A stretch of 64,000 nt of DNA from NCBI GenBank assembly GCA_964494385.1, contig CAZBSE010000004.1, positions 12,475 through 76,474 on the forward strand, given 5' to 3'. Both the position numbers and the translations under genes were made by a program. Of this stretch, positions 1 to 64,000 are shown piece after piece (within the stretch, counting starts at the first letter, position 1; every line of letters begins with the position of its first letter). This stretch comes from an uncultured Actinomycetota bacterium (GTDB taxonomy: Bacteria; Actinomycetota; Humimicrobiia; Humimicrobiales; Humimicrobiaceae). The notes beneath the pieces are model-generated. The model was not told the origin of the DNA. It worked only from the letters and a program-made list of their open reading frames with translations, and ran no database searches.

Positions 1-443
1 GCACCTATGGGTTCGTCAAACGGTATATCCGATAAGTAGAGGACCATTGAAGCTCCATTTATCACTGAAATATCATAGGGATTTATCTGGTCAAAAGAAA
101 TAACAGTTGCAATTATTTGAATTTCGTTCCTTATATTTTTATCGAACAGCGGTCTCAGGGACCTATCGGTTAATCTTGAGTTAAGAATTGCCTTATCACT
201 GGCCCTACCTTCTCTTTTGAAAAATCCTCCGGGTATTTTACCCGCAGCATACATTCTTTCTTCAACATCAACTATCAGAGGGAAAAAATCTAAATTCTCA
301 GCCGGTTTTTTATTCATAACGGCAGTAACCAGAACTCCGTTTCCCTCGAACTTGATCAAAACTGAATTAGCCTGTCTTGCTATTTTCCCGGTTGAAAACA
401 GCATTTTCTTTCCGTTTATATCTATTTCGTATTTTTTCTCCAT
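1..443 (-). CDS. pnp: Polynucleotide phosphorylase (PNPase), 5' part only; gene continues beyond the window start
   Basis: Reverse-strand translation from the ATG at 441-443 gives MEKKYEIDINGKKMLFSTGKIARQANSVLIKFEGNGVLVTAV...GGFFKREGRASDKAILNSRLTDRSLRPLF, a typical PNPase N-terminus (RNase PH-like domain 1). It is not in the ORF track because it is truncated at the window edge. The rpsO-pnp order is canonical. Confidence 0.9.
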   Translation of the reverse strand, partial: MEKKYEIDINGKKMLFSTGKIARQANSVLIKFEGNGVLVTAVMNKKPAENLDFFPLIVDVEERMYAAGKIPGGFFKREGRASDKAILNSRLTDRSLRPLFDKNIRNEIQIIATVISFDQINPYDISVINGASMVLYLSDIPFDEPIG

Positions 444-508
444 TTATGTAATAAACTCTCCTTTAATCTACCAGAATAAATAAAATAATTGGGGGGGGGC
501 GAAAAACC

Positions 509-778
509 TTATTTCCTTAAACCTAATTCTCCAATGATCTTTTTATATCTGCTTATGTCATTATTTTTTAAATACTCTAACAGTCTTTTTCTTTTTCCTA
601 CCATTATTACAAGACCTCTTCTGGAATGATGGTCTTTTTTATTTGTCTTCAGATGTTCATTTAGCTTATTAATCTTTTTTGTAAGAATAGCTATCTGGAC
701 TTCAGACGACCCTGTATCATTCTCATGAATTTTAAATTTTTCAATAACTTTCTTCTTCTCTTCTTTAACTAATGCCAC
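509..778 (-). CDS. rpsO: 30S ribosomal protein S15
   Basis: [36 protein letters not shown] is the S15 signature. The track ORF (to 820) adds 14 non-homologous residues. The in-frame GTG at 776-778, preceded by a GGAAGGTGAG RBS, gives the canonical 89-aa protein. Confidence 0.9.
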
Positions 779-858
779 ATTCTCACCTTCCTCTAAAACA
801 TTCGTTCTATAATTTATCATAACTATATTATAATTACAATTTAATCAGATTTTTTCAT

Positions 859-1818
859 CTAACTTTCATTTTCGTAAGTCTGAAAATACTTTCTCGCATA
901 TTCCAAATCCATCTTTAACTGTTTTACTAATTTATCCTTACTTTCAAACCTTATTTCATCCCTTAATCTCCTGGAGAAATTAATTCTAATTTTTCTTTTA
1001 TATATGTTCTCTTTAAAATCGATTATAAAAGTTTCAACCAATTTTTTTGAATCTCCGAAAGTCGGATTATCTCCTATATTTACAAGAGCAGGAAGCGGTT
1101 TTCCCCCACGGCCCTTTATTCCCACGGTACCCAGATAAACACCGTCTTTTGGTGCAATAAAAATATCACAGACATCTATGTTAGCAGTAGGAAATCCTAA
1201 TTTCTTACCCCTGCCCGCTCCCTTTATCACCGATCCTTCAATCTGCGGATTTCTTCCCAGCAATCTTTTTATTTTTCCTATATCACCCCGGGTATAATAT
1301 TTCCTTATATTAGTACTTGAAATTACCTCATTTCCTACTTTTATAAGCGCTATTGTATTTATTTTTACGTCCAGGGGCCTAAAAAATTTTTTTAAAAATA
1401 AAATATTTCCCCGTGCATTAAAACCAAACCGGAATCCCTCGCCTGTAAAAATTTCCACTGCATGAAATTTTTCTACCAGTATATTCCTGCAAAAATCCTG
1501 GGGTTCCATACTTAAGAAACCGGTACTGAAATTAGCAGTTATAATATAATCTATTCCCATGCTGTCAATAATCTTTATTTTCTCCCGGTAAGGAATTATA
1601 AGTTTTTTATACATTTTATTCTTTATCACATTCACTGGAGGTTCATTGAATGTGAGGACCGTACTTGTACCTTTTATTTTTTTTGCCCTATCAATACATG
1701 CTTTGATTATTTTTCTATGGCCAAGATGTACCCCGTCAAAAAAACCAATAACTATGACTGAATTTTTACCTGTAAAATATTTGTCATCTATTTTTCCCAG
1801 TTCCAGTATTTTTGACAA
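859..1818 (-). CDS. ribF: Bifunctional riboflavin kinase / FMN adenylyltransferase
   Basis: GFFDGVHLGHRKII nucleotidyltransferase motif and a C-terminal riboflavin kinase domain; truB-ribF-rpsO-pnp synteny. Confidence 0.9.
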   Translation of the reverse strand: MSKILELGKIDDKYFTGKNSVIVIGFFDGVHLGHRKIIKACIDRAKKIKGTSTVLTFNEPPVNVIKNKMYKKLIIPYREKIKIIDSMGIDYIITANFSTGFLSMEPQDFCRNILVEKFHAVEIFTGEGFRFGFNARGNILFLKKFFRPLDVKINTIALIKVGNEVISSTNIRKYYTRGDIGKIKRLLGRNPQIEGSVIKGAGRGKKLGFPTANIDVCDIFIAPKDGVYLGTVGIKGRGGKPLPALVNIGDNPTFGDSKKLVETFIIDFKENIYKRKIRINFSRRLRDEIRFESKDKLVKQLKMDLEYARKYFQTYENES

Positions 1819-1867
1819 TTCAATCCCCCGCTGTATTTAAGATTTCCAATTTTCTTCTATTTTAAAC

Positions 1868-2850
1868 TTACTGCAATATTAAAACGTTTTTGGTTAAATT
1901 CATCCTTCCATGCTTGATATCGGAAATTATATTATTACTTATGTTTTTATGTATGGCTATCAGATTTTCACTGCTGTCCTTTATTTTTATCAGATTTCCT
2001 TCCTCAAAAAATTTTTTGTCTCTCATCCTGCTTAATTTGACCATTCCGCCATCTATGGGATGGCCATTCAATATATATTTTTTATATTTGTTTTTAACAT
2101 AAAAATTAGGATTTCTTTCTAGCAATCTTTCTATGGATATCAGATACGGGCCGGATAAAAAATCATTTTCTTTTTTTATTTTTTCTTTTATTAAATTCTC
2201 AACACTGACACTGCTGTCCAGATTAAAGTCTCCCGCCGCAGTTCTTCTTAATCCTTTCATTGTTGCCCCGCAACCCAGTTTCTCCCCGATTTCATGAACC
2301 AGAGACCTGATATAGGTTCCTGAACCGCAGCTTACTCTAAGGACAAGTAAATCCTTATCCATGGAAATAAGCTCCAGATTATAGATATTCACTATTCTTG
2401 GTTTTAATTCTACGCTCTGACCTTTTCTGGCAAAACTATATGATGGCCTTCCTTTAAATTTAACCGCTGAGTACGCAGGCGGGATCTGCATGTTCTTTCC
2501 AATTAATTCACCCAGAATACGGTATATTTTTTTGGCATCTATGTTTTCTACCTTATTTTTTTCCAGAACTTTTCCATCAGTATCCCAGGTATCAGTTACA
2601 ACCCCCAGTTTTATTTCTGCGACATATTCTTTTTTGAAATTCAGGAAATAATCGAATAGTTTGGTGGCTTTATTTACCAAAACAATCAGCAAACCTTCCG
2701 CAATAGGATCAAGAGTTCCGGCATGGCCGATTTTTTTTAAAAAAAAACTCTCTTAATACTTCTTATTACATTATAGGAAATTACGCCCTGCAATTTATTT
2801 ATAAGTATTATTCCGTTAAAATCTTTCAGCAGATCAGATTTCCTGTTCAT
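1868..2850 (-). CDS. truB: tRNA pseudouridine(55) synthase TruB, reading frame interrupted at a T9/A8 homopolymer
   Basis: The track ORF (1868..2692) begins just after the catalytic motif. Upstream, a second frame encodes MNRKSDLLKDFNGIILINKLQGVISYNVIRSIKRVFF(stop) and the adjacent frame continues KKIGHAGTLDPIAEGLLIVLVNKATKL (the GH(T/A)GTLDP motif). The two halves are joined by a 1-nt frame change inside tttttttttaaaaaaaa at 2731-2747. The ATG at 2848-2850 abuts the nrnA stop. Confidence 0.8.
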
Positions 2851-2864
2851 ATTATTTATAATCC

Positions 2865-3851
2865 TTAATTATTTTTCCCTACAGCCTTTTTTAAATTATC
2901 AATTACGGTTTTTAAACTTCCATTGTCTGAATAAGCCGCTGCCATCCTGTGGCCGCCTCCGCCAAAGCCATTCGCGATCTTGGATAAGTCAATATCATTA
3001 TTAGAAGTACGCAGACTTACTTTAAAATCTTTTCTGCCGGTTTGTTTTATTAGAGCCGTAATCTTTGCTTTTTTTGCACTTCTCATCAAGGTAATGATTT
3101 CATCCTGTGCGGAAAAGGGCAATTTTAATCTTTTAAAATCCTTTTCTGTAACATATGAGTATATTAATCCGGAGGACCGGAGATATATAATTCTGCCAAA
3201 AACAAGCCGGATCAACTTAAATCTGGCCATAGGTTCATTTTCGTATATATATTTATATACTTCCGAAGGAGATATATCAAAACTCAAGAGATCGCTTACC
3301 ACCCTGTGTACAATATGGTCAGTGTTACTGTACTGGAACTTGCCGGTATCAGTCAGTATTCCTACATAAAGTCCCAGTGCTATTTTATGGTTTAAAAGAT
3401 TTCTGTAATACTTATCTATAAGCCCGTATAAGATTTCGGAAGTTGCGGATTTCTGACTATCCACCAGATTTATATGTCCAAAATTGGTATTATTCTTATG
3501 ATGATCTATATTTATTATAAACTTTACACTATCCTTCAATAATTTAAAGTCCAGACCCATCCTATCCTCATCCGCACAATCCAGGCAAAAACAGAAGTAA
3601 TCCTTTCCTGACAGGTCTATCTCTCTTATATCTTTTCTTATCTTATCAATATCAGGCAGGAAGCTGTACTGGTAAGGCAATTCACCTCTGCAAACTGCTA
3701 TTACCTTCTTTTTTAATTGAGACAACAACTGATATAAAGCTTCAAGCGAACCTAATGAATCGCCATCAGGATAATCATGGGTTATGATTAAGAACTTTTT
3801 ATTATCGTTTATGATTTTTGATATCTGATTGTATGACTTTTGATTATCCAA
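2865..3851 (-). CDS. nrnA: DHH-family phosphoesterase, NrnA-like (oligoribonuclease / pAp phosphatase)
   Basis: N-terminal DHH motifs (ITHDYPDGDSLGS, DHH) and a C-terminal DHHA1 GGGGH motif; located between rbfA and truB as in many Gram-positive-type infB operons. Confidence 0.8.
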   Translation of the reverse strand: MDNQKSYNQISKIINDNKKFLIITHDYPDGDSLGSLEALYQLLSQLKKKVIAVCRGELPYQYSFLPDIDKIRKDIREIDLSGKDYFCFCLDCADEDRMGLDFKLLKDSVKFIINIDHHKNNTNFGHINLVDSQKSATSEILYGLIDKYYRNLLNHKIALGLYVGILTDTGKFQYSNTDHIVHRVVSDLLSFDISPSEVYKYIYENEPMARFKLIRLVFGRIIYLRSSGLIYSYVTEKDFKRLKLPFSAQDEIITLMRSAKKAKITALIKQTGRKDFKVSLRTSNNDIDLSKIANGFGGGGHRMAAAYSDNGSLKTVIDNLKKAVGKNN

Positions 3852-3870
3852 TTAAACTACCTGCTTGAGA

Positions 3871-4227
3871 TCATTTTCCTTTATCTAAGTTTTTCAGTAT
3901 ATTTGATATTTTTATACCTTCATCAATCGATTTGTCGTATAAGAATCTTATATGGGGCACATTTTTAAGTTTTAATCTTTTACTTAAATTTTTCTGAATG
4001 AATCCGCAGCAGTTTTTCAGTACCTTCAGGCTGCCGCTTATGTTTTCATCTTCACCCAAAATGCTGACAAAAACATCCAGCCACTTAAAATCCGATGATA
4101 ATTTTGTATCGGTAATGGTTATAAATCCTACTCTGGGATCCTTTACTTTATTATTAATAATAAAACTTATTTCTCTCTTCAAATCTATCTCGGCTTTTCT
4201 TGACCTATTCACCTCAATCACTACCAT
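3871..4227 (-). CDS. rbfA: Ribosome-binding factor A
   Basis: KH-like RbfA fold residues (DPRVGFITITDTKLSSD...VFVS); directly downstream of infB. Confidence 0.85.
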   Translation of the reverse strand: MVVIEVNRSRKAEIDLKREISFIINNKVKDPRVGFITITDTKLSSDFKWLDVFVSILGEDENISGSLKVLKNCCGFIQKNLSKRLKLKNVPHIRFLYDKSIDEGIKISNILKNLDKGK

Positions 4228-4235
4228 TAAAAGAA

Positions 4236-6551
4236 TTATTTTTCTTCATAAAATTCTAGCATATCACCCTTGACCAGGTCCTGATAATCTTCCAGCCTTA
4301 TTCCGCACTCATAACCCGATGCCACTTTCTTTACGTCTTCTTTAAATCTATGGAGAGTTATAATCTTCCCTTCATAAATTAACTTGCCATCTCTTGATAC
4401 ATTAACCAAATTGCCCCTTTCAACTTCACCTTCCAGGATATAACAACCTGCGATTATTCCTACCTTGGGCAGTTTGAATGTCTCCCTTACTTCTGCTTTC
4501 CCTTTATCAATCCTCTTTACTTCAGGTTCCAGAAGCCCGTTAAAGGCAAGAGTGATGTCATCAATCAACTTGTAAATAATATCATAGGTCCTGACTTCTA
4601 CTTTTTCTTTTTTATACAGCTCATCCGCTTTCTGCGTCGGTACTACGCCAAAACCAATCACAATTGCGTCTGAGGCCGCTGCCAGCATAACATCACTATC
4701 ATTTATGGCACCAATTGCCTTATGTATAATGTAAATCTTTACCTTCTCATCTTTTATCTTGTCAAGGGATTTTTCTACTGCATCAAGCGAACCGCCTGAT
4801 TCCGCTTTTAAAACTATTTTTAACTTCTTTATTTCACTTTCTCTGGATAGTTCTGATAATCTCTCCAGAGTCAGGCCTTTCCTTGTTTCCGTAGCCCTTA
4901 TCATTTTTTTATCATAATCTTTTCTATTAAGAAGCTCTTTGGCCACCTTTTCATTTTTAACTATAAACAATTTATCCCCGGCTTTTGGTATCGAAGAGAA
5001 ACCTGTAATTTCAACCGGTTGTGATAAAACTGCATTTTTCAGACTTTTGCCTTTTTCATCTCTTATGGATCTTATCCTCCCGAATGAATCTCCGGTTACA
5101 AAAGGATCCCCTACCTTTATTTCTCCTCTCTTTACAATAACCGTACCTACCGAACCCATACCCTTATCCAATCTTGATTCAATTATAATTCCGGTACCTT
5201 CAGAATCCGGATTACCCTTTATTTCATTCATATCCGCAACCAGCTGAATCATCTCCAGAAGTTCATTCAGATTGGTCTTTTTCTTGGCTGAAATCTCCAC
5301 ACAAATAGTGTCTCCGCCCCACTCTTCGGTTACCAGATTATATTCGGTAAGGCCTTTTTTTATTTTATCGGGATCAGAATTTGGAAGATCTATTTTATTA
5401 ATTGCAATTATAACAGTAACTCCGGCTTCCTTGGCATGATTTATTGCTTCTATGGTCTGGGGCATAATACCATCATCTGCAGCTATCACAATAACAGCAA
5501 TATCTGTAACTTTCGCTCCCCTTGCTCTTATGGATGTAAATGCTTCGTGGCCCGGGGTGTCTATAAAAGTAATTTTTTTCCCTTTATATTCAATCTGATA
5601 GGCACCTATGCGCTGGGTTATTCCACCCACCTCGCTGCCTGCAACACTGGTCTCTCTTATAACGTCAAGTAACGTTGTTTTCCCGTGGTCCACATGGCCC
5701 ATTACAGCTACAATAGGGGGCCTTATTTTTAAATCCTCTTCATCATCTTTGTAAACTTCATCTAATTTCTCTTCAAAACCTACAATATGATATTTAAAGT
5801 TATATTCGTGGGATAAATATTCTATTAAATCTTTACTTAAGGATTGATTTACATTAATAATCTCACCCATATCAAACAGCATTTTGATCATCTCATTTGA
5901 AGGAACGTTTATTTTCTCTGATAATTGTTTTGTGGTTATCCCTTCGGAAAATTCAATTACCTTCTTTATTTCCGGCCTTTTCTTTAATTTTTCCTTTATA
6001 TCTCTACCTTCTTCTTTTAAGGCTTTTTTGCTCTCTGGCTTTTTAGCCGATATAATTTTTCTCTTACGGATTAACTTTGGCCTTAACTTTCCTTCCTTCT
6101 CTTCTTTGTCAAGTTCCTTGTCGATAACACTCTTGATGCTTATCCTCTTTGCTTCTTCCCAATCCATTTTTGGCTTCGGTTCCTTTACTCCAACTTCTAC
6201 TTTTCCCTTCGCCTTCCTTCCTGAGACAACTTTTTTTTCTTTTTTAGCTGCCTTTCTTTCTCCGGAATTATCCGCAATTTTTGCGGAAGCCCTGCTCTTA
6301 CTCCTTGCTCCGGCTTTTCCCTCTGCTTTTGTTTCAACTGTTTTTTCCTTTTTAACCTTTACCGCAGAACCTGCCTTGCTCCCGACACCGCTTGTCATCT
6401 CCGTAACGCTTTTAGTCCCGGTCTTTAATTTTTCTTCCTTTTTGACCTTGCTCTCAGCTTTTGGACGGGATTTAACCTTTAACCCGGTTTTAGGTTCATC
6501 TGTATCTTTTTTCTCCGGTTTCTTTTTAATTTCTTTCTTTTTATTATCCAT
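4236..6551 (-). CDS. infB: Translation initiation factor IF-2
   Basis: Lys/Glu-rich N-terminal region followed by the G-domain [24 protein letters not shown] and NKID motifs; nusA-infB-rbfA order. Confidence 0.95.
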
Positions 6552-6599
6552 AATTTTCTTAAACTATATATAATCAATAAGCTTATAATATTAAAACAT

Positions 6600-7691
6600 T
6601 TAAGGTTTTTTTGAATCCTTTTTTTGCTGGCCGGTTTCGATATCTTCTCCCTTCACTTTCAATCTCTTTTCTCTGGCTACATCCATTTCTTCTTCAAACT
6701 GATTTTCACTTTTTATGTCCACTTTCCATCCTGTTAATTTTGCCGCCAGCCTTGCATTCTGACCTTCTCTTCCTATAGCCAAAGAAAGCTGGTCACTTGA
6801 TACCACAATTAAGGCAAAATTTTTATCTTCATCAGTCAGAACTTTCAGAACCCTTGCAGGGCTCAGGGCATTTTTTATATAATTAACAATATCGTCACTA
6901 TATTCTACAATATCTATTTTTTCTCCTCCCAATTCATCTACCACCATCTTTACCCTTGAGCCTTTCGGACCCACACAGGCTCCCACAGGGTCTATATTTT
7001 TTTCATTGGAACTGACTGCGATCTTGGTCCTATACCCTGCTTCCCTGGCCACACTTTTTATTTCTACAATTCCTTCATAAATTTCAGGTACTTCCAATTC
7101 AAACAGCTTCCTGATTAATCCCGTATGCGTTCTGGATACTATTACCTGCGGACCTTTGGTAGTTTTTCTTACATCTGAAATATAGCATTTTATTCTTTCT
7201 CCATGCCTATATCTCTCTCTTGGAACCTGCTCGTACGGAGGAAGCAGTGCCTCCACTTTACCCAGGTCTACCAGAGTAAATCTGGCATCGCTTTGCTGGA
7301 CTATGCCTGTTACCATATCTCCCATTCTATCCTTATATTCGTCATACATAATCTCGCGCTCTGCCTCTTTAATTTTCTGCCTTATCACCTGTTTGGCTGT
7401 TTGAGCGGCAATCCTGCCGAAATTATCGGGTGTAACTTCAACTTCATTTTTCTTACCGGTATCTTTTCCTGTTTTTTCTTTACTATCATCTTCATCCAGA
7501 ATCTTAAATATTTTTATCTCACCGGTCTTTTCATCTATATCCACCCTGCATTCATACTCCACCTGATAATTTTTTTTATACGCTGAAACAAAGGCAATCT
7601 TCAGGGCTTCTATTAAAGTATCTATATTTATGCCTTTTTCTCTCTCTAGCTCCCCTAATGCCGCTATTAATTCTTTATTCAACCTGATCAC
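6600..7691 (-). CDS. nusA: Transcription termination/antitermination factor NusA
   Basis: N-terminal MIRLNKELIAALGELEREKGI..., S1 and tandem KH domains; 363 aa (no C-terminal AR repeats). Confidence 0.92.
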   Translation of the reverse strand: MIRLNKELIAALGELEREKGINIDTLIEALKIAFVSAYKKNYQVEYECRVDIDEKTGEIKIFKILDEDDSKEKTGKDTGKKNEVEVTPDNFGRIAAQTAKQVIRQKIKEAEREIMYDEYKDRMGDMVTGIVQQSDARFTLVDLGKVEALLPPYEQVPRERYRHGERIKCYISDVRKTTKGPQVIVSRTHTGLIRKLFELEVPEIYEGIVEIKSVAREAGYRTKIAVSSNEKNIDPVGACVGPKGSRVKMVVDELGGEKIDIVEYSDDIVNYIKNALSPARVLKVLTDEDKNFALIVVSSDQLSLAIGREGQNARLAAKLTGWKVDIKSENQFEEEMDVAREKRLKVKGEDIETGQQKKDSKKP

Positions 7692-7729
7692 CTTTTTATA
7701 TTATAAAATTTAAAACTAAAAAAAAGTGG

Positions 7730-7758
7730 GGCATGCCCACTATTTTTTAATAAATTAT
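7730..7758 (-). terminator. Intrinsic terminator hairpin (bidirectional in form) downstream of recD2, abutting the nusA start
   Basis: aaaaaaAGTGGGGCATGCCCACTatttttt: a 6-7 bp GC-rich stem with a 4-nt loop, flanked by an A-run on one side and a T-run on the other. On the minus strand the hairpin is followed by a U7-8 tract. Confidence 0.6.
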
Positions 7759-7937
7759 TAACATTAAAATTTGATTATGAGTATATCACAAAACAAAAAT
7801 AATTCAATTACAAGTTACTGTTATAATTACCCTAATAGATAATAATACATCCTTAAATAATTACTTTTCAGGTTTGATCCCTATATGACCGCTATAATAA
7901 AAGGCCTATTCAGATAAAAAGATCAGGTGCCGCAATT

Positions 7938-10136
7938 TTATTGATAATTACGAAGTGATTCCTTTAAGCCGGTGTATCTTCTTTCCACGATATTTCTGCT
8001 TACGGCCATCCCTATTGCTTTTTTATTTCCTACCAAAATAGCCAGCTCTCTTGCCCTGGTAATGGCAGTATAGAGTAGATTCCTCTGCAGCAGCATATAA
8101 TGAGAAGTCAGGATAGGAATTATGGTGCATTTAAATTCTGATCCCTGAGACTTATGGATGGAAATGGCATAAGAAAGGCTTAATTCATCCATCTCGAAGA
8201 AGTCATAGTTCACAATTCTGTTATCAAAAGAAACTTTAATCTCTTCCGCCTCAAAATCTATATTACTTATGAATCCTATATCGCCGTTATATACATCCTT
8301 TTCGTAATTATTCTTTAGCTGTATTACCTTATCGTTTAATCTGAACTGTGTAGCTCCTCTCATCACTTTTCGGCTGTTTGAATTTAAAATCTCCTGAATT
8401 TTAGAATTCAGGTTATTGACCCCCACGATTCCCTTATTGGTGGGTACCAGAACCTGAACATCAGAAAAAGGATTGTAATGAAAACTTTCCGGAATCCTCT
8501 TGGTCAGAAGATTCAATATAAGATTTACGACTTCCACCGGGTCATCTTTTTCAATAAAGAAAAAGTCATTATTTTTAGGTTTTCCGATATAAGGAAACTG
8601 GCCATCTCTGACCTTATGGGCATTATATATAATAAGGCTCTCTCCTTCCTGTCTGTATATCTTCTTAAGCTCAATTACCGGAATTACTCCTGAGCTTATC
8701 ATATCGCTAAGGACATTACCGGGACCCACTGAAGGCAGCTGGTCCACATCACCCACAAAGATAATGCAGGTCTCAAGCTTTACCGCTAAAAGTAAATTCT
8801 TCATCAATGTTATATCCAGCATTGAAGCTTCGTCGATTACTACCACGTCTGCAACAATGGGGTCTTTTTCGTTTTTTAAAAATTTATTTAATTTTGGATT
8901 ATAATTCAGGAGTCTGTGTATAGTTTTTGCCTCTTTGTCTGTGGTTTCGCATAACCTTTTGGATGCCCTGCCTGTTGGTGCGCCCAGAAGGACGCTCTTG
9001 TTTTCTTTTTCAAAGATTTTAATAACAAAATTTAATATGGTGCTCTTGCCCGTACCGGGACTCCCGGTTATTATCAGAATTTTTTCAGTTACGGCTTTGT
9101 ATATGGCTTCTACTTGAGTATTATCCAGAACTATTCCATACTCATCCGCCAGATTTTTTATCAAATGGTATACATTATCCTTACTGCCAGACTTTACCTT
9201 ATGCTCTCTTTCGCTGTTTAAGAGGGACATTATCTTCTGGCTCACATATTTTTCAGCATTATAAATACCGGTCAGATATATTTTAATTGTATCATCCTTT
9301 ATAACTATTATTTTCCCTTCACCTTCAAGTTTACCCAGAGCGGTAGTAACTTTCCCCAATTCTATATCCAAAAAATTCACCGCTGCTTCTATAAACTGCT
9401 CATAGGGATAGTAGCAATGCCCCTGATCTTCTGCGCTCTGCAGTAGATGGATTACTCCTGCCTTGGCCCTGAACAGCGAATCTTTCTTTATGCCTGCTTT
9501 AAGTGCGATTTTATCTGCGGTCTTAAAGCCTATCCCGAATATATCCTCTGACAATTTATAAGGGTTTACCCTTATAACATTTATGGAACTATTTCCGTAA
9601 TAATTATAGATTTTTACGGCAAAATTACTGCTTATGCCGTAAGACTGCAGAAAAATCATAACTTCCCTTACCTTTTTATTTTTCTGCCACGATTCCAGTA
9701 TTAACTTTACTCTTTTTTTACCGATACCATCTATTTCGTTCAGCCTCCGGGGCTGTTCGTCCAGCACGTTCAAAGTCTCCGTCTTAAAATGGGAAACTAT
9801 CCTTTTTGCCATAACGGGACCGATGCCTTTTATCAAACCTGATCCCAGATAATTAATAATTCCAGCAGCAGTATCCGGTACAGCAGTTTTAATACTCTCA
9901 ATTTCAAACTGCTGTCCGTAATTTTTATTAAAAATCCATTTCCCGGTTACTTCAAGTTTTTCACCGCATTGGAGTTCAAAAGCATTTCCAACTATTGTGG
10001 TTAAATTACCATTATCCAGCTTTATTTTTCCGACCATATACCCGGTCTCGGAATTTTTAAAAATCATCTTTTCTAAAACTCCTCTAATTTTAAGGCTTTG
10101 GTCACTCATTTTGAGGTTAAAGGGGGTTATTTGCAA
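7938..10136 (-). CDS. recD2: ATP-dependent RecD-like DNA helicase (RecD2/YrrC family, SF1)
   Basis: N-terminal OB/HhH region (GIGPVMAKRIV...IDGIGKKRVKLI), Walker A ITGSPGTGKST and C-terminal SF1 motifs (AISIHKSQGSEF); 732 aa, typical of RecD2. Confidence 0.85.
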   Translation of the reverse strand: MQITPFNLKMSDQSLKIRGVLEKMIFKNSETGYMVGKIKLDNGNLTTIVGNAFELQCGEKLEVTGKWIFNKNYGQQFEIESIKTAVPDTAAGIINYLGSGLIKGIGPVMAKRIVSHFKTETLNVLDEQPRRLNEIDGIGKKRVKLILESWQKNKKVREVMIFLQSYGISSNFAVKIYNYYGNSSINVIRVNPYKLSEDIFGIGFKTADKIALKAGIKKDSLFRAKAGVIHLLQSAEDQGHCYYPYEQFIEAAVNFLDIELGKVTTALGKLEGEGKIIVIKDDTIKIYLTGIYNAEKYVSQKIMSLLNSEREHKVKSGSKDNVYHLIKNLADEYGIVLDNTQVEAIYKAVTEKILIITGSPGTGKSTILNFVIKIFEKENKSVLLGAPTGRASKRLCETTDKEAKTIHRLLNYNPKLNKFLKNEKDPIVADVVVIDEASMLDITLMKNLLLAVKLETCIIFVGDVDQLPSVGPGNVLSDMISSGVIPVIELKKIYRQEGESLIIYNAHKVRDGQFPYIGKPKNNDFFFIEKDDPVEVVNLILNLLTKRIPESFHYNPFSDVQVLVPTNKGIVGVNNLNSKIQEILNSNSRKVMRGATQFRLNDKVIQLKNNYEKDVYNGDIGFISNIDFEAEEIKVSFDNRIVNYDFFEMDELSLSYAISIHKSQGSEFKCTIIPILTSHYMLLQRNLLYTAITRARELAILVGNKKAIGMAVSRNIVERRYTGLKESLRNYQ

Positions 10137-11469
10137 TTTTAAATTTCTCTATAAATTTAGGGACAGCACCTGCTGTTATTTCTTCTTTTTTAAAATCTTT
10201 TCTATATTCAACATCAATTATTTTACGTTCCAGAAATTTTTTTCCTATAATAAATCTTACGGGAATGCCTATCAGATCCGAATCCTTAAACTTAATTCCC
10301 GCATTAACGTCCCTGTCATCATAAAGAACTTCTACATTTAATTCTTTTAAAATTTTATATATATTATCACCTGCCTGTGATATTTTTTCATTTTTCGAGG
10401 TGGTATTGATAATATTAATTTTAAATGGAGCAATAGAAGCGGGCCATATAATTCCCTTATCGTCATGCAGCTGTTCAATTGCTGCTGCCAGCATTCTGCT
10501 TATACCTATTCCATAGCAGCCCATTACCAGTGACTTTAACTTTCCATCTATATCTAAAAATTTCGCATCCAGCCTGTCACTGTACTTTTTCCCCAGCATA
10601 AAGATATGACCTATTTCAATTCCTTTTCTAAATTTCAATTCTGCCCCGCAACTTTTACACTTAACGCCGGCAATACCAGGTTCAGTAACTTTTTCTGCAG
10701 CTTTTAAATCCGGGGATTTACCCACTTTCTCCTTTTTCCCAATGCCTTCTTTTGAAAACTCTGACATATCGTAATTTGCCGAATAACCGCAGCTGTCACA
10801 AAAAATTAGCTTTTCTTCTCCATTTTCGGCAAATACTATGAACTCATGCGAAAATTTACCGCCAATCAGTCCTGTTTCGGCTTCAACTACCTTATATTTG
10901 AGGCCGATTCTCTCAAGTATATTGCAGTAGGCACTATACATTTTCTCATAAATCAGTTTTGAATCATCATCATTTCTGCAAAAGCTATAGGCATCTTTCA
11001 TAATGAATTCTCTGGCTCTTAGCAATCCATACCGCGGTCTTATTTCATCTCTGAACTTGACCTGTATTTGATATAGATTTACGGGCAGATCCTTATACGA
11101 CTTTATATCCAGATATGCCATATAAGTAATTAGTTCTTCATGGGTAGGTCCCAGGCAAAATTCCCTCTTGTTTCTATCCTTTAGCCTGAACATCTCGGGA
11201 CCGTATTCCTCCCACCTCCCTGATTTTTTCCATAAATCCGCAGGCTGCATTACCGGTAAGAATAACTCAACTGCGCCTGCCTTGTTCATTTCCTCTCTTA
11301 CTATCCCTTCAATTTTTTTCAGTATCTTGAAACCCAGGGGCAGGAAGGAATAAATTCCTGAGGCGGCTTTTCTGATAAGTCCGGCCCTCAGGGCCAGAGA
11401 ATGACTTGGTATTTCGGCTTCACTTGGCTCTTCTTTTAAAGTAGGTATAAAAAATTGTGAAAATTTCAA
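10117..11469 (-). CDS. proS: Prolyl-tRNA synthetase, bacterial-type N-terminus, with a Cys4 segment in place of the INS editing domain
   Basis: MKFSQFFIPTLKEEP...SHSLALRAGLIRKAASGIYSFLPLG is a bacterial-type ProRS start with class II motifs. It is only 450 aa, with CDSCG...CKSCG where the INS domain would sit. It overlaps the recD2 start by 20 nt. Confidence 0.85.
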   Translation of the reverse strand: MKFSQFFIPTLKEEPSEAEIPSHSLALRAGLIRKAASGIYSFLPLGFKILKKIEGIVREEMNKAGAVELFLPVMQPADLWKKSGRWEEYGPEMFRLKDRNKREFCLGPTHEELITYMAYLDIKSYKDLPVNLYQIQVKFRDEIRPRYGLLRAREFIMKDAYSFCRNDDDSKLIYEKMYSAYCNILERIGLKYKVVEAETGLIGGKFSHEFIVFAENGEEKLIFCDSCGYSANYDMSEFSKEGIGKKEKVGKSPDLKAAEKVTEPGIAGVKCKSCGAELKFRKGIEIGHIFMLGKKYSDRLDAKFLDIDGKLKSLVMGCYGIGISRMLAAAIEQLHDDKGIIWPASIAPFKINIINTTSKNEKISQAGDNIYKILKELNVEVLYDDRDVNAGIKFKDSDLIGIPVRFIIGKKFLERKIIDVEYRKDFKKEEITAGAVPKFIEKFKIANNPL

Positions 11470-11490
11470 TTCGGGCTCCTTTTTTTGGAT

Positions 11491-12564
11491 TTAAATTAAT
11501 TTTTCTAATTCTTTTTCAAATTCTTCCATTGCCATATTTTTATCCACTCTTTTTATTATTTTACCCTTCAGGAAAATTGCAGCTTTGGTCCTGCCAAAAG
11601 CTATTCCGAGATCCGCGTCCTTTGCCTCTTCGGGGCCGTTTACAAAGCAGCCCATCAGCGCCAGCTTTAAACTCTTTTTTACGCCTGCAGTCAGCTTCTC
11701 AACTGTATGCACCATTTTTTTTAAATTTTCAGTATTCCTTCCGCATGTGGGACAGGAAATAATATCAACTCCCTTTTTCCTTAAGTTAAGACTGCTTAGG
11801 ATTGCATAACCCGCCTTTACTTCATCAGCCGAACTCTCGGTTAGTGAAACTCTTATGGTATCGCCTATCCCTTTAGATAGTAAGATCCCGATGCCTACCG
11901 ATGACTTTATGCTGCCGCTGAAAAGAGGTCCCGCTTCTGTCACGCCCAGATGCAGGGGATAATCAATTTTGTCCGATATTATCTCATTTATATTTATAGT
12001 GTCCCAAACCGAAGATGCCTTCGCAGATATTTTAAAATTATTAAATTTTAAGCTTTCCAAAAGTTTAACATTTTCCAGTGCACTTTCAATCATTGAATCA
12101 ACTATATTTCCTTTATTCTTTTTTAGGATCCTTTTATCTATAGAACCAGAATTAATTCCTATTCTTACCGCTATTCCCTTTTTCTTTGCCTTTTCTATAA
12201 TTGCCGAAGTTTTGGTAATACCTCCTATGTTTCCGGGGTTTATTCTTATGCCGTCAATTCCTATATCCATACAATCCAGGGCAAGTTTGTAATCAAAATG
12301 GATATCTGCAACAACCGGAACTGAAAAAATTCCCTCTCCTGCCAATTTTCTAAGGGATTTTACTGACCTGCTGTCAGGCACCGCTATTCTTATAATTTCA
12401 CAACCGCTTTCAATTAACTTTTTTATTTCATTCCTGATACCTGCCGGGTCTTCCAGACTGCTTTTAGTCATTGACTGCACGGCAATAGGATTGTCTCCTC
12501 CTATTTTTAGTCGGCCTACCTGTATGACTCTGGTTTTTTTTCTTTTTATCTTCATTTTTATCAT
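11491..12564 (-). CDS. ispG: 4-hydroxy-3-methylbut-2-en-1-yl diphosphate synthase (GcpE)
   Basis: RKKTRVIQVG...GGDNPIAVQSMT... TIM-barrel N-domain and C-terminal 4Fe-4S domain (CPTCGR); proS-ispG-rseP neighbourhood. Confidence 0.9.
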   Translation of the reverse strand: MIKMKIKRKKTRVIQVGRLKIGGDNPIAVQSMTKSSLEDPAGIRNEIKKLIESGCEIIRIAVPDSRSVKSLRKLAGEGIFSVPVVADIHFDYKLALDCMDIGIDGIRINPGNIGGITKTSAIIEKAKKKGIAVRIGINSGSIDKRILKKNKGNIVDSMIESALENVKLLESLKFNNFKISAKASSVWDTININEIISDKIDYPLHLGVTEAGPLFSGSIKSSVGIGILLSKGIGDTIRVSLTESSADEVKAGYAILSSLNLRKKGVDIISCPTCGRNTENLKKMVHTVEKLTAGVKKSLKLALMGCFVNGPEEAKDADLGIAFGRTKAAIFLKGKIIKRVDKNMAMEEFEKELEKLI

Positions 12565-13628
12565 TACATATTGCTGATGCTGAAAGGACTTATTATATCA
12601 AAAACAAAACCTATGACTAATATTGATACCAGAATAAATATTCCTATAGCGTTGCATATTCCCAGAATTTTATTGGAAACAGGTTTCTTCCTTACGGCTT
12701 CAATTAAAATCAATACAATATAACCGCCGTCCAGGGGAAGAATTGGGATTAAATTTCCAAAACCTATCAGTATGGAGACCAGCGCGACAAAGAATATAAA
12801 ATTTTGAATGCCCATTGACACCGACTGCTGAAATATACTGATTACCCCTACCGGAGAGACTGGCCTTGCTTCGCTAAAAGAAAGTTTTCCTGAAAATAAC
12901 ATCCCAATTAATCTGCCGCAGGTAACGATTATATCCCAGGTCATCCTGAAGCTTTCTTTTACTATTTCAGTAAAACCAAGTTTTTGTTTAACGTACTCCG
13001 GACTTATCCCCAGATAACCCTGGCCCTCGATATTATCAAGGTGGGCTTCAAGTTTGATTTCTACTTCATTACGGATAACCGTATAGGTCACTGTCCTGTC
13101 CGGGTTATCTTTTGTCAGGACTGAAAAATCATCCCAGCTTTCAATCTCTCTGCCATTTAAGGCAATAACTTTATCGCCTACTTCAAAGCCGCTTATATCT
13201 GCAGGCGAATCGGGCTGAATATAATCAATAGTCGTTGTAAGAACGAATACACCCATGCTTAAAAAGATACCTATCAGTATTATGGCCAGTATTATATTAA
13301 ATCCGGCTCCATTGATGTAGACCAGTATTTTTTTATAAACCGGTTTGCACTGAAAGGATTTATCTTTCATATTTGAAGGTATTGATTCATTTCTATCCGC
13401 CCCCAGGATTCTGTTATATCCTCCCAGGGGTATGGCGTTAATACCATAGGTCGTGCCGCTTCTTGCTTTAAATTTAAAAATTTTAGGGCCGAAGCCAATA
13501 AAAAATTCTTCAACATACATCCCGGATAATCTTGCAGTAGAGAAATGCCCTAATTCATGGACGATTATAATCAATGATAGTCCTATTATAGCCAGGAGAT
13601 ACTGGTAAATAGTAGTTAAAACCTGCAT
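12564..13628 (-). CDS. rseP: Site-2 protease RseP (M50 zinc metalloprotease with PDZ domain)
   Basis: HELGHF zinc-binding motif in TM1, a PDZ segment and a C-terminal LDGG motif; multiple TM helices. Confidence 0.88.
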   Translation of the reverse strand: MQVLTTIYQYLLAIIGLSLIIIVHELGHFSTARLSGMYVEEFFIGFGPKIFKFKARSGTTYGINAIPLGGYNRILGADRNESIPSNMKDKSFQCKPVYKKILVYINGAGFNIILAIILIGIFLSMGVFVLTTTIDYIQPDSPADISGFEVGDKVIALNGREIESWDDFSVLTKDNPDRTVTYTVIRNEVEIKLEAHLDNIEGQGYLGISPEYVKQKLGFTEIVKESFRMTWDIIVTCGRLIGMLFSGKLSFSEARPVSPVGVISIFQQSVSMGIQNFIFFVALVSILIGFGNLIPILPLDGGYIVLILIEAVRKKPVSNKILGICNAIGIFILVSILVIGFVFDIISPFSISNM

Positions 13629-13634
13629 TAGAAA

Positions 13635-14396
13635 TCACAACCTGCCAAATCTTCTATTTCTTTTCTGAAAATAATAGATTGCTTTTAAAAATTCTTTTCT
13701 GTTAAAATCCGGCCAGAGTGTTTTTACAAAATAAAGTTCAGTATATGCAATCTGCCACAACAGGAAATTGCTCATTCTGCACTCACCGCTGGTTCTGATT
13801 AAAAAATCAGGGTCAGGGCACTCTTTAGTAAAAAGATAATTTGAAAAAGCTTCCTCATCTAGCTTTTCAAGATTTATATATCCCCTGTCAGCTGCCTTGT
13901 ATATCCTTTTGACTGCATTTATAATTTCCTGCCGTGAACCGTAATTAAAGGCAATATTTAAAGAAAGTTTTTTATTCTTTTTGGTTTCTCTCTCTGCATT
14001 GGTAAATGCTTTAAGTATCCTGGGAGGAATTGTTTCTCTTCGGCCGATTAGTGTTACCCCCACCCCGTTTTTATTCAGGTTCCCCAGTTCGCCGGTCAAT
14101 GACTCCAGAAACAGGTTCAACAGGAAATCTACTTCATCCTGCGGCCTCTGCCAGTTTTCGCTTGAAAATGAGTATACTGTTAAGAATTTTATTCCTAACT
14201 GCACACATGTTGTTATAATAACCCTGAGAGCTTCTACACCCGCTTTATGACCTGCCGAACGGGGAAGTTTTCTCTTAGTTGCCCACCTGCCGTTTCCATC
14301 CATAATAATGGCTACGTGCTCAGGAATACCGTTTTTCTTTAGTTCTTTTACAGACGGGATTCTTATAGAAGAAAAAAAAGAAGAAAATAAACCCAA
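13635..14396 (-). CDS. uppS: Undecaprenyl diphosphate synthase
   Basis: HVAIIMDGNGRWA and ...FSSENWQRP... cis-prenyltransferase motifs. Confidence 0.92.
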   Translation of the reverse strand: MGLFSSFFSSIRIPSVKELKKNGIPEHVAIIMDGNGRWATKRKLPRSAGHKAGVEALRVIITTCVQLGIKFLTVYSFSSENWQRPQDEVDFLLNLFLESLTGELGNLNKNGVGVTLIGRRETIPPRILKAFTNAERETKKNKKLSLNIAFNYGSRQEIINAVKRIYKAADRGYINLEKLDEEAFSNYLFTKECPDPDFLIRTSGECRMSNFLLWQIAYTELYFVKTLWPDFNRKEFLKAIYYFQKRNRRFGRL

Positions 14397-14406
14397 TACT
14401 TTTTAC

Positions 14407-14964
14407 CTACACTTCCATAATCTCTTTTTCTTTCTGGTCCAGGGAATTATTAATTTTTTCTATAAATTCATCTGTAATTTCCTGGATTTCTTTCTGTGAA
14501 CTTATCAGGTCATCCTCGGTTATTTCACTTCCGCTTTCCAGCTTTTTAAATTCATCGTTTATTTCTCTTCTGATATTCCTGATGGCTATTCTTCCATCTT
14601 CGGCAACTTTTTTAACCAGTTTGACCAACTCTCTTCTTCTCTCTTCATTCAGAGGAGGAACATTCAATCTTATAACCTTCCCATCGTTTGAAGGGTTGAT
14701 GCCCAGATCAGACTTGGAAATCTGAGTTTCAATTTCCTTTAAAAATTTCGGCTCGTATGGTGAGATTAATATAACTCTCGGTTCCGGTATGCTTACGTTG
14801 GACATATGTTTTAATAAGGTCTTGCTGCCGTAATAGTCAATATAAATATTATCCAACAGTGATGCAGACGCTCTTCCGGTTCGTATGGTATTGAATTCGT
14901 GCTGGGTTACTTCCAGGGAATTGTTCATTCTTTTTTTAGTATCAACCATTAATCTATCTTTCAT
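14407..14964 (-). CDS. frr: Ribosome recycling factor
   Basis: 185 aa, three-helix-bundle RRF sequence (...LNVPPLNEERRRELVKLVKKVAE...); rpsB-tsf-pyrH-frr order. Confidence 0.92.
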   Translation of the reverse strand: MKDRLMVDTKKRMNNSLEVTQHEFNTIRTGRASASLLDNIYIDYYGSKTLLKHMSNVSIPEPRVILISPYEPKFLKEIETQISKSDLGINPSNDGKVIRLNVPPLNEERRRELVKLVKKVAEDGRIAIRNIRREINDEFKKLESGSEITEDDLISSQKEIQEITDEFIEKINNSLDQKEKEIMEV

Positions 14965-14967
14965 TTT

Positions 14968-15687
14968 TTACTCCTTTGTGACCATAGTACCAATTTCTTT
15001 TCCTGTTATAACTCCTTTTATGTTACCCGGCTTTGTAATATCAAAAACGACAATAGGTAAATTATTTTCCATACACAGGGAAGTTGCCGTTGAGTCCAGG
15101 ACCCTTAGATTGTTCTTTAATACATCCAGGAAGGTAAGTTTAACAAATTTTCTGGCATTCTTAAATTTTACAGGATCCTTATCATATATCCCGTCAACTT
15201 TTGTAGCTTTAAATATTATTTCTGCTTCTATTTCCAGTGCCCTTAACGCTGCGGCCGTATCGGTGGTAAAATAAGGATTACCTGTTCCTCCTGCAAATAT
15301 TACCACCCTTTTCTTTTCAAGGTGCCTTACGGCTTTTCTCCTGATAAAAGGTTCGGCTATTTCCTGCATGGCTATTGCCGTCTGTACCCTGGTAGTTATA
15401 CCCATCCTTTCCAGCGCATTCTGCAGACCCAGTGCATTCATAATAGTAGCCAGCATTCCTATATAATCGGCAGTGGTTCTATCCATACCATTTACACTGG
15501 CAGAAACGCCTCTCCAAAAATTACCGCCTCCTATAACCACTGCGATTTCCACACCCAATTCTACCACTTCTTTAATCTGGCTCGATATATTGCTGGTAAT
15601 CTTGGGGTCTATTCCATAATCCAGATCTCCTAATAATGCTTCGCCGCTGATTTTAAGCAGAACCCTGTTATATCTTAATTTTTTCAT
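14968..15687 (-). CDS. pyrH: UMP kinase
   Basis: [11 protein letters not shown]...[11 protein letters not shown] amino-acid-kinase-fold motifs. Confidence 0.92.
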
Positions 15688-15718
15688 CAGTTTATTTATC
15701 TAAATTTTTAGGCAAATA

Positions 15719-16333
15719 CTATAAGTCGTCTTCCCTTCCTTCACCCAGAACATATCTTATAAACCTCTTGATAACTATATTTTCACCAATCTTTGCTATA
15801 TTCTGTTTCACCAGTTCTCCTACTTTTACATCATTATCTCTTACAAACAGCTGTTCCATTAAACAGTTTTCTTCAAAGTACTTCTTAATTTTTCCTTCAG
15901 CAATCCTTTCCAGAATATTTTCAGGTTTTCCTTCATTTAAAGCCTGCTTTTTATACAGCTCTTTTTCCCTGTCAAGTACTTCCTGGGGGACATCTTCTTT
16001 GGAAACATAGAGAGGTGCCGTCGCAGCAATATGAAGTGCAATATCATGCACAAGATTTTTAAACATTTCATTTTTTGCCACAAAATCGGTTTCACAATTA
16101 ACCTCCAGCATTACTCCGATTTTGGAACCTGTATGTATATAGCTGTGAATCACGCCTTCTTTAGTAGCTCTGGAAGCTTTTTTTGAAGCCTGAACCAGTC
16201 CTTTTTCTTTTAATACTTCTTCTGCTCTTTTTATATCCCCTTTACTTTCTACCAATGCATTTTTGCAATCCATCATGCCGGAACCACTTTTTTTACGCAA
16301 TTTTTTTACCAAATCAGCATTTATTTCCATCAT
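15719..16333 (-). CDS. tsf: Elongation factor Ts (short form, 204 aa)
   Basis: N-terminal UBA-like LVKKLRKKSGSGMMDCKNAL and the dimerisation core; short single-core EF-Ts. Confidence 0.9.
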   Translation of the reverse strand: MMEINADLVKKLRKKSGSGMMDCKNALVESKGDIKRAEEVLKEKGLVQASKKASRATKEGVIHSYIHTGSKIGVMLEVNCETDFVAKNEMFKNLVHDIALHIAATAPLYVSKEDVPQEVLDREKELYKKQALNEGKPENILERIAEGKIKKYFEENCLMEQLFVRDNDVKVGELVKQNIAKIGENIVIKRFIRYVLGEGREDDL

Positions 16334-16366
16334 TCCTCCCTGTTTCTTACCAATTGTTTCTAAAAT

Positions 16367-17146
16367 CTATTCTTCATTCCCAGGCAGCACTTTTGAATTA
16401 TCTTCTGGTTTTTCTTCTTTTGGTTTCTTTTTTTCTTCTTCTGCGCTTTCTTCTGACTTAATTTTTTGTTCTTTTCCTTTTTTTACAGCATCACAGATTA
16501 CTCTGGTTATAAGATTACAGGAACGTATTGCATCATCGTTGCCAGGAATTACAAAATCTATAATATCAGGATCACAATTTGTATCAGTTATAGCCACGAT
16601 AGGTATACCCAGTTTCATTGCTTCTTTTACAGCAATAATCTCTTTATTGGGATCAATTATATAAATTATATCAGGCGGCTTTTTCATATTTCTTATGCCG
16701 CCGATATTAGAAAGAAGTTTTTCATACTCCTTTCTTATTCCCATAACTTCCTTTTTGGGTAACTTTTCAAAAATGTCTGATTTTTCCATTTCCTCAATTT
16801 CATCAATTCTTCTGGTACGCTTGCTTATGGTTTCAAAATTGGTGAGAGTACCTCCCAGCCATCTGTTCTTAACATAGGGCATTTCGCATTCACTGGCATA
16901 AGATTCTATTATATCCTGGGTTTGTTTCTTGGTACCCACAAATAATATAATCCCTCCCTCGCTCACAACTTTTCTTACATATTCGTACGCTTCAATTAAA
17001 AGTCTGAGTGTTTCCTGAAGGTCAATTATATATATGCCGTTTTTATCGGTATATATATATTTTTTCATCTTAGGATTCCATTTTTTGGTCTGGTGCCCAA
17101 AGTGAACCCCCACCTCCAGAAGCTGCTTCATAGTTATAATACTCAA
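16367..17146 (-). CDS. rpsB: 30S ribosomal protein S2
   Basis: [27 protein letters not shown]... S2 signature and an acidic C-terminal tail; AGGAGGT RBS 6 nt upstream. Confidence 0.95.
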
Positions 17147-17327
17147 AAAAATACCTCCTTATTTTTATGGTTTTCCTCCACCACTTTAACCTTTTTATAT
17201 TAGTTCACCATAATGCAGAAAGTGGTGTGTGATTTCAACGTTCAAGTCTAGCATAATACATTTCTTTCATCAAATAATCAATAATAAATATTGGTAATAC
17301 GAAAGCTGTAAATGCACAAAAATATTT

Positions 17328-18242
17328 TTATTTTATTTCTGCTCTAGGGTGAAATTTTCTGTAGTCTTTTTTTAACTTTTTAATGTTCAGGTGCGAATAT
17401 ATCTGTGTGGTAGATATATTTTCATGCCCCAGAAGTTCCTGAACTTCTCTTATCCCTGCTCCTTCCTGCAGCAGATGCGTGGCAAAACTATGCCTGATGC
17501 TGTGGGGTGTTATTTTTTTACCTATGATTACCTTTTTTATGTATTTCTCAACCATGGTCCTTATCCCCCTTGAAGATAACCCCTTCCCAAATCTATTTAA
17601 AAATAAATGGTCCTCTTTTATATACCCATCCTTTCTGGAGGAAAGCAGCTTCTCTCTTACCGTGATGTATTTTTCTATCCAGAAAACCGCAGTTTTGTTC
17701 AAATAGACTATCCTTTGCTTTCTGCCCTTCCCGGTAACCATAATTTCACTTTTTTTAAAATCAATATCTTTTATCCTTAAACCTTCCACTTCGCTTATCC
17801 TTGCTCCCGTAGAATAAAATACCTCAATTATCGCCCTGTCTCTGATTTCCTGGTCATTTACCGGCTTGATGCTGTTGAATAATTTTTCCACTTCATTTAT
17901 TGACATAAAGGAGTAGATTCTATGATGCTTTCGTGGAACATTTATAGCCTGGACAAACCGGGAATTGATATAGTCATTTTCCTCAAGAAACCTAAAGAAG
18001 TTTATATAAGAAGAATATTTCCTAACAATGGTCCTGTTTGAATAATTGCAGCCGTCCAGAGATTTTACAAAATTTCTAAAAATACCTAAATTTAACCGGG
18101 AGGCATGGCTAATATTATTAATTCTAAGGTAATCCAGCAGCTGCAGGATATCTTTTCTGTAAGAATTTATGGAATTTAAGGCTAAATTTTTCTCATATTT
18201 TAAATATTTTATATATAATTCCAGACAGTTAGACAGTTTCAT
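17328..18242 (-). CDS. xerC: Tyrosine recombinase, XerC/XerD family
   Basis: C-terminal catalytic box HSIRHSFATHLL...GAGIREVQELLGHENISTTQIYSHL with the active-site R, H-x-x-R and Y. Confidence 0.85.
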   Translation of the reverse strand: MKLSNCLELYIKYLKYEKNLALNSINSYRKDILQLLDYLRINNISHASRLNLGIFRNFVKSLDGCNYSNRTIVRKYSSYINFFRFLEENDYINSRFVQAINVPRKHHRIYSFMSINEVEKLFNSIKPVNDQEIRDRAIIEVFYSTGARISEVEGLRIKDIDFKKSEIMVTGKGRKQRIVYLNKTAVFWIEKYITVREKLLSSRKDGYIKEDHLFLNRFGKGLSSRGIRTMVEKYIKKVIIGKKITPHSIRHSFATHLLQEGAGIREVQELLGHENISTTQIYSHLNIKKLKKDYRKFHPRAEIK

Positions 18243-18244
18243 TT

Positions 18245-18667
18245 TTACAGATAATCACTTTCAATATCCTTCATCTTCCCTTTTATAATTTCTCTTAGAT
18301 TCACAATCCCGTTCCATGTGGAGACAACCTTATACTCTTTCATTTTCAGTTGGTCAAAATCATGTTCTCTGGCCGTATTAAATAAAATCCTTACCTTGCT
18401 CATTATATCCACAATCATATATCTTATCTTGTCGGATCTGTAATCAACTTTTAAATTTTCCCGGGATATATCCCTGGCAATAGCATCAAATTTCCCGCAA
18501 ATATTTTTATAAATAATATCAGCTTTTTTAGGATTGACGCTTTTCTGTTCCAGCATCCTGTTTACAATCTTGCTTAGGTCCCTCTTTATTATATTATCAT
18601 ATTGAAATAATGCATTTCCCAGCGGACTCTTGGGCCTTTCTACTTTCCTTTTTCTGAATAATCCCAT
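18245..18667 (-). CDS. Hypothetical basic 140-aa protein
   Basis: Uninterrupted ORF tightly packed between dprA and xerC (3-nt gap to xerC); no recognisable motif. Confidence 0.5.
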   Translation of the reverse strand: MGLFRKRKVERPKSPLGNALFQYDNIIKRDLSKIVNRMLEQKSVNPKKADIIYKNICGKFDAIARDISRENLKVDYRSDKIRYMIVDIMSKVRILFNTAREHDFDQLKMKEYKVVSTWNGIVNLREIIKGKMKDIESDYL

Positions 18668-18752
18668 TTTTTTTATACCTTACTGCTGAATTAAAATTAA
18701 AAATATATTATTATTCTATTATTCTATTAAAAATTTAATTCTATTACAAAAC

Positions 18753-19886
18753 CTAAAATAATCTGCTGTATTTATTAAAACTATCCTCTCTAATTAATTT
18801 TTTTATCTCCAGCAGTGTTAGTATCCTTAATACTTCCCTTACATCCATTTTTATATCCCTTACTATCTCTTCCACACTTTTTGGCCTGTATCCAAGAAAT
18901 TCATAAACCCTGGACTCCCCTGCAGTAAGCCCCTTTTGGATTTCACTATTAGCCGCCTGCTTGCTGCTGCCGCGACAGCCTTCAGATGATTTCAAAATCC
19001 GCTCTGAATAAATGGTAAACTCTTCCAGTATATCATCAACTTTCTCAACCAACTTTGCACCGTTTTTAATTAACCAATGGCATCCCCTGCTCATAGCGTT
19101 AAATATATTTCCTGGGACTGCAAATACCTCCCTGTTTTGCCTTAATGCCATTTCACCGGTTATAATTGCACCGCTTTTTTCACCTGCCTCTATAACCACC
19201 GTTCCCTTGCAGAGTCCGCTGATTATTCTATTTCTCACCGGAAAGTTAGATTTAAGGGGCGGGGTGCCGGGAATAAATTCGGTTACAATGCTTCCGTTTT
19301 CCGGTATGTTTTCGTATAAATATTTATTTTCAGGAGGATAAATTATATCTATGCCGCATCCCAATACACCGATAGTTCCCCCCTTCTCTCCCAGTGCTGC
19401 TTCATGGGCACAGCTGTCAACTCCAATAGCTACTCCGCTTACTACTGTTATTCCCATCCTGGACAAGTTCTTACTTATATATCGCGCCGCTTCTTTTCCG
19501 TAAGCGGTACATTTTCGGCTGCCGACAACTGCTATGCAGAATTTTGCCTCTTTTATTTTATCACCCTTGAAGAATAATAGGGGAGGAGGAGAGTATATAT
19601 TTTTTAAAATATCAGGATAACTGTCTTGACCAATATCAAGCAATCCTACACCCTTTCCTGCTGTGCAATTAACTGCTTCAGTAGAGAAGATTCCGTCCCC
19701 GCTAGAAATACCAGGGTTTTCTTCATCATCCTCAAATTTTAGTTTTAATGCTTTATATTTTAAAAAAAATTTTAGAGTTTTTTCCAGGTCACCATTATTG
19801 CTTCTATATATTTCTATAAACCTTGCCGGTTTAACCGCTCTGCTGGCCAGTAAATATAAAATTTTTTTTCCGTTTGTATCTTCCAT
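18753..19886 (-). CDS. dprA: DNA processing protein A (DprA/Smf)
   Basis: Rossmann-like core GSRKCTAYGKEAARYISKNLSRMGITVVSGVAIGVDSCAHEAAL...GVLGCGIDIIYPPEN, with an N-terminal SAM-like extension. Confidence 0.88.
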   Translation of the reverse strand: MEDTNGKKILYLLASRAVKPARFIEIYRSNNGDLEKTLKFFLKYKALKLKFEDDEENPGISSGDGIFSTEAVNCTAGKGVGLLDIGQDSYPDILKNIYSPPPLLFFKGDKIKEAKFCIAVVGSRKCTAYGKEAARYISKNLSRMGITVVSGVAIGVDSCAHEAALGEKGGTIGVLGCGIDIIYPPENKYLYENIPENGSIVTEFIPGTPPLKSNFPVRNRIISGLCKGTVVIEAGEKSGAIITGEMALRQNREVFAVPGNIFNAMSRGCHWLIKNGAKLVEKVDDILEEFTIYSERILKSSEGCRGSSKQAANSEIQKGLTAGESRVYEFLGYRPKSVEEIVRDIKMDVREVLRILTLLEIKKLIREDSFNKYSRLF

Positions 19887-19888
19887 AT

Positions 19889-21418
19889 TCAGGTAAGACT
19901 GTCCTGATTATAACCAACCCGGTATTGGACAGCTTCGATAATATGACTTTCTTTAATAATCCCACTTTCCTCCAGATCGGCTATGGTCCTGGATACCTTT
20001 AAAATACTGACCATCCCCCTGGCGGTTAATCTATATTTTTTTGATATCGTATATATTAGATCCCTTATTTTCTTGCTGCTTTTCAGCCACTGGTTAATAA
20101 CATTGTTTCCTATTTCGGAATTATAACTGATATCTTCATCTTCAAACCTTTCCTTTTGTATAATCATACACTTCTTTACGCGTTCTCTTATATTATCCGA
20201 ACCTTCACTGTCTTCTGTTTTTATAAAACTGCTTTCCGGCAATCTTGCCACCGTAACTCTCATATCTATTCTATCCATTATGGGGCCGCTCATTTTTTTC
20301 CAGAATTTTTTTACTTCCCTTAAGCTGCATATGCATTTTCTGCTGCCATCCCCAAAATAACCGCAATAACAGGGGTTTGTGGCCACTATCAGCATAAAAT
20401 TACAGGGAAAACTATAGGACATATTATTTCTGGTAATTATCACTTTCCTATTTTCCAGCGGCTGCCTTAGATCCTCAATAAGATTTGCGGGAAATTGTGA
20501 AAACTCATCCAGAAACAGCAATCCCTTGTGAGCCAGGCTAATCTCGCCTGGCTTAGGAACAACCCCTCCTCCGATCAGTCCCATCCTGCTTACCGTATGA
20601 TGAGGATTTCTAAATGGTCTTTGCCGTATTAAACAATTAATATATTTCTGATAAAGGCTGTAAATTTTAGTAACTTCAATACACTCTTTTAATTCAAGTT
20701 CCGGCATTATGGAAACCGCTCTCTGGGCCAGCATGGTTTTTCCGCTTCCGGGCGGGCCCATTAGTATTATGTTGTGCCTTCCGCTTGCTGCTATTTCCAG
20801 TGCCCTTTTTGCCTTAAACTGCCCTTTTACATCTTTGAAATCCAGATTGCTGCAGCTGCTCTGACCCCTGGTACCGGTATTTTTATAAATAAATCTTTCT
20901 ATCTGTGTGCCGCCGGAAAGAGCTTCCGCAACCTCAAGCAGATTTTTACATGCAATAATCTTAATTCCCGGTATAAAAGAAGCCTGATCCGCGATACTAT
21001 AAGGCACAAAAAAATATTTTCCACCCGAGGAGCTTACTCTTTCAGCCATTGAGATCAATCCTCTTACCGGATTTATGCTCCCGTCTAATGATAACTCACC
21101 GATGAAATAGGAGCCTTTAAACACACCGCTTTTTATCTGACCGCTGACTGCAAGAATTGAAATTGCTATCGGCAGGTCATAAAAGGATCCGTCTTTCTTT
21201 ATATCAGCCGGTGACAGGTTTACAATAATCTTTTTAATCGGAAAATCAAATCCGCTGTTAATAATGGCGGATCTTACCCTTTGCCTTGATTCGTTCACAG
21301 CCTTCCCCGGCAGCCCTACTATTATGAATTCAGGCATTCCCCTTGATATGTGAACCTCTACACATACATCCAGAGCATCGATGCCTATAAGGGTAAAGCT
21401 GTGCAGCTTAAAGAACAT
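19889..21418 (-). CDS. comM: YifB/ComM family Mg-chelatase-like AAA+ ATPase
   Basis: N-terminal Lon-protease-like ChlI domain (MFFKLHSFTLIGIDALDVCVEVHISRGMPEFIIVGLP), Walker A GPPGSGKTM and sensor motifs; 509 aa. Confidence 0.88.
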   Translation of the reverse strand: MFFKLHSFTLIGIDALDVCVEVHISRGMPEFIIVGLPGKAVNESRQRVRSAIINSGFDFPIKKIIVNLSPADIKKDGSFYDLPIAISILAVSGQIKSGVFKGSYFIGELSLDGSINPVRGLISMAERVSSSGGKYFFVPYSIADQASFIPGIKIIACKNLLEVAEALSGGTQIERFIYKNTGTRGQSSCSNLDFKDVKGQFKAKRALEIAASGRHNIILMGPPGSGKTMLAQRAVSIMPELELKECIEVTKIYSLYQKYINCLIRQRPFRNPHHTVSRMGLIGGGVVPKPGEISLAHKGLLFLDEFSQFPANLIEDLRQPLENRKVIITRNNMSYSFPCNFMLIVATNPCYCGYFGDGSRKCICSLREVKKFWKKMSGPIMDRIDMRVTVARLPESSFIKTEDSEGSDNIRERVKKCMIIQKERFEDEDISYNSEIGNNVINQWLKSSKKIRDLIYTISKKYRLTARGMVSILKVSRTIADLEESGIIKESHIIEAVQYRVGYNQDSLT

Positions 21419-21556
21419 GAAGTAATTATATATGCATTTGTGCTATTAGTCAATTATATTCAAGATGCAGCTTTTAGGGGATTTAATTGTTTTGCAAACA
21501 CGTATTTAACGACTGCAAGAATAATATTTATGAATAAAGATGCTGTATTATTATTA

Positions 21557-23926
21557 TTAAAATTTAAAATCTTTTTTGGAAACTACTTTTATACAGGCAT
21601 CTACTACCGAAGAGTCGTATAGTTTGCCTTTGTTATTCTTGATCTCTTCAATTGCTGCATCCAACCCGAGAGCAGGTCGGTATGGCCTGTCAGATGACAT
21701 GGCCTCTACTACATCAGCTACAGTTAATATCTTTGATTCGAACAATATATCTTTACTTTTTAATCCCTGGGGATATCCTGAACCATTAAGTTTTTCGTGA
21801 TGCTGCAATATAATTTTTGAAATATTGAAAGGAAACTCTATTTTATCTATCATATCATAACTCATTTCGGGATGAGTCTTAATCATGTCATATTCGATAT
21901 CAGATAATCTTCCGGGTTTTACCAGAATTGAAGCCGGTATGTTTATTTTTCCTATATCATGGATCAATGCCGCTACTCTTATGGCCTCTACCCTTTCTTT
22001 CTCTAAATCCAGCTCTTTTGCAACAGCGACAGCTAGTTTTGATACCCTTTTCTGATGGCCCGAAGTATAAGGATCCTTTGCTTCAACTATGGCAGATAAT
22101 GTATTTATGGTGCCGTCAAGTATTCTCTTTAACTTTTTATAGCCTATCTTTAATTTATCTTCAGCTGATTTCTGTCCGGATATATTAACCCAGTTGCTTA
22201 TCAAATATTTTAATTTACCCTTGCTGAAAACAGGTTTACGGGAAAGCTGCACCCATATATCTTTCTTATCCTTGTTACAGAAAAGAATTTCCTTATTTTT
22301 TACATTTTTTAATAAAGATTCCTTATAATGCTTGCTGTAATTATCTACCTGATTTTTGGGCCACCAGGGGTACGGTACTTTTACGCCCAGAGCTTCACCT
22401 GGCTTTAAACCCACCAATTTTTCCATCGCAGGATTTACATATCTTACAGAAGTATCCGGATTTACCACTACTATAGGAGTAGGGGAATTATTCATCAGAC
22501 TGGAACTGAGTTCCTCACTTGTCTTTAATGATTCTTCCACTTGTTTTTGCCTGGTTAAATCATCATAGATAGTTACAATTTCTCCTGAAGGCAGCTTATA
22601 TACATAATTACGCCTCCAGCCGGATAATCTTTTATCTTTATAAAAACACAAGGGGTGTTTTTCAAACATCCCCGTTCTGTTGACTCTTTTAAAAACATCA
22701 AATAATCCAATATCTTTTATCCCCGGAAACACTTCCAAAACACTTTTCCCTATAATATTTTTTCTTTTGACCTTATCTATCCTTTCTGCAGCCTTATTAT
22801 AATCTCTGATAATAAAATCTTTACCGCCATCTACGGCTTCATATACTGCCACACCGTTTCTCATATGCTCAAAGAGTTCCTTAAACTTCTTCTCGCTTTC
22901 TCCTATTTTCCTAAATGCCTTATCCTGTAAGGTAATATCTTTAAAGATCCCCACGGCTCCGATAATTTTTCCATTTATATCTTTAATAGAATCGGCAGTC
23001 AGGGTACATCGGATTTTCATTCCGTCTATTCGTTTTTTCTCTAATCCAGATTTAATATATTTTTCCCCGGAAATAATTCTTTTTAATATGCATTTAGGAG
23101 TATTGCATTCGTGCCTTGGAAATACTTCAAAGCATTTTTTTTCTATAATCTCATTCTTGCCAAGACCTGCAAGATTATTAAACATTTTGTTTGATTTAGT
23201 TATAATAAAATCCTTATTAATAAATACTATCCCATCTGTTGATGTTTCAAACACTTGCTCTAATTCCTTATAAGAGAACCTTAATTTGTTTTCTATTTTC
23301 TTTCTGTCTATAACAATTGCCACCTGTTCCGAGAGAGCGCAAATTCTTTTAAGGTCAAATTCTTTAAATGGTTTCCTTGCGGAAATATCCAGCAGTCCTA
23401 AAACACTGCCATTTGAAATAAGCGGAACAGCTATAACTGATTTTATACCTAAAAGCCTGTAAAATTCAGGTAGGAGCCTTCTCGCTGCAGCTTTTAATAT
23501 TTTCTGTTTATCAGATATGGAATCAGTCAGCTCCCTTATAAGCCCTTTTATTTCAGAAACGTTATTTATAATCACCGGCTTCTTTCCTTTAAGTATTTTG
23601 TAATAACAGCCGGTTCCTGCTAACGGAATTCTTACCTCCGGTATCTTTACTTTTATCAGGCCCTCAATTACTCTTCTCTTATTTGTGGAGAGATTAATAT
23701 TCTGCATAATAAGATACTTTCCGCCATCATCTATAAGAAAAACAGTTGCACCGGAGCCTGAAAATATCTTTTTGGTTCTGGTGTTTATAAGTTTAATTAT
23801 TTTACTCAGGCTGTCCCCGCGGTTTACAGCCATGTTTATGGAATTTAGAAGCTTAAGGTCTTCCATACGGCATTTCATTCTGCCATCTTCTGACTTTTTT
23901 TCTACTGTTCTTTTTAGTCCTATCAT
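21557..23926 (-). CDS. Multi-sensor signal transduction protein: GAF + PAS repeats + C-terminal HD-GYP phosphohydrolase domain
   Basis: The C-terminus has HD...IHDIGKINIP...HHEKLNGSGYPQGL (HD-GYP motif); the N-terminal ~600 aa have GAF-like and PAS-like segments. Confidence 0.8.
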   Translation of the reverse strand: MIGLKRTVEKKSEDGRMKCRMEDLKLLNSINMAVNRGDSLSKIIKLINTRTKKIFSGSGATVFLIDDGGKYLIMQNINLSTNKRRVIEGLIKVKIPEVRIPLAGTGCYYKILKGKKPVIINNVSEIKGLIRELTDSISDKQKILKAAARRLLPEFYRLLGIKSVIAVPLISNGSVLGLLDISARKPFKEFDLKRICALSEQVAIVIDRKKIENKLRFSYKELEQVFETSTDGIVFINKDFIITKSNKMFNNLAGLGKNEIIEKKCFEVFPRHECNTPKCILKRIISGEKYIKSGLEKKRIDGMKIRCTLTADSIKDINGKIIGAVGIFKDITLQDKAFRKIGESEKKFKELFEHMRNGVAVYEAVDGGKDFIIRDYNKAAERIDKVKRKNIIGKSVLEVFPGIKDIGLFDVFKRVNRTGMFEKHPLCFYKDKRLSGWRRNYVYKLPSGEIVTIYDDLTRQKQVEESLKTSEELSSSLMNNSPTPIVVVNPDTSVRYVNPAMEKLVGLKPGEALGVKVPYPWWPKNQVDNYSKHYKESLLKNVKNKEILFCNKDKKDIWVQLSRKPVFSKGKLKYLISNWVNISGQKSAEDKLKIGYKKLKRILDGTINTLSAIVEAKDPYTSGHQKRVSKLAVAVAKELDLEKERVEAIRVAALIHDIGKINIPASILVKPGRLSDIEYDMIKTHPEMSYDMIDKIEFPFNISKIILQHHEKLNGSGYPQGLKSKDILFESKILTVADVVEAMSSDRPYRPALGLDAAIEEIKNNKGKLYDSSVVDACIKVVSKKDFKF

Positions 23927-24044
23927 AAAAAGTCTTTAAATTATCAGTAAATTTTAATTATAAATACATTATAATAATAACATATCTTATAATATTATAT
24001 TTTAGGACTATACTGACGTCAAATAAATTAGATTCAATTTGCTT

Positions 24045-24419
24045 TTAAAAGGCGTTTTTTATGTGCTTAACATCAAGGCAATTTTTATATTCCGGGGTAT
24101 TTAATTTTATTAATGTATCAAGCGGATTATCTTCTGTAAATATTTTATTGGCTAAATTTTTATCGATAATTATAGTAATCACATCAAAACAGATGTTTGA
24201 CCCTGAAAGCCTGTTATCCGAGATATAAGCGCTGGCCAATCTTTTTATTCTGGAAATTTTTGTTTTTCCGATAGATTCGAGAGGATCTCCATATTTTAAA
24301 TTGGTCCTTGTTTTTACTTCTATAAAAATTAAATAATTATCTTTTGCGGCTACTATGTCTATCTCGCCATATCTATTCCTGTAATTGCTGTTAATGATAA
24401 AATATCCTTCTTTTTTCAA
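24045..24419 (-). CDS. yraN: YraN/UPF0102 family endonuclease
   Basis: YGEIDIVAAKDNYLIFIEVKTR PD-(D/E)xK-like motif; directly upstream of rnhB as is typical. Confidence 0.8.
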   Translation of the reverse strand: MKKEGYFIINSNYRNRYGEIDIVAAKDNYLIFIEVKTRTNLKYGDPLESIGKTKISRIKRLASAYISDNRLSGSNICFDVITIIIDKNLANKIFTEDNPLDTLIKLNTPEYKNCLDVKHIKNAF

Positions 24420-24474
24420 ATATTCCCGGGCAGCATATTCACCAAATTTGCCTATGATTTTTCTGTCAGTTCCG

Positions 24475-25104
24475 TTAACTTAAAACACCTCTGAAAGATA
24501 CCCTATGGATCATTGTAGGACCATATTTTTGGAGTGAATTTAAGTGTTTTCTGGTACCGTAGCCTTTATTATATTCAAATCCGTATTCCGGGTAATACTT
24601 TGAATACTTGAACATTATCTGATCTCTTACCACTTTAGCAATTATTGAAGCCGCTGCAATAGAAATACTCAACCTGTCACCCTTTATAAGAGGTATATAT
24701 TTTTCTCCCAGATCCATACTGATAAAATCCGATAAAATAATATCCGGCTTTATCTTTAAACCACCTACTGCTCTTTTAAATGCTATCATGTTTGCCTTTG
24801 AAATTGACAATCTGTCAATCTCTTCAGGAGATATTTTGGCAACTGACCAGCATAAACAGCTTTCTATAATTTTTTTAAAAATATATTTTCTTTTATTTTC
24901 AGCAACTTTCTTGGAATCATTTACATCTTCTACCATTAACTTCTTTCTGTCCATAATGACCGCCGCAGCTACCAGCGGCCCGGCAAGGGAACCCCTCCCT
25001 ACTTCATCAATGCCTGCTATCTTTTTACAGCCCTCAATATATAGGTCATCTTCATACCTGCATAAATTTTGGAGTCTTGCAATCTCTTTTGGTTCCATAT
25101 TCAC
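24475..25104 (-). CDS. rnhB: Ribonuclease HII
   Basis: IAGIDEVGRGSLAGPLVAAAVI active-site motif. Confidence 0.92.
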   Translation of the reverse strand: MNMEPKEIARLQNLCRYEDDLYIEGCKKIAGIDEVGRGSLAGPLVAAAVIMDRKKLMVEDVNDSKKVAENKRKYIFKKIIESCLCWSVAKISPEEIDRLSISKANMIAFKRAVGGLKIKPDIILSDFISMDLGEKYIPLIKGDRLSISIAAASIIAKVVRDQIMFKYSKYYPEYGFEYNKGYGTRKHLNSLQKYGPTMIHRVSFRGVLS

Positions 25105-25112
25105 TTAAAATA

Positions 25113-25655
25113 TTACCATCTCGAAGGGGGCCAGTAAACCACCATAAATTCTCCAAAAATTTCACTTTCCGGAATGGTTCCAAAAAATCTGCTGTCGAAA
25201 CTGTTGTTCCTGTTATCTCCCATTACAAATATCTCGTCCTCGCCAATAACAACAGTCTGGTTAATGTAAGAAATAATTTGATCAGCCTGCAGATAATCCT
25301 CGGTAATTTTTTCACCGTTTATAAATATTTCTCCCTCGCTGGTTATTGTAATCTCATCGCCTTCTATGGCTATTGCCCTTTTAACCAGATCTCTGTCTTC
25401 CAGCAGAGAATGAAAGGCTACGATGTCTCCTCTTTTAATGCTGGCGAATTTATATGCTATCTTGTTAATTATTACTTTATCGCCAACCTTTAATGCTGGT
25501 TCCATTGAGGGTGTGGGCACAACGAAAGGTTCAAACATAAAGATTCTGACCATAGCAGCCAGTACAGCAGCCGTTATTATAACTATGCTATATCCCAGGA
25601 GTTCTTTTAGAATTTTCTTATTTTTGATTTTATTCCGTTTTTCTTCAAAAGGCAT
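25113..25655 (-). CDS. lepB: Signal peptidase I
   Basis: N-terminal TM helix, catalytic Ser box (PTPSMEPAL) and Lys box (KRAIAIEGDEI...GDNRNNSFDSR). Confidence 0.88.
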   Translation of the reverse strand: MPFEEKRNKIKNKKILKELLGYSIVIITAAVLAAMVRIFMFEPFVVPTPSMEPALKVGDKVIINKIAYKFASIKRGDIVAFHSLLEDRDLVKRAIAIEGDEITITSEGEIFINGEKITEDYLQADQIISYINQTVVIGEDEIFVMGDNRNNSFDSRFFGTIPESEIFGEFMVVYWPPSRW

Positions 25656-25684
25656 TGGTATGAAAATTTAAATCTTCTGCAGAT

Positions 25685-26026
25685 TTATTTAAATTTAATT
25701 TTTGATTTTTTACCGATTTTGTCCCTGAGGTAGTAAAGTTTGGCCCTTCTGACTATACCTACGCCAACCTTTTCTATGGATTGAATCACAGGTGAATTGA
25801 AAAGAAATGTTCTTTCAACACCTACATTATTAAAAGAGATTTTCCTTACTGTAAATGTTTTATTAATGCCGGAACCTCTGATCTTTATTACTATTCCTTC
25901 AAAGATTTGAATCCTGTCTTTATTCTCTTCGCTTATCTTTATTTTAACCTTTACCTTATTACCGGAATTAATTTCAGGTATATCAGTTCTCAGATACTTA
26001 CTCTCTATTTTGTCTAATTTGTTCAT
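25685..26026 (-). CDS. rplS: 50S ribosomal protein L19
   Basis: 113 aa; L19 core ...FEGIVIKIRGSGINKTFTVRKIS...GVERTFLFNSP. Confidence 0.92.
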   Translation of the reverse strand: MNKLDKIESKYLRTDIPEINSGNKVKVKIKISEENKDRIQIFEGIVIKIRGSGINKTFTVRKISFNNVGVERTFLFNSPVIQSIEKVGVGIVRRAKLYYLRDKIGKKSKIKFK

Positions 26027-26083
26027 TTATTTCTCCAGCCCGTTTCTTTTCCAATCTAAAATAACCAAACAAATATAATGAAT

Positions 26084-26785
26084 TTAACTGTCTTTGTCAA
26101 ATAAATCAGGCCTTTTTAATCTGGTTATTTCTATTGATTTTTTCTCTCTCCACTTCTGTATATCTTTATGGTTCCCGCTTAAAAGAATACGGGGGACAGG
26201 CGTCTTTTTAAAAATAAGGGGTCTTGTGTACTGGGGATAATCCAGTAAATTATTTTCAAAGGACTCTGTTTCTAAAGATTCCTTTTTTCCTACCACACCG
26301 GGCAGCAATCTTATCACTCCGTCTATTACTGCCATGGCCGGGATCTCTCCACCTGTGAGCACATAATCTCCGATAGAAATCTCTGCATCAATCAGCCACT
26401 TTACGGCCCTCTGATCAATACCCTCGTATCTTCCGCAAACCAATATTATATTTTCAAGATTTGAAAGATATTTTAATTTACCCTGGTTCAATCTCTCTCC
26501 TCTGGGAGTAAGCAAAATTGTCTTTTGTTTTTCTTTTTGTTTGATTTTATTCTTCTTTTTTATAAAAGTCACAGCCCTGTCCAGCGGTTCCGGCATCAAT
26601 ATCATACCGGCACCTCCGCCATATGGCCTATCATCTATTTTCCCTTGCTTACAGCCGGAAAAATCTCTTAAATTATATACATTCAGCCGGCATATATTTT
26701 TCTTAAAAGCTTCTTTTATTATGCCGAATCTGGTGATATCGCCAAATATCTTTGGAAAAATAGTTATTACATCTATTTTTAACAT
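26084..26785 (-). CDS. trmD: tRNA (guanine37-N1)-methyltransferase
   Basis: MLKIDVITIFPKIF... SPOUT-fold TrmD with a Lys-rich insertion; rimM-trmD-rplS order. Confidence 0.92.
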   Translation of the reverse strand: MLKIDVITIFPKIFGDITRFGIIKEAFKKNICRLNVYNLRDFSGCKQGKIDDRPYGGGAGMILMPEPLDRAVTFIKKKNKIKQKEKQKTILLTPRGERLNQGKLKYLSNLENIILVCGRYEGIDQRAVKWLIDAEISIGDYVLTGGEIPAMAVIDGVIRLLPGVVGKKESLETESFENNLLDYPQYTRPLIFKKTPVPRILLSGNHKDIQKWREKKSIEITRLKRPDLFDKDS

Positions 26786-26823
26786 TTTAATTATAAAAAG
26801 ATTTTAAAATATGAAATGCGGAT

Positions 26824-27378
26824 TTAAATATATTCAGGGATCTTTTTTAATAATATCATTCTTTCTTTTGTGTTTATGCTATCAATATAATTATTAATGA
26901 CGGGAACATATAGAATGCTGCCCCTTATTCCCTTTGTCTTGATGTCCTTATTCTCTATCTTCACTTTTAAATTATCATTGGATATCAGTTTTTCCACTGC
27001 AATAGCTTTGCCGATAAAAACTTTATCTCTTGTATAGACCCTGCAGCCTATTATATCGTCCACCCAGTATTGGTCCCTTTTAAGCTTTGGCCCGCTGCTG
27101 GTATGCCTGAAAATATTTGTTCCTTTAAATTCTTCGGCACGGTTTCGGTCATTTATCTGTTTGAATTTAATTACGAGGGCGAGAGGCTTTCTTCCCTCTT
27201 TCAGCTTGACGTCCTCGACCTCCGCTTTATTAATACATTTCCGGTCAAAAAAAAGAATATCTCCCCTTTTAATAGTTTTGGGATAATCAGTAAGCAACAT
27301 TACATTTACTTCTCCCTTTATTCCATGCGGCTTACTAATTATCCCAATTAACCTTGCATCTACATTTACTTCTGACAT
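26824..27378 (-). CDS. rimM: 16S rRNA processing protein RimM
   Basis: GIISKPHGIKGEVNV N-terminal barrel and C-terminal PRC barrel. Confidence 0.88.
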   Translation of the reverse strand: MSEVNVDARLIGIISKPHGIKGEVNVMLLTDYPKTIKRGDILFFDRKCINKAEVEDVKLKEGRKPLALVIKFKQINDRNRAEEFKGTNIFRHTSSGPKLKRDQYWVDDIIGCRVYTRDKVFIGKAIAVEKLISNDNLKVKIENKDIKTKGIRGSILYVPVINNYIDSINTKERMILLKKIPEYI

Positions 27379-27426
27379 TTACTATGCCTGTTTAAATAAA
27401 TCTATCTATATTTATATATTAAATTT

Positions 27427-27660
27427 TCAATCCATAATCTTTACTATAGAGGACTTGCCTCTTTTAGCAGATGCAGCTCTCATAATAACCCTTAGAGCAT
27501 TTGCGGTTCTTCCTTTTTTACCAATCACCTTTCCCAGATCGTCTTCTGCAACTTTTAACTTGAAAATTACTGTTTTGTCATCTTCCTCCTCTTCTGTGAT
27601 TTCAACGTCATCCGGGCTGTCAACCAACTCTTTTACCATGTACTCAAGTAGTTCTTTCAC
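27427..27660 (-). CDS. KH-domain RNA-binding protein (YlqC/UPF0109 family)
   Basis: 77 aa; GKVIGKKGRTANALRVIM KH GXXG loop; conserved position between rpsP and rimM. Confidence 0.85.
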   Translation of the reverse strand: MKELLEYMVKELVDSPDDVEITEEEEDDKTVIFKLKVAEDDLGKVIGKKGRTANALRVIMRAASAKRGKSSIVKIMD

Positions 27661-27688
27661 TATTTACCTCCAGTCTAAATTGTAATAA

Positions 27689-27934
27689 CTACCTCTTTAA
27701 ACCAATCTTATCAAAAAGTTTTTGAACTGTATCTGTCGGTTTTGCACCTTTCTTGATCCAATCAATAGCTTTATCCTTATCTACTTCTATTTTTGATGGA
27801 TCACATTTTGGGTCATATGTTCCTATTTTTTCAATAAACCTCCCATCTCTCGGTGATCTGATATCTGCTACCACAATCCTGTAAAAGGGTTGTTTCTTCG
27901 AACCAATTCTTGTCAATCTGATCTTTACACTCAA
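27689..27934 (-). CDS. rpsP: 30S ribosomal protein S16
   Basis: The second in-frame TTG gives [35 protein letters not shown], the canonical S16 start, with GGAGG 5 nt upstream. The track ORF starts 4 codons earlier, at another TTG. Confidence 0.88.
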
Positions 27935-28016
27935 TAAAACCTCCAAATTTCGTCAACATATAGCTTTTTGCCATAATTATATATTGTTCTATAAAACTTG
28001 CAAAACTTTTTTTTAG

Positions 28017-29345
28017 TTAGAAATTTCCAAAAGGCATATTAAATTTACCCTTCTGGCCCGAAAACTGCTTCAGCATCTGCCTGGTTTTACTAAACTGCTT
28101 GAGCAATCTGTTTACTTCCGATACTGTACTGCCGCTTCCCTTTGCTATTCTCTTTTTCCTGCTGCCATTGATTATATGAGGCCTGCGTCTTTCTTCTACA
28201 GTCATGGAATTTATTATAGCCTCTATCCGATCCAGGTGAGAATCATCAAAATTTACTTTTTTAAGCATCTTGTTCTTGCCTGCCATGGGTATCATAGAGA
28301 ATATTTTATCCAGCGATCCTATCTTTTTTATACTTTTCAACTGTCCTACGAAATCTTCGAAATTTAGTTCATTTTTATATATTTTCTCTTCAATTCTTTT
28401 GGCCTCCTTTTTGCTTACCGCTTTTTCCGCCTTTTCGACTAAAGTCATCACATCGCCCTTACCCAATATTCTTGAGGCAATCCTATCGGGGTAAAATATA
28501 TCAAAATCTTCAACTTTTTCTCCGTTTGATACAAACTTTATAGGTTTCTTAACCACATAATAAACGGAAAGCGCGGCACCTCCTCTGGTATCACTGTCCA
28601 ACTTGGTTAAAATTATTCCATCACATTCAACTTTCTGATTAAAGCTGGAAGCAATATTTACAGCTTCCTGGCCGGTCATAGCATCAAGTACCAGGTATAT
28701 CTGATGCGGACTTACTTTTTTCTTTATATTTACGATTTCTTCCATCATATTCTCATCAATATGCAATCTTCCGGCAGTATCTATTATAACTACATCGCTT
28801 CCTGATTTTTTAAATAGTTCCAATCCTTTTACCGATATGGAAACCGGATCTAAATTTTCATTGGAATAAACATCCACTCCTATATTTTTTGCCATATCTT
28901 CCAGCTGGAGTACGGCTGCCGGCCTGTAAATATCTGCAGCTACTACGGACACTTTTTTCTGAAACCTTGCCTTTAAGAAATTGGCCAGTTTTATAACCGA
29001 TGAAGTTTTACCGGAGCCCTGGAGCCCGACTGTCATTATAACTGTGGGACCTTTGGGAACAAAACTTATGCTGCCGCTGCTAGAGCCCAGCATTCTTATA
29101 ATTTCTTCATTTACTATTTTTACTACCTGCTGATAGGGAGTAAGGCTTTCAAGTATTTTTTCGCCTATTGCCTTTGCCTTTACATTTTCTAAAAATTCCT
29201 TAACAACTTTAAAATTTACATCGGCTTCCAGCAGTGCCAGTTTTATTTCCCTTAATGCACTGTCCAGATCACCTGGATTTATTTTGCCTTTATTTCTTAT
29301 TTTAAAAAATAAATTTTCAAACTTCGCCGTCAGCTGATCAAACAT
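28017..29345 (-). CDS. ffh: Signal recognition particle protein Ffh
   Basis: N and G domains (GLQGSGKTSS, DTAGR, TKLD) and a Met-rich M domain. Confidence 0.95.
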   Translation of the reverse strand: MFDQLTAKFENLFFKIRNKGKINPGDLDSALREIKLALLEADVNFKVVKEFLENVKAKAIGEKILESLTPYQQVVKIVNEEIIRMLGSSSGSISFVPKGPTVIMTVGLQGSGKTSSVIKLANFLKARFQKKVSVVAADIYRPAAVLQLEDMAKNIGVDVYSNENLDPVSISVKGLELFKKSGSDVVIIDTAGRLHIDENMMEEIVNIKKKVSPHQIYLVLDAMTGQEAVNIASSFNQKVECDGIILTKLDSDTRGGAALSVYYVVKKPIKFVSNGEKVEDFDIFYPDRIASRILGKGDVMTLVEKAEKAVSKKEAKRIEEKIYKNELNFEDFVGQLKSIKKIGSLDKIFSMIPMAGKNKMLKKVNFDDSHLDRIEAIINSMTVEERRRPHIINGSRKKRIAKGSGSTVSEVNRLLKQFSKTRQMLKQFSGQKGKFNMPFGNF

Positions 29346-29376
29346 CGTAAAATCCTTTTTAATCTTGATATTAAAG

Positions 29377-30258
29377 TCAGGAGAATATCAATTCGGTAAA
29401 CCTTACTGCATCAAATTGAAATATATCTTCCATTTTTTCTCCATTGGAAACCATTTTTATGGGAATTCCCAGATCATGCTTTATGGTAATTACTATCCCG
29501 CCCTTGGAAGCGCTGTCAACCTTGGTTAAGATAATGCCGGTTAAGTTTAACGCATTATTAAACAACTCCGCCTGATTTTTAGCATTTTGTCCGGTAGTGG
29601 AATCAACTACCAGTAGTATTTCATCGACTTCCCGGCCTATTCTCTTGTTAATTACTTTTTTTATTTTCTTCAGCTCTTCCATTAAATTATATGAAGTTTG
29701 CATCCTTCCGGCGGTATCGATTATGACCACGTCGATGTTCCTGGCTTTTGCCTTTTCTATGCTGTCGTAAACTACCGCTCCGGGATCTGATAATTTTTGG
29801 TGTGATACCATATCCAGCCCTAATTTTTCAGCATAATATTGTATTTGCTCCACTGCAGCCGACCTGTATGTATCTGCGGCCGATATTAGAACCTTTTTCC
29901 CTTCTTCTTTAAATAATTTGGCCAGCTTTGCAACTGCTGTGGTTTTACCCACTCCGTTTACCCCTACCACTAAAATCACCGCAGGACGAATGGCCGGTAT
30001 ATTTAACTTATGATCTTTGTTCCCATTAAGGATTTCTATAATCTGTTTCTTTAAAAGTGCCTTTACCTTTCCCGAATCATTTATATTCTCACGGTAAACA
30101 TAATCCTTCACTTCATCCAGCATCTTACCTGCAGTACTGATACTAATGTCACTGGTTACCAGCTGTTCTTCCAGCTCTTCCCAGAACTGACCCTTATTGT
30201 CTTTAAACTTGTTCCAGAAATAATTTAAATTTTTAATTAATCTCTGCATGTTTTTCAA
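29377..30258 (-). CDS. ftsY: SRP receptor FtsY (NG domain only, 293 aa)
   Basis: GVNGVGKTT, DTAGR and TKVD GTPase motifs; overlaps the smc 3' end by 26 nt. Confidence 0.92.
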   Translation of the reverse strand: MKNMQRLIKNLNYFWNKFKDNKGQFWEELEEQLVTSDISISTAGKMLDEVKDYVYRENINDSGKVKALLKKQIIEILNGNKDHKLNIPAIRPAVILVVGVNGVGKTTAVAKLAKLFKEEGKKVLISAADTYRSAAVEQIQYYAEKLGLDMVSHQKLSDPGAVVYDSIEKAKARNIDVVIIDTAGRMQTSYNLMEELKKIKKVINKRIGREVDEILLVVDSTTGQNAKNQAELFNNALNLTGIILTKVDSASKGGIVITIKHDLGIPIKMVSNGEKMEDIFQFDAVRFTELIFS

Positions 30259-32551
30259 TTTTTTCAGCTATTATCTTGGAGATCCCGCTAGATTGCATGG
30301 TGACGCCATAAATTGTATCTGCAATTTCCATGGTCCTCTTCTGATGGGTAATTATTATGATTTGCTGCTTTTCCGAAAATTTCTTTACAAGGGTTAAAAA
30401 CCTTCCGATATTTACATCATCAAGTGCGGCATCCACCTCATCAAATACATAAAAAGGCGATGGGTTTATGGAATAAATAGAGAAGAGAAAAGCCATGGAG
30501 ACTAAAGATTTTTCTCCTCCTGAAAGCAGCGAAATAGGAGCGAATTTATTATTGCCTATATCTACCTTTAGATCTACGCCTGTTTCATCCTTATCCGGAC
30601 CCCCGTTTCTTTCCAGCTGCATTTCGCCTTCGCCTAAAGGAAACAACACCTTGAAGTATCTTCTAAAGCACCTGTTAATTTCATCAAATCTCTCAAAAAA
30701 TAAATCGGCTATTTTTATATTCATATCTTTAATTAGTTCCTCCAGATTATTTTTACTTTCGCTTAGATCAAGTCTCTGATGGTTCAGGAAATCAAATCTC
30801 TTTTTTATCCTGCTGTATTCAATAGCCGCATTGGGATTAACGTTTCCATATTTTTTTATATCATTCTTGAGCCTTCTTACTACGGCCTCCGATTTTCTAA
30901 TGTCGGTACTGGGACTATAACTTTTTAGTGCATACTCCATTGACATGTTATAATTATCGGTGATTCCTTCCGCTATTATTTTTACTTTTTCTTTTACTTG
31001 CTCTTTTTTTAAATTTATTTTATACATCTTATTTTCAAGATTTAATCTGGACATATTCAACTGGTTGATTTTGCCATCCAGCTCACCTATTTTTTTCTGG
31101 CTTCCGGACAGTAAAATGCGTCTTTTTTCAAATTCAGGATAAAGTTTATCTTTGATATCCCTCCAGATAGATTTATAGTCATTTAAAAGTAAATAAATTT
31201 TTTTCGATCTCTTTAGATTAATGCTGCAGACTTCTTTTATGGCTTCTATCTTATCCAATCTTTGCCTGAGATTTCCGGTCCCTTCTCCGTTACTTTTATT
31301 TTCATGCGGCCCGTCTTCCTGCCCGTTCTTTTTTTCGTTCTGCTGTCTCTCAATCATCTTAAATAAACCTTTTAGTTCTTCTTCTATTATCTTCCCTTCG
31401 TTTTCGATAAAGCTGCCGTCAACATCGTCTTTTATTTTTCCCTTCAATTTTTCCAAAAAATTTAAAAATAATTTGTCCAGCTTATTAAGCTTATTTAAAA
31501 TATTCTCTAAAAAAGACTGCTTGATTTTATTATCGTATTGTTTTAACGGGCTGCGTAAACTTCCCGCGCTCTCAATACTGCCAAGCTCCAGTTCAAACAT
31601 ATTATATAATGTAGCAAAAACATTCCTCTTGCTCTCTGCCAGAGATATCATATGGCCAAGCTGATCACTTTTCGAATTGAACATATCGATTCTGCTTTTC
31701 CAGAGTTCATACTCGCTATTCTTTTTATCCATAAGCTTCAAAAGGCTGTTCTTTTCCTTCTCCAGTCTTAAAGCTTCTGCCTCTATATCCTCCAGCTTAT
31801 CCTTGCTTTTAGCATATGTGATATTTTCACTTTCCCACTCTTTATTTGAATTGTTAAGATAAGCAATAAAAAGAGAAATTTCCTCTTTTTTTAGATGATT
31901 GGAAACTTCAGCATATTCCCGGGCTCTATTTGCCTCAATCTCAAGCGGATCCATTGTCCTCTTTATTTCTTCGGTTAAATCATCTATTCTTTCGATATCA
32001 TTTTTTACCTTCTGAAGTTTCCCTATTGATTTATCTCTCCTATTTTTATGTTTTGATATGCCCAATACTTCATCTATTATAATTTTTCTCTCAAGTGACT
32101 TTAGCATCGCAATATCATTAATCTGCCCCTGATTTATTATAATATGCAAGCCTTTACCTATTCCGCTGTCTGCTGTCATTTCCTGAATATCGATTAACCT
32201 GCAGGGAGAAGAATTTATAAAATAATCACTGCCTCCTTTAGAAAATACCCTGCGGGTGAATTTCACATCCCTGAATTCTGTATTAAACAATCTATCGGAG
32301 TTATCAAACATAAGAGAAACTTCGGCAATTCCCATTTCCTCGTTTTTACTTTTAAAAATAACATCCCCCATAGAATTACCTCTCAGCGATTTCGGACTCT
32401 GCTCACCCAGGACCCAGGAAATAGCATCCGCTATATTGCTCTTACCGCTTCCATTTGGGCCCACAACCACACTGACTCCAGGCTCAAAGAATAACTGGCT
32501 TTTATTTTTAAAAGATTTAAAACCCCGCAGAGATATGTTTTTTAAGTACAA
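30233..32551 (-). CDS. smc: SMC-family chromosome segregation ATPase, short (772 aa), no recognisable hinge domain
   Basis: N-terminal head with Walker A (MYLKNISLRGFKSFK...VVVGPNGSGKSN); C-terminal head with signature LSGGEKSL and Walker B/D-loop FYVFDEVDAALD; the middle is coiled-coil only; canonical rnc-smc-ftsY position. Confidence 0.8.
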   Translation of the reverse strand: MYLKNISLRGFKSFKNKSQLFFEPGVSVVVGPNGSGKSNIADAISWVLGEQSPKSLRGNSMGDVIFKSKNEEMGIAEVSLMFDNSDRLFNTEFRDVKFTRRVFSKGGSDYFINSSPCRLIDIQEMTADSGIGKGLHIIINQGQINDIAMLKSLERKIIIDEVLGISKHKNRRDKSIGKLQKVKNDIERIDDLTEEIKRTMDPLEIEANRAREYAEVSNHLKKEEISLFIAYLNNSNKEWESENITYAKSKDKLEDIEAEALRLEKEKNSLLKLMDKKNSEYELWKSRIDMFNSKSDQLGHMISLAESKRNVFATLYNMFELELGSIESAGSLRSPLKQYDNKIKQSFLENILNKLNKLDKLFLNFLEKLKGKIKDDVDGSFIENEGKIIEEELKGLFKMIERQQNEKKNGQEDGPHENKSNGEGTGNLRQRLDKIEAIKEVCSINLKRSKKIYLLLNDYKSIWRDIKDKLYPEFEKRRILLSGSQKKIGELDGKINQLNMSRLNLENKMYKINLKKEQVKEKVKIIAEGITDNYNMSMEYALKSYSPSTDIRKSEAVVRRLKNDIKKYGNVNPNAAIEYSRIKKRFDFLNHQRLDLSESKNNLEELIKDMNIKIADLFFERFDEINRCFRRYFKVLFPLGEGEMQLERNGGPDKDETGVDLKVDIGNNKFAPISLLSGGEKSLVSMAFLFSIYSINPSPFYVFDEVDAALDDVNIGRFLTLVKKFSEKQQIIIITHQKRTMEIADTIYGVTMQSSGISKIIAEKIEKHAEIN

Positions 32552-32571
32552 TTGTAAATTCCCGGTAAAAG

Positions 32572-33291
32572 TTATAATTTTAAGTTATATAATTTCTTTA
32601 AAGTATTTTTAGCAGCATTCTGTTCAGATTCCTTTTTGCTTTTTCCTTTACCTTTTCCTACTATTTTATCATCAAGCACCACTACCGAATAAAATGATTT
32701 ATCATGATCGGGACCTTCGGATTTAATCAATCTGTATTTTGCCAGTTTAGAGTAATCAGCCTGGACAATTTCCTGAAGATAGGTTTTGTAATCCATAATC
32801 TTTGTCGTGTCGATTAACTTCTCGATCCTCTTTTTATACCTATCCATCACCCAGTTAAAGGCAAAATCAATTCCCTTATCAGTATAAATGGCACCAATAA
32901 GCGCTTCCATGCTATCCGCTAAAATTGATGCTTTTTCTCTCCCATGACACAATTCCTCGTTCTCGCTTAAAAGTATCTGCTGGTCTATTTTTATTTCCCC
33001 GGCCAACTCTGCCAGCGTCTTTCTGCTTACCAGAACTGATCTTATTTTAGCCATCTTCCCTTCATTAAAATACTCATAATTTTTATAGATATATGAAGTA
33101 ATGATAAAGGAAAGTATGCTGTCGCCTAAGAACTCAAGCTGTTCGTTACCCCTCGATTTGATATTTATCTGGCGCGCAAGCGACCTGTGCGTTAAACTTT
33201 GTATATAAATTTTTACTCTATTTGTATTGACTCCTATAATTTTCAGCCATTTTTTTACTCTATCCTCGGGTAAAACTTCGTCATTCATCAA
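32572..33291 (-). CDS. rnc: Ribonuclease III
   Basis: RNase III signature ERLEFLGDS plus a C-terminal dsRBD. Confidence 0.93.
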   Translation of the reverse strand: MMNDEVLPEDRVKKWLKIIGVNTNRVKIYIQSLTHRSLARQINIKSRGNEQLEFLGDSILSFIITSYIYKNYEYFNEGKMAKIRSVLVSRKTLAELAGEIKIDQQILLSENEELCHGREKASILADSMEALIGAIYTDKGIDFAFNWVMDRYKKRIEKLIDTTKIMDYKTYLQEIVQADYSKLAKYRLIKSEGPDHDKSFYSVVVLDDKIVGKGKGKSKKESEQNAAKNTLKKLYNLKL

Positions 33292-33355
33292 ACAGGTATC
33301 GCCGCCTTATTAAACTATAGAACTTATTCCAGATTTTATTCCAGATTTATAAAAT

Positions 33356-33592
33356 TTATTTTTTAGAATGGGATTCAATATAGTCCAGAGCATCCTTTAC
33401 TGTAATTATCTTTTCGGCATCCTCATCACTTATTTCCACTTTGAATTTATCTTCAAATGCCATAATGAGTTCTACCAGATCCAGGGAATCAGCTCCCAGA
33501 TCATCGACAAATTTGCTTTCGGACTTTATATCAGGTTCTTTAACACCAAGTATATCAACTAAAATCTCCTTAAGCCTGTCAAAATTTTCCAT
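33356..33592 (-). CDS. acpP: Acyl carrier protein
   Basis: 78 aa; [12 protein letters not shown] phosphopantetheine attachment motif. Confidence 0.93.
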
Positions 33593-33610
33593 TCTTTCTC
33601 CTTCTTTTAT

Positions 33611-34630
33611 TTACATTATATTATTGATTTCAATTTTGATTTTAGCGGTTAAATTTGTCTTTAGCGCTTCCATGGCTGCCTTTATTGCATTTTTAATTGC
33701 TCTTGATTTCGAACTCCCGTGTGAAATGATAACAGGACCGCCCAATCCCAGCAGCTGTGCCCCCCCATATTCCTCGTAATCAAATTTCTTCTTCATTTCA
33801 ATAAAAGAGCCTTTTAGCCCCAGGGCCGATATTTTACTCAGTATATTCGAAGTCAATACCTTTTTGACTTCACCAAAAAAGAAGCTTGCCAGACCTTCAA
33901 TTAATTTTAAAATTACGTTTCCAACAAAGCCGTCACAGACTGCTACATCCGCTCCGCCGTCAAACATATCCCTTCCCTCTATATTTCCTATAAAATTAAT
34001 ACTGGAACAATTTTTAAGAAGTCTATGACTTTCAACTGCCAATTCACTGCCTTTCTTTTCTTCTTCACCAATATTAACCAGAGCAACTCTTGGATTACTT
34101 ATTCCCAGTATATTTTCAGAATAAACCTTTCCCATTACGGCAAACTGAACCAGATATTGAGGCTTGCAATCAGCATTTGCTCCGGCATCTATCAGTACGA
34201 ATTTCTTATCGGACAGCGGCACTACTACTGCAATTGCAGGTCTTATTATATTTTCAATCCTTTTTATATTAAAAAGGGAACAGGCCATTACCGCACCTGT
34301 ATTGCCAGCCGAAAGAAAGGCACTGTTTTTAAGATGCGATACCATCTGTGAACCTATATAGATTGAGGATTTCTTCTTTTTCTTCAATACTTCCGAAGGT
34401 GACTCATTCATGCTGACTTCCTGATAGCTTCCGATTATCTCTATCCCATCCAGGTTCAGATGACTGGAAGCTGCGATTTTTTCAATCTTATTTTTATTGC
34501 CTACCAGCCTTATTTTAGTTCCAAATGATTGCCTGGCTTCCACCGAACCCCTGATAACCTCTTCAGGGGCATAATCCCCTCCCATAGCATCTACTACAAT
34601 TAAATACTCATCAAACTCAGATTTCATCAT
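33611..34630 (-). CDS. plsX: Phosphate acyltransferase PlsX
   Basis: VVDAMGGDYAPEEVIRGS N-terminus and the PlsX fold throughout. Confidence 0.92.
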   Translation of the reverse strand: MMKSEFDEYLIVVDAMGGDYAPEEVIRGSVEARQSFGTKIRLVGNKNKIEKIAASSHLNLDGIEIIGSYQEVSMNESPSEVLKKKKKSSIYIGSQMVSHLKNSAFLSAGNTGAVMACSLFNIKRIENIIRPAIAVVVPLSDKKFVLIDAGANADCKPQYLVQFAVMGKVYSENILGISNPRVALVNIGEEEKKGSELAVESHRLLKNCSSINFIGNIEGRDMFDGGADVAVCDGFVGNVILKLIEGLASFFFGEVKKVLTSNILSKISALGLKGSFIEMKKKFDYEEYGGAQLLGLGGPVIISHGSSKSRAIKNAIKAAMEALKTNLTAKIKIEINNIM

Positions 34631-34647
34631 AATTTTTACCGGTTACA

Positions 34648-35712
34648 TTATTTCTTTGAAATTTCCAGCAATCTTTTTATATCTACATACTCTTTTACTA
34701 CTTCTACTATTTTATCTATTTTTTTAATCTCGTGAAATCTTACATGTCCTATAATTTCTCCTACTCTTTCTACTGCCGTTAGGGTATCAAAATTAACCAG
34801 GATCATGGGAACGCCTAATTCTTCGGCCCTTCCCAGGACCACGGTGCTTGGCTGAAAATTTCCTGTAAGTATGAGACACTTGGTAGGAGTCTCCAGAGCG
34901 GCTAGCTGGACATCTGCCCTATCGCCGCCGGTTATAACTGCCTTGTTTGCTTTCCTCCTAAAAAATTTAAGAGCCTGCTCCTGTCCCATTGCTCCGACCA
35001 TGAATGCCTCTACCAGCTCATCTACCTTGTCTTCAGCGCAGATTATCTGTCCTCCTAAAAGCTCGGACATTTCTTTTACGCTTACGGAAGAAAGCATTTT
35101 ATCCGATACAATATATCCAAATACTTCTATTTCTTTTTTTACAATAAATGGTATTATCAGTTCCTTAAGATAATCCACCTGGCTTCTTGGAACCCAGTTT
35201 ATAATTATTCCTGCGAGTTTGCTGCCCAAAAAACTCTTTGAGTAAAGAATTTGATCCACGATTTCAGAGCCGTATTTGATTACCATAACCGCCTTGGCCC
35301 CCAGATGCTCACAAATCTTATCTGATGATACTCCCAGGAAATATCCGTCTTCTACGCTCTTGGCTCCCTCTAAAATTACAATATCCTTACCCTTCTGGAT
35401 TCTCTTGTAAGCTTTCTCGATTGATTCCATAAATTCCTTGGAGAAATTATTATCCTTTAACCCTTCTCTTACATATTGCTGGGTCAGTACGATGGGACAT
35501 ATATCTTCAAGCTCTTCTTTTACATCCAGTATATTGGAAATATATTGCGCATCTTCATCTGTGGTAATTCCTCCTACCCGGGTCGGCAGTGTTCCCACCG
35601 GTTTCATATATCCTACTTTGAGACCTTTTTCAACAAATAATTTCCCCACTCCCACACACATTGAACTTTTCCCTGAAAAGGGCTGATTTGAAATAAAAAA
35701 TAAAGGAATCAT
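34648..35712 (-). CDS. Stand-alone phosphotransacetylase N-terminal-domain-like protein (AAA_26/BioD-like + DRTGG domains)
   Basis: P-loop-like FFISNQPFSGKSSMCVGVG; C-terminal DRTGG-type motif (AVITGGDRADVQLAAL...LILTGNFQPS...VPMILVNFDTLTA), similar to the N-terminal half of long-form Pta; no acyltransferase domain. Confidence 0.7.
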   Translation of the reverse strand: MIPLFFISNQPFSGKSSMCVGVGKLFVEKGLKVGYMKPVGTLPTRVGGITTDEDAQYISNILDVKEELEDICPIVLTQQYVREGLKDNNFSKEFMESIEKAYKRIQKGKDIVILEGAKSVEDGYFLGVSSDKICEHLGAKAVMVIKYGSEIVDQILYSKSFLGSKLAGIIINWVPRSQVDYLKELIIPFIVKKEIEVFGYIVSDKMLSSVSVKEMSELLGGQIICAEDKVDELVEAFMVGAMGQEQALKFFRRKANKAVITGGDRADVQLAALETPTKCLILTGNFQPSTVVLGRAEELGVPMILVNFDTLTAVERVGEIIGHVRFHEIKKIDKIVEVVKEYVDIKRLLEISKK

Positions 35713-35713
35713 T

Positions 35714-37837
35714 TTAACCTCCTATTCTTATTCTTACGTCTCCAGCTATTGAGCCTTCGCCCTGTTTTTTTACAAACAAGGGATTTATATCCATTTCCAT
35801 AATTTCTGGAAAATCTATAACCAGCTGAGAAACTTTAAGTATGATATCAATTATGCTATCCACATCTGCAGGGTCTTCGCCCCTAACACCCTTAAGCAGC
35901 TTGTAAGATTTAATCTCTTCCACCATTTCCCGGGCAACCTCTCTGCTTATTGGAACAATTCTAAAAGAAACATCTTTAAGTGCCTCAACATATATCCCGC
36001 CAAGTCCGAACATGACCATTGGTCCGAATTGAGGGTCCTCGCTTATTCCGATAATGGTCTCTTTTTTTTCTTTAATAAATTTCTGAACCATAATTCCCCT
36101 GATATTGGCATCGGGCATATATTTTTTAACATTGATAAGAATCTGGTCGTAACTTTCTTCCAGTTCTTTTTCATTTTCTATTCCAATCTTAACGCCGCCA
36201 ACATCGGTTTTATGCAAAATATTAGGTGAAACAATTTTCAGTACCAGCGGATATCCGATTCTTGCCGCTACCTCTTTTGCTTTTCCTATATCACAGGCCA
36301 GTTCTGCTTCAGGTATCCTTATATTATATGCTTTAAGTATTTCTCTTGCTTCTATTTCTCCCAGTTCCAGTCTGCCTTCGGCTTTGCACCGGTTAAATAT
36401 TTCCTTAACCCTTCTATTGTCAACTTCGAACTGCTCAACAGGGAAATCTCTTCTGGATTTCCATTCCGTATAGTCCATCATTACTTTTAATGTTTTTATT
36501 GCTTCCTCGGGAATATCAAAATTGGGAATATTTTTTTTAGCTAAAAAATTTACCGCTTCTTTTACTTCTGAACCTCCCATAAAACTTGTTAGTATAGGAA
36601 TACTGCGGCTGCTTTTTTCTATTACTCCGGTAATTGCCCTGGCTGTTTTCAAACATTGTGTCATTGCCTGTGGCGTTAGCAGTACTACCACTGCATCAAC
36701 ATTGCTGTCCCTCAGCACTTCCTCCAGTGCCTTGCTGTACCTGTCTGCCAGAGCATCTCCTAAAATATCTACAGGATTATAAAAATTTGCTGCCTGGGGC
36801 AAAAATTTCTTTAGGTTTTCTATAGTTTCTATTTTTAGGCTGGTCAGCTCTATATCTCTCTTTTCACATTCATCTGTGGCCATAATGCCGGGACCGCCTG
36901 CATTTGTTATTATTGCAACTTTTTTACCTTTAGGCAATGGCTGATAGGAAAAAGCTATAGAGTAGTTAAAGAGATCCCTTATTGTATCCGCCCTTATTAT
37001 GCCTGTCTGTTTAAAGGCAGCTTCATAAGCTTTAGCCGAGCCGGCAAGCGTGCCTGTATGAGAAGACACCGCCCTGGCCCCTGCGTTTGTGTTTCCGGAT
37101 TTGATAACTATTATAGGTTTCTTTTTAGAAACCCTGGAACATATTTTGATAAATTCTTTTCCGGATTTTACACCTTCAAGATATAAAGTAATTACTTCGG
37201 TATTTTTCTCATTTTCCCAGCCTTCAATAAAATCATTTTCTGAAATATCAGCTTTATTACCCAGAGAAACAAATTTCGAAAACCCTATTTTATTAGTCTT
37301 GGCCCAATCCAGGATAGCTGTTCCCAGCGCACCTGATTGAGATATAAAACTTATTTTCCCCCTGGGGGGCATATTGGGAGAAAAAGAAGCATTTATGGGA
37401 CATCCCGTATTTATGATTCCAAGACAATTGGGACCCAGTATCCTTATTCCGTAATTCCTTGCTTTCTCAATTAACTGTCTCTCTATTCTGGCTCCTTCTA
37501 CACCTGTTTCCTTAAATCCTGCTGAAATTATAATGAACCATTTTATATTTTTCTTTGAACATTGTTCCAGAGCCTCTAACACCATCGTGCGGGGGATAAC
37601 TATTATAGCCAGCTCGATATCGTGCGGTACATCCAGTACCGATGGATAACATTTAATTCCAAATATTTCATCTGTTTTAGGGTTTACTGGAAATAATTTG
37701 CCTTTATATCCGGAATTTATTAGATTGGATAGAATCTCGTGGCCTACTTTTTTTTCTTGTCTGGAAGCCCCAATTACTGCTGTGGACTTCGGGCAAAAAA
37801 AATTCTGCAAATTCAAATTACAAACCTCCAATTCCAT
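35714..37837 (-). CDS. ADP-forming (NDP-forming) acetyl-CoA synthetase, fused alpha/beta domains (CoA-binding + CoA-ligase + ATP-grasp)
   Basis: N-terminal CoA-binding Rossmann segment (STAVIGASRQEKKVGHEIL...), a succinyl-CoA-synthetase-like flavodoxin domain, and a C-terminal ATP-grasp (VLKIVSPNILHKTDVGGVKIG...); 707 aa. Confidence 0.75.
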   Translation of the reverse strand: MELEVCNLNLQNFFCPKSTAVIGASRQEKKVGHEILSNLINSGYKGKLFPVNPKTDEIFGIKCYPSVLDVPHDIELAIIVIPRTMVLEALEQCSKKNIKWFIIISAGFKETGVEGARIERQLIEKARNYGIRILGPNCLGIINTGCPINASFSPNMPPRGKISFISQSGALGTAILDWAKTNKIGFSKFVSLGNKADISENDFIEGWENEKNTEVITLYLEGVKSGKEFIKICSRVSKKKPIIVIKSGNTNAGARAVSSHTGTLAGSAKAYEAAFKQTGIIRADTIRDLFNYSIAFSYQPLPKGKKVAIITNAGGPGIMATDECEKRDIELTSLKIETIENLKKFLPQAANFYNPVDILGDALADRYSKALEEVLRDSNVDAVVVLLTPQAMTQCLKTARAITGVIEKSSRSIPILTSFMGGSEVKEAVNFLAKKNIPNFDIPEEAIKTLKVMMDYTEWKSRRDFPVEQFEVDNRRVKEIFNRCKAEGRLELGEIEAREILKAYNIRIPEAELACDIGKAKEVAARIGYPLVLKIVSPNILHKTDVGGVKIGIENEKELEESYDQILINVKKYMPDANIRGIMVQKFIKEKKETIIGISEDPQFGPMVMFGLGGIYVEALKDVSFRIVPISREVAREMVEEIKSYKLLKGVRGEDPADVDSIIDIILKVSQLVIDFPEIMEMDINPLFVKKQGEGSIAGDVRIRIGG

Positions 37838-37852
37838 TTATGTGATTCATTT

Positions 37853-38101
37853 TTACTTGCGTGTTTCACTGGTTTCTTTTTTGCTCTTTTCTTTGCCTTT
37901 CTCTTTGCCTTTCTCCTTGCCTTTCTTCTCAAATATTATTATCTCGTGTTCAGAATAATATCCGCAATTCTGGCAAACCCTGTGGGATATTTTCTTGCTG
38001 TGACACCTGGGGCATTCTACTATGTTAAGTAATTTTAATCGGTCATGAGTTCTGCGTTTGTTTCTCCGGGATTTTGATGTTTTTCTTTTTGGAACCGCCA
38101 A
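37853..38101 (-). CDS. rpmF: 50S ribosomal protein L32 with a Lys/Glu-rich (KGKE)n C-terminal tail
   Basis: (M)AVPKRKTSKSRRNKRRTHDRL...CPRCHSKKISHRVCQNCGYY is the L32 Zn-ribbon core; TTG start with AGGAGG 8 nt upstream; 82 aa versus the usual ~57-60. Confidence 0.9.
   Translation of the reverse strand: MAVPKRKTSKSRRNKRRTHDRLKLLNIVECPRCHSKKISHRVCQNCGYYSEHEIIIFEKKGKEKGKEKGKEKSKKETSETRK
37889..37924. repeat. Three tandem 12-bp units (TCTTTGCCTTTC-like) encoding the (KGKE)3 tail of L32
   Basis: Direct tandem repeats ttctttgccttt / ctctttgccttt / ctccttgccttt, read directly from the sequence. Confidence 0.8.
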
Positions 38102-38193
38102 TACTCTATCCTCCTGTTTACAATATTGTTACAAACTTGTTATAAATAACAAATAAATCAATATAACATAAAATAATATTTATTCAATAAATA

Positions 38194-38667
38194 TTATTTC
38201 TCACCTGTATCCAATGCGCCTCTAAATTGTTCCCTTCCTTTTTCGATTGCAGTCAGCAATTTATGCAGTACAGCTTCCATATTTGCCAGTTTCTCGTCTG
38301 CATAATCCTCGGCTTCAAGTCTGATGGTCCTTGCCCTGGCTTCTGCGGTGGTCATTATCTCCTCCGATTTCCTGGCAGCATCTTTTAATATCTCGGTTTC
38401 ACTGACAAGAATTTCTGCCTTTTCCTTAGCTTCTTTAATTACCCTTTCAGAATATCTTTTGGCCTCTTCTATCATATTCTCTCTTTCTTTTACAATCCAC
38501 CTTGACTGCTTGAACTCTTCCGGCAGCACACTCCTCAATTCATCCAGTAAATCGTATATCTCGCTTTCGCTTACCATTATATTGGATGAAAATGGAATCC
38601 TCCTGCTCTTTTCAAGAAATTCTTCAATTCTGTCTACGATTTCAATTACATTCATGCCGCTCTCCAT
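38194..38667 (-). CDS. Hypothetical acidic coiled-coil protein (157 aa)
   Basis: Uninterrupted ORF in the slot upstream of rpmF where YceD/DUF177 usually sits; no Cys pairs, so it is not DUF177; predicted mostly helical. Confidence 0.55.
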   Translation of the reverse strand: MESGMNVIEIVDRIEEFLEKSRRIPFSSNIMVSESEIYDLLDELRSVLPEEFKQSRWIVKERENMIEEAKRYSERVIKEAKEKAEILVSETEILKDAARKSEEIMTTAEARARTIRLEAEDYADEKLANMEAVLHKLLTAIEKGREQFRGALDTGEK

Positions 38668-38683
38668 ATCCGTTTATTTTTAA

Positions 38684-39175
38684 TTAAAAAACATTCTTAT
38701 TAAAACTTTCAATGACATCTTTCTCTATTTCCTCCGGTACCAGGCCTTTTATGCAGCCATTAAACCTTGCCACTTCTTTTACCGCACTCGAACTCAGATA
38801 AGCAAATTTAGGATTGGTGACCATAAACATAGTCTCCACTTCCGGATTCAGCTTTTTATTTATCTGTGCCATCTGAAACTCATATTCAAAATCCGATATG
38901 GCCCTGAGTCCTTTTACTATAACTGCCGCTTTTTCTTTTTTAGCCAGATCCACCAGCAACCCTTCAAAAGTTATTACTTCTATATTGCCCAAATCACCCA
39001 GAGCTCTGCTTGTAAAATCCATTCTCTTTTCTATGGAATAAAATGGTTTTTTTCTGGTATCTCCGGATATGGCTACTATCACCTTATTAAAAATCTTTGA
39101 GCATCTGCTTATTATATCCTTATGTCCCTCGGTTAAAGGGTCGTATGTGCCCGGACACAATGCTGTCTTTTCCAT
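38684..39175 (-). CDS. coaD: Phosphopantetheine adenylyltransferase
   Basis: ALCPGTYDPLTEGHKDII (T/HxGH nucleotidyltransferase motif); 163 aa. Confidence 0.92.
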   Translation of the reverse strand: MEKTALCPGTYDPLTEGHKDIISRCSKIFNKVIVAISGDTRKKPFYSIEKRMDFTSRALGDLGNIEVITFEGLLVDLAKKEKAAVIVKGLRAISDFEYEFQMAQINKKLNPEVETMFMVTNPKFAYLSSSAVKEVARFNGCIKGLVPEEIEKDVIESFNKNVF

Positions 39176-39191
39176 AATATAATCCTATCTT

Positions 39192-39759
39192 TTAACTTTG
39201 ACAAGGTGACAGATAAATTACTTTTTTATCTCCGAAATGCGATTGTTTGACTATATTAAAATTCTTTATTTCACCGCTTACATCTTTTTTAAAAAAGTAT
39301 TCGTATATCAGCAAAGCATCTTTTTTGATGATATCTTTACCTGCCAGAGCATCAAATATCTTTTTCATTATATCACTTTCAATTTTGTATGGTGGGTCCA
39401 AAAAGACCAGGTCCCATTTCAAACCCTTATAAGATTTTAAGAATTTTAAAACATCACTTTTGATTATCTTATACTTTTTATCTGTATTTTCAAAATACCT
39501 GGTATTATACCTTATAAGATTAATTGATTGGAAACTATTATCCACAAAGTATACTAGATTGCAATTTCTGCTTGATGATTCCACTCCCAGTGAACCCGTT
39601 CCCGAAAATAGATCCAGAACATTTGACCCTGCTAATCTGCCGCTGATAACATTAAAAATACTCTCTTTAACGCTGTCCAGAGTAGGCCTGATTTTATAAT
39701 CTGAAGGAGGCTTTAGCTTTCTGCCTTTAAACTCACCGGAAATAATTCTAATGATCCAT
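39192..39759 (-). CDS. rsmD: 16S rRNA (guanine966-N2)-methyltransferase RsmD; 5' end carries an apparent +1 frameshift immediately after the ATG
   Basis: Upstream of the track ORF (a GTG start at MESSS, mid-domain) the frame stays open and encodes IIRIISGEFKGRKLKPPSDYKIRPTLDSVKESIFNVISGRLAGSNVLDLFSGTGSLGVESSS...DLVFLDPPY (RsmD motifs I and IV). It runs back to an in-frame TGA with no ATG/GTG/TTG. An ATG at 39757-39759 is out of frame by one nt (atgGatcatt); removing one G would give MIIRIISGE.... Confidence 0.7.
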
Positions 39760-39772
39760 CACCGTCCGGTAA

Positions 39773-41494
39773 TTATTCTATTGAAAATATATAGGGATAT
39801 AAAGGCTGTCCGCCTTTATGCATTTCCACATCCATTTTGCGGAAATATTTTTTTAGTTTTTGCCTGATAGCCTCGCTATCTTCGGGCCTGGCATCTTTAC
39901 CGGTATAAAAGGTAATGACCTCTTCGGTCGCATCTGCAATATCTCTTACAAGATCGATAGTCGCATCTACGACATTATCCGAAATTACTCTAACCTTGCC
40001 GTTTGAAAGACCGATATATTCACCTTTCTTTATTTCACCTACCATGAGATTTGCATTCCTGACCGCTGCTGTCACTTCCCCGCTTTTTGCCTTACTGGCC
40101 GCTTCTTCCATATTATAAATATTTTCTTCCATCCCCGCATCGGGATTATAATTAAGTACTGCCGCTATCCCTGCCGGAACGGTCCTGGTACATACAACAT
40201 AAACAGTTTTTTTCTTTACAATTTTTTTTGCCTGGTTCGAGGTAAGTATAATATTTTTATTATTGGGAAATATAATAGCTTCGTCAGCATCGGTGCTATT
40301 TATGGCTTTCACCAGGTCATAGGTTGACGGATTCATGCTCTGTCCGCCGCTCACAATGATATCCACACCTATGCTTTTGAATATCTCTTCCAGTTCCTTG
40401 CCGCTGGCCACAACTATCAGGGCTCTTTTTTTCTCCATTTCTTTTTCAGGAGATTTAGCTTCTCCTGTTACTTCTTCTCTCTGATCTTTCATATTATTAA
40501 TCTGGATATCATGAATCGTACCTTCTTTTAGGGCTCTTCTCAGGACTTTATGCGGCTGATTGGTGTGCACATGTATTTTTACCAGACTTTCATCTCCTAC
40601 GACCATTGCACTGTCGCCAAAGGTTTCGATTCTTTCCCTTAGTCTTTCCACATCTATCCCGCTGCCTTTCAGTATGAATTCGGTACAATAAGTATATTTA
40701 ATTTCGTAACCGATTTTCACTTCCTTTAATCTATCCTCTTTAATCTGCGTGATACTGTCACGGGGTTTTTTATCTGTATTGCCGCTTTTTCCCTTATCAT
40801 CGCCGATACCGGACGTTAAAGATTTATTTTTTGCTTTTCCGGTCTTCCTTTTCAGCTCACCGTTTAAATTATTAATCATGGTTAAAGCCTTTCTGGTTCC
40901 TATTAATATATCCAGAATACCCTGGGCGCCGGCATCCACCACATCAGCTTTCTTTAATACCGGCAGCAGCAAAGTGGACCTTTCAACGGATTTTTCAGTT
41001 TCTAAGATAATTTTATCCAGAAGCTCTATGACTTTTATTTTACCTGTATTATTTGTGAGGTTCTCTACAAAATTGCAGATATCCTTAATGGTTGTAAGCA
41101 TAGTTCCTTCAGTCGGATCCTGTACGGAATCATATGCCAGATTTTTTGATGACCTTAATGCATCCTTGATTACATCCAGATCCAGGTCATTGCTTCTTAT
41201 TAATATATCGAAAAAACCTTTAAGTATCTGGGATAGTATTACGCCGGAATTACCCCTGGCTCCCATCAATGCTCCAAACGATGCCTTTTCCAGTATGCTC
41301 TTTACGGAAAAACTTTTTAACTTTAAAAGTTCTTCTCTGATTGATTTCAAAGTCATCAGCATATTTGTACCGGTGTCCCCGTCGGGAACAGGGAAAACAT
41401 TCAGATCATTAATTTTACTTTCATTTTCCTTAAAATCGCCTATTATTATATCTATAACTTTTTCCAGATCACCGCTATCTATTTCAATAAACAT
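39773..41494 (-). CDS. yloV: DAK2-domain fusion protein YloV (Dak2 domain + DegV-like/uncharacterised C-domain)
   Basis: N-terminal Dak2 domain (…DGDTGTNM…GARGNSGVILSQ…); 573 aa; divergent from rpmB as in Bacillus (rpmB / yloU-yloV); a low-complexity Lys/Gly-rich insertion mid-protein. Confidence 0.8.
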   Translation of the reverse strand: MFIEIDSGDLEKVIDIIIGDFKENESKINDLNVFPVPDGDTGTNMLMTLKSIREELLKLKSFSVKSILEKASFGALMGARGNSGVILSQILKGFFDILIRSNDLDLDVIKDALRSSKNLAYDSVQDPTEGTMLTTIKDICNFVENLTNNTGKIKVIELLDKIILETEKSVERSTLLLPVLKKADVVDAGAQGILDILIGTRKALTMINNLNGELKRKTGKAKNKSLTSGIGDDKGKSGNTDKKPRDSITQIKEDRLKEVKIGYEIKYTYCTEFILKGSGIDVERLRERIETFGDSAMVVGDESLVKIHVHTNQPHKVLRRALKEGTIHDIQINNMKDQREEVTGEAKSPEKEMEKKRALIVVASGKELEEIFKSIGVDIIVSGGQSMNPSTYDLVKAINSTDADEAIIFPNNKNIILTSNQAKKIVKKKTVYVVCTRTVPAGIAAVLNYNPDAGMEENIYNMEEAASKAKSGEVTAAVRNANLMVGEIKKGEYIGLSNGKVRVISDNVVDATIDLVRDIADATEEVITFYTGKDARPEDSEAIRQKLKKYFRKMDVEMHKGGQPLYPYIFSIE

Positions 41495-41793
41495 AATCGC
41501 TCTCTTTGCTTTTAAATTTAAAATTATATATATTTCATCAGATCATATTCAAATCCGGATAAGGTCATGCTTCTTATTCTATAATTTTATTTATTTTTAT
41601 AACAACTAAGACTTTATTAATTAAAAATTGTTTCTTGCTTCAGCCTTTTACTTTGCTGTGACATACTTTTTTATTTATCTTGAAAATTAAACTATAAAAT
41701 GCTAATATTCCTTCCTGGTTTATTTAAAACCAGTATTGCATGTATCTGTAATAGATGCAGCATAAATTTTTATAAAGGTGCACAGGAGAAAAA

Positions 41794-41985
41794 ATGTCCA
41801 GAGTATGCGAAATTTGCGGGAAAAAAACAGCTTTTGGGAATAACGTGAGCCACTCGCATAAAAAAACCAGAAGAACCTTCAAGCCTAATATTCACAAAGC
41901 AAAGGTTGAATATAAAGGTAAGGTTAAGACCATAAATATCTGCGCCAGATGCCTAAAATCAGGTGAGATTAAAAAAGTAGTATAG
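41794..41985 (+). CDS. rpmB: 50S ribosomal protein L28
   Basis: [38 protein letters not shown] is the L28 signature; GGAGAA RBS; the only convincing plus-strand gene in the window. Confidence 0.93.
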
Positions 41986-42393
41986 ACTCAAATAAACTTT
42001 CCCATGTTTGCACATCATATATATCAATGGCTCTTTTTGAATGCCATCTGACAGTTTTTTTATTACCTTCCTACCCTGATAACATGCAAGTAGATTTTAT
42101 TGGTTCTTGTTTCCTTTTGGTTTTTGGGGCTTTGCCGTTTTAATGCACGGCTTAAGAACTTTTGTATTTGGGAAAGGCAGCCGCTGGGAAGAAAGGAAAA
42201 TAAAAGAAGTGATGAAACAGATGGATAAAGATAAATAGGACTGACTAAGTTCCGGTATAAAGCATGATTATTCAAATCCTATATATTATAAGGAAACCAT
42301 AAACGGTCCCCGCTGATTAAATTTCCGTTTCAAGATAGGAATCTTTTATTTTATACCCTATCTTCTTGTACGATCCCCGGCCAAACTGAGGAT

Positions 42394-43875
42394 TCATAAA
42401 CTCTTTATAAAACTGCAGACGAAACCTGCTTCGCTCCCAAAGTAATATGGCATAATCTCAAAGCATGCCTCTTCTCCCAAAGCGGCACTGTCTTTATTCG
42501 GGCTCAAGGATGGTATTTTTAAAATCGATATCAATTCATCGGTCATATTCGGATTTTTTGCCGCATACTCCTTTCTGTATTCCTTCAAAAATTTACTTAT
42601 TACCTGCTGGTTTTCCAGGGGTGATATGGTACAGGTATAAAAAACAAGCTTTCCGCCTGGCTTTAGGTATCTGCCGCAATTTACCATCATCCTGTAAGAA
42701 AGACCGGAAAGGCGTATTACATCATCCATGGTCTTATTATATTTTACATCCGGATTCTTGGAAATGGTCCCAAAAGCGCTGCAGGGTGCATCTATTATTA
42801 TCTTATCAAAGTATCCGGTATAATCACCGGATATTTTTTTATTTTTAAAATTCTTATTCTTGACTGCATAACTGTTTTTCTCAAGAAAATTTTTTTCGGC
42901 TGCGTCCGCCTGCATGACCCATACATTATCTGCATTTAACCTTTCAAGATTGTCCTTCATTAACTTAAGTCTTTTTCCGCTTATGTCAACTGACAGTACT
43001 TCTCCTTTGACTCCTACCATTTCGGAGATAAAGACAGTCTTTCCGCCCGGAGCCGCACATATATCCAGTACCTTTTCTCCTTTGCCGGGATCAAGGTAGT
43101 ACTTTACGGCTATTTGCGAGGATAGATCCTGGACCGAAACCAGACCTTTTTTATATGCACCGGTTTTGTTTATATCTTTAGCACTGGAAACTTCTATCGC
43201 ATCTGCCCGTATGTCTTCCAATAAAATATTTTTACACGGCAGTACCGTATCCAATTCCTGTGACAGTTTATTTTTTGTAGTCTTGCCCTTATTAAACCGC
43301 AGGTAAACATGCGGATTTTCATTTAGCGATTTACAGAGCAGAACGGTCCTTTCTTTTCCATACCAGTCAAACCAGTACTTTACCAGCCATCTGGGATAAG
43401 AATAGTTTATACTAATTCCATCGATTTCATCTTCTATTAACTCTCCTGCCTTTTTTCTTATAAATAGATCCATATCCTCTACCGAGCATACCCTGCGCAG
43501 TATTGCATTTACAAACCCTGTCGAAGATAAAGTTGCATTGCTTTTGGTCAGTTCAACACTCTGGTCAACAGCTGAATAAGCAGGGACCTTATCCATATAT
43601 ATGCACTGGAAGATCCCCATACGCAGGATATTAAGCACTTTGAAATCTATATCTTTTATATCTTTATCCGAAAATAAAGAAATTATAAAATCGAGTCTTA
43701 TATAATATCTTACCGTACCCTTTACTACGTTGAATATAAAGCGCCTGTTGAGTCCGGATAAATTATAATGACTGAAGCAGCGGTTTATTATATCTTTTAA
43801 AGATTTTCTTTCTTTAAAATAGCTGTTTAATATAAGAAGAGCAATTTTACGGGGACTGTCGCTGCCATTTTTCAT
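42394..43875 (-). CDS. rsmB: 16S rRNA (cytosine967-C5)-methyltransferase RsmB (Sun)
   Basis: N-terminal NusB-like domain and a C-terminal SAM-MTase (DICAAPGGKT, catalytic PC.../TC motifs); fmt-rsmB order. Confidence 0.88.
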   Translation of the reverse strand: MKNGSDSPRKIALLILNSYFKERKSLKDIINRCFSHYNLSGLNRRFIFNVVKGTVRYYIRLDFIISLFSDKDIKDIDFKVLNILRMGIFQCIYMDKVPAYSAVDQSVELTKSNATLSSTGFVNAILRRVCSVEDMDLFIRKKAGELIEDEIDGISINYSYPRWLVKYWFDWYGKERTVLLCKSLNENPHVYLRFNKGKTTKNKLSQELDTVLPCKNILLEDIRADAIEVSSAKDINKTGAYKKGLVSVQDLSSQIAVKYYLDPGKGEKVLDICAAPGGKTVFISEMVGVKGEVLSVDISGKRLKLMKDNLERLNADNVWVMQADAAEKNFLEKNSYAVKNKNFKNKKISGDYTGYFDKIIIDAPCSAFGTISKNPDVKYNKTMDDVIRLSGLSYRMMVNCGRYLKPGGKLVFYTCTISPLENQQVISKFLKEYRKEYAAKNPNMTDELISILKIPSLSPNKDSAALGEEACFEIMPYYFGSEAGFVCSFIKSL

Positions 43876-44831
43876 TCAAGACTTTCACCAGCTTTTAACC
43901 TGTATCCATTAATAAAATCAGCTGCAGGCATTGCCTTTTTGCCCTGGGGCTGCAGCAGTTCAATTTTTACTATTTCATTTCCGCCGCACTTGACCAAAAT
44001 ACCTTTTTCTCTGTCTGCTTCTATTATGGAACCATTTTTATCGCCTCCGGCAGTCTCAGGTTTATAAGGATAGGTGTCCTTATCTATAACACCGGCTTTA
44101 AGAATTTTAATTCTCAAATTCCTCCACAGGCAGTAAGCTCCCGGTTTCATGCTGAGAGCCCTGATTTTATTAATTATTTCCGGAGCACCCGTGTTCCAGT
44201 TTATTTTCAGATCCTCTTTGGTTATTTTATGGCTGTATACTATATTATCACTATCCTGGGGGTAGGGCTTCAGGTTTTTGCTTTCCGCCAGATCAAGTAC
44301 CGATATAATAAGGGGAACTCCGAATTTTATGGATTTCTGCTCAAGACTGTCCCTGTTGTCATCCTTTTCCACCCTAAATTTTACCTGGGCATATATTCCC
44401 CCGGCATCTACCTCGCCTGCGACCTCGATGATGCTGACGCCGCCAACATCATCACCGTTTAAAAGCGTGCTTATAATAGGCGTTGGACCCCTGTATCTGG
44501 GCAAAAGCGAAGGGTGCATATTAAACCACTTTGCAGCGGTTAGTTTAAATATTTCTTCAGGAAATATCCTGCCGAAAGAAACCACTACTACGGCATCAAA
44601 TTTCAATTTTTTAAATTCTTTAAAAAAAATATCATCAAGCTTTTCAATCTGGGTCAAATCTATTCCCAGCCCGGCGGCCGCTTCCTTCACTACATTGGGG
44701 ACAATCTTTTTTCCCCTTCCGGCAGGTTTGTCTGCAATAGTTACAACCAGAGATATCTTATGCCTGGAGTTGTATATTCCTTCCAAAAAAGGAACCGAGA
44801 TTTCAGAAGACCCGAAGAATAATATATTCAA
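43872..44831 (-). CDS. fmt: Methionyl-tRNA formyltransferase
   Basis: MNILFFGSSEISVPFL... and the HPSLLPRYRG formyltransferase motif. Confidence 0.92.
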   Translation of the reverse strand: MNILFFGSSEISVPFLEGIYNSRHKISLVVTIADKPAGRGKKIVPNVVKEAAAGLGIDLTQIEKLDDIFFKEFKKLKFDAVVVVSFGRIFPEEIFKLTAAKWFNMHPSLLPRYRGPTPIISTLLNGDDVGGVSIIEVAGEVDAGGIYAQVKFRVEKDDNRDSLEQKSIKFGVPLIISVLDLAESKNLKPYPQDSDNIVYSHKITKEDLKINWNTGAPEIINKIRALSMKPGAYCLWRNLRIKILKAGVIDKDTYPYKPETAGGDKNGSIIEADREKGILVKCGGNEIVKIELLQPQGKKAMPAADFINGYRLKAGESLE

Positions 44832-44841
44832 TCAACTTCTC

Positions 44842-45345
44842 CTATTGCTCTATATTTAATTTTAAATCACTGATCCTGGACAGCAGCTCACTCTTTGATT
44901 TTTTATCAAGGTGGTCCATATATAATATCCCGTTCAAATGATCCACTTCGTGCTGAAATATTCTTGCCAGCAAACCTTCTGCTGTAAGCGTTATCTTATT
45001 GCCCTTTAAATCCATTGCCTTTACCTTGATTTTGTTAAATCTTTTAACCTGAAAACCTTTTATTGAATATATGCTGAGGCAGCCTTCGTCACCTTCCATT
45101 TTTTTATCATCTAAAACTTTAATCACAGGATTTATGAATGCCTGTATCTTCGCGCCAATATTAACAATAATCACTCTCCTGGTTACTCCTATCTGCGGAG
45201 CGGCCAGACCCACTCCACCCATCTCATTCATGGTATCGGTCATATCCTTTACCAGCTTCCTGAGCTTACTGTCTATTTTTTCTACTTCTTTGCTTCTTTC
45301 CCTTAAACCCGGGTCCCCGGTTTTCCTAATTTCTTTAACCGCCAT
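44842..45345 (-). CDS. def: Peptide deformylase
   Basis: GVGLAAPQIG, EGCLS and HEVDHLNG motifs. Confidence 0.95.
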   Translation of the reverse strand: MAVKEIRKTGDPGLRERSKEVEKIDSKLRKLVKDMTDTMNEMGGVGLAAPQIGVTRRVIIVNIGAKIQAFINPVIKVLDDKKMEGDEGCLSIYSIKGFQVKRFNKIKVKAMDLKGNKITLTAEGLLARIFQHEVDHLNGILYMDHLDKKSKSELLSRISDLKLNIEQ

Positions 45346-45363
45346 TTTAAATCCCCCGTTATC

Positions 45364-47625
45364 TTATAAGATCCATACCGGATCAACATCCACAATTATT
45401 TTATTCTCACCGAACTTTTTAAATCTTTTTAATATAACAGCCAGCTTTTTACCCAGATCTTCTATATCCCCTGATTTTATCATTATATGCCACCTGTAAA
45501 ATAAATTCACTTTATGAAAAGGTGCAGGAGCCGGGCCAAGAATACTATTACCTATTTTAATCACTCTGCTTATTTCCGCAAATAATTGTTCGATATTTTT
45601 CTTTACCTTTTCTTCTTTTTTGCCTGATACTATTATATTCACCAGATTGGAAAAAGGAGGATAGGAGAGTTCTTTCCTGTTTGCCAGTTCCTGCCGGTAA
45701 AATGACTCATAATCCATTTCCAATATATTTTTCATAACACTGCTGTCGGGATTATAGGTTTGTATTATCACCCTTCCCTTTTTTTTCTCCCTCCCTGCCC
45801 TTCCTGAAACCTGTGTAATCAGCTGATAGACTCTTTCATTCATATGATAATCAGGGAGTGCCAGCATACTGTCACAATTAATAACTCCTACCAAAGTGAC
45901 ATCCCCGATATCCAGGCCCTTTGCAACCATCTGTGTCCCGATTAAAATTGATTTTCCGGGAGAAATGAATTTTTTAAGTATTTCCTGATGGGACTTTCTT
46001 TTTGATGTTACATCTGAATCCATTCTCAGTATGGGTATGCCTTTAAATCTGTCCTGCAGTTTGGACTGGACCCTCTGTATCCCCGTACCGTATAAAAAGA
46101 TGCTGTCCGCACCGCAAACCGGGCACTTGCCCGTATAATTTTGTTCTCTTCCGCAGTGATGGCAAACCAGTCTCCTGCGGTCGCTGTGATAGTTAAAAGA
46201 AAGGTCACAGGCACTGCATTTAGGTACGCTGCCGCATTTGCTGCATATGACAAAATTACTGTATCCCCTTCTGTTTAAAAATATAATTACCTTATTATCT
46301 TTTTCCAGCTCTTCTCTTATTGCAGTAAATAATTTACCGGTAATAACCGTGTCCTCTTTTAGGCGGTTGATGCGCCTTAGATCAACTGCCTCCATCTCCA
46401 GAAAACTTGTGCTTCTGGCCTTGATCGGAACATTCAGCAGGGTAAAATCTTTTTCTTTTTCCGCTCTGTACCTTGTGACAACCGATGGTGTGGCACTGCC
46501 CATAACCACTGGAATATCCAGTATTTCTCCAAGTTTGATTGCTACATCCTGGGTATTATATCTGACCAGGGTTCCTTCTTTATAGGAAGGGTCGTGCTCC
46601 TCATCCAGTATAATTATACCAAGACTGCTGACAGGCGCGAAAATCGCGGACCTTGTTCCGATTATTATGTCAAATTTGTTTTCCCATATATCCAGCCATC
46701 TTTCATAGCGTTCCGCTTCACTCATATTGGAATGATAGACGCAAACCCTGGGTCCGAATTCGCGTTCAAATCTTGAATAAAGCTGAGGGGTCAAAGAAAT
46801 CTCAGGAGTCAGGATAATCGCTTTCTTTTTTTTCTCCAGGATTTTTTTGCATGCGGCCATATAGATCTCTGTTTTGCCGCTGCCGGCCACGCCCTGGATT
46901 AAAAATTTGTGATAAGCTTCCTTTTGTATGTAATTGTCTATGGCACCGACGGCATTTTTCTGATAGGAATTCAGGATTATATTTTTTTTAAGGCTCCCTC
47001 CACCCTGGTATTCGTATCTAAAATCCCTATTCTGCCTTTTTTTTACAACGGACACGATCCCTCTGCCGGCAAGACCGGCCAGACTGGAGTAGCCTGAACC
47101 CGTATCCCTTATCAGCTTTTCTTTTGGAACCTCACCGGACAACATCAGATAATCAATTATTTTTTTTCGGGAAGAATTTATTTTCCAGTTTATATCATCC
47201 TTTGCAAGATTATATTTATCCCTGTTTAAACTCACATAATCCTTAAATTTAAGCCCGATTCTGCGGTGAATAATTGCTTTCTTGTATTTTCCTCCCGGGG
47301 GCAGAAAAAATTTGATGACGCTTCCCAGCGGTTGGACATAGTATTTACTGATCCATCTTATAAGTTCCAGCTTTTTAAAGTTAAAAACAGGCCTGCTGCC
47401 TATTACCTTTATGATATCCTTTAATTGATTATTACCGATTTCAGATTTGTTTTTGACTCCTACGATGAAGCCGACTTCAATCCTGTTTTGAAAAGGAACC
47501 AGAACAATTTTTCCGGTATCAATATCAGAACATAAACCGGGGGGTATTCTGTAGTCAAAAGCATGGTCGATATCGAAGGCTTTTATATCTATATAAATCT
47601 CTGCATATTTGTTTTTTATGCCCAT
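45364..47625 (-). CDS. priA: Primosomal protein N' (PriA helicase)
   Basis: 3'-DNA-binding N-domain, DEAD-box core (GVAGSGKTEIY, DEEH) and a Cys-rich zinc ribbon (CSKCGSVPKCSACD...CHHCG...CPVCG). Confidence 0.93.
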   Translation of the reverse strand: MGIKNKYAEIYIDIKAFDIDHAFDYRIPPGLCSDIDTGKIVLVPFQNRIEVGFIVGVKNKSEIGNNQLKDIIKVIGSRPVFNFKKLELIRWISKYYVQPLGSVIKFFLPPGGKYKKAIIHRRIGLKFKDYVSLNRDKYNLAKDDINWKINSSRKKIIDYLMLSGEVPKEKLIRDTGSGYSSLAGLAGRGIVSVVKKRQNRDFRYEYQGGGSLKKNIILNSYQKNAVGAIDNYIQKEAYHKFLIQGVAGSGKTEIYMAACKKILEKKKKAIILTPEISLTPQLYSRFEREFGPRVCVYHSNMSEAERYERWLDIWENKFDIIIGTRSAIFAPVSSLGIIILDEEHDPSYKEGTLVRYNTQDVAIKLGEILDIPVVMGSATPSVVTRYRAEKEKDFTLLNVPIKARSTSFLEMEAVDLRRINRLKEDTVITGKLFTAIREELEKDNKVIIFLNRRGYSNFVICSKCGSVPKCSACDLSFNYHSDRRRLVCHHCGREQNYTGKCPVCGADSIFLYGTGIQRVQSKLQDRFKGIPILRMDSDVTSKRKSHQEILKKFISPGKSILIGTQMVAKGLDIGDVTLVGVINCDSMLALPDYHMNERVYQLITQVSGRAGREKKKGRVIIQTYNPDSSVMKNILEMDYESFYRQELANRKELSYPPFSNLVNIIVSGKKEEKVKKNIEQLFAEISRVIKIGNSILGPAPAPFHKVNLFYRWHIMIKSGDIEDLGKKLAVILKRFKKFGENKIIVDVDPVWIL

Positions 47626-47639
47626 TTAAAACATGAAGA

Positions 47640-48845
47640 TTATTTAAGGCCCAGCATTTTCTTGATATCATCTACTTTATCCAGTTTTTCCCATGTAAAA
47701 TCCCTGTCATGCCTCCCAAAATGTCCGTAAGCAGCGGTTTTTCTGTAAATTGGCCTCAGCAGATTCAAATTTTTTATAATAGCTGCCGGTCTTAAATCAA
47801 ATACTTCCCTTACCGTTTTCTCGATTTTTTTAACATCTACTTTTTCGGTCCCGAATGTCTCCACCATGACCGATATGGGATGTGAAACACCTATGGCATA
47901 AGCTATCTCTATTTCCAGCTTATCGGCAGCTCCGCTGGCCACCAGGTTTTTTGCGGCATGCCTCGCAGCGTAAGCCGCAGATCTGTCAACCTTGGAAGGA
48001 TCTTTTCCGGAGAAACAGCCTCCTCCGTGCCTTGCTGTCCCGCCATAGGTATCTACAATGATTTTCCTTCCTGTAAGCCCGGTGTCACCCATAGGCCCCC
48101 CGATGGTAAACTCACCTGTCGGATTTACAAACAATTTCATATCCTTGCTTAAATACTGCTCGGGTATAATCGGTTTTATAACAAACTCCCTGATATCCGG
48201 TTTTATTTGCGTATCTATATCGATGCGGGGAGCGTGCTGGGTAGCTATTACAATAGTCTCTACTGAAACGGGCTTGCCGTCCACGTATCTTACGGTCACC
48301 TGTGATTTACCATCGGGACGCAGATATGGCAGGATCCCGGCCTTTCTGACCTCTGATAAACGGTGGGCCAGCTTGTGGGCCAGCTGGATAGGAAGGGGCA
48401 TCAATTCCTCGGTTTCATTGCAGGCATAGCCGAACATCATCCCCTGATCCCCGGCACCCTGGGAATCAAATTCATTTTCATAGCCGTTTCCAACCCTTGC
48501 CTCATAAGCATTCCTAACTCCCTGTGCAATATTAGGCGACTGTTTTCCTATAGAAGAAATAATACCGCAGGTCTCACAGTCGAATCCGTATTTTGCCCTG
48601 GTATAGCCGATACTTTTTATAACCTCTCTTACAACATCCGGTATTTCCACATAGGTTGAAGTGGTAACCTCGCCTGCTACCACTACGATACCGGTTTTAA
48701 GCAGCGTTTCTATAGCAGTTCTGCATCCCGGATCTTCAGCTATTATAGCGTCGAGAATAGCATCCGAAATTTGATCCGCCATCTTGTCGGGATGACCCTC
48801 GGTAACCGATTCTGAAGTAAACAAGAAATCTCTTTTCTTTGACAT
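47640..48845 (-). CDS. metK: S-adenosylmethionine synthetase
   Basis: [25 protein letters not shown] and GAGDQG motifs. Confidence 0.95.
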
Positions 48846-48871
48846 TATTCCTCCTATATAAATACTATAAG

Positions 48872-50089
48872 CTAATTTTGATCTTTTATAATTTCATCCC
48901 AGATTCCTCTTGCAATGATTCTTTTCATGCTTCTGGCCAATTTCTTTACGGAGCCGTCTTTTTTTATTATATCAACCTGATTATAATCGCTTTCCATCCC
49001 TATATCATCCCTGGAGATGTCATTGGCCACTATCATATCAATATTTCTACTTTTGAGTTTCTCTAAAACATCTTTAATCTTATAATTGCTTTCAGCAGCG
49101 AAACCCGCTATATACTGCTTGCCTTTTCTTTCCCTGACCAAAAGTTCCAGTATGTTCTGGTTTTCCTTAAACTTTATTTTTGATAATATATCATTTTTTT
49201 TCTTTAACTTAAAATTATATTTCCTGCAGGGCACGATATCGCTTACTGCTGCCGCCATAATGGTAATATCACTGTCTTTAAAATACTTCAGCAGAGCTTT
49301 CTTCATCTCACTGCTGTCCCCGACATATTTAACATCTGCTCCATAGGGCCTTGTCAAATTCCCGGCTGTACTTATAAGAATTACTCTTTTTGCTCCCCTG
49401 AAGCAGGCCTCTTCAGCCAGAGCATGGCCCATTTTACCGCTGGACCTGTTGGATATATATCTTACGGTGTCAATAAACTCCCTGGTACCGCCTGCTGTTA
49501 TTATGACTTTCTTTCCGCTAAGATCGGAACTATAGGTTAGAAGCTCCGCCAATCTTTCGATTATGACATCCTCGTCTTCCAGCCTCCCTGTTCCTTTTTC
49601 CCCGCAGGCAAGACTGCCGGTTCCGGGTCCTATAAAAAAATATTTTCCTGCTTCTTTTAGCCTGGTAATGTTTTTCTGAATTATTGGGTCAAGATACATA
49701 CTTTCGTTCATAGCCGGTGCAATCAAAACCGGACAGGCGGCCGAAACTGCTGATGTGGTCAGGAAATTATCACAGACGCCGTAAGATAATTTGGAAATTA
49801 CATCGGCTGATGCAGGCGCAATTAAAAAAACATCCGCGCTGTGAGAAAGTGAGATATGGTAAATCTCATCTTCATTTACGAATTGTTCCACTATGGTTTT
49901 ATTTCCGCATATGGAACTGAAAGTAACGGGACCCACAAAGTTTAAAGCATTGGGAGTCATTACAGGAACTACACTGGCACCCATACCGACCAGCTTGCTG
50001 CAGATTGCAGCTGCTTTATATGCCGCAATGGATGCCGTGATTCCCAGAACTATCTTTTTTTTTATAAATATGGATTTATACAAAGCCAA
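48872..50089 (-). CDS. coaBC: Bifunctional phosphopantothenoylcysteine decarboxylase / phosphopantothenate-cysteine ligase
   Basis: N-terminal flavoprotein domain ([14 protein letters not shown]) and C-terminal CoaB domain; 405 aa. Confidence 0.92.
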
Positions 50090-50097
50090 ATCTGAAC

Positions 50098-50340
50098 CTA
50101 TTTGGTTTCCTTCTCTTTTTTATTAAAAACTACTTTTTTTTCTTTTATTTCGTTAAAGGCAATTTCCAGCGGATCATGTGATTCCACATCAACCAGCGGC
50201 TTCACCACATCTATTCTTTCCATGTTTTTTTGTGCCGAAAAATAATCTCCAAGCTCCCTTGCTCTCTTCGCTGCAGCCACACATAATTTATACTTGCTTT
50301 CTATGCTTTTTCTGTACTCATCAATATATTCTATTTTCAT
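50098..50340 (-). CDS. rpoZ: DNA-directed RNA polymerase subunit omega
   Basis: SKYKLCVAAAKRAREL omega core; gmk-rpoZ adjacency. Confidence 0.85.
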   Translation of the reverse strand: MKIEYIDEYRKSIESKYKLCVAAAKRARELGDYFSAQKNMERIDVVKPLVDVESHDPLEIAFNEIKEKKVVFNKKEKETK

Positions 50341-50348
50341 CTACTTGG

Positions 50349-50915
50349 TTACCTTCCTTTTTTTAGATTCAGAACCTTTTTTAAATTTAGTAAAGCATCA
50401 TTATAATTATTATTTACTATTATGCAATCATAGTATTTCTTGTATTTGAGTTCCTCTTTTGCAATTTCCAGTCTTTCTTTAATTTTTTCCGTGCTGTCGA
50501 CACCTCTTTTTCTGATCCTTTCCTTCAGTTCCTTAAATGAAGAAGTGGTAATAAAAATCAAATATGCATCTTTTATTTTTTCTGCCACCTTCATGGCACC
50601 ACTGACTTCAATCACCAGGATTATGTTCTTACCCTCTTTCAGGCTGTCAATTACGAATTTTTTAGGGGTTCCATAGAGATTACCGGCATAAGGTGCCCAT
50701 TCAAGCAGCATATCGTTTTCTATAAGTTCCCTGAATTTTTCATCACTTACAAAATGGTATTGACTGCCGCTGATATCGCCTTTTCTCCTGGGCCTGGTAG
50801 TGACTGAGACGGATCTTATAAAATCGCCGGATTTATTTAATATATCATTGACAAGGCTGCTTTTCCCCGAACCCGAGGGTCCGGATACAATAAATAATTT
50901 TCCTTTAACTGCCAT
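50349..50915 (-). CDS. gmk: Guanylate kinase
   Basis: GPSGSGKSSLV P-loop and GMP-binding residues. Confidence 0.93.
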   Translation of the reverse strand: MAVKGKLFIVSGPSGSGKSSLVNDILNKSGDFIRSVSVTTRPRRKGDISGSQYHFVSDEKFRELIENDMLLEWAPYAGNLYGTPKKFVIDSLKEGKNIILVIEVSGAMKVAEKIKDAYLIFITTSSFKELKERIRKRGVDSTEKIKERLEIAKEELKYKKYYDCIIVNNNYNDALLNLKKVLNLKKGR

Positions 50916-50937
50916 AGAACATTTAAAAACCGGCAGC

Positions 50938-51258
50938 CTAAGTTATATTAAAAAACTTATAAAAACTGCCTTTTTGCTTGCTGCCCAATCCGCCAACTTT
51001 CTTATTGGGACTTATCTTTAAATCTTTTAAAATTTTTAAAGCATTGACTTTCCCGTTTCCGGGTAATGCGCTTACCAGATTTATGACCTTCATATTTATT
51101 ACATATTCCCTAAAGGGCTCTTCTCCTTTAAAAAGCGACTTTATGTCAAGTTTTCCCTTTTTTAGCAGATTTTTAATCTCGGCCCTCTTTTTCCTCACCT
51201 GCCTGGCTTTGTCCAGACCCTTCTTTCTGTCGCTGTCGCTTAAATTATTTAAAGACAT
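50938..51258 (-). CDS. Integration host factor of the actinobacterial mIHF type (small helix-hairpin-helix nucleoid protein)
   Basis: ALPGNGKVNALKILKDLKISPNKKVGGLGSKQKGSFYKFF aligns with the mIHF C-terminal region (ALPKVGKVKAQEIMTELEIAPTRRLRGLGDRQRKALLEKF); immediately upstream of gmk, as mIHF is in Actinobacteria. Confidence 0.65.
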   Translation of the reverse strand: MSLNNLSDSDRKKGLDKARQVRKKRAEIKNLLKKGKLDIKSLFKGEEPFREYVINMKVINLVSALPGNGKVNALKILKDLKISPNKKVGGLGSKQKGSFYKFFNIT

Positions 51259-51294
51259 AGAGCTCCTCGTTGGTTAAAAAATTAAATACATTAT

Positions 51295-51323
51295 AGTATA
51301 CAAATATATATACTTAATATCAA
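51295..51323 (-). promoter_or_regulatory. Putative sigma70-type promoter for the mIHF-gmk-rpoZ unit (TTGATA-17-TATACT)
   Basis: On the minus strand, ttgata (51323-51318), a 17-nt spacer and tatact (51300-51295), about 35 nt upstream of the mIHF ATG. Confidence 0.45.
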
Positions 51324-51329
51324 CCTTTT

Positions 51330-51947
51330 TTACTGATTGTCAACAGTTATTTTCCTGGAACCGGGATATATAAGGGGAATGTTGTCCCTGCAAAGCATAC
51401 ACTGGGAAGGCCTGTTTATTTTAATATCAAGTTTTATAAGATAATAATATGGACAGCCGAGCCTTAAGTCTTCCGACCGGTCAACTATACTTATTACGGC
51501 TTTTACATCCGCCCCTCTTTCTTTGCATATTTCTATTACTTCTTTTACCGAACCGCCCGTGGTAATAACATCTTCCGCCACTATAATCTTTTGGCCCGGT
51601 TTTATTTCAAACCCGCGTCTTAGCTCCATCTTCCCTGCTTTTCTCTCGGTAAAAATCATCCCGCAGCCCAGCTCGTAAGCCAGCATATAACCCCACAGGA
51701 TCCCTCCCACGGCCGGTGATATTATGGTGTCAATTTTTTTTATTTCAACCTTTTTACCCATAAGCTCCAGTGCGCCGCTTGCAAGTCTTGATGTGATGTC
51801 AGGATGCTGGAGCAGCCTGGCGCACTGCAGATAATATTTGCTGTGGTTTCCGGAACTCAGCAGGAAGTGCCCTTCCATTACGGAACCGGTATCCTTGAGT
51901 ATTTTATATACATCCATCGTTTTAATTTGATTTACTATTTTAATCAT
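51330..51947 (-). CDS. pyrE: Orotate phosphoribosyltransferase
   Basis: PRTase motif IIVAEDVITTGGS; last gene of the pyr operon. Confidence 0.9.
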   Translation of the reverse strand: MIKIVNQIKTMDVYKILKDTGSVMEGHFLLSSGNHSKYYLQCARLLQHPDITSRLASGALELMGKKVEIKKIDTIISPAVGGILWGYMLAYELGCGMIFTERKAGKMELRRGFEIKPGQKIIVAEDVITTGGSVKEVIEICKERGADVKAVISIVDRSEDLRLGCPYYYLIKLDIKINRPSQCMLCRDNIPLIYPGSRKITVDNQ

Positions 51948-52678
51948 GGCTTAAGTGCCCTTTCCATATTCTCCATATACAGATCAATAGTCTTTCCAAT
52001 ATCCTTTCCGGCAGTTATGGACCTTCCCGCAATTATAAAATCCGCTCCTGCCGATATTGCCTCAGAAGGGGTGCTTATTCTTTTCTGATCCCCGGCTGCG
52101 TCTCCGGCAAGCCTTATACCCGGAGTTGCGATATAAAAATCACTGCCGGCCGCCTTCCTTATCCTTTCCACCTCACGGGGTGAGCATACTATGCCGTCAA
52201 GCCCCGCCTCCCTGGAAACATTTATCAGGTTCAGGACCGAATCCATAAAGTTCCCTTTGAACCCCAGGACCTTAAGATCCTCATCATCCAGGCTTGTGAG
52301 AACGGTGACACCGAAAAGAAGGGGCCTTATTTTATTTTTCGACTGCCCATCCAGCACTTTCAGGGCTCCCTGCAGCATTGCCTTCCCTCCAAGAGTATGT
52401 ATGGTCACTATATCCACATCCAGCTTGCCTATGGCTCTTATTGCTCCGGCCACCGTATTGGGAATATCAAAAAGCTTTGCATCCAGCATCACCTTATAAC
52501 CAAAGCTCCTTACCGTATTTATCACTTCCGGGCCCACACTGTATATAAGCTCCAGGCCTATTTTTAAAGTTGAAACCCTGCCTGAAATTTTGCTGCATAA
52601 GCTTATGACATCCCTCCTGCTGCTGGTATCCAGGCATATAATCAGCCTGTCCCTTAAAGATAACTTTCTCTTTATCAA
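51944..52678 (-). CDS. pyrF: Orotidine 5'-phosphate decarboxylase
   Basis: LIICLDTSS...KVMLDAKLFDIPNTV motifs. Confidence 0.9.
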   Translation of the reverse strand: MIKRKLSLRDRLIICLDTSSRRDVISLCSKISGRVSTLKIGLELIYSVGPEVINTVRSFGYKVMLDAKLFDIPNTVAGAIRAIGKLDVDIVTIHTLGGKAMLQGALKVLDGQSKNKIRPLLFGVTVLTSLDDEDLKVLGFKGNFMDSVLNLINVSREAGLDGIVCSPREVERIRKAAGSDFYIATPGIRLAGDAAGDQKRISTPSEAISAGADFIIAGRSITAGKDIGKTIDLYMENMERALKP

Positions 52679-53640
52679 GTCCTGAGCCTTCCTATTACTT
52701 CACTTATGTTTTTAATCTTTTTCTCCTCCACATAACCATTAAGTCCTTCTATAATCTTTTTACCTATATCGTACTGTACAAAGTTAGCCGTACCGATTCC
52801 TACCGCACTGGCGCCAACCAGCATAAACTCCACGGCATCCTGCCAGCTGAAAATACCTCCCATCCCGATAAGGGGTAGAATTTTTTCCCTGGCCAGCGTA
52901 TAAACCTTTGCCAGCGCAATGGGCTTTACCGCCGGTCCTGACAGCCCGCCTAAAATATTGCCCAGTGCGGGTTTGAAGGTTTCTATATCCACTGCCATGC
53001 CCACTACGGTATTAATCAGCGATATGGCTTCAGCACCTCCTCTTTTTGCCGCATCAGCTGCCTGTATAAGATTGTGGTGGTTGGGACTCAGTTTGGCTAT
53101 AACCGGAATATTTATGGTACTGCATGCAGAGTTTACTATTCTTTCAACCTCATCGGGCATGGAACAGAAAGCCATTCCTCCCTTCTTGACGTTGGGGCAG
53201 GAAAGATTTAGTTCCACAGCCGTGATTCTATCCCTGATATCAACAGTTCTGGTCAGTATGGCCTTGAACTCTTCCGCATCTTCCCCGAATACACTTAAAA
53301 TAAGCCTTGCTTTTAATTCCTCGGCCCGGGGCAGATGATCACTGATAAATTTTTCTATTCCGTCATTCTGCAGACCGATTGAATTAAGCAGCCCGCAGGG
53401 AGTCTCGCATATCCTGGGCGCCGGATTTCCGCATCTTGATTTAAGTGAATAGCTTTTGGTAACCACTGCACCCAGCAAGGATACATCAAAAAACCGGTTG
53501 TGTTCCGTTCCGAAGCCAAAAGTGCCTGAACAGGCAATAACCGGATTATCCAGCCTTATCCTCCCCAGTCTTACCGATAGTGAGGAGCTGCTTTCCCTGT
53601 TATTTATCTCCTGTGGAAATAAACTATTCTGCTCAGTCAA
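52675..53640 (-). CDS. pyrD: Dihydroorotate dehydrogenase 1B, catalytic subunit
   Basis: IACSGTFGFG and the FMN-binding TIM barrel; paired with pyrK. Confidence 0.92.
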   Translation of the reverse strand: MTEQNSLFPQEINNRESSSSLSVRLGRIRLDNPVIACSGTFGFGTEHNRFFDVSLLGAVVTKSYSLKSRCGNPAPRICETPCGLLNSIGLQNDGIEKFISDHLPRAEELKARLILSVFGEDAEEFKAILTRTVDIRDRITAVELNLSCPNVKKGGMAFCSMPDEVERIVNSACSTINIPVIAKLSPNHHNLIQAADAAKRGGAEAISLINTVVGMAVDIETFKPALGNILGGLSGPAVKPIALAKVYTLAREKILPLIGMGGIFSWQDAVEFMLVGASAVGIGTANFVQYDIGKKIIEGLNGYVEEKKIKNISEVIGRLRT

Positions 53641-54421
53641 ATATTACCTCCTTAAGATCGAAAGCAGGACCGTCCTGGCATATTTTCATATAGGAAAATC
53701 CTTTTTTCCCTTTTCTTATCTTAACGGCACACCCTGCACAGACCCCGATCCCGCATGCCATTTTTTCCTCCAGAAGCACTGTCACTTTATTGTTTCTATT
53801 GCTGTAAATATCCTGCAGCGCTTTAAGCATGTTCACGGGCCCGCAGCAGTAAATATCATAACCTTCGAATGCCGCTGCATTGTCCCTTATATAATCCGTA
53901 ACCAATCCCTTCTCGCCGCAGGAGCCGTCTTCTGTAGATATGCTGTAATTTATCTTTAGCTCGATTAGATCCTTTTCCCACTTCAGGAAACTGTTATCCC
54001 TGAACCCCACCGCAAAAAACACATTCTTTTTCCTGCAGGCTGCAAGCCTGGCTATAAGGTTCAGGGGAGCTATGCCGATACCTCCTCCTATAAGCAGAAG
54101 GTCGTCTCCGTTCAGTTTTATTTCTTTTCCCAGAGGTCCCGCAAAATCAAGCATATCCCCTCTCTCCAGCCGGGACATGAAAACGGTACCGATACCCTTT
54201 AATTTATATAATATGGAAAAGACATTAAATTTTTCCTCTATATCAAAAATACTGAAAGGACGCCTGAGCAAAGGATCCATAACTCCTTCAGGCGCACATT
54301 TTACATTAATAAAATTGCCGGCCCCGGCATTCCTGCATATGTAAGGCGAAAAGATCTCCATCTTATAGAGATTGTCGCTGTATCTGTCATTTGAGAGTAT
54401 TTCGCCTTTTAATAATTTCAT
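53633..54421 (-). CDS. pyrK: Dihydroorotate dehydrogenase electron-transfer subunit
   Basis: FAD/NAD-binding fold plus the C-terminal 2Fe-2S cluster CGIGVCAGC. Confidence 0.9.
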   Translation of the reverse strand: MKLLKGEILSNDRYSDNLYKMEIFSPYICRNAGAGNFINVKCAPEGVMDPLLRRPFSIFDIEEKFNVFSILYKLKGIGTVFMSRLERGDMLDFAGPLGKEIKLNGDDLLLIGGGIGIAPLNLIARLAACRKKNVFFAVGFRDNSFLKWEKDLIELKINYSISTEDGSCGEKGLVTDYIRDNAAAFEGYDIYCCGPVNMLKALQDIYSNRNNKVTVLLEEKMACGIGVCAGCAVKIRKGKKGFSYMKICQDGPAFDLKEVIFD

Positions 54422-57400
54422 CAGTACTCCTGTATAGGTTTTACCTTGACTTTTGAGTTATATTTCATCTCCTGTATTCCCTGGACCAGAGCCGAAGCGC
54501 CTGATATGGTAGTAATCGATGGCACGTTCCTGAGAACCGCTGCGGTCCTTAAATAGTACCCGTCGCTCCTGGCAATCTTTCCCTCGGGAGTATTTATGAT
54601 CAGGTCAATTTCCCCGTTTTTTATCATATCCAGGACATTGGGTCTTCCTTCCCTTATTTTCATTACCTTATGGCACTTTATTCCCTTTTCTTCCAGTGCG
54701 TCTCCCGTTCCCCTGGTGGAAATTATATTAAAGCCCAGTTTTGATAATTTTCCGGCTATATCAATTATAACTTCCTTATCCCTGTCATGGACACTTATGA
54801 AAACCGAGCCCGAAGTTGGAAACACCTGATTGATCGAGATCTGTGTCTTGGCAAAAGCAATCCCGAAACTGCTGTCTATACCCATTACTTCACCCGTGGA
54901 TTTCATCTCCGGTCCCAGTATGGTATCCGCACCGGGGAACCTGTTAAAGGGCATTACTGCTTCTTTGATGCTGTAATAATCAAGCGATGTGGGATCAACT
55001 CTTTTAAAATCGATACTTTTAAGCTTCCTGCCGGTCATTACCAGAGCAGCGATCTTTGCCATAGGAACCTTTATGGATTTACTGACAAAAGGAATGGTCC
55101 TTGAAGCCCTGGGATTGGCTTCCAGAACATAAACGATGGAATCCTTTACTGCATACTGAACGTTCATAAGTCCTACCACCCCAAGTTCCTTTGCCATTTT
55201 ATAAGTGTAATCCCTGATTGTCTTTATTATTTTTTTATCCAGAGTGAAAGGCGGTATGACGCAGGCGCTGTCGCCCGAATGTATTCCCGCTTCCTCTATA
55301 TGCTCCATGATCCCGCCGATAAACAGTTCGTCGCCGTCATAGACGGCGTCAACATCTACTTCCACCGCGCTCTCCAGAAATTTATCAATAAGTATGGGCC
55401 TGTCATTTGACACCATTGCCGCATTTTTAACATAACTTATAAGGCTTTCTTCGGTATAGACTATGCTCATGGCTCTTCCTCCCAGTACATAAGAGGGCCT
55501 TACCAGGACCGGATAACCGATCCTTACGGCTATCTCTTTTGCTTTTTTAACATCCATAGCGGTTCCGTTTTCTGCCTGCGGGATGTTTAGCTTCTTGAGC
55601 ATGGAACCGAATCTTTTACGGTCCTCGGCCAGGTCGATACTGTCAGGCGATGTACCCAGGATATTCACTCCCGCTTTCTGCAGTTCCAGTGACAGCTTAA
55701 GCGGAGTCTGTCCGCCGAATTGCACTATTACTCCATGGGGTTTTTCGGCCTCCACAATATTCATAACATCTTCAAAAGTCAGCGGTTCAAAATACAGCCT
55801 ATCCGATGTATCGTAATCGGTGCTCACTGTCTCGGGATTGCAATTTACCATTATGGTCTCATAACCCGCGTCATGCAGGGCAAAAGAGGCATGTACGCAG
55901 CAGTAATCAAATTCTATTCCCTGTCCTATACGGTTGGGCCCGCTGCCAAGTATTATAATTTTTTCTTTTACGGCAGGCATGATCTCATCTTCGCTTTCAT
56001 AAGTGGAGTAATAATAGGGGGTATAGGCCTCAAACTCAGCGGCACAGGTATCTACCGTTTTAAAAGTGGCAATAACGCCCAGTTTTTTTCTTAAGTTCCT
56101 TATTTTACTCTCACTGCAGCCGCATAGGTAACCAAGCTGCATGTCCGAATAACCATATCTTTTGGCCTTGCAGAGAAGCTTTTGGGTCATATTTTTAACA
56201 TCGAGATCCTTAAATGTTTTTTCAAATTCCACCAGCTGTTTTATGTTGTTTAAAAACCAGGGGTCTATTTTAGTGTAGCTGTATATGTCCTCGACACTTC
56301 TGCCCAGCTCAAAGGCAAATTTTATATAAAATACCCTGTCCTGATTTGGTATGGAAAGCTTCTTTTCAAGCAGTTCCTCGATTATGCCGTCCTTTCCGTC
56401 CGCCCCCAGCCCGTAGCGGTCTATTTCCAGGGACCGTATCGATTTTTGAAGAGCTTCCTTAAAGGTCCTTCCGATGGCCATGGCTTCACCTACCGATTTC
56501 ATCCTGGTAGTCAGGCTTATATCTGTTCCGGGGAATTTTTCAAATGCCCATCTCGGAAACTTTACCACCACATAATCTATGGAGGGTTCGAAACAGGCAG
56601 GAGTCTTTTTGGTGATGTCATTGGGTATCTCGTCAAGAGTGTAGCCCACTGCCAGCTTGGTGGCAATTTTTGCAATTGGAAATCCCGTAGCCTTGGAAGC
56701 CAGGGCACTGCTTCTGGAAACCCTTGGATTCATCTCGATTACTGCCATCTTTCCATTTACCGGATTTATGGCAAACTGTATATTGGACCCCCCGGTCTCC
56801 ACCCCTATTTCCCTTATAATTGCCAGTGCGGCATTCCTCATATCCTGATATTCACGGTCGCTTAATGTCTGGGCAGGAGCCACGGTAATACTGTCCCCGG
56901 TATGAACTCCCATGGGGTCAAAGTTTTCAATGGAACATACGATTACCACATTGTCATTCTTGTCCCTCATAACTTCAAGCTCGTATTCCTTCCACCCCGC
57001 CACCGACTTTTCAACCAGCACTTCCGATATGGGGGAAAGATCCAGCCCCCTGGTCACAGTGTCGGTAAATTCGTCCTTGTTAAAGGCTACACCGCCTCCC
57101 AGGCCCCCCAGGGTAAAGCTTGGCCTTACCACCAGAGGAAATCTTAACCTTCGGCTTATCTCCAGAGCCTCTTTTAAGCTGCGGGCATAACCGCTTGGAG
57201 GCACATACAACCCTATATTTGCCATGGCTTTTTTAAATTTCTCCCTGTCTTCCGCCTTATTTATTGCCTCCACGTTTGCGCCTATAAGCTCTACGCCGTA
57301 TTTTGACAGGATCTTTTCTTTTCCCAGCATGACCGCAATGTTCAGTCCCGTCTGTCCTCCCAGGGTGGGCAGTATGGCATCCGGCCTTTCCCTGTCTATA

Positions 57401-57630
57401 ATTTTTGTAACAAATTCAACATTTAAGGGTTCGATATAGGTCTTGTCCGCAAATTCGGGGTCGGTCATAATAGTGGCTGGATTGCTGTTTACCAGAACCA
57501 CTTTATATCCTTCTTCTTTAAGGACCTTGCAGCCCTGGGTCCCGGAGTAATCAAACTCACAGGCCTGCCCTATTATTATGGGGCCCGAGCCTATAATCAT
57601 CACCTTTTTTATATCTTTCCTTTTGGGCAC
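54421..57630 (-). CDS. carB: Carbamoyl-phosphate synthase large subunit
   Basis: 1069 aa; duplicated ATP-grasp halves plus the MGS-like C-domain. Confidence 0.97.
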
Positions 57631-57634
57631 GCTA

Positions 57635-58753
57635 TTATGCTTCCGCTAACTTAAAATTATCAATATAGTTTTTAAATTTTTTAAATATATATCTGGAATC
57701 ATGGGGGCCCGGACCTGCTTCGGGGTGGTGCTGAACCGAAAGCGAGCCTATTTTGGGATATTCTATTCCCTCTATTGTCCCGTCATTTAAATTCAGGTGC
57801 GTTACTTTATATCCCGTAACCTTAACGGATTTAAGCGAATCAATATCCACTGAAAATCCGTGATTCTGCGTGGTCACTTCGACTTCACCTGTCTCTAAAT
57901 TTTTTACCGGATGATTCGCCCCGTGATGGCCGAATTTTAACTTATAGGTTTTTGCACCCAGGGCCAGTGCCAGCAGCTGATGTCCCAGACAGATTCCAAA
58001 TAAGGGCTTCTTTCCTATCAGCCTTTTTATGTTGGAAATGGCATAGTCTACTGCAGCAGGATCCCCCGGGCCGTTGGACAGAAGGATCCCGTCCGGATTT
58101 CCGGCCAGGACCTCGTCTGCGTCCGCAGCCGCAGGTACTACCCTTATCTTAAAGCCCGCATCAGACAGGCATCTTAGGATATTAAGCTTTACTCCGTAGT
58201 CATAAACTGCAACGGTACAGCTGCAGCCGCTTCTTCCCGGGTTAAAGGTATAGGGCTCCCTGCAGGTAACAAGATCCACAAGGTTTTTTCCCTCCATATC
58301 AGGGTAGCTTTTTAATTTTCCGGCCAGAATTTTTTTATTAAAAGTTTTAGTAGATATTATACCTTTCATGGCGCCTTTAACCCTTATATGCTTGGTAAGC
58401 TGCCTGGTATCAATTTCCGAAATTCCCATGATATTGTACTTTTTTAAGTACTGCTCCAGGCTGGACTCGGCTCTCCAGCTGCTGTAATATTCAAGATGTT
58501 CCCTTACAATAAATCCCTTTACCTGGACCTTTTCCGACTCTATGTCCTTACTGTTTATCCCATAGTTGCCTATCTGGGGATAGGTCATGGTAACAATCTG
58601 CTCGCAGTAAGAGGGGTCGGTCAGAATTTCCTGATAGCCGGTCATGGAAGTGTTAAAAACAACTTCCCCCATTATCTCGCCCCCGCAGCCGAAACTTTTG
58701 CCTTCAAACACTTTACCGTCTTCAAGTACCAATATCGCTTCCAACTCAATCAC
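57635..58753 (-). CDS. carA: Carbamoyl-phosphate synthase small (glutaminase) subunit
   Basis: Class I GATase triad (GICLGHQ...) and the CarA N-domain. Confidence 0.95.
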
Positions 58754-60041
58754 TCCTGTAAATTAATTTGCCCTTGCTTATGGTGCAGACCACCTTTCCC
58801 TTCAGCTTCTGACCTATAAAGGCGCTGTTTTTACTTTTTGATATGAAATCTTCCCTCTTTACTGTCTTTTCCGTACCGGTGTCTATAACCGCAATATCGG
58901 CCAGCCTACCCACCTCTATCTTTCCGGCGTCTATGCCCAGTATCTTTGCAGGTGAGGCTGTTATCAGCTTTATAAGTCCGGGAAGGCTCATTTTTCCCTC
59001 TCCGCATAATTTGCTAAAAGATGCGCTGAACAGTGTCTCCAGGCCGATGGTTCCGAATTCTGCCAGTCTGAAGGTGGTATTTTTTTCGGTATCAAGATGG
59101 GGGGCATGGTCGCTTGCCACCGCATCAATTACCCCCTCCTTTATGCCGCCTACCAGAGCCTGCCTGTCCTCCTCGCTCCTTATGGGAGGCTTGACCTTGA
59201 GGCTGGTGTTAAAGGAAGTAAGAAAGCTGTCATTGAAAAACAAATGGTGCGGGGTCACATCACAGGTTATATTGATCCCGTCCTTTTTGGCTTTCCTTAT
59301 CATCTCCACCCCGCTTTTTGTGCTGAGGTGGGTTATATGTATTTTTGCCCCGCTTCTTGCGGCAAGGATTATGTCCCTGGCTATCATAAGGTCATCTGCC
59401 AGAGGCGATATCCCTTCCAGCCCCAGCATCGAAGAATAACGTCCCTCATGCATCAGACCGTCTCCCGACATGAGGATATCTTCTTCATGCAGTATCAGGG
59501 GAAGACCGAACTGTTTAGAATATCTCATAATCTCATACATCAGCCTGCTGTCACCGACACATTTGCCGTCGTCTGAAAAACCTACCGCTCCCGCCTCGGC
59601 CAGCAGCCCCATTTCAGTTATCTCTTTTCCTTTGAGCCCCCTGGTCATGGCCGCAACAGGAAAAACCCTGCAGGCCGCATCAATTGATTTTTCCAGGACA
59701 TATTTTACCGTATGCTCGCTGTCTATGGCCGGTCTGGTATTGGGCATACAGGCAGCAGCGGTTACGCCTCCCTTTACCGCAGCCAGCGCTCCGCTTTCAA
59801 TGGTTTCCTTATCCTCAAATCCGGGGTCCCTCAGATGAACGTGCATGTCCACAAACCCCGGTGAAACCGACAGCCCTTCCGCATCGATTTTAACCGCAGT
59901 ACTGCCGGCCTTAATATTTTTGCCTATTTCAGTTACAATTCCGTCTTTTATGTAAATGTCGGAAGCAAATACACCGCCCTCTGCGGGATCGATTATTGTG
60001 CCTCCCTTTATTAATATATTTCTGTTTTCGGTCTTATCCAT
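58746..60041 (-). CDS. pyrC: Dihydroorotase
   Basis: DMHVHLRDPG metal-binding motif; amidohydrolase fold. Confidence 0.93.
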   Translation of the reverse strand: MDKTENRNILIKGGTIIDPAEGGVFASDIYIKDGIVTEIGKNIKAGSTAVKIDAEGLSVSPGFVDMHVHLRDPGFEDKETIESGALAAVKGGVTAAACMPNTRPAIDSEHTVKYVLEKSIDAACRVFPVAAMTRGLKGKEITEMGLLAEAGAVGFSDDGKCVGDSRLMYEIMRYSKQFGLPLILHEEDILMSGDGLMHEGRYSSMLGLEGISPLADDLMIARDIILAARSGAKIHITHLSTKSGVEMIRKAKKDGINITCDVTPHHLFFNDSFLTSFNTSLKVKPPIRSEEDRQALVGGIKEGVIDAVASDHAPHLDTEKNTTFRLAEFGTIGLETLFSASFSKLCGEGKMSLPGLIKLITASPAKILGIDAGKIEVGRLADIAVIDTGTEKTVKREDFISKSKNSAFIGQKLKGKVVCTISKGKLIYRSD

Positions 60042-60047
60042 ATAACA

Positions 60048-60968
60048 TCATCCCAGTATTAAATATAGTATGGCCATTCTTATGGCCACCCCGGAAGTTA
60101 CCTGCTTTTCAATCACGATTTTGTCCGCCAGTTTTCCTTTTACATCCATTACCTCATCGGTAATCTCTATCCCCCTGTTTACCGGTCCGGGGTGCATAAC
60201 TATCGAGCCGGACTTCATTCTTTTCAGCCTGTCCATATCAAGACCCAAAAACCGTTTATACTCCATCACCGATGGGTAAAATTTCCTGCTCTGCCTTTCA
60301 AACTGCATCCTTAACATATACAGGATATCGCAGTCTTCTATGACATCGTCAATGCAGTGCCTTACCTTAATTTCGGAAAAGTCCTCGGGTAAAAACATGG
60401 TGGGAGAAACTATAGTCACGTCCATGCCCATCTTTTTAAAAAGGGCAACATCCGATCTCGCCACCCTGCTGTCCAGAAAATCTCCCACAACGGCCGCTTT
60501 GAGCCCTTTTAATTTGCCGAATTCCTTATTTATGGTGTACAGATCCAGCAGTGCCTGGGTCGGGTGCCGGTTCTTTCCGTCCCCGGCGTTTATTACAGGG
60601 ATATCCGTCAGCCTGTCCATCATAACTGCTGTTCCGCTGTCAGGGTGCCTTATTATTACCAGATCGACCTTCATGGAAAGTATGGTCCTTAAAGTGTCTA
60701 TTATGGACTCACCTTTTTTCAGGCTGCTGTCCGGAGCCGAAAAATTAACAATGTCTGCGCTCAGCCTCTTGGCCGCTATCTCAAATGAAGTCCTGGTCCT
60801 GGTACTGGGCTCGAAAAAGAGATTAAATACGGTTTTACCCCTCAGGGTGGGGACCTTTTTTACCTTCCTTTTCGAAATCTCTCCGAAAGAATCTGCATTT
60901 GAGAGTATGAGCTCTATGTCCCCGGGCTCCAGGCTGTCTATATCCAGCAGGCTTTTATTGCTTAACAT
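60048..60968 (-). CDS. pyrB: Aspartate carbamoyltransferase catalytic subunit
   Basis: STRTR carbamoyl-phosphate-binding motif and HPxQ. Confidence 0.95.
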   Translation of the reverse strand: MLSNKSLLDIDSLEPGDIELILSNADSFGEISKRKVKKVPTLRGKTVFNLFFEPSTRTRTSFEIAAKRLSADIVNFSAPDSSLKKGESIIDTLRTILSMKVDLVIIRHPDSGTAVMMDRLTDIPVINAGDGKNRHPTQALLDLYTINKEFGKLKGLKAAVVGDFLDSRVARSDVALFKKMGMDVTIVSPTMFLPEDFSEIKVRHCIDDVIEDCDILYMLRMQFERQSRKFYPSVMEYKRFLGLDMDRLKRMKSGSIVMHPGPVNRGIEITDEVMDVKGKLADKIVIEKQVTSGVAIRMAILYLILG

Positions 60969-60970
60969 GG

Positions 60971-61507
60971 CTATTCCTTCTTTACCACTGTGACACTATC
61001 CGTACCGTCAACCTCTTTTAATTTTACCTCTACTGATTCACTGCGGGAGGTGGGCAGGTTCTTTCCTACATAATCGGCCCTTATGGGAAGTTCCCTGTGC
61101 CCCCTGTCTATTAAAACCACCAGCTGTATGCTTCTGGGCCTTCCGAAATCTATTATGGCATCCATGGCCGCCCTTACCGTTCTTCCGGTGTAGAGCACAT
61201 CGTCAACCAGGATCACGTTCTTTCCGCCTATATCAAAGGAGATATCGGTTATCTGGGCATCCCGCTTTATGCTCCTGCCTATATCGTCCCTGTAAAAGGT
61301 TATATCAAGCTTGCCCGCATCGACCCTGGCCCCTTCAAACTTTTCAATATTTGCGACTATCCTGTTTGCCAGAGGAACTCCCCTTTTCTGAAGACCTATG
61401 AAAACAAGGTTCCCGGGACCTTTGTTTCTCTCCAGGATCTCATGTGAGATCCTCTTGATTACCCTTTCCATGTCACTTTCGCTTAAAATGTTTGCTATTT
61501 CCGGCAT
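60971..61507 (-). CDS. pyrR: Bifunctional pyrimidine operon attenuation regulator / uracil phosphoribosyltransferase PyrR
   Basis: PRTase-type fold ([12 protein letters not shown]); first gene of the pyrR-B-C-carAB-K-D-F-E cluster. Confidence 0.92.
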
Positions 61508-61522
61508 AATCCCTCACTGCAT

Positions 61523-61554
61523 AAAAAAACCTCCTTACCATATAGGTAAGAAGG
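61523..61554 (-). terminator. pyr leader attenuator terminator (10-bp stem, UAUAU loop, U7)
   Basis: Minus-strand RNA CCUUCUUACC-UAUAU-GGUAAGGAGG followed by UUUUUUU, just 5' of the pyrR RBS/ATG. Confidence 0.65.
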
Positions 61555-61601
61555 TCAAAATATTACTTATATTGGAATATTTTATAAATATTTTTTTCAT
61601 T

Positions 61602-61632
61602 CCTTTTTAGTCTCTCCGGACTATTTTAAAGG
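61602..61632 (-). promoter_or_regulatory. PyrR-binding loop (anti-antiterminator hairpin) in the pyr leader
   Basis: Minus-strand RNA CCUUUAAAAUAGUCCGGAGAGACUAAAAAGG contains AGUCCGGAGAGACU, matching the conserved PyrR box ARUCCNGAGAGGYU with one mismatch. It sits in a stem-loop about 50 nt upstream of the terminator. Confidence 0.65.
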
Positions 61633-61714
61633 TTAAATTTATTTAATTTTATACTCTGTCCAACAGATACTATAGGAGATTACAGATAAAAAAACAAGCA
61701 GAAATTTTAAAAAA

Positions 61715-62074
61715 CTAGCCCATATTCTTTCTCAGCTGTCTGAGCTTGTAGTTTAAATCTCCCTTGCCTTCTTTTTTATAACCGCCGCCGCCGCCGTAAT
61801 TTCTATCTTTTGAACCGAAGTTTTCCCTGTTCTGGGTTCTGGCTTCATTAACCACAATAGTTCTTCCCTTGAACTCGCTCTGGTTCAGTTTTTCCATAGC
61901 TGCTTTTGCCTGTTCTTCGCTCTCCATCTCTATAAATCCGAAACCTCTTGATTTTCCGTCCATCCTGGTTATTACCTTGGAGTAAGTAACAGTTCCTTCC
62001 TGTGCAAACAGCTCTTCCAGCTCTTTATCGGTAGTGTCATAGTCCAGATTACCAACATACATTCTCTTATTCAC
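61715..62074 (-). CDS. RRM-type (RNP-1/RNP-2) RNA-binding protein with a Gly-rich C-terminal tail
   Basis: MYVGNL (RNP-2) and RGFGFIEM (RNP-1) motifs, then a GGGGGY tail; 119 aa. Confidence 0.8.
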   Translation of the reverse strand: MNKRMYVGNLDYDTTDKELEELFAQEGTVTYSKVITRMDGKSRGFGFIEMESEEQAKAAMEKLNQSEFKGRTIVVNEARTQNRENFGSKDRNYGGGGGYKKEGKGDLNYKLRQLRKNMG

Positions 62075-62408
62075 TTAAAAATACCTTTCCTTAAATTGCT
62101 TTACTATATATAAAAGAGAAGTAGAAACTATTATTTAAAATGTGAAACAAATGAATTAATAAGGAATGCAAAAAGAAGATTTAATTCTATTTATATTTAC
62201 ATACTATAATAAAAAATCCCTACTGCCCTGTTTTAAAATTAAAACTAACTAGATATTATATAATATATTTTCCATTTGTCCAAAGATTTTTTTAAAAGTA
62301 TTACTAAATTCCCCATCTGTTAGTTACATCACTTAATATCTATTTTTCTAAATTACCATCTAATTTTTCCTAATTTTAGAATATTATTCTCTGTATGCTG
62401 TGAATATA

Positions 62409-62793
62409 TTAGATATCTAATTTTAATTTTGGATTATTTTTTTTAAGGTATTTTTCAATAACAGATACAAATTCTTCTGCATCATCCATATTTTTTAACA
62501 ATTGAGTTTTAGAACTAGAGTAATCAGTTTGATACTCAAATCTATTCCTTTGTATTCTCAACTTATTATACTTAATAATCAAATTTTTAAAATCATTCCC
62601 AATAATCCTGCTTACAGCTTCAATTATTCCAACATGTTGAAATCTATTCCCGGGTCTATATCCCTGGGATCTTATAAGAGCGTTTGCCGCATGAAACATA
62701 GCATTATAAATAAATGTAAGAGCTGCTCCTTCATCTAAACTTATCAAACTTCTAGCTGTTTCTAAATCCTTCTTTGACCGTTTAATAAATTTT
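62409..62793 (-). CDS. HEPN-domain protein (HepT-like toxin partner of the upstream nucleotidyltransferase); start codon uncertain
   Basis: The HEPN helix pair (...KKDLETARSLISLDEG / AALTFIYNAMFHAANALIRSQGY), then RFQHVG...NRFEYQ. The track start (TTG at 62747) would cut helix 1. The frame is open up to 62856 with no ATG/GTG; an ATT at 62791-62793 is the first plausible initiator. It overlaps the 3' end of the MNT gene in another frame. Confidence 0.65.
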
Positions 62794-62832
62794 TGAATCT
62801 GGTCAAATCCAATTTTAGATTCCTTTTTAAGC

Positions 62833-63450
62833 TTACCTTCTGCTATTAAGTCTTCGTAATCCAGATTCTTCTCCCTTTAACATTATTTTCTTATCATCTA
62901 AAATACTTAAAATAAAACTATCCTTCTCTTTTACTCTTTTATACCATTCTTCTCCTGAATAATAAGTATAATTAATTTCCCTTGAAATTCTATGTTCTAA
63001 ATTATTTATTTTTTCAAGAAAGATATTCTCATTAAAATGTTCAATATTAATAATCAAGCATAAATCTATATCAGAAAAGGCACCCTCTTCACTTTTTGCA
63101 AATGAACCATATATAAAAGCTAAAACAATGCCGCCAACTTCACTAGTTATTTTTTGAAGACTTCCGTAAATTCCAATAGTTTTAAAAATTATAGATTTTA
63201 ATTCATTAAATAATGGATACTTTTTATTTATTGAGAAGTATTTTTGTTTGCCCCTATTAATTGATAAAAAAATGCCCTCTTTTTCAAGTTTCGACAGTTC
63301 CTTAGACAAATTACCCGGATCTTCCACAAGAATAACAGCTATTTCTCTTAAATACTTCTCATCATCAGGGTTCGTGAAAAAATGTAATAAAATTTTATTT
63401 CTTAACCTTGATTTGGAAATTTCTAAAAATTTAATCATTGTTGTAATCAC
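62833..63450 (-). CDS. Winged-helix DNA-binding domain fused to a minimal nucleotidyltransferase (MNT/MntA-like antitoxin partner)
   Basis: N-terminal wHTH-like segment (LRNKILLHFFTNPDDEKYLREIAVIL...NLSKELSKLEKEGIF), then the NT-fold motif GS(x9-13)D(I/V)D: IYGSFAKSEEGAFSDIDLCLI. The track start is a GTG at 63450; the ATG at 63436-63438 (MIKFLEIS...) is the more likely start. Confidence 0.75.
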   Translation of the reverse strand: MITTMIKFLEISKSRLRNKILLHFFTNPDDEKYLREIAVILVEDPGNLSKELSKLEKEGIFLSINRGKQKYFSINKKYPLFNELKSIIFKTIGIYGSLQKITSEVGGIVLAFIYGSFAKSEEGAFSDIDLCLIINIEHFNENIFLEKINNLEHRISREINYTYYSGEEWYKRVKEKDSFILSILDDKKIMLKGEESGLRRLNSRR

Positions 63451-63482
63451 CTACAACAATTGTAGTAGAACTTTACAACAAT
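63437..63482. promoter_or_regulatory. Putative operator: perfect 9-bp inverted repeat ATTGTTGTA-N6-TACAACAAT plus a third TACAACAAT half-site
   Basis: Read directly: attgttgta (63437-63445) atcacc tacaacaat (63452-63460) and tacaacaat again at 63474-63482. It overlaps the start codon region of the wHTH-MNT gene. Confidence 0.55.
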
Positions 63483-63592
63483 AGCAATGTTTTATTTTTT
63501 AACGAAAAGCTATAAATATAAGCAGACACTGCTGGCAGCTTATATTCTTTGCCTATTACATAACTTAGCTAATATTTAATATAGCAAGTATT

Positions 63593-64000
63593 TTAAGGTT
63601 CCACAACCTTGCCCATAAACAGGATGCTTCCGGTCCTGTCATCTTGGATTACAAAAAAGAAGGGCCTGTCCACTTTAAATTCCACTATTTCTTCTATCAT
63701 GGCAGCCGATTCCAGCATCTCAACCACGGTTGCCGCCGCAGCTTCGCTTCCTTCCTCGTTTACCTCGATTACAGTCTTGTGCAGCACCCTTGATATAAAT
63801 ATATCCGGTGCAATCCCGCTAAAATCGGCCCGGCTGCCGTCAAAGGCAATTCCCATACCCATTTCGGCAAGTACGCCGTTTAAAAGCTTGATCCCGTATT
63901 CCATCTTGTATCTGGGCATGGACACGTGGACCTGTTTTTTTGAAAATGACTCTAAAGTCCGGTTCCATGTATCCTCATCCAGTGAGTCTATCAAAGAATC
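63593..64000 (-). CDS. Serpin (serine protease inhibitor), C-terminal part; gene continues beyond the window end
   Basis: SMPRYKMEYGIKLLNGVLAEMGMGIAFDG...FISRVLHKTVIEVNEEGSEAAAATVVEMLESAAM...FKVDRPFFFVIQDDRTGSILFMGKVVEP: serpin strands s3A/s5A, the hinge EEGSEAAAAT of an inhibitory reactive-centre loop, and the C-terminal FxVDRPF motif. Confidence 0.85.
   Translation of the reverse strand, partial: DSLIDSLDEDTWNRTLESFSKKQVHVSMPRYKMEYGIKLLNGVLAEMGMGIAFDGSRADFSGIAPDIFISRVLHKTVIEVNEEGSEAAAATVVEMLESAAMIEEIVEFKVDRPFFFVIQDDRTGSILFMGKVVEP

What the first reader, a model, noticed from the sequence alone, without database searches (positions are those of the whole stretch)
30233..32551. Complete but hinge-less, short SMC (772 aa) in the canonical rnc-smc-ftsY position
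A single uninterrupted ORF carries an SMC N-terminal Walker A head and a C-terminal signature-motif/Walker B head. It is ~400 aa shorter than typical bacterial SMC (~1150-1200 aa), and the middle shows only coiled-coil-like sequence, with no Gly-rich hinge dimerisation domain. Synteny says it is the SMC orthologue, not RecN/SbcC. A hinge-less SMC would have to dimerise differently (coiled-coil apex, like Rad50/MukB-type arrangements), or the gene is a deletion derivative.
Basis: partly seen in the sequence, partly recalled or inferred. Interest (0 to 1): 0.55.

Follow-up and report, generated by a model that had tools for sequence, protein, structure and literature searches.

The report
Natural hinge-less, half-length bacterial SMC
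The chromosome-organising SMC protein of a whole class of uncultured Actinobacteria (Humimicrobiia) has lost its hinge dimerisation domain and the outer half of both arms, yet evolves under purifying selection at the normal smc locus. That makes it a natural test of whether the hinge is needed for SMC function.

Summary
Window 30233-32551 (-) is one intact 772-aa ORF lying between rnc and ftsY. It has all SMC ATPase motifs and scores above NCBI's curated cut-off for bacterial Smc (TIGR02168, 610 vs 567 bits).

No hinge is detectable by Pfam (E<=1), by a purpose-built hinge HMM (0 of 122 family members), or by profile-profile comparison (0.1% probability; positive control 99.3%). About 490 canonical positions (outer arms plus hinge) are replaced by about 85 lineage-specific residues. 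AlphaFold2 predicts these as a helical hairpin flanked by two flexible loops.

It is not a misassembly. More than 120 independent protein clusters and 15 complete GTDB species-representative genes (46-85% identity) keep a 736-788 aa form in plsX-rnc-smc-ftsY-ffh synteny. Sister classes have a full-length, hinge-bearing SMC at the same locus. dN/dS is 0.06 in the heads and 0.35 in the apex.

A 2025 paper already described hinge-less SMCs in marine Actinobacteria. Here, other hinge-less SMCs are each closest to hinge-bearing ones, which suggests repeated loss, and several carry a Cys pair at the tip.

How this protein dimerises is inferred, not shown. ScpA/ScpB, or a second SMC elsewhere in the genome, could not be tested.

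The parts
30233..32551 (-). smc gene, 772 codons plus stop: hinge-less, half-arm SMC orthologue
   Evidence: ORF. SMC_N E 9e-70. TIGR02168 610 bits, above the 567 cut-off. Best PDB sequence hits are Smc head constructs 5xg3 and 3zgx, E about 1e-100.
32057..32551 (-). N-terminal half of the ATPase head (residues 1-165), including Walker A GPNGSGKSN (res 31-39, nt 32435-32461), R57 and Q-loop Q141
   Evidence: These columns are invariant in the family alignments. dN/dS for the heads is 0.06.
31565..32056 (-). N-terminal coiled-coil strand (residues 166-329). It is homologous to canonical Smc arm positions up to about 344. The head-proximal 'neck' (166-240) is as conserved as the head.
   Evidence: AF2 predicts one helix 166-327/329 with pLDDT 82-93.
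31583..31642 (-). Lineage-specific conserved motif at the distal end of the N-arm (residues 304-323, L-x-E-S-K-K-N-V-F-S-T-L-Y-N-M-F-D-L). It has a polar stripe (S307, N310, T314, N317) and a hydrophobic stripe (F312, L315, F319). It is a candidate inter-subunit contact.
   Evidence: Class-wide conservation is 0.81 for residues 311-320; S307 and T314 are invariant in 15 sequences at 46-85% identity. The canonical Smc consensus shows no motif at this position. The functional role is inferred.
31532..31564 (-). Flexible loop 1 (residues about 330-340) separating the arm from the tip hairpin
   Evidence: AF2 pLDDT about 30 and non-helical in both models. Low conservation and indels.
31328..31531 (-). 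Tip hairpin that stands where the hinge should be: helix A 341-372, tight turn 373-375 (K-D-D), helix B 376-408. It includes the semi-conserved tip motif Y/F381-I-E-N-E-G386.
   Evidence: AF2 predicts the helices with pLDDT 72-79. hhalign against the hinge profile gives 0.1%. No PDB sequence hit at E<=10. Helix A has 42% strongly hydrophobic positions against 31% in the arms. Apex dN/dS is 0.35.
31280..31327 (-). Flexible, K/E/G/S-rich loop 2 (residues about 409-424) returning to the C-arm
   Evidence: AF2 pLDDT about 31. Composition is K 28%, E 14%. P0112 has a 24-aa deletion here.
30752..31279 (-). C-terminal coiled-coil strand (residues 425-600), homologous to canonical positions 835 onward. 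It contains the distal motifs C442-x-x-N445-L-x-R448 and L470-Y-P-E-F474 (nt 31118-31240) and the 'joint' break with the D532-N-Y-N-x-S-x-x-Y-x-x-K-S-Y-x-P547 motif (nt 30827-30958).
   Evidence: AF2 helices 425-534, 538-544, 551-568 and 575-636. HMM mapping. Motif conservation. The top Foldseek hit is the Pyrococcus Smc head with coiled coil and joint, 5xei.
30236..30751 (-). C-terminal half of the ATPase head (residues 601-772): signature LSGGEK (676-681, nt 30509-30526), Walker B FYVFDE (700-705, nt 30437-30454) and H-loop H736 (nt 30344-30346)
   Evidence: Invariant columns. PDB hits to Smc C-terminal head halves.
32572..33291 (-). rnc (RNase III), upstream neighbour that defines the canonical locus
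   Evidence: ORF. The homologue in L001/L002 has RNase III Pfam domains. It is syntenic in all 18 Humimicrobiia loci.
29377..30258 (-). ftsY, downstream neighbour; its listed TTG start overlaps the end of smc, followed by ffh (28017-29345)
   Evidence: ORFs. Synteny.

Best explanation
This is the genuine, functional Smc orthologue of the actinobacterial class Candidatus Humimicrobiia. An ancestral in-frame loss removed the hinge and the distal half of both coiled-coil strands (canonical positions about 345-834). About 85 new residues now join the two half-arms, and they are predicted to form a short helical hairpin held on two flexible loops.

The protein keeps a complete ABC-type SMC ATPase head, the neck and the joint. 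It therefore most likely still works as an ATP-driven Smc-kleisin DNA-organising machine, with arms of roughly 24 nm plus a tip of about 5 nm, compared with about 49 nm in B. subtilis.

Because there is no hinge and no zinc hook, the two subunits are most likely held together at the far end by helix-helix packing. The proposed contacts are the tip hairpin together with the lineage-specific conserved distal-arm motifs (SKKNVFSTLYNMF, CxxNLxR, LYPEF), in a four-helix-bundle-like arrangement.

Shown: identity, orthology, absence of the hinge, lineage-wide conservation, purifying selection and helical topology.
Inferred: partnership with ScpAB, the mode of apex dimerisation, and the cellular function.
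For: Identity and orthology:
- TIGR02168 scores above its curated cut-off and all ATPase motifs are invariant.
- Best solved relatives are Smc heads, E about 1e-100.
- plsX-rnc-smc-ftsY-ffh synteny holds in all 18 Humimicrobiia species loci. The same rnc-smc-ftsY slot holds a full-length, hinge-bearing SMC in Aquicultor, Geothermocultor, Geothermincolia and Anoxymicrobiaceae.

Hinge absence: with positive controls.

Extent of the loss: canonical HMM positions 345-834 are missing.

Real and selected:
- At least 120 clusters are 767-777 aa, apart from one 748-aa variant (P0112).
- 15 complete species-representative genes are 736-788 aa.
- dN/dS is 0.06 in the heads, 0.17-0.19 in the arms and neck, and 0.35 in the apex.

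Topology: two AF2 runs agree on helices 166-329, 341-372, 376-408 and 425-534, with low-confidence loops at 330-340 and 409-424.

Candidate contact surface:
- A class-wide conservation island sits at 304-323, with smaller ones at 442-448 and 470-474. None has a canonical counterpart.
- Tip helix A is richer in hydrophobic positions than the arms, 0.42 against 0.31.

Precedent that the hinge can be replaced:
- B. subtilis Smc works with a Rad50 zinc hook in place of the hinge, and with shortened arms of particular lengths. Natural prokaryotic Smc arm lengths include a minor mode at 163 aa (PMC5344682).
- The canonical-homologous arm here is about 165-175 aa.
- A natural 822-aa mini-SMC (P0158) has the same arm breakpoints and still carries a hinge.
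Against: - No dimer model could be computed.
- The tip (residues about 325-435) is poorly conserved in sequence and length across the class; L013 lacks about 45 aa. That is unusual for a specific dimer interface.
- Only helix A shows raised hydrophobic density; helix B does not (0.28).
- ScpA and ScpB were not found among the window ORFs scanned with Pfam (most, not all, of the window's ORFs). The rest of the genome could not be searched, so neither a kleisin partner nor the absence of a second SMC, MksB or MukB is established.
- The genome scan used family-specific peptide patterns and says nothing about paralogues.
- The AF2 heads were modelled badly (pLDDT 25-40), so no structural statement about the heads rests on the models.
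Confidence: 0.6

Rival explanations
1. Open-ended SMC. The two subunits are not joined at the tip at all. They associate only through ATP-dependent head engagement and a kleisin bridge. The complex would then act as a DNA clamp or bridge without a closed arm/hinge ('S') compartment, and the hairpin would simply cap the coiled coil.
For: - The tip is variable in sequence and length and has indels.
- Apex dN/dS is the highest in the gene, 0.35.
- There is no Cys pair or other recognisable dimerisation device.
- Apex net charge is near zero.
Against: - The apex is still under purifying selection, with dN/dS below 1.
- A strongly conserved, lineage-specific motif set sits at the distal arm ends where nothing is conserved in canonical Smc. 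This needs an explanation beyond capping.
- Apex length is nearly fixed within the family: 96-97 residues in 117 of 121 sequences.
- In B. subtilis the nature of the dimerisation domain is uncritical, but a dimerisation domain was kept in every functional construct (PMC5344682).
Confidence: 0.25
2. Subfunctionalised or regulatory remnant. Chromosome condensation in these bacteria is done by another SMC-type complex encoded elsewhere (a second Smc, MksBEF or a Wadjet-like complex). This short protein would be a derived accessory or repair ATPase, or a regulator that occupies ScpA or other SMC heads, comparable to C. elegans SMCL-1.
For: - The Humimicrobiia head is a long branch, at most 47-48% identical to any SMC head outside the class, whereas other lineages share 55-78%. 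This is compatible with a functional shift.
- A second SMC could not be excluded with the tools available.
- SMCL-1 is a precedent for a hinge-less SMC-like regulator (PMC5373644; only its title and abstract were seen).
Against: - The protein occupies exactly the ancestral smc slot, which holds a full-length SMC in sister classes.
- It still passes the curated Smc equivalog threshold.
- Head dN/dS is 0.06 and all catalytic motifs are invariant.
- Neck and joint are retained.
- For the marine hinge-less clade, the authors found no co-occurring regular SMC (PMC12153180).
Confidence: 0.1
3. Artefact: a collapsed assembly, or a recently decaying pseudogene.
For: Only the unusual length itself supports this.
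Against: - The same architecture and length appear in at least 120 clusters from JGI, ENA, NCBI and Logan assemblies.
- 15 complete GTDB species-representative genes have it down to 46% identity, one of them on a 982-kb contig.
- The reading frame is intact, and purifying selection acts throughout the gene.
Confidence: 0.01
4. It is really a RecN-, SbcC/Rad50- or defence-type (LmuB, JetC, mad3) SMC-like ATPase that happens to sit next to ftsY.
For: - These families also lack a canonical hinge and have shorter coiled coils.
- Weak profile hits exist: Rad50 59 bits, recN 57 bits; PADLOC mad3 210 bits, LmuB 68 bits.
Against: - All of these scores are far below the Smc score of 610 bits, and below the curated cut-offs where one exists: recN 408, Rad50 700. 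PADLOC models carry no cut-off.
- There is no CxxC hook.
- No Mre11/SbcD or defence partner genes are adjacent; the neighbours are housekeeping genes.
- Orthology by synteny with full-length Smc.
Confidence: 0.02

Closest known systems
Bacterial Smc of the Smc-ScpAB complex (B. subtilis type; NCBIfam TIGR02168)
   Same: ATPase head with all motifs, neck, joint, antiparallel coiled-coil arm and the rnc-smc-ftsY locus. It scores above the curated family cut-off.
   Different: It has no hinge domain. Canonical positions about 345-834 are missing, so the arm is about half as long. A lineage-specific helical tip and distal-arm motifs stand in their place. Partnership with ScpAB was not verified.
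'Hinge-less' SMC clade of marine Actinobacteria (Environ Microbiome 2025;20:65, PMC12153180)
   Same: SMC heads and coiled coil without a hinge, no CxxC hook, actinobacterial, and described as the only SMC in the genomes screened.
   Different: That clade comes from ocean-water metagenomes (OM-RGC). This one belongs to class Humimicrobiia, known only from metagenome-assembled genomes. I could not compare sequences directly. Hinge-less SMCs found here are each closest to a hinge-bearing SMC, not to the window protein (42-48% head identity), so separate origins are likely. That paper gives no locus, arm-length or motif analysis.
Engineered Mini-Smc and Smc(Zh) zinc-hook chimera of B. subtilis (Burmann et al. 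2017, PMC5344682)
   Same: Shortened arms and a hinge replaced by an unrelated dimerisation device can still support Smc function. Permitted arm lengths are periodic, and a natural minor mode lies at about 163 aa. The canonical-homologous arm here is about 165-175 aa.
   Different: Those are laboratory constructs that always keep a defined dimerisation domain. The present protein is natural and has neither a hinge nor a zinc hook.
Rad50/SbcC
   Same: An SMC-like ABC head with an antiparallel coiled coil that ends in a simple hairpin rather than a globular hinge.
   Different: No CxxC zinc hook (0 of 122). Rad50 profile scores are far below the cut-off. No Mre11/SbcD neighbour. The heads are clearly Smc-type.
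RecN
   Same: A short SMC-like protein that, from my own knowledge, dimerises through its coiled-coil tip without a hinge. It is a plausible mechanistic analogue for a purely helical tip interface.
   Different: The recN equivalog scores 57 bits against a cut-off of 408. The locus and head type also differ.
Natural short-arm SMC with hinge (P0158, 822 aa, metagenomic)
   Same: Arm breakpoints are almost identical (canonical positions 333/844 against 344/835 here).
   Different: P0158 keeps a Pfam-detectable hinge; the window protein does not.

Membership tests
Bacterial Smc (TIGR02168 SMC_prok_B equivalog) | Whole-protein score above the curated cut-off | tested here: met
   610.4 bits against a cut-off of 567.35, in two stretches.
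Bacterial Smc (TIGR02168 SMC_prok_B equivalog) | Split ABC ATPase head: Walker A, Q-loop, signature LSGG, Walker B with catalytic Glu, H-loop | tested here: met
   G31-N39, Q141, L676-K681, D704-E705 and H736 are invariant in the 16- and 58-sequence alignments.
Bacterial Smc (TIGR02168 SMC_prok_B equivalog) | Long antiparallel coiled-coil arm with a head-proximal joint | tested here: met
   AF2 helices 166-329 and 425-636, with a break at 535-574. The arm is only about half the canonical length.
Bacterial Smc (TIGR02168 SMC_prok_B equivalog) | Central hinge dimerisation domain (Pfam PF06470) | tested here: not met
   No Pfam hit at E<=1. 0 of 122 family members hit a custom hinge HMM. hhalign gives 0.1% against a 99.3% control.
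Bacterial Smc (TIGR02168 SMC_prok_B equivalog) | Orthologous genomic position (rnc-smc-ftsY) | tested here: met
   Sister classes carry a full-length SMC in the same slot.
Bacterial Smc (TIGR02168 SMC_prok_B equivalog) | Kleisin ScpA and kite ScpB encoded in the genome and binding the neck and cap | not testable with these tools
   Neither was found among the window ORFs scanned with Pfam. Whole genomes could not be searched. High neck conservation is only consistent with kleisin binding.
Rad50/SbcC | CxxC zinc hook at the coiled-coil apex | tested here: not met
   0 of 122 family members have CxxC between the heads. The single conserved Cys (C442) is not at the tip.
Rad50/SbcC | Family profile score above cut-off, and an adjacent Mre11/SbcD nuclease gene | tested here: not met
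   Rad50 models score 38-59 bits against cut-offs of 700-1000. The neighbours are rnc and ftsY.
RecN | recN equivalog score above cut-off | tested here: not met
   TIGR00634 scores 56.7 bits against a cut-off of 407.85.
Hinge-less actinobacterial SMC (PMC12153180) | SMC heads and coiled coil, no hinge, no CxxC, actinobacterial host | tested here: met
   Host names (Ca. Hydromicrobium, Humimicrobiaceae) are; the lineage is.
Hinge-less actinobacterial SMC (PMC12153180) | Membership of the same monophyletic (marine OM-RGC) clade | not tested
Other hinge-less representatives share only 42-48% head identity with the window protein, and each is closer to a hinge-bearing SMC.
Defence-system SMC-like ATPases (PADLOC: LmuB, JetC, mad3, etc.) | A specific profile match together with defence-gene neighbours | tested here: not met
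   The best PADLOC hit is mad3 (a match that spans both head halves, like Pfam SMC_N) at 210 bits; LmuB scores 68 bits. Both are far below the Smc score. The neighbourhood is housekeeping.

The most novel reading that the evidence does not exclude
The Humimicrobiia Smc is the only condensin of these bacteria. It entraps or extrudes DNA with half-length arms and no hinge, closing its far end through a new, purely helical tip module (distal-arm SKKNVFSTLYNMF / CxxNLxR / LYPEF motifs plus a hairpin on flexible loops). In addition, hinge loss has occurred repeatedly in Actinomycetota with at least two different replacement designs: a helical tip here, and a Cys-pair, hook-like tip in other lineages. 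If so, the hinge is dispensable for natural SMC function, and models that require hinge-DNA contacts would not apply universally.
Probability: 0.3. Interest if true: 0.8.

Novelty: new variant of a known kind. Interest (0 to 1): 0.6.

Why it matters
The hinge is treated as a defining and essential part of SMC proteins. It is the dimerisation site, a DNA-binding site and a proposed DNA gate, and several loop-extrusion models have the hinge handing DNA to the heads.

Engineering in B. subtilis showed that the hinge can be swapped and the arms shortened (PMC5344682). Natural examples have hardly been described; I found one computational report from 2025.

This case provides:
- a whole bacterial class whose smc gene, at the ancestral locus and under strong purifying selection, lacks the hinge and half of each arm;
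- sister classes with the full-length form for comparison;
- other lineages that appear to have lost the hinge independently, some with a Cys-pair tip.

This makes the question 'what is the hinge for?' directly testable with natural proteins. It also offers a compact 772-aa SMC that should be easier to handle for structural and single-molecule work.

The finding is not categorically new: the heads, neck, joint and locus are ordinary Smc, and the hinge-less state has a published precedent.

Tried and rejected
- Tandem-dimer AlphaFold2. I built two copies of residues 296-472 joined by a Gly-Ser linker, with paired alignment rows, to test tip dimerisation.
- Two full-length AF2 runs (16 and 58 sequences). 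Both gave confident arms but very poor heads (pLDDT 25-40). Foldseek against the PDB therefore only recovered generic SMC and coiled-coil entries with TM 0.1-0.3. I draw no head-structure conclusions from these models.
- Tip region against PDB sequences: no hit at E<=10.
- DNA-binding basic tip hypothesis: apex net charge is about 0, ranging from -4 to +4 across the class. Not supported.
- Four-helix-bundle signature from hydrophobic density: only helix A is enriched (0.42 against 0.31), and helix B is not (0.28). This is weak support only.
- Zinc hook: excluded for this family.
- ScpA/ScpB. Pfam scans of 43 window proteins found none; a few larger ORFs, e.g. 4236-13628 and 18245-21418, were not scanned. 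The question is unresolved.
- Second SMC. The genome scan used family-specific peptides (WVLGEQSP, EEM[GA]IAEV), so it cannot detect a canonical paralogue. Unresolved.
- Literature searches for 'hinge-less' and 'hingeless' SMC found one relevant natural bacterial case (PMC12153180) plus engineered constructs. Papers on Humimicrobiia were listed but not opened; none has SMC as its topic.
- The NJ tree of head domains is only a rough guide. I rely instead on pairwise head identities for the claim of independent losses. Some hinge-less representatives are singletons and could be artefacts.

Full report
**1. What is at the coordinates**

One search lists one uninterrupted ORF at 30233..32551 on the minus strand: 772 aa, TTG start, beginning MYLKNISLRGFKSF. 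It lies 20 nt downstream of rnc (32572-33291). Its end overlaps the listed TTG start of ftsY (29377-30258). Then come ffh, rpsP, rimM, trmD and rplS. plsX lies upstream of rnc.

- Pfam gives SMC_N over residues 2-758 (E 9e-70) and no SMC_hinge hit even at E<=1.
- NCBIfam gives the bacterial Smc equivalog TIGR02168 at 610.4 bits, above its curated cut-off of 567.35. The match comes in two stretches, and the second aligns residues 391-764 to model positions 812-1180.
- recN (57 bits against a cut-off of 408) and Rad50 (59 against 700) are far below threshold.
- The best solved relatives by sequence are Smc head constructs 5xg3 and 3zgx, E about 1e-100.

**2. Is the hinge really absent?**

I built a hinge HMM from 60 full-length relatives. 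It hit essentially every full-length SMC in the set and none of the 122 family members, using hmmsearch --max at E<=10.

Profile-profile comparison of the family's central region against the hinge profile gave 0.1% probability. The middle of a short hinge-bearing SMC (P0158) gave 99.3%.

Pfam finds PF06470 in four controls: P0158, P0125, P0138 and the Ca. Aquicultor secundus SMC.

Mapping onto a full-length canonical HMM shows residues 1-341 aligned to positions 1-344, and residues 427-770 aligned to positions 835-1176. About 490 canonical positions (the hinge plus the distal half of both arm strands) are therefore replaced by about 85 residues with no counterpart. That segment has no PDB sequence match at E<=10.

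**3. Artefact?**

No.
- The search for homologous proteins returned at least 120 clusters (clustered at 90% identity) at 63-100% identity. They come from JGI, ENA, NCBI and Logan assemblies and are almost all exactly 772 aa. They are named Ca. Hydromicrobium, Humimicrobiaceae or Actinomycetota.
- A scan of GTDB species representatives found 15 complete genes of 736-788 aa at 46-85% identity, all without a hinge. One lies on a 982-kb contig.
- All 18 Humimicrobiia loci keep plsX-rnc-smc, and every locus that extends far enough also has ftsY and ffh.
- In the sister lineages Ca. Aquicultor, Geothermocultor, Geothermincolia and Anoxymicrobiaceae, the same rnc-smc-ftsY slot holds an SMC of 1139-1176 aa with a hinge.
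- dN/dS between the window gene and its 85%-identical relative (dS about 0.4-0.6) is 0.06 for the heads, 0.19 for the neck, 0.17 for the arms and 0.35 for the apex.

The short gene is therefore the positional orthologue of smc. It is fixed in the class Ca. Humimicrobiia (lineage) and is maintained by selection over its whole length.

**4. Anatomy**

All catalytic motifs are invariant in the family alignments: Walker A 31-39, R57, Q141, LSGGEK 676-681, D704-E705 and H736.

Two AlphaFold2 runs agree on the arm topology:
- helix 166-329
- a low-confidence loop at 330-340
- helix 341-372
- a three-residue turn at 373-375
- helix 376-408
- a low-confidence K/E-rich loop at 409-424
- helix 425-534
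- a break at 535-574, which corresponds to the Smc 'joint' and carries the invariant DNYNxSxxYxxKSYxP motif
- helix 575-636

The heads were modelled poorly (pLDDT 25-40), probably because the alignments are shallow in diversity. I therefore use the models only for the arms. Foldseek's best PDB match is the Pyrococcus Smc head with coiled coil and joint, 5xei.

The canonical-homologous arm is about 165-175 residues, or roughly 24 nm. The tip hairpin adds about 5 nm. The B. subtilis arm is 49 nm (PMC5526789 abstract). A natural minor mode of prokaryotic Smc arm length at about 163 aa was noted by Burmann et al. (PMC5344682). A natural 822-aa SMC (P0158) has nearly the same arm breakpoints (333/844) but keeps its hinge.

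**5. What replaces the hinge?**

Across the class, the tip (about 325-435) varies in sequence and length; L013 lacks about 45 residues. Within the Hydromicrobium-like family its length is almost fixed, at 96-97 residues in 117 of 121 sequences.

Three features stand out.

(a) An island of class-wide conservation sits at the distal end of the N-arm (304-323, SKKNVFSTLYNMFDL). S307 and T314 are invariant, and F312, N317 and M318 are at 0.93. Smaller islands lie on the facing C-arm: C442-x-x-N445-L-x-R448 and L470-Y-P-E-F474. The canonical Smc consensus shows only generic coiled-coil sequence at these positions. The N-arm motif presents both a hydrophobic stripe and a polar stripe (S307, N310, T314, N317). 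That is more than a two-stranded coiled coil needs.

(b) Tip helix A has 42% strongly hydrophobic positions against 31% in the arms. Helix B does not share this (0.28).

(c) A short acidic motif (Y/F-I-E-N-E-G, 381-386) just after the turn is 0.83-0.98 conserved in the family and 0.47-0.67 conserved class-wide.

There is no CxxC or Cys pair in 122 members. The apex carries no consistent net charge.

My best inference is that the distal-arm motifs, probably together with the loop-tethered hairpin, form a helical-bundle contact between the two subunits.

**6. How it most likely works**

The head, neck and joint are retained and strongly constrained, and the gene sits in the ancestral operon. I therefore consider it most likely (about 0.6) that this is still the cell's Smc. 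It would bind and hydrolyse ATP, engage heads, bind a kleisin at the conserved neck and organise DNA, with arms half as long and a non-hinge tip contact.

This is mechanistically plausible. [quoted passage not shown]

Rivals:
- An open-ended SMC joined only at the heads and kleisin (0.25).
- A subfunctionalised remnant alongside another condensin encoded elsewhere (0.1).
- A RecN-, Rad50- or defence-type ATPase (0.02).
- An artefact (0.01).

The second rival cannot be excluded here, because ScpA, ScpB and other SMC-type genes could not be searched genome-wide. None was found among the window ORFs scanned with Pfam. PADLOC gives only matches far below the Smc score (mad3 210 bits, LmuB 68 bits), in a housekeeping neighbourhood.

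**7. Comparison with what is known**

A 2025 paper (Environ Microbiome 20:65, PMC12153180) reported an abundant monophyletic clade of 'hinge-less' SMCs in marine Actinobacteria. It was based on AlphaFold models, found no CxxC and found no co-occurring regular SMC. The hinge-less state as such is therefore already published. I found no other report of natural bacterial hinge-less SMCs and nothing on SMC in Humimicrobiia.

In the exhaustive representative search, the window family is isolated. One other 50%-identity cluster (P0121, 781 aa) scores 907 bits, and the next hit scores 448 bits.

Among the next 148 representatives, 13 more lack a hinge:
- Seven between 763 and 918 aa: P0197 763, P0157 838, P0124 849, P0135 858, P0216 884, P0122 916 and P0147 918.
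- Four between 930 and 945 aa: P0131, P0123, P0136 and P0134.
- P0188 at 1003 aa and P0140 at 1082 aa.
These assignments rest.

P0122 and P0135 also sit in rnc-smc-ftsY.

Each of these is closer in head sequence to a hinge-bearing SMC than to the window protein. P0135 is 78% identical to P0138 of Anoxymicrobiaceae, P0188 76% to P0176, P0157 70% to P0251 and P0122 69.5% to P0126, against 42-48% to the window protein. This points to several independent hinge losses.

The caveats are that the tree is only neighbour-joining and that some representatives are singletons.

The Humimicrobiia head itself is a long branch, at most 47-48% identical to anything outside the class.

**8. Verdict**

The object is an ordinary Smc in its heads, neck, joint and locus. 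It fails one defining family feature, the hinge, so I file it as a new variant of a known kind: a hinge-less, half-arm Smc that is distinct from, and probably independent of, the published marine clade.

Interest is moderate to high (0.6). The variant is surprising to a specialist and makes the role of the hinge testable with natural proteins. It has a precedent, and its mechanism is inferred only.

Noticed in passing
Not in the window: proteins P0123, P0134, P0188, P0131, P0147 and P0122: Several other hinge-less SMC representatives carry a pair of cysteines exactly at the centre of the protein. Cx6C occurs in P0123 (C461/C468), P0134 (C461/C468) and P0188 (C477/C484). P0131 has CxxxC and P0147 has CxxxxC. 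In P0122 two Cys flank the central turn. This looks like a zinc-hook-like tip, a natural counterpart of the engineered Smc(Zh). The window family has none.
   Followed up: partly
Not in the window: P0158 (822 aa); also P0166, P0209 and P0251 (960-987 aa): These are natural 'mini-SMCs' that keep a Pfam-detectable hinge but have strongly shortened arms. P0158 has almost the same arm breakpoints as the window protein. One cluster is named Ca. Subteraquimicrobiales. SMC architecture appears unusually plastic among the window protein's closest SMC relatives; the named ones are uncultured Actinomycetota.
   Followed up: partly
window 1-64000: Every ORF with a Pfam or homology assignment lies on the minus strand (the plus-strand ORFs overlap them). 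GC skew is negative in every 2-kb bin, from -0.13 to -0.34. The window is one long co-directional block of housekeeping genes, from pyrR at the right end to ribF at the left.
   Followed up: no
window 46000-62000: G+C rises to 0.41-0.48 over the metK / pyr / carAB region, against 0.33-0.38 elsewhere, then falls to 0.31 in the last 2 kb. This may reflect highly conserved biosynthetic genes or a different origin. It was not examined.
   Followed up: no
window 61521-61636 (-): Rfam PyrR binding site (RF00515, 56 bits against a gathering score of 54) directly upstream of a 178-aa phosphoribosyltransferase-domain ORF that I take to be pyrR (60971-61507) and the pyr operon. No tRNA genes were found in the whole window.
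   Followed up: yes
window 63593-64000 (-) and 62833-63450 (-): The C-terminal third of a bacterial serpin (Pfam Serpin, E 4e-40). Its ORF runs off the window end. A nucleotidyltransferase-domain protein lies next to it. Both sit in the low-GC last 2 kb, outside the housekeeping block.
   Followed up: partly
window 39192-39760 (-): The rsmD-like ORF is listed as 130 aa from a GTG. Its reading frame stays open upstream and encodes the expected N-terminus (IIRIISGEFKGRKL...) without any ATG, GTG or TTG. It probably starts at an ATH codon, or the start has been lost.
   Followed up: partly
window 38194-38667 (-): A 157-aa ORF between coaD and the ADP-forming acetyl-CoA synthetase has no Pfam hit. 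A 169-aa gene in the same position in L002 (homology not checked) has only a 'faint' DivIVA hit.
   Followed up: no
window 21557-23926 (-): A 789-aa GAF-PAS-PAS-HD (HD_5, HD-GYP-like) signalling protein is embedded in the housekeeping block.
   Followed up: no
window 34648-37837 (-): An ADP-forming acetyl-CoA synthetase (707 aa) and a 354-aa ORF whose counterpart in L002/L003 is a DRTGG/AAA_26 protein sit directly upstream of plsX-rnc-smc. The same pair precedes rnc in the locus of the independent hinge-less SMC P0135.
   Followed up: no

Follow-up and report, generated by a model that had tools for sequence, protein, structure and literature searches.

At the end of the 64-kb window analyzed here (the whole stretch of actinomycetotal DNA under study), the gene for an RRM-type RNA-binding protein is followed by very AT-rich DNA with two small genes, and then by the 3′ part of a serpin gene. 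Little is understood of what serpins do in bacteria and of how they are regulated. A preliminary description took the pair and the serpin to be the most accessory part of the window, and the locus thus raises the question of whether the two share an origin and what controls the serpin. We consider it probable that the region is a mosaic, in which a core serpin serving as output of an adjacent SigI/RsgI pair, and the core control elements of the RRM gene, have a variable MNT-HEPN cassette between them. The features of the region are as follows:

61715..62074, minus strand: gene for an RRM-type RNA-binding protein (Pfam RRM_1, E = 1.4e-21), syntenic in all relatives
62075..62254, minus strand: AT-rich 5′ leader of the RRM gene, about 175 nt, conserved across species
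62255..62282, minus strand: σA-type RRM promoter TGGACA-16-TATAAT (best of the region in a promoter scan, 11/12)
62297..63493, minus strand: variable AT-rich cassette of ~1.2 kb, GC 0.268, with approximate limits from comparison of filled and empty sites (L002, L011, L008, and L012)
62409..62864, minus strand: HEPN gene, 151 aa from a probable CTG start (gene callers: TTG at 62747, 112 aa)
62833..63438, minus strand: wHTH + MNT gene, 201 aa from ATG (205 aa if GTG at 63450 is used)
63437-63482, minus strand: palindrome (inverted repeat I6) with arms TTGTTGTAA/TTACAACAA, overlapping the cassette promoter and spanning the MNT start codon
63487->63459, minus strand: candidate cassette promoter TTGCTA-17-TACAAT (promoter scan, 9/12 matches)
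63515..63546, minus strand: terminator-like hairpin 3′ of the serpin stop (inverted repeat I24; stem 63533->63521, then a T-rich tail)
63593..64000, minus strand: 3′ third of the serpin gene (Pfam Serpin), 135 codons plus stop of a 418-aa gene
63695..63757, minus strand: hinge and reactive-center loop of the serpin, by translation E365 (P17) EGSEAAAATVVEMLE S381 (P1 by canonical count) A382 A M

The serpin gene is complete and carries an inhibitory-type hinge

The serpin fragment in the window matches positions 237-370 of the 370-position Pfam Serpin profile (E = 1.9e-40) and contains EEGSEAAAAT, which bears out the initial reading of a serpin C-terminus with an intact inhibitory hinge. The 5′ part of the gene, its σI-type promoter, and sigI-rsgI lie past the window end, at projected window coordinates of about 64001-66310. 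The full gene was therefore taken from metagenome contigs 99.6-99.95% identical to the window tail. Exact 40-mer searches of genome and metagenome contigs for this extension gave no match, and the extension was found by exact-protein look-up with PyrR; the look-up with the RsgI protein in the window's own species returned contigs of 1-2 kb only. A homolog search with the 135-aa fragment yielded only short or truncated proteins, probably due to short contigs and candidate ranking, and was for this reason repeated with the full protein.

Recovering the whole gene, a check proposed in the preliminary description, gave a 418-aa protein (L002, 1698-2954) with a signal peptide and the whole serpin domain (PF00079, 386.3 bits, E = 2.1e-115, profile positions 2-370 of 370), so that the concern that only a fragment exists falls away. 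In inhibitory serpins, a hinge with Gly at P15, Ser or Thr at P14, and small residues at P12-P9 allows insertion of the loop into sheet A. The hinge found here, G367-S368-E369-A370-A371-A372-A373-T374, has this form and shows little or no variation in 14 relatives. Specifically, E365, G367, S368, A370-372, E380, and A382 are invariant in 14 family members; residue 381 (P1) is Ser, Thr, or Ala, with the invariant Glu380 and Ala382 at P2 and P1′. The best match among solved structures is miropin (5ncs, E = 8e-80, aligned residues 55-417). These features point to a serpin of the inhibitory type that would act on proteases.

The N-terminus of the serpin, MKRCKLILILAVLAAVVMLS|C, carries a signal peptide and a lipobox, with the PROSITE PS51257-type pattern satisfied at Cys21. 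The same type of pattern is satisfied in 8 of the 14 relatives, while 6 have a non-canonical lipobox (Q at -1); Cys28 is nearly invariant. Judged from these signals, the protein is probably exported, lipidated, and thereby membrane-anchored on the outer face.

The serpin shares composition, gene order, and divergence with the pyr block

The AT-rich patch around the two small genes is real: positions 62075-63592 have a GC content of 0.258 (0.210 at 62075-62408 and 0.275 at 63451-63592) and hold two minus-strand open reading frames with MNT and HEPN Pfam matches. Low-GC spacers, however, are ordinary in this genome, since 14 other window spacers longer than 80 bp have GC contents of 0.13-0.42. 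The MNT gene (0.261) lies below every one of the 54 other window genes (minimum, 0.282), and the HEPN gene is at 0.289. The unusual feature of the patch is thus the low GC of its two coding sequences, not that of its spacers.

The serpin had been described as noticeably more GC-rich than its surroundings, which holds against the patch and against the first 46 kb of the window (0.365), but not against the neighboring pyr operon. Positions 63593-64000 have a GC content of 0.468, as compared with 0.456 for the adjacent 52001-62074 and 0.381 for the whole window. The agreement between serpin (0.47) and pyr block (0.456) is also seen in relatives, so that the proposed comparison with the backbone reveals no deviation from this block. 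An anomalous-GC criterion of 1.2 (PMC8233489) would flag the serpin, whose GC is 1.24 times that of the window, but the entire pyr block is equally GC-rich. Codon-frequency correlation with window genes was non-discriminating (serpin, 0.66; MNT, 0.75; backbone mean, 0.87; backbone minimum, 0.66).

Gene order leads to the same picture. The order sigI-rsgI-serpin-RRM-pyrR-pyrB is kept in 10 other species-level Actinomycetota genomes (L008 and L010-L018), nine of which have no MNT/HEPN pair; in L009, rsgI and the serpin gene are adjacent too, but the downstream genes differ. Among clade relatives, serpin identity (62-77%) parallels that of pyrB (68-91%), and the next-best homologs, from several phyla outside the clade, are 40-49% identical. 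Because the gene order is conserved, identity tracks the pyr genes, and GC is the same as in the pyr block, we conclude from these comparisons that the serpin is lineage-core and not a recent import, contrary to the horizontal acquisition first suggested. An ancient transfer into the ancestor of the clade is possible. Accordingly, the designation as an accessory region can be kept for the MNT/HEPN pair, which is compositionally deviant and present in some relatives only, and not for the serpin, which is syntenic in 10 genomes.

The spacer next to the RRM gene also belongs to the conserved part of the locus. Nine of 10 relatives keep the hexamers of the RRM promoter unchanged or almost so, and the leader shows 80% mean column identity across 10 species, whether the cassette is present or not. 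On this conservation, about 220 bp (62075-62296) of what had been called AT-rich intergenic DNA, correctly as to composition, consists of the RRM promoter and leader. An Rfam search of 61700-63700 (gathering threshold and E <= 1) returned nothing besides the PyrR leader. For the RRM leader, the RNAalifold prediction amounts to a single weak, long-range helix (-7.3 kcal/mol, covariation -0.7, and 2 compensatory pairs), too little for calling it a structured RNA.

The cassette encodes a candidate toxin-antitoxin-like or defense pair

The cassette comprises the wHTH-MNT and HEPN genes with a promoter and a candidate operator of their own. The MNT protein exceeds the cut-offs of Pfam Polbeta (31.4 bits) and NTP_transf_2 (27.6 bits), and it matches PADLOC PDC-M05A over its full length (E = 3.7e-45). 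Its family counts 1320 cluster representatives at E <= 1e-10, and the identical protein occurs on 15 contigs, in this same context only. The HEPN gene has no canonical start codon. It probably starts at a CTG that is preceded by AGGGAG and overlaps the MNT stop by 32 nt; this CTG and its Shine-Dalgarno sequence are conserved in L012. The HEPN protein scores marginally with Pfam HEPN (22.7 bits, cut-off 22) and covers PADLOC PDC-M05B (E = 1.3e-17, profile positions 2-145 of 146, residues 4-149 of the extended translation). Both component profiles of PDC-M05 are therefore matched near full length in adjacent genes. The PDC systems of PADLOC are phage-defense candidates only, and we regard the cassette as a candidate toxin-antitoxin-like or defense pair of the PDC-M05 type.

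With HepT/MntA (type VII) and PDC-M05, the cassette shares the two-gene unit of nucleotidyltransferase and HEPN protein with overlapping reading frames; its proteins are weakly similar to solved MNT and HEPN chains. Unlike MntA, the nucleotidyltransferase carries an additional N-terminal wHTH domain, and its score with the NCBIfam MntA_antitoxin equivalog (23.8 bits, cut-off 60) does not place it among type VII antitoxins. Similarly, whereas HepT-type RNases have an Rx4-6H motif, the HEPN helix that aligns with the solved HEPN 9xbd reads RNRFEY, with no His and no canonically placed Rx4-6H; RPGNRFQH is present elsewhere in the protein. The palindrome at the cassette promoter has 23-nt arms that are 78% complementary, and its sequence is conserved in L012. 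It is likely the operator for the N-terminal wHTH domain of the MNT protein.

Origin of the cassette and of the serpin

One explanation of these data, in which the pair and the serpin form a single accessory island that was acquired recently and borders a housekeeping block, appears very improbable to us, and its recent-event version is already largely refuted. The patch is indeed AT-rich, bacterial serpins are sparsely distributed (PMC8233489), the nearest serpins outside the clade are distant and of mixed phyla, and the GC ratio of serpin to window is high. However, the synteny in 10 other species, nine of them without the pair, the parallel divergence of the serpin and its neighbors, and the equal GC of serpin and pyr block, here and in relatives, all speak against this explanation. 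Genomic islands and integrative elements are marked by an integrase, a tRNA target, and flanking direct repeats. The proposed search for such marks found no tRNA in the 64 kb, no integrase in the flanks examined, and no convincing target duplication or meaningful flanking repeat at the cassette; TTTTTTAA, which is present at both cassette junctions, has 4 copies within 1.3 kb. The insert consists of two genes only.

The cassette by itself occurs in 2 of the 12 lineages compared (the window lineage and L012) and is absent from nine (L008, L010, L011, and L013-L018). We find it quite possible, though not probable, that the pair dates back to the ancestral locus and was deleted in most lineages, as opposed to having entered the window lineage by insertion. 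The window lineage and L012 have the pair at the same site, in the same orientation, and with the same operator, and the identities between these two of MNT (76%) and HEPN (79%) come near those of RRM (82%) and pyrB (83%). In addition, the closest relative, L008, lacks both the pair and the ~95-bp serpin terminator region that is common to the window lineage and L011, as a deletion predicts. On the other hand, the GC of the cassette (0.26-0.29) has not shifted toward the 0.44-0.47 of its neighbors, and nine lineages without the pair would require several losses. Furthermore, a homolog of the serpin terminator hairpin follows the serpin in L011, where the intact terminator runs directly into the RRM promoter and no trace of a cassette is left. 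A different gene occupies the same site in L010, which marks the site as an indel hot spot. Whether gained twice or lost repeatedly, the AT-rich cassette separates the serpin terminator from the RRM promoter in the mosaic that we favor.

A SigI/RsgI pair precedes the serpin gene

The sigma factor encoded beside the serpin passes NCBIfam TIGR02895 (sigma-I) with 209.9 bits (cut-off 185), and ten other SigI models match it, each under its own cut-off. The rsgI gene starts 12 nt past sigI, and its product matches Pfam RsgI_N with 42.1 bits (cut-off 25). RsgI is 224-229 aa long; its AlphaFold model has a helix at residues 53-82, consistent with a single-pass protein with one transmembrane helix, followed by a predicted disordered region (residues 83-123), and it consists further of an acidic linker and a small C-terminal β-sandwich. 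The invariant Glu-Ser/Thr-Ala of the serpin loop resembles the composition of this linker. A Pfam scan of RsgI found nothing besides RsgI_N, and an autoproteolytic SEAL/periplasmic domain was not detected; the top 50 Foldseek matches of the model included no RsgI structure. The similarity of the β domain to SPOP MATH is weak (Foldseek TM about 0.46, E about 3e-4), and no function was assigned from it. The upstream neighbors of the module are a divergent THUMP-domain gene, a PIN protein, methyltransferases, and unknowns, and no conserved protease gene was found near it. At 71 serpin loci from other phyla, SigI/RsgI was found at none.

Sigma-I has been described as widespread in Bacilli and Clostridia (PMC10575876), whereas the pair described here belongs to Actinomycetota. 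With SigI/RsgI of B. subtilis and C. thermocellum (SigI1-8/RsgI1-9), it shares the sigma-I equivalog pass, RsgI_N, one transmembrane helix, and the adjacency of the two genes. The target-type promoter ACCCC...CGWA of the Bacilli and Clostridia systems finds matches here as well, and the extracytoplasmic disordered region recalls that of B. subtilis RsgI (PMC9732909). The pair differs from known ones in its short RsgI, with acidic linker and β-sandwich and no autoproteolytic domain detected, and in its apparent target, a serpin, where known SigI targets are cellulosome or cell-wall genes. Moreover, in contrast to the autoregulated sigI operons of the literature, no σI-type promoter (ACCCC...CGWA) occurs upstream of sigI, which is preceded by a conserved σA-like TTTATA-N17-TATAAT.

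The serpin as the probable output of the SigI/RsgI switch

Every serpin of this clade is preceded by the motif ACCCCG-N18/19-CGTATATAT, which fits the published σI promoter consensus. For Bacillales, this consensus is ACCCCC-N2-AA-N15-CGAA-N4-T (PMC4711584), and our candidate promoter call combines the match to this motif with conservation: ahead of the serpin gene, (T/C)ACCCCG-N18/19-CG(T/A)ATATAT stays constant across a spacer of changing sequence. A scan of twelve clade loci and the 64-kb window with the relaxed pattern turned up a single additional match (minus strand in L017), and matches to the strict pattern are confined to clade loci among all 89 loci. In the window lineage, the -10 element has CGTG in place of CGTA, a difference that may weaken the serpin promoter. 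Since the serpin has a fixed place downstream of sigI-rsgI and a conserved σI-type promoter, it is, most likely, what the adjacent SigI/RsgI switch controls. The rsgI-serpin interval shows no evident terminator, so that read-through could also express the serpin. We found no published description of a serpin paired with SigI/RsgI.

The conserved ACCCC...CGTATATAT element could instead be a σA promoter, with TATATAT as its -10, or a repressor site, the serpin merely adjoining sigI-rsgI or being co-transcribed with it. The TATA-rich sequence inside the -10 block, the σA-type promoter of sigI itself, the unterminated rsgI-serpin junction, and the CGTG of the window lineage would fit such an arrangement. 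We nevertheless consider it rather unlikely, since TATATAT lacks a TTGACA-like hexamer 16-18 nt ahead of it, the invariant CC and CG dinucleotides at a fixed spacing of 18-19 nt fit the published σI consensus exactly, and the gene order is strictly kept in 11 lineages, even with different downstream genes (L009). It is less likely still, and indeed very unlikely, that the serpin is non-inhibitory, with, for example, a binding or chaperone-like role. Its reactive-center residues Glu-Ser-Ala are unusual, but the G-S-E-A-A-A-A-T hinge, with its small P12-P9 residues, is invariant across the family, and the loop is as long as that of the proven inhibitor miropin (5ncs).

Miropin of Tannerella forsythia (PDB 5ncs/5nct), a lipoprotein of the cell surface whose loop offers several reactive sites (bioRxiv 10.1101/2025.09.05.674453), further shares its hinge type and lipoprotein-type signal with the serpin. 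The two differ in the reactive bond, which is Lys368-Thr in miropin, whereas in the present family Glu380 is invariant and the next residue is Ser/Thr/Ala381. Miropin also comes from a diderm, host-associated member of Bacteroidota rather than from Actinomycetota, and the literature found mentions no dedicated sigma/anti-sigma pair beside its gene, such as the one seen here.

If the serpin is indeed an inhibitor controlled by σI, an extracytoplasmic signal would lead to removal of RsgI, the freed σI would transcribe the serpin gene, and the membrane-anchored serpin would trap serine proteases via its reactive-center loop. A more speculative extension, which we think unlikely, holds that the short RsgI of the clade is itself a protease sensor within a self-contained circuit for detecting and neutralizing protease attack. 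In such a circuit, an extracellular protease would cut the exposed, Glu/Ala-rich disordered linker of RsgI, which would stand in for the autoproteolytic domain of known RsgI proteins, intramembrane proteolysis would then release σI, and the induced serpin would inhibit the same protease. If true, this would be a protease-defense circuit in a phylum where σI is unexpected.

The presence of serpins in many prokaryotes has been called "enigmatic" (PMC8233489). The long-term link of this serpin to a σI/anti-sigma pair and promoter leads to the hypothesis that the inhibitor is made on demand upon an extracytoplasmic cue, and would extend σI/RsgI signaling to uncultured low-GC Actinomycetota, with an output related neither to carbohydrates nor to the cell wall. 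The parts of the region are ordinary, the MNT-HEPN cassette and its AT-rich spacers among them, and the regulatory context is moderately interesting.

The MNT and HEPN coding sequences are the compositionally deviant part of the AT-rich patch

All genes in the tail of the window are encoded on the minus strand and, in reading direction, are arranged as follows:

63593-64000, minus strand: serpin C-terminus
62833-63438/63450, minus strand: MNT (winged helix-turn-helix plus minimal nucleotidyltransferase) open reading frame, 201/205 aa, after the spacer downstream of the serpin
62409-62747, minus strand: HEPN open reading frame as mechanically listed, followed by a spacer
61715-62074, minus strand: RRM protein gene
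61521-61636, minus strand: PyrR-binding leader/attenuator upstream of pyrR (Rfam RF00515, 56 bits against a gathering score of 54)

The genes next after the PyrR-binding leader are pyrR, pyrB, pyrC, carA, and carB. A terminator-like hairpin (61556->61528) lies inside the attenuator region.

The preliminary description placed an AT-rich patch (62075-63592) beside a more GC-rich serpin fragment, and the measured composition agrees: GC is 0.210 for 62075-62408, 0.275 for 63451-63592, and 0.258 for the entire patch, vs 0.468 for the serpin fragment. However, since the other intergenic spacers of the window have GC of 0.13-0.42, AT-rich spacers are the rule here, and the window itself is heterogeneous (0.365 over 1-46000 vs 0.456 over 52001-62074). 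The really deviant items in the patch are two coding sequences, MNT, whose GC (0.261) is below that of all 54 other window genes (minimum 0.282), and HEPN (0.289).

The full gene encodes a complete serpin of inhibitory type with an export signal

The window fragment covers positions 237-370 of 370 of Pfam Serpin (E=1.9e-40) and includes EEGSEAAAAT, so that the inhibitory-type hinge described earlier is present. While exact DNA searches of two large contig collections gave no match, an exact-protein look-up with PyrR retrieved metagenome contigs that run beyond position 64000 and are 99.6-99.95% identical to window 58000-64000. One of these, L002, represents the window lineage below (window position = 66547 minus L002 position), and it holds the whole gene:

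L002 1698-2954: full serpin gene, 418 codons, taken from the near-identical metagenome contig

The encoded domain is complete (E=2.1e-115, profile 2-370 of 370), and the concern that the gene might be a fragment only does not hold. A signal peptide, which the preliminary description had proposed to look for, forms its N-terminus (MKRCKLILILAVLAAVVMLSC). A PROSITE-type lipobox pattern is satisfied at Cys21, as it is in 8 of 14 relatives, among which Cys28 is nearly invariant.

Counted canonically from P17 (E365), Ser381 is P1. Across the family, P2 Glu380 and P1' Ala382 are invariant, P1 is Ser, Thr or Ala, and P3 varies. Among solved structures, the best match is miropin (5ncs, E=8e-80), a surface lipoprotein serpin of Tannerella forsythia (bioRxiv 10.1101/2025.09.05.674453), which has a reactive-centre loop of equal length; its main reactive bond, Lys368-Thr (P2-P1 per its authors), aligns with Glu380-Ser381.

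Some short proteins (P0030, P0034, P0044, P0072, and P0090; 99-186 aa) on contigs of 62-388 kb, including those of the isolates Maledivibacter halophilus and Caldisalinibacter kiritimatiensis, comprise a serpin C-terminus only; they may come from serpin genes that were split or have decayed.

Within an Actinomycetota clade, the serpin is conserved and syntenic

The full serpin has >120 homologs at 59-77% identity, and all named ones come from Actinomycetota metagenome-assembled genomes. Among species-representative genomes, nine loci, all Actinomycetota, are 62-71% identical, below which identity falls abruptly to 40-49% (Cyanobacteria, Blastocatellia, Clostridia, Bacteroidota, and others). 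Using tblastn with window-lineage proteins, we found the order sigI – rsgI – serpin – RRM – pyrR – pyrB in L008 and L010-L018, loci of other Actinomycetota species, where serpin identity (62-77%) scales with that of pyrR (71-90%) and pyrB (68-91%). In a further relative, L009, rsgI-serpin is followed by other genes (a methyltransferase and an arg operon), which shows that the serpin and its upstream module stay together. On the far side, the conserved block is bounded by a small, conserved, divergently transcribed THUMP-domain gene upstream of sigI:

L002 2-121, L008 2952-3455, L014 5845-6345, L017 5732-6235, minus strand: THUMP-domain gene

Composition does not set the serpin apart from its neighbours either. 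Its GC equals that of the neighbouring pyr block in the window lineage (0.47 vs 0.456) and in six relatives (0.41-0.43 vs 0.39-0.45), where both exceed the upstream flanks. The ratio of serpin to whole-window GC, 1.24, would exceed the 1.2 used as a flag in PMC8233489, but the pyr operon would do so equally. The GC-richer block comprises the pyr operon, sigI, rsgI, and serpin, and its contrast with the upstream flanks recurs in relatives. Of the region previously read as accessory, only the MNT-HEPN pair, which is confined to the window lineage and L012, keeps that reading. This reverses the emphasis, with the serpin as the stable element and the pair as movable or losable. Any acquisition of the serpin would be an ancient one, by the clade ancestor.

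A sigma-I-type promoter motif and an RsgI gene accompany the serpin

The product of the gene preceding rsgI scores 209.9 bits on the NCBIfam sigma-I equivalog TIGR02895, above its cut-off of 185, and the rsgI product matches Pfam RsgI_N (42.1 bits vs 25). HMMs of the clade SigI and RsgI N-termini matched only in L008-L018, and in none of the other 71 serpin loci. The RsgI family is small, with proteins of 223-243 aa in ~60 clusters at 90% identity. An AlphaFold model (m8d334718b839), built from 21 homologs, predicts, from the N-terminus on, a small beta domain, a helix across the membrane at 53-82, a linker that is disordered, rich in Glu/Ala and of varying length among homologs (83-123, pLDDT below 50), and a confident C-terminal beta-sandwich of ~100 aa (126-227, pLDDT ~91). 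The sandwich matches no Pfam family, and because its likeness to SPOP MATH domains, of the peptide-binding MATH/TRAF kind, is weak (E ~3e-4, TM ~0.46) we assign it no function; it is possibly an uncharacterised sensor domain.

In every lineage, the rsgI-serpin gap contains (T/C)ACCCCG, 18-19 variable bases, and CG(T/A)ATATAT, with the serpin ribosome-binding site ~30 nt further on; the CC and CG dinucleotides show no variation across the aligned lineages. In both boxes and the 19-nt distance, the motif agrees with sigma-I promoters of Bacillales (ACCCCC-N2-AA-N15-CGAA-N4-T; PMC4711584 Table 1) and clostridia (CGWA at -10; PMC10575876). A relaxed regular expression, run over the 64-kb window and twelve loci of the clade, gave one match each in nine loci at the serpin-promoter position, one elsewhere (L017, minus strand), and none in the window; L002, L016, and L017 have variant boxes that lie outside the expression and were read by eye. 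With a strict pattern, all matches among 89 loci fell in clade loci. Upstream of sigI there is no sigma-I box, and a conserved TTTATA-N17-TATAAT is found instead. The window-lineage -10 reads CGTG, which may be a weakened promoter, vs CGTA or CGAA in every other lineage:

L002 1630-1665, projected to ~64882-64917, outside the window: putative sigma-I promoter of the serpin

From this arrangement, we infer sigma-I-dependent transcription of the serpin, controlled by RsgI. RsgI would keep sigma-I membrane-bound until RsgI itself is proteolysed in response to an extracytoplasmic event, a model described for Bacillus and Clostridium systems in PMC10328401, PMC10556640, PMC9732909, and PMC12203970. 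Judging from its family, the serpin would be lipid-anchored outside the membrane and inhibit serine proteases by loop insertion; speculatively, the acidic RsgI linker could be bait for a protease that the serpin then inhibits. The parts belong to known families. What is new is their arrangement in Actinomycetota as a conserved sigma-I/RsgI–serpin module; in a full-text search, literature naming both serpin and RsgI consisted only of cellulosome papers listing each separately.

The MNT-HEPN cassette varies and carries its own control elements

Among the lineages compared, only that of the window and L012 carry cassette DNA, roughly 62297-63493; in L008, L011, and L013-L018 the serpin 3' region is joined straight to the RRM promoter. 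The control elements of this region are:

63533->63521, minus strand: terminator-like hairpin after the serpin stop
63487->63459, minus strand: candidate cassette promoter, TTGCTA-17-TACAAT
63437-63482: palindrome overlapping the candidate promoter and spanning the MNT start codon
62282->62255, minus strand: RRM promoter, TGGACA-16-TATAAT, 11/12 matches, the best promoter match in the region
62075-62254, minus strand: RRM leader, ~175 nt, ~80% column identity across species (L008, L010-L018)

MNT matches Pfam Polbeta/NTP_transf_2, with weak ArsR-type and Csa3/CasR winged-helix matches at its N-terminus, and it belongs to a large family of nucleotidyltransferases, with 1320 representatives at E<=1e-10. 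Together, MNT and HEPN match the PADLOC phage-defence candidate PDC-M05 (A: 3.7e-45; B: 1.3e-17). MNT fails the MntA equivalog model (23.8 bits vs 60), and in the HEPN protein the helix that aligns with a solved HEPN chain has the sequence RNRFEY and lacks His; we thus use the name MNT-HEPN for a toxin-antitoxin-like pair and do not class it with HepT/MntA. By analogy with these families, MNT would neutralise HEPN, and the winged-helix domain would autoregulate the cassette at the palindrome.

The HEPN frame (62748-62864, minus strand) stays open for 39 codons ahead of its first ATG/GTG/TTG, and in this stretch the sole available start is a CTG, which has a good Shine-Dalgarno sequence. This CTG (62864) lies 7 nt after AGGGAG and 32 nt ahead of the MNT stop, and is kept in L012. 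Since the PDC-M05 B alignment begins at residue 4 of the extended translation, the protein almost certainly starts near CTG 62864 and not TTG 62747, and public gene calls (112 aa) appear truncated.

The identical MNT protein occurs on 15 contigs from several samples, always in the same context. Of the flanking features proposed earlier as signs of mobility, no tRNA was found in the 64 kb and no integrase in the flanks read, and the repeat TTTTTTAA, present at both junctions, has four copies within 1.3 kb. How the cassette came to be here can be read in two ways. That it was ancestral at the site and deleted in other lineages is favoured by the 76-79% identity of its proteins between the window lineage and L012, near the neighbours' 82-83%, and by the state of L008, the closest relative, in which the serpin terminator region is missing along with the cassette; yet its GC, which has not been ameliorated, and the number of lineages without it speak for insertion, and we give deletion somewhat less than an even chance. 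In L010, a 178-aa nitroreductase-like open reading frame (6086-6622) occupies the same serpin-RRM spacer, which marks this spacer as an indel hot spot.

The DNA next to the RRM gene is conserved core sequence

When we compared the serpin-to-RRM spacer across 11 lineages, ~220 bp next to the RRM gene were conserved in all of them (80% mean column identity). Consequently, 62075-62296, previously counted as accessory AT-rich DNA, is core DNA holding the RRM promoter and leader. On the serpin side, ~100 bp past the stop, including the terminator-like hairpin, are common to the window lineage and L011, which is without the cassette. The RRM leader matches no Rfam family and has a predicted long-range helix, with covariation too small to call; it may be cis-regulatory, perhaps autoregulatory. 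It also holds an invariant block, GTAGGGATTTT, which could pair with TTTCTACT.

Follow-up and report, generated by a model that had tools for sequence, protein, structure and literature searches.

A PDC-M05-type wHTH-nucleotidyltransferase and HEPN gene pair with a predicted CTG start and a candidate three-site operator

Near the end of the window (the whole 64,000-nucleotide stretch of DNA that was analysed), two overlapping minus-strand genes encode a minimal nucleotidyltransferase (MNT) and a HEPN protein, and the frame of the second, open from position 62876 and +1 relative to that of the first, offers no ATG, GTG or TTG before the TTG at 62747, which is codon 40 and lies inside the HEPN domain. 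The locus thus raises the question of which system the pair represents, where its second protein begins and how its expression is controlled. We consider it probable that the locus is a two-gene, toxin-antitoxin-like candidate phage-defence operon of the PDC-M05 type, in which a winged helix-turn-helix (wHTH)-MNT protein is paired with an AF0298/UPF0332 HEPN protein starting at CTG, with autoregulation predicted. The kind of system is known; the CTG start of the HEPN gene and a conserved three-site operator are undescribed details, and we found no mention of either a non-AUG HEPN start or such an operator in the PDC-M05 papers that we read. The features of the locus are listed in Table 1.

Table 1 Position of the features of the wHTH-MNT/HEPN locus in the window
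Feature	Position	Strand	Remarks
-35-like hexamer TTGCTA	63482..63487	-	TTG conserved in the alignment of 15 relatives
Candidate operator half-site A, ATTGTTGTA, direct	63474..63482	-	In the -35/-10 spacer; exact 9-mer match; TGTTGTA core kept in relatives
-10-like hexamer TACAAT	63459..63464	-	Inside block ACTACA(A)TTGT, whose columns are invariant in the alignment of relatives
Candidate operator half-site B, ATTGTTGTA, direct	63452..63460	-	Overlaps the -10 and the expected transcription start
MNT Shine-Dalgarno-like AGGTGAT	63446..63452	-	In the loop of the B/C inverted repeat, 7 nt before ATG 63438; read from the sequence
Candidate operator half-site C, ATTGTTGTA, inverted	63437..63445	+	Overlaps AT of the MNT start codon
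wHTH-MNT gene, 201 aa, PDC-M05A-like	62833..63438	-	ATG 63438; alternative start GTG 63450
ArsR-like winged helix-turn-helix domain (predicted), about residues 12-72	63223..63405	-	Putative recognition helix DPGNLSKELSKLEKEG
Nucleotidyltransferase catalytic motif G111-S112-x10-D123-I-D125	63064..63108	-	From the translation; conserved in the alignment of relatives
HEPN Shine-Dalgarno GGGAG	62871..62875	-	Within the MNT coding sequence, 6 nt before CTG
HEPN gene as re-annotated, 151 aa, PF05168/UPF0332, PDC-M05B-like	62409..62864	-	From the predicted start CTG 62864
TTG chosen by gene callers	62745..62747	-	112-aa product without the first 39 residues; part of the HEPN domain lost
Invariant His77, AF0298-like alternative conserved HEPN histidine	62634..62636	-	From the alignment
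HEPN motif R106-N-R-F-E-Y111, Y replacing the canonical H	62532..62549	-	Y111 is the candidate nucleotidylylation site

PADLOC already lists this architecture, as its PDC-M05 models match the two proteins along their whole length: the MNT protein is recognized by PDC-M05A (PDLC04368, E = 3.8e-45, residues 10-196 on profile positions 12-197 of 201) and the HEPN protein, translated from the CTG, by PDC-M05B (PDLC04374, E = 2.9e-18, residues 1-147 on positions 1-145 of 146). The genes also have the PDC-M05 arrangement, being adjacent on the minus strand in the order A then B with an overlap of 32 nt. The locus agrees with the description of PDC-M05 as a toxin-antitoxin-like pair of a nucleotidyltransferase and a HEPN protein; the system was reported to be enriched in Archaea, whereas the copy analysed here is in a bacterial, probably Actinomycetota-like, genome. 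In a cold-seep study, PDC-M05A was described as an ArsR-like HTH joined to NT_KNTase_like.

Searches for NT-fold and HEPN profiles, with which the initial annotation had proposed to check its reading, gave scores above the cutoffs for both proteins. Residues 94-176 of the MNT protein match the Pfam families Polbeta (31.5 bits, cutoff 26.9) and NTP_transf_2 (27.7 bits, cutoff 21), and residues 24-138 of the HEPN protein, counted from the CTG, match PF05168 (32.2 bits, cutoff 22, profile positions 2-116 of 117), which is its only Pfam hit, with none to DUF86. By sequence models the wHTH is weak, since the ArsR/SmtB model NF033788 gives E = 0.008 and 16 bits, below its cutoff of 55, and sequence comparison with ArsR chains of the PDB gives E-values of 0.05-0.3. 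The AlphaFold model of the MNT protein shows a wHTH fold at residues 12-70, with three helices (12-22, 30-37 and 41-53) and a β-hairpin wing (strands 57-62 and 65-70); it was built from a shallow alignment and has a pLDDT of about 68-80 in this part and of only 59.7 overall, and the wHTH part alone was used. The top PDB matches found with Foldseek are all of the ArsR/MarR type, namely SqrR (rmsd 1.9 Å over 74 columns) and HlyU, NolR, CadC and CzrA (about 2 Å over about 75 columns, E about 1e-3). The N-terminus of the MNT protein thus appears to be an ArsR-like winged helix, with moderate model confidence; the initial annotation had proposed a winged-helix domain here. Its view that such a fusion is unusual does not hold, given the full-length PDC-M05A match and the 1406 relatives that the wHTH domain alone finds among representatives of 50%-identity clusters, mostly in proteins of about 180-200 aa. 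We found no mention of wHTH-MNT fusions in the comparative papers PMC3710099 and PMC2701414.

In the alignment of the HEPN proteins, R106, H77 and Y111 do not vary and N107 and E110 hardly do, while the histidine of the Rx4-6H motif is absent from all of the 18 aligned relatives, which leaves RNase activity unassured. AF0298-like HEPN domains have an alternative conserved histidine (Anantharaman 2013, PMC3710099), and by the criterion taken from that paper the protein belongs to the HEPN-T/UPF0332 group (AF0298-like, COG2250): it matches PF05168, keeps the basic residue of the motif, has lost the motif histidine and carries a second conserved histidine N-terminal to it. The nearest solved structures for both proteins are chains A and E of a single HEPN-nucleotidyltransferase entry, PDB 9xbd, and these matches are distant (E = 1e-7 and 2e-4); AF0298 itself (PDB 2hsb) matches the HEPN protein with E = 1.4e-7. 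The R-N-x-x-(D/E)-Y motif and the alternative histidine are shared with AF0298, 9xbd and 9xbc, and RNRFEY aligns with RNRSDY of 9xbd_A, while 9xbc_A has F at the position of the tyrosine. The nucleotidyltransferase chain of 9xbd has 120 aa and its match covers the nucleotidyltransferase part only, without the wHTH. A literature search found no paper describing 9xbd or 9xbc.

The initial annotation had assigned the pair to the HepT/MntA (type VII) systems. What stands of this is the two-gene MNT/HEPN module, with the MNT gene first, overlapping genes and a GS-x10-DID motif, as well as a tyrosine conserved at the HEPN motif, which in the characterised systems is AMP-modified by MntA and whose counterpart here, Tyr111, is a candidate site. 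Strict membership does not, because the HEPN protein belongs to PF05168/UPF0332 and not to DUF86, the histidine of Rx4-6H is replaced, and the MntA equivalog NF047752 (NCBIfam), which has a cutoff of 60 bits, gives 23.8. SO_3165, of the HepT/MntA type, has no predicted DNA-binding domain, whereas the MNT protein here has a dedicated wHTH. In the Shewanella FhepTA, MNT and HEPN domains also act together, but in single polypeptides with a canonical HepT-type HEPN, in contrast to two overlapping genes with a Shine-Dalgarno and a start of the HEPN gene's own. From AbiE, a wHTH autorepressor is known that binds to inverted repeats of its own promoter and has a Pol-beta-fold nucleotidyltransferase as its partner; autorepression is predicted here as well. 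In AbiE, however, the nucleotidyltransferase (AbiEii, DUF1814) is the toxin, the wHTH is on the other protein (the antitoxin AbiEi) and there is no HEPN partner; the AbiEii model of PADLOC reaches only E = 0.007 with the proteins of the locus.

The best-surviving alternative, which we hold to be unlikely, is that the pair has no toxin-antitoxin or defence role and forms a two-subunit nucleotidyltransferase acting on nucleic acid or a small molecule, in which the HEPN protein is the substrate-binding subunit and the wHTH simply regulates transcription, as in kanamycin nucleotidyltransferase for the role of HEPN. The missing catalytic histidine and the stable synteny of the module within a lineage would fit this reading, a toxin-antitoxin and an antibiotic-modification role of MNT-HEPN pairs were not distinguishable in Makarova 2009 (PMC2701414), and the antiviral role of PDC-M05 has been called unconfirmed (PMC12988326). 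Against it, the characterised MNT-HEPN pairs are toxin-antitoxin systems (PMC4621449, PMC7641770, PMC11586414), and with a PDC-M05 representative of another organism, E. coli B was protected from one phage or more (bioRxiv 10.1101/2024.09.26.614923). The patchy spread of the family over several phyla, at 58-67% identity, also speaks against it, as do the weak HEPN start and the tight autoregulatory layout described below, which are typical of toxin control.

For the start of the HEPN protein, we infer the conserved CTG at 62864 rather than the downstream TTG. The overlap with the MNT gene then runs from 62864 to 62833; the initial annotation had correctly seen a HEPN frame at +1 over the MNT 3' end and no canonical start ahead of the first HEPN helix, and had given the overlap as about 24 nt. 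Full-length homologues of 151 aa begin precisely at the codon aligned with the CTG, and the PDC-M05B profile aligns from residue 1. In 39 distinct relatives, the aligned codon is CTG in 11 and TTG in 12, with a few ATG and with GTG among others, and never another leucine codon, and most of them have an in-frame stop 0-4 codons ahead of it. In 23 close relatives, position 1 is without exception CTG or TTG, compared with only 28% of 339 internal leucines for the same two codons, a count (like that of the covariation below) drawn from phylogenetically related sequences, so that the P value of the codon test is overstated. A Shine-Dalgarno sequence (AAAGGAG or AAGGGAG) is kept at the same spacing, and two deep clades have kept the CTG itself. 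It is rare for a bacterial CUG start to be conserved over deep divergence. The non-canonical, translationally coupled start that the initial annotation had offered as one option is supported, with CTG as the codon and not ATT, which does not occur between the upstream stop and the TTG of the HEPN frame. ATA 62846 was also considered as a start and rejected, as it has no Shine-Dalgarno at proper spacing and its position is not conserved.

That the HEPN protein has the 112 aa called from TTG 62747, the upstream open frame being untranslated, seems improbable to us, although this TTG is the first ATG, GTG or TTG in the frame and all database gene calls for this sequence take it. A start there removes part of the Pfam HEPN domain, and the 112-aa product has no Pfam hit; nor is the TTG preceded by a Shine-Dalgarno. 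The 38 codons upstream of it (codons 2-39) are under purifying selection, with dN/dS of 0.05-0.10 in most pairs at dS from 0.7 to saturated (the exception, the pair L069/L073, has 0.96 in this N-terminal segment, on only 10 changes), and homologues whose codon at the CTG position is ATG or TTG align with them residue by residue. If CTG is the start, gene callers cut this protein and its CTG-start relatives by 39 residues, and, as the shortened entries lose the Pfam HEPN match, automated scans of called proteins could miss the HEPN half of the system.

Still less credible is a single wHTH-MNT-HEPN polypeptide, similar to kanamycin nucleotidyltransferase or FhepTA and produced by a programmed +1 frameshift or broken by an indel, both of which the initial annotation had entertained. 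The +1 overlap of the HEPN frame with the MNT 3' end would suit it, and fused MNT-HEPN proteins are known in nature (PMC13000451). However, the overlaps of the relatives measure 4, 11, 26, 32, 74 or 95 nt with a frame offset of 1 or 2, which leaves no conserved shift site, whereas the Shine-Dalgarno at fixed spacing and the NTG codon are conserved, and in one relative (L075) a TAG directly precedes the CTG. Neither the 120 closest MNT relatives, with lengths of 192-203 aa throughout, nor the 39 loci include a fused homologue. An assembly or indel error at the junction was rejected, because the module is identical in ten independent metagenome assemblies (0 mismatches over 1181 nt). That the HEPN gene is a decaying pseudogene whose start was lost by a TTG-to-CTG transition is the least plausible reading, since the CTG is kept in both deep clades with intact 151-codon frames and a whole-gene dN/dS of about 0.05-0.19. 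In its favour are the single transition between the CTG and the TTG of the sister clade and the visible degradation of one relative (L074, with a frameshifted HEPN and a truncated MNT).

Upstream of the MNT gene, the initial annotation had noted a palindrome with a third half-site and suggested autoregulation by the fused domain. The palindrome is a perfect 9-bp inverted repeat at the MNT start, ATTGTTGTA-N6-TACAACAAT, formed by half-sites B and C with a 6-nt gap, and the third copy (site A, 63482-63474) forms a 23-nt imperfect inverted repeat with site C. A single 9-bp inverted repeat is unremarkable, as it occurs in 28% of dinucleotide shuffles of the AT-rich 1.7 kb, whereas three copies within 50 bp are found in 4 of 1000 shuffles (0.4%); in the 64-kb window, ATTGTTGTA has exactly three copies, all inside 63437-63482 (46 bp). 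A promoter scan returned TTGCTA-17 nt-TACAAT (9/12 match) at this place, in a region where promoter-like sites are not in excess (10 found, with 10.8 expected by chance from shuffles), and we do not count this pair as evidence by itself.

The layout TTG...TGTTGTA...TACTACAAT-TGTTGTA...ACAACA-ATG is kept in at least 15 relatives with a protein identity of only 45-70%, and their alignment shows no conservation further upstream. The sites also appear to vary with the protein: in L049 half-sites B and C are altered together, to TGTGGT in both, and the recognition helix DPTNLSR, found in three proteins (L019, L047 and L049), pairs with TGT(A/G)GT sites, while DP(G/A)NLS or DA(G/A)NLS, in 11 proteins, pairs with TGTTGT. 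As judged from sequence, the operator variants thus track the change in the recognition helix, a covariation that rests on the three proteins. The triple copy and the cross-species conservation, and not the palindrome alone, strongly support the prediction that the repeats are an autoregulatory operator, so the suggestion of autoregulation has gained from the comparative data. An RNA hairpin formed by the B/C repeat is less likely, as its 5' arm overlaps the -10 and would lie ahead of where transcription should begin, and site A is in the untranscribed spacer; the region has no match to an Rfam family.

For this locus we infer that the HEPN protein is toxic and becomes nucleotidylylated, that the wHTH binds DNA and that the CTG is used, in a mechanism that would run as follows. 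The wHTH would repress the operon by binding the three TGTTGTA half-sites, of which one is in the spacer of the promoter, another covers the -10 and the transcription start, and the third, in inverted orientation, covers the ribosome-binding site and the start codon. The overlap would tie HEPN synthesis to translation of the first gene, and the weak CUG start would limit the HEPN partner to small amounts compared with the nucleotidyltransferase, because in E. coli initiation at CUG reaches only a few percent of that at AUG (about 1-2%, range 0.02-3%; bioRxiv 10.1101/063800). If type VII HepT/MntA is taken as the model, the nucleotidyltransferase domain would neutralise the HEPN protein by nucleotidylylating the invariant Tyr111 of RNxFEY, and free HEPN may cleave RNA with Arg106 and the alternative His77.

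These details of start codon, annotation and operator leave the kind of system unchanged, while the operator and its matching helix variants provide directly testable predictions on how PDC-M05 is switched. To us the chances are even that a PDC-M05 subfamily has a fixed CUG or weak UUG throttle, lying within the 3' end of the nucleotidyltransferase gene after a strong Shine-Dalgarno, by which the putative toxin is translated at a few percent of the antitoxin, together with an operator that co-varies with one residue of the recognition helix. If true, this would offer a clear-cut case from nature in which the choice of start codon sets the ratio of toxin to antitoxin, and a natural specificity code for an autoregulated defence module.

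Taken as a whole, the interpretation in the initial annotation is partly supported, and this applies also to the origin of the module. It does lie in an AT-rich patch beside a serpin gene, with a GC content of 0.22-0.31 over 62000-63600 compared with about 0.46 in the flanks, and with the serpin (E = 4e-40) as its upstream neighbour. Among contigs encoding an identical RRM protein, no empty site was found, as each of them either includes the module or stops within the AT-rich spacer and the apparent variant (L065) differs only by an indel; there is thus no direct evidence of insertion or excision. The low GC content fits the horizontal acquisition that had been proposed, but not a recent one, since relatives whose synonymous divergence is saturated also have the module at this serpin/RRM/pyrR site, and any acquisition would therefore be old.

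The MNT protein matches the Pfam families Polbeta and NTP_transf_2 over residues 94-176, both above the gathering score, and its translation contains the catalytic motif G111-S112-x10-D123-I-D125. The HEPN protein, counted from CTG 62864, matches PF05168 over residues 24-138, almost the full length of the profile (2-116 of 117). The profile searches suggested in the initial annotation therefore recover the nucleotidyltransferase/HEPN pair that it proposed. As also remarked there, no canonical start precedes the HEPN domain: the earliest ATG, GTG or TTG in the ORF listing is TTG 62747, at codon 40 and within the domain. The reported overlap of the two genes exists and is in the +1 frame, with a length of 32 nt rather than about 24 nt.

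Features of the module and its surroundings (coordinates of the window)
Feature	Coordinates	Strand	Remarks
Serpin gene fragment	upstream of module	-	Pfam Serpin E 4e-40
Terminator-like hairpin	63521-63533	-	AGCAGTGTCTGCT, then T-rich tail
Half-site A	63482-63474	-	direct copy, 22 bp upstream of B
Half-site B	63460-63452	-	starts within -10-like TACAAT
MNT Shine-Dalgarno	between sites B and C	-	AGGTGAT
Half-site C	63445-63437	inverted	covers AT of MNT start codon
MNT gene, 201 aa	ATG 63438 to TAA 62833	-	Polbeta/NTP_transf_2 domain
HEPN frame	open 62876 to 62409	-	PF05168
HEPN Shine-Dalgarno	62875-62871	-	GGGAG, conserved in relatives, ~6 nt spacing
Promoter-like site	62255-62282	-	TGGACA-16-TATAAT (11/12)
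RRM_1 protein gene	61715-62074	-	Pfam E 1.4e-21
PyrR binding site	61521-61636	-	Rfam RF00515, 56 bits (gathering score 54)
pyrR-pyrB-pyrC	61507..58746

At the MNT N-terminus the ArsR/SmtB model matches weakly (E 0.008), as do ArsR-type chains in the PDB (E 0.05-0.3). An AlphaFold model made with 22 homologues has a low overall pLDDT (59.7), with 68-80 at residues 20-75, and its N-terminus comprises helices 12-22, 30-37 and 41-53 and strands 57-62 and 65-70. All top Foldseek matches of this domain in the PDB are ArsR/MarR-type regulators, including SqrR (rmsd 1.9 Å over 74 columns), HlyU, NolR (DNA-bound), CadC and CzrA. We accept with moderate confidence, from the model and these matches, that the domain is a winged helix (wHTH), as initially claimed. 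The fusion itself, which had been considered unusual, is widespread and already catalogued: a search with the wHTH domain alone returned 1406 cluster representatives (238 at E <= 1e-10), mostly proteins of 175-205 aa, and both proteins align over their entire length with the models of PDC-M05, a candidate system in PADLOC (M05A, E 3.8e-45; M05B, E 2.9e-18). PDC-M05 is described as a toxin-antitoxin-like, Archaea-enriched combination of nucleotidyltransferase and HEPN with an unconfirmed antiviral role (PMC12988326). A cold-seep study describes M05A as ArsR-like HTH plus NT_KNTase_like and reports protection of E. coli B by one such system from one phage or more (bioRxiv 10.1101/2024.09.26.614923).

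The assignment to HepT/MntA (type VII) did not strictly hold. The HEPN protein has no match to DUF86, the NCBIfam MntA equivalog scores 23.8 bits on MNT against a cutoff of 60, and the HEPN motif, R106-N-R-F-E-Y111, has a His in none of 18 aligned relatives, while H77 is invariant; judged by these features, the pair is not HepT/MntA in the strict sense. The HEPN protein thus shows the pattern of the AF0298-like HEPN-T proteins, which lost the motif His and carry a second conserved His N-terminal to it (Anantharaman et al., PMC3710099), and the pair matches the COG1708/COG2250 pairing that Makarova et al. describe (PMC2701414). In contrast to the MNT described here, the characterised MntA SO_3165 lacks a predicted DNA-binding domain (PMC4621449). 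For both proteins the best relatives among solved structures are chains of one PDB entry, 9xbd (HEPN, E 1.6e-7; nucleotidyltransferase, E 2.3e-4), and in the companion entry 9xbc the Tyr that aligns with Y111 is replaced by Phe; we found no paper on either entry.

The module, whose domain content, conserved NTG start and conserved operator are established computationally, is genuine and well formed, and belongs to a known but barely characterised family. By analogy with characterised MNT/HEPN systems (PMC7641770, PMC11586414, PMC13000451), the nucleotidyltransferase would modify HEPN on the invariant Tyr111, neutralising a putative RNase activity. Alternatively, the pair may have a non-toxin role, as a two-subunit nucleotidyltransferase.

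All three copies of the 9-mer ATTGTTGTA in the 64-kb window fall within 63437-63482; 0.64 copies would be expected over the whole window. Half-sites B and C form a perfect 9-bp inverted repeat with a 6-nt gap, and A and C a longer, imperfect one, so that the palindrome and third half-site noted initially are both present, in a layout conserved in relatives. By itself the 9-bp palindrome is unremarkable in AT-rich DNA (28% of shuffles), while three copies of the 9-mer within 50 bp arise in 0.4%. The stronger evidence for an operator is comparative: relatives at only 45-70% protein identity, placed in several phyla, have in their upstream regions the common layout TTG(-35)-N3-5-TGTTGTA-N7-8-TACTACAAT-TGTTGTA-(SD)-ACAACA-ATG, with an invariant block ACTACA-TTGT-GT and no conservation just upstream. 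In the window, the spacer following the -35-like TTGCTA is occupied by site A. A promoter scan finds a -35/-10-like pair, yet such sites occur at chance frequency in the region, and the promoter assignment is therefore based on conservation. The terminator-like hairpin after the serpin gene agrees with transcription of the module from a promoter of its own.

Eleven relatives have TGTTGT sites and a putative recognition helix reading DP(G/A)NLS or DA(G/A)NLS, and TGT(A/G)GT sites are found in three relatives (L019, L047 and L049), all with DPTNLSR opening the putative recognition helix; in L049, sites B and C are altered together. Such covariation, in a small sample, is what a protein-DNA contact would predict, and the architecture suggests that the wHTH domain represses its own operon. 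That the B/C repeat acts instead as an RNA hairpin is less likely, since its 5' arm coincides in part with the -10, and the spacer that holds site A is untranscribed. This three-site operator appears not to have been described before. In a distant clade (loci L015, L041-L044 and L047) the MNT ATG sits ahead of the ACAACA half-site and only about 11 nt downstream of the -10-like TACAAT, which suggests a leaderless or near-leaderless mRNA. The aligned codon in the window is GTG 63450, and the true MNT start is either this codon or ATG 63438.

The non-canonical HEPN start, one of the options raised initially, can be placed at CTG 62864 from homologue N-termini, the Shine-Dalgarno sequence, dN/dS and codon-1 bias. 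Searching with the extended protein gave many homologues of 151 aa that begin M/L-[DIN]-Y-[KE]-D-L-[IV]-A-E-G-K-L-K-K-E, in exact register with CTG-GAT-TAC-GAA-GAC in the window, and the PADLOC M05B alignment begins at residue 1 of the CTG-started protein. We read off the aligned codon in relatives' DNA from genome and metagenome collections: among 39 distinct proteins it is CTG in 11 and TTG in 12, with ATG or GTG in a few. A GTG lies five codons upstream in one of the CTG relatives and an ATG two upstream in two of the TTG relatives; the more distant clade (40-52% identity) has ATG two or three codons upstream of the aligned position. Most CTG/TTG relatives have an in-frame stop 0-4 codons upstream (TAG directly before CTG in L075), and AAAGGAG or AAGGGAG precedes the start by about 6 nt. 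Because CTG occurs in two clades bracketing the TTG clade in a neighbour-joining tree, this start is old rather than a private mutation.

Over HEPN codons 2-39, which precede the first canonical start, dN/dS is 0.05-0.10 in most pairs of the window's clade, at a synonymous divergence of 0.7 to saturated; values over the remaining codons are similar (0.05-0.19). One pair of close relatives reaches 0.96, from only ten changes. A HEPN pseudogene is contradicted by this purifying selection. Codon 1 is always CTG or TTG in 23 close relatives, compared with 28% of 339 internal leucines, which are dominated by TTA and CTT (nominal P 2e-13, overstated since the sequences are related). This restriction would be expected of an initiation codon pairing with initiator tRNA at positions 2 and 3, and not of an internal leucine.

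Two further options raised initially, a programmed frameshift and a fusion broken by an indel, are not supported. The MNT/HEPN overlap in relatives is 4, 11, 26, 32, 74 or 95 nt, with a frame offset of 1 or 2, and there is therefore no conserved shift site; what is kept across the junctions is a Shine-Dalgarno sequence and an NTG codon. No fused gene was found among the relatives' loci examined, the closest 120 MNT homologues are all 192-203 aa, and the 1181-nt module shows no difference between ten independent assemblies of different samples, which answers the suggested read-level check for an indel so far as public data allow. Fused MNT-HEPN proteins (FhepTA) exist in nature (PMC13000451), whereas MNT and HEPN here are not a fusion. 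A degraded copy at L074 (809-1836; NCBI MAG GCA_036681025.1), with MNT shortened to 138 aa, HEPN split over two frames and CTT at the start position, looks unlike that of the window.

CUG initiation in E. coli reaches about 1-2% of the AUG level (range 0.02-3%), and annotated starts are ATG (81.8%), GTG (13.8%) and TTG (4.35%), with CTG rare (bioRxiv 10.1101/063800). Since CUG initiation is weak by these E. coli figures, we infer that the family would keep translation of the HEPN partner low and couple it to that of the upstream gene. The CTG/TTG start also leads to systematic mis-annotation of HEPN. The extended search gave 96-118-aa database entries resembling the same shortened call, and P0002, P0024, P0027, P0035 and related entries store HEPN as products of this length without a Pfam match; the four named all have CTG at the start position. 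As gene callers do not consider CTG, the shortening is an artefact of annotation and a systematic one, at least for the entries checked. The deeply conserved CTG/TTG start, too, appears undescribed before; together with the operator it is an interesting detail, not a new kind of system.

GC content is 0.22-0.31 over 62000-63600 and about 0.46 on either side. The order serpin/MNT/HEPN/RRM protein/pyrR/pyrB recurs in relatives with 76-83% identical module proteins, all with CTG, where the module has a GC of 0.26-0.29 against 0.35-0.43 in its flanks; in other hosts the close subfamily is found in low-GC genomes and does not stand out. The horizontal acquisition suggested initially fits these data, with a low-GC donor, and would have taken place before the lineage diversified. 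No empty site was found among contigs encoding an identical RRM protein. The closest named relative comes from Candidatus Hydromicrobium (Actinomycetota, Humimicrobiia).

The small RRM protein, with a Gly-rich tail, is encoded just downstream of the module, 334 bp of about 22% GC after the HEPN stop, and the region's best promoter-like site lies upstream of it. Several metagenome contigs of the same organism (L065, L066, L068) end near 62225-62296 in this AT-rich spacer, which could reflect low coverage or strain variation. The PyrR binding site upstream of pyrR-pyrB-pyrC represents ordinary attenuation of the pyrimidine operon. Past the window end, contigs of the same organism (L001, 132-1510) encode a factor of the sigma-70 family (Sigma70_r2) and an anti-sigma protein of RsgI_N type directly upstream of the 418-aa serpin.
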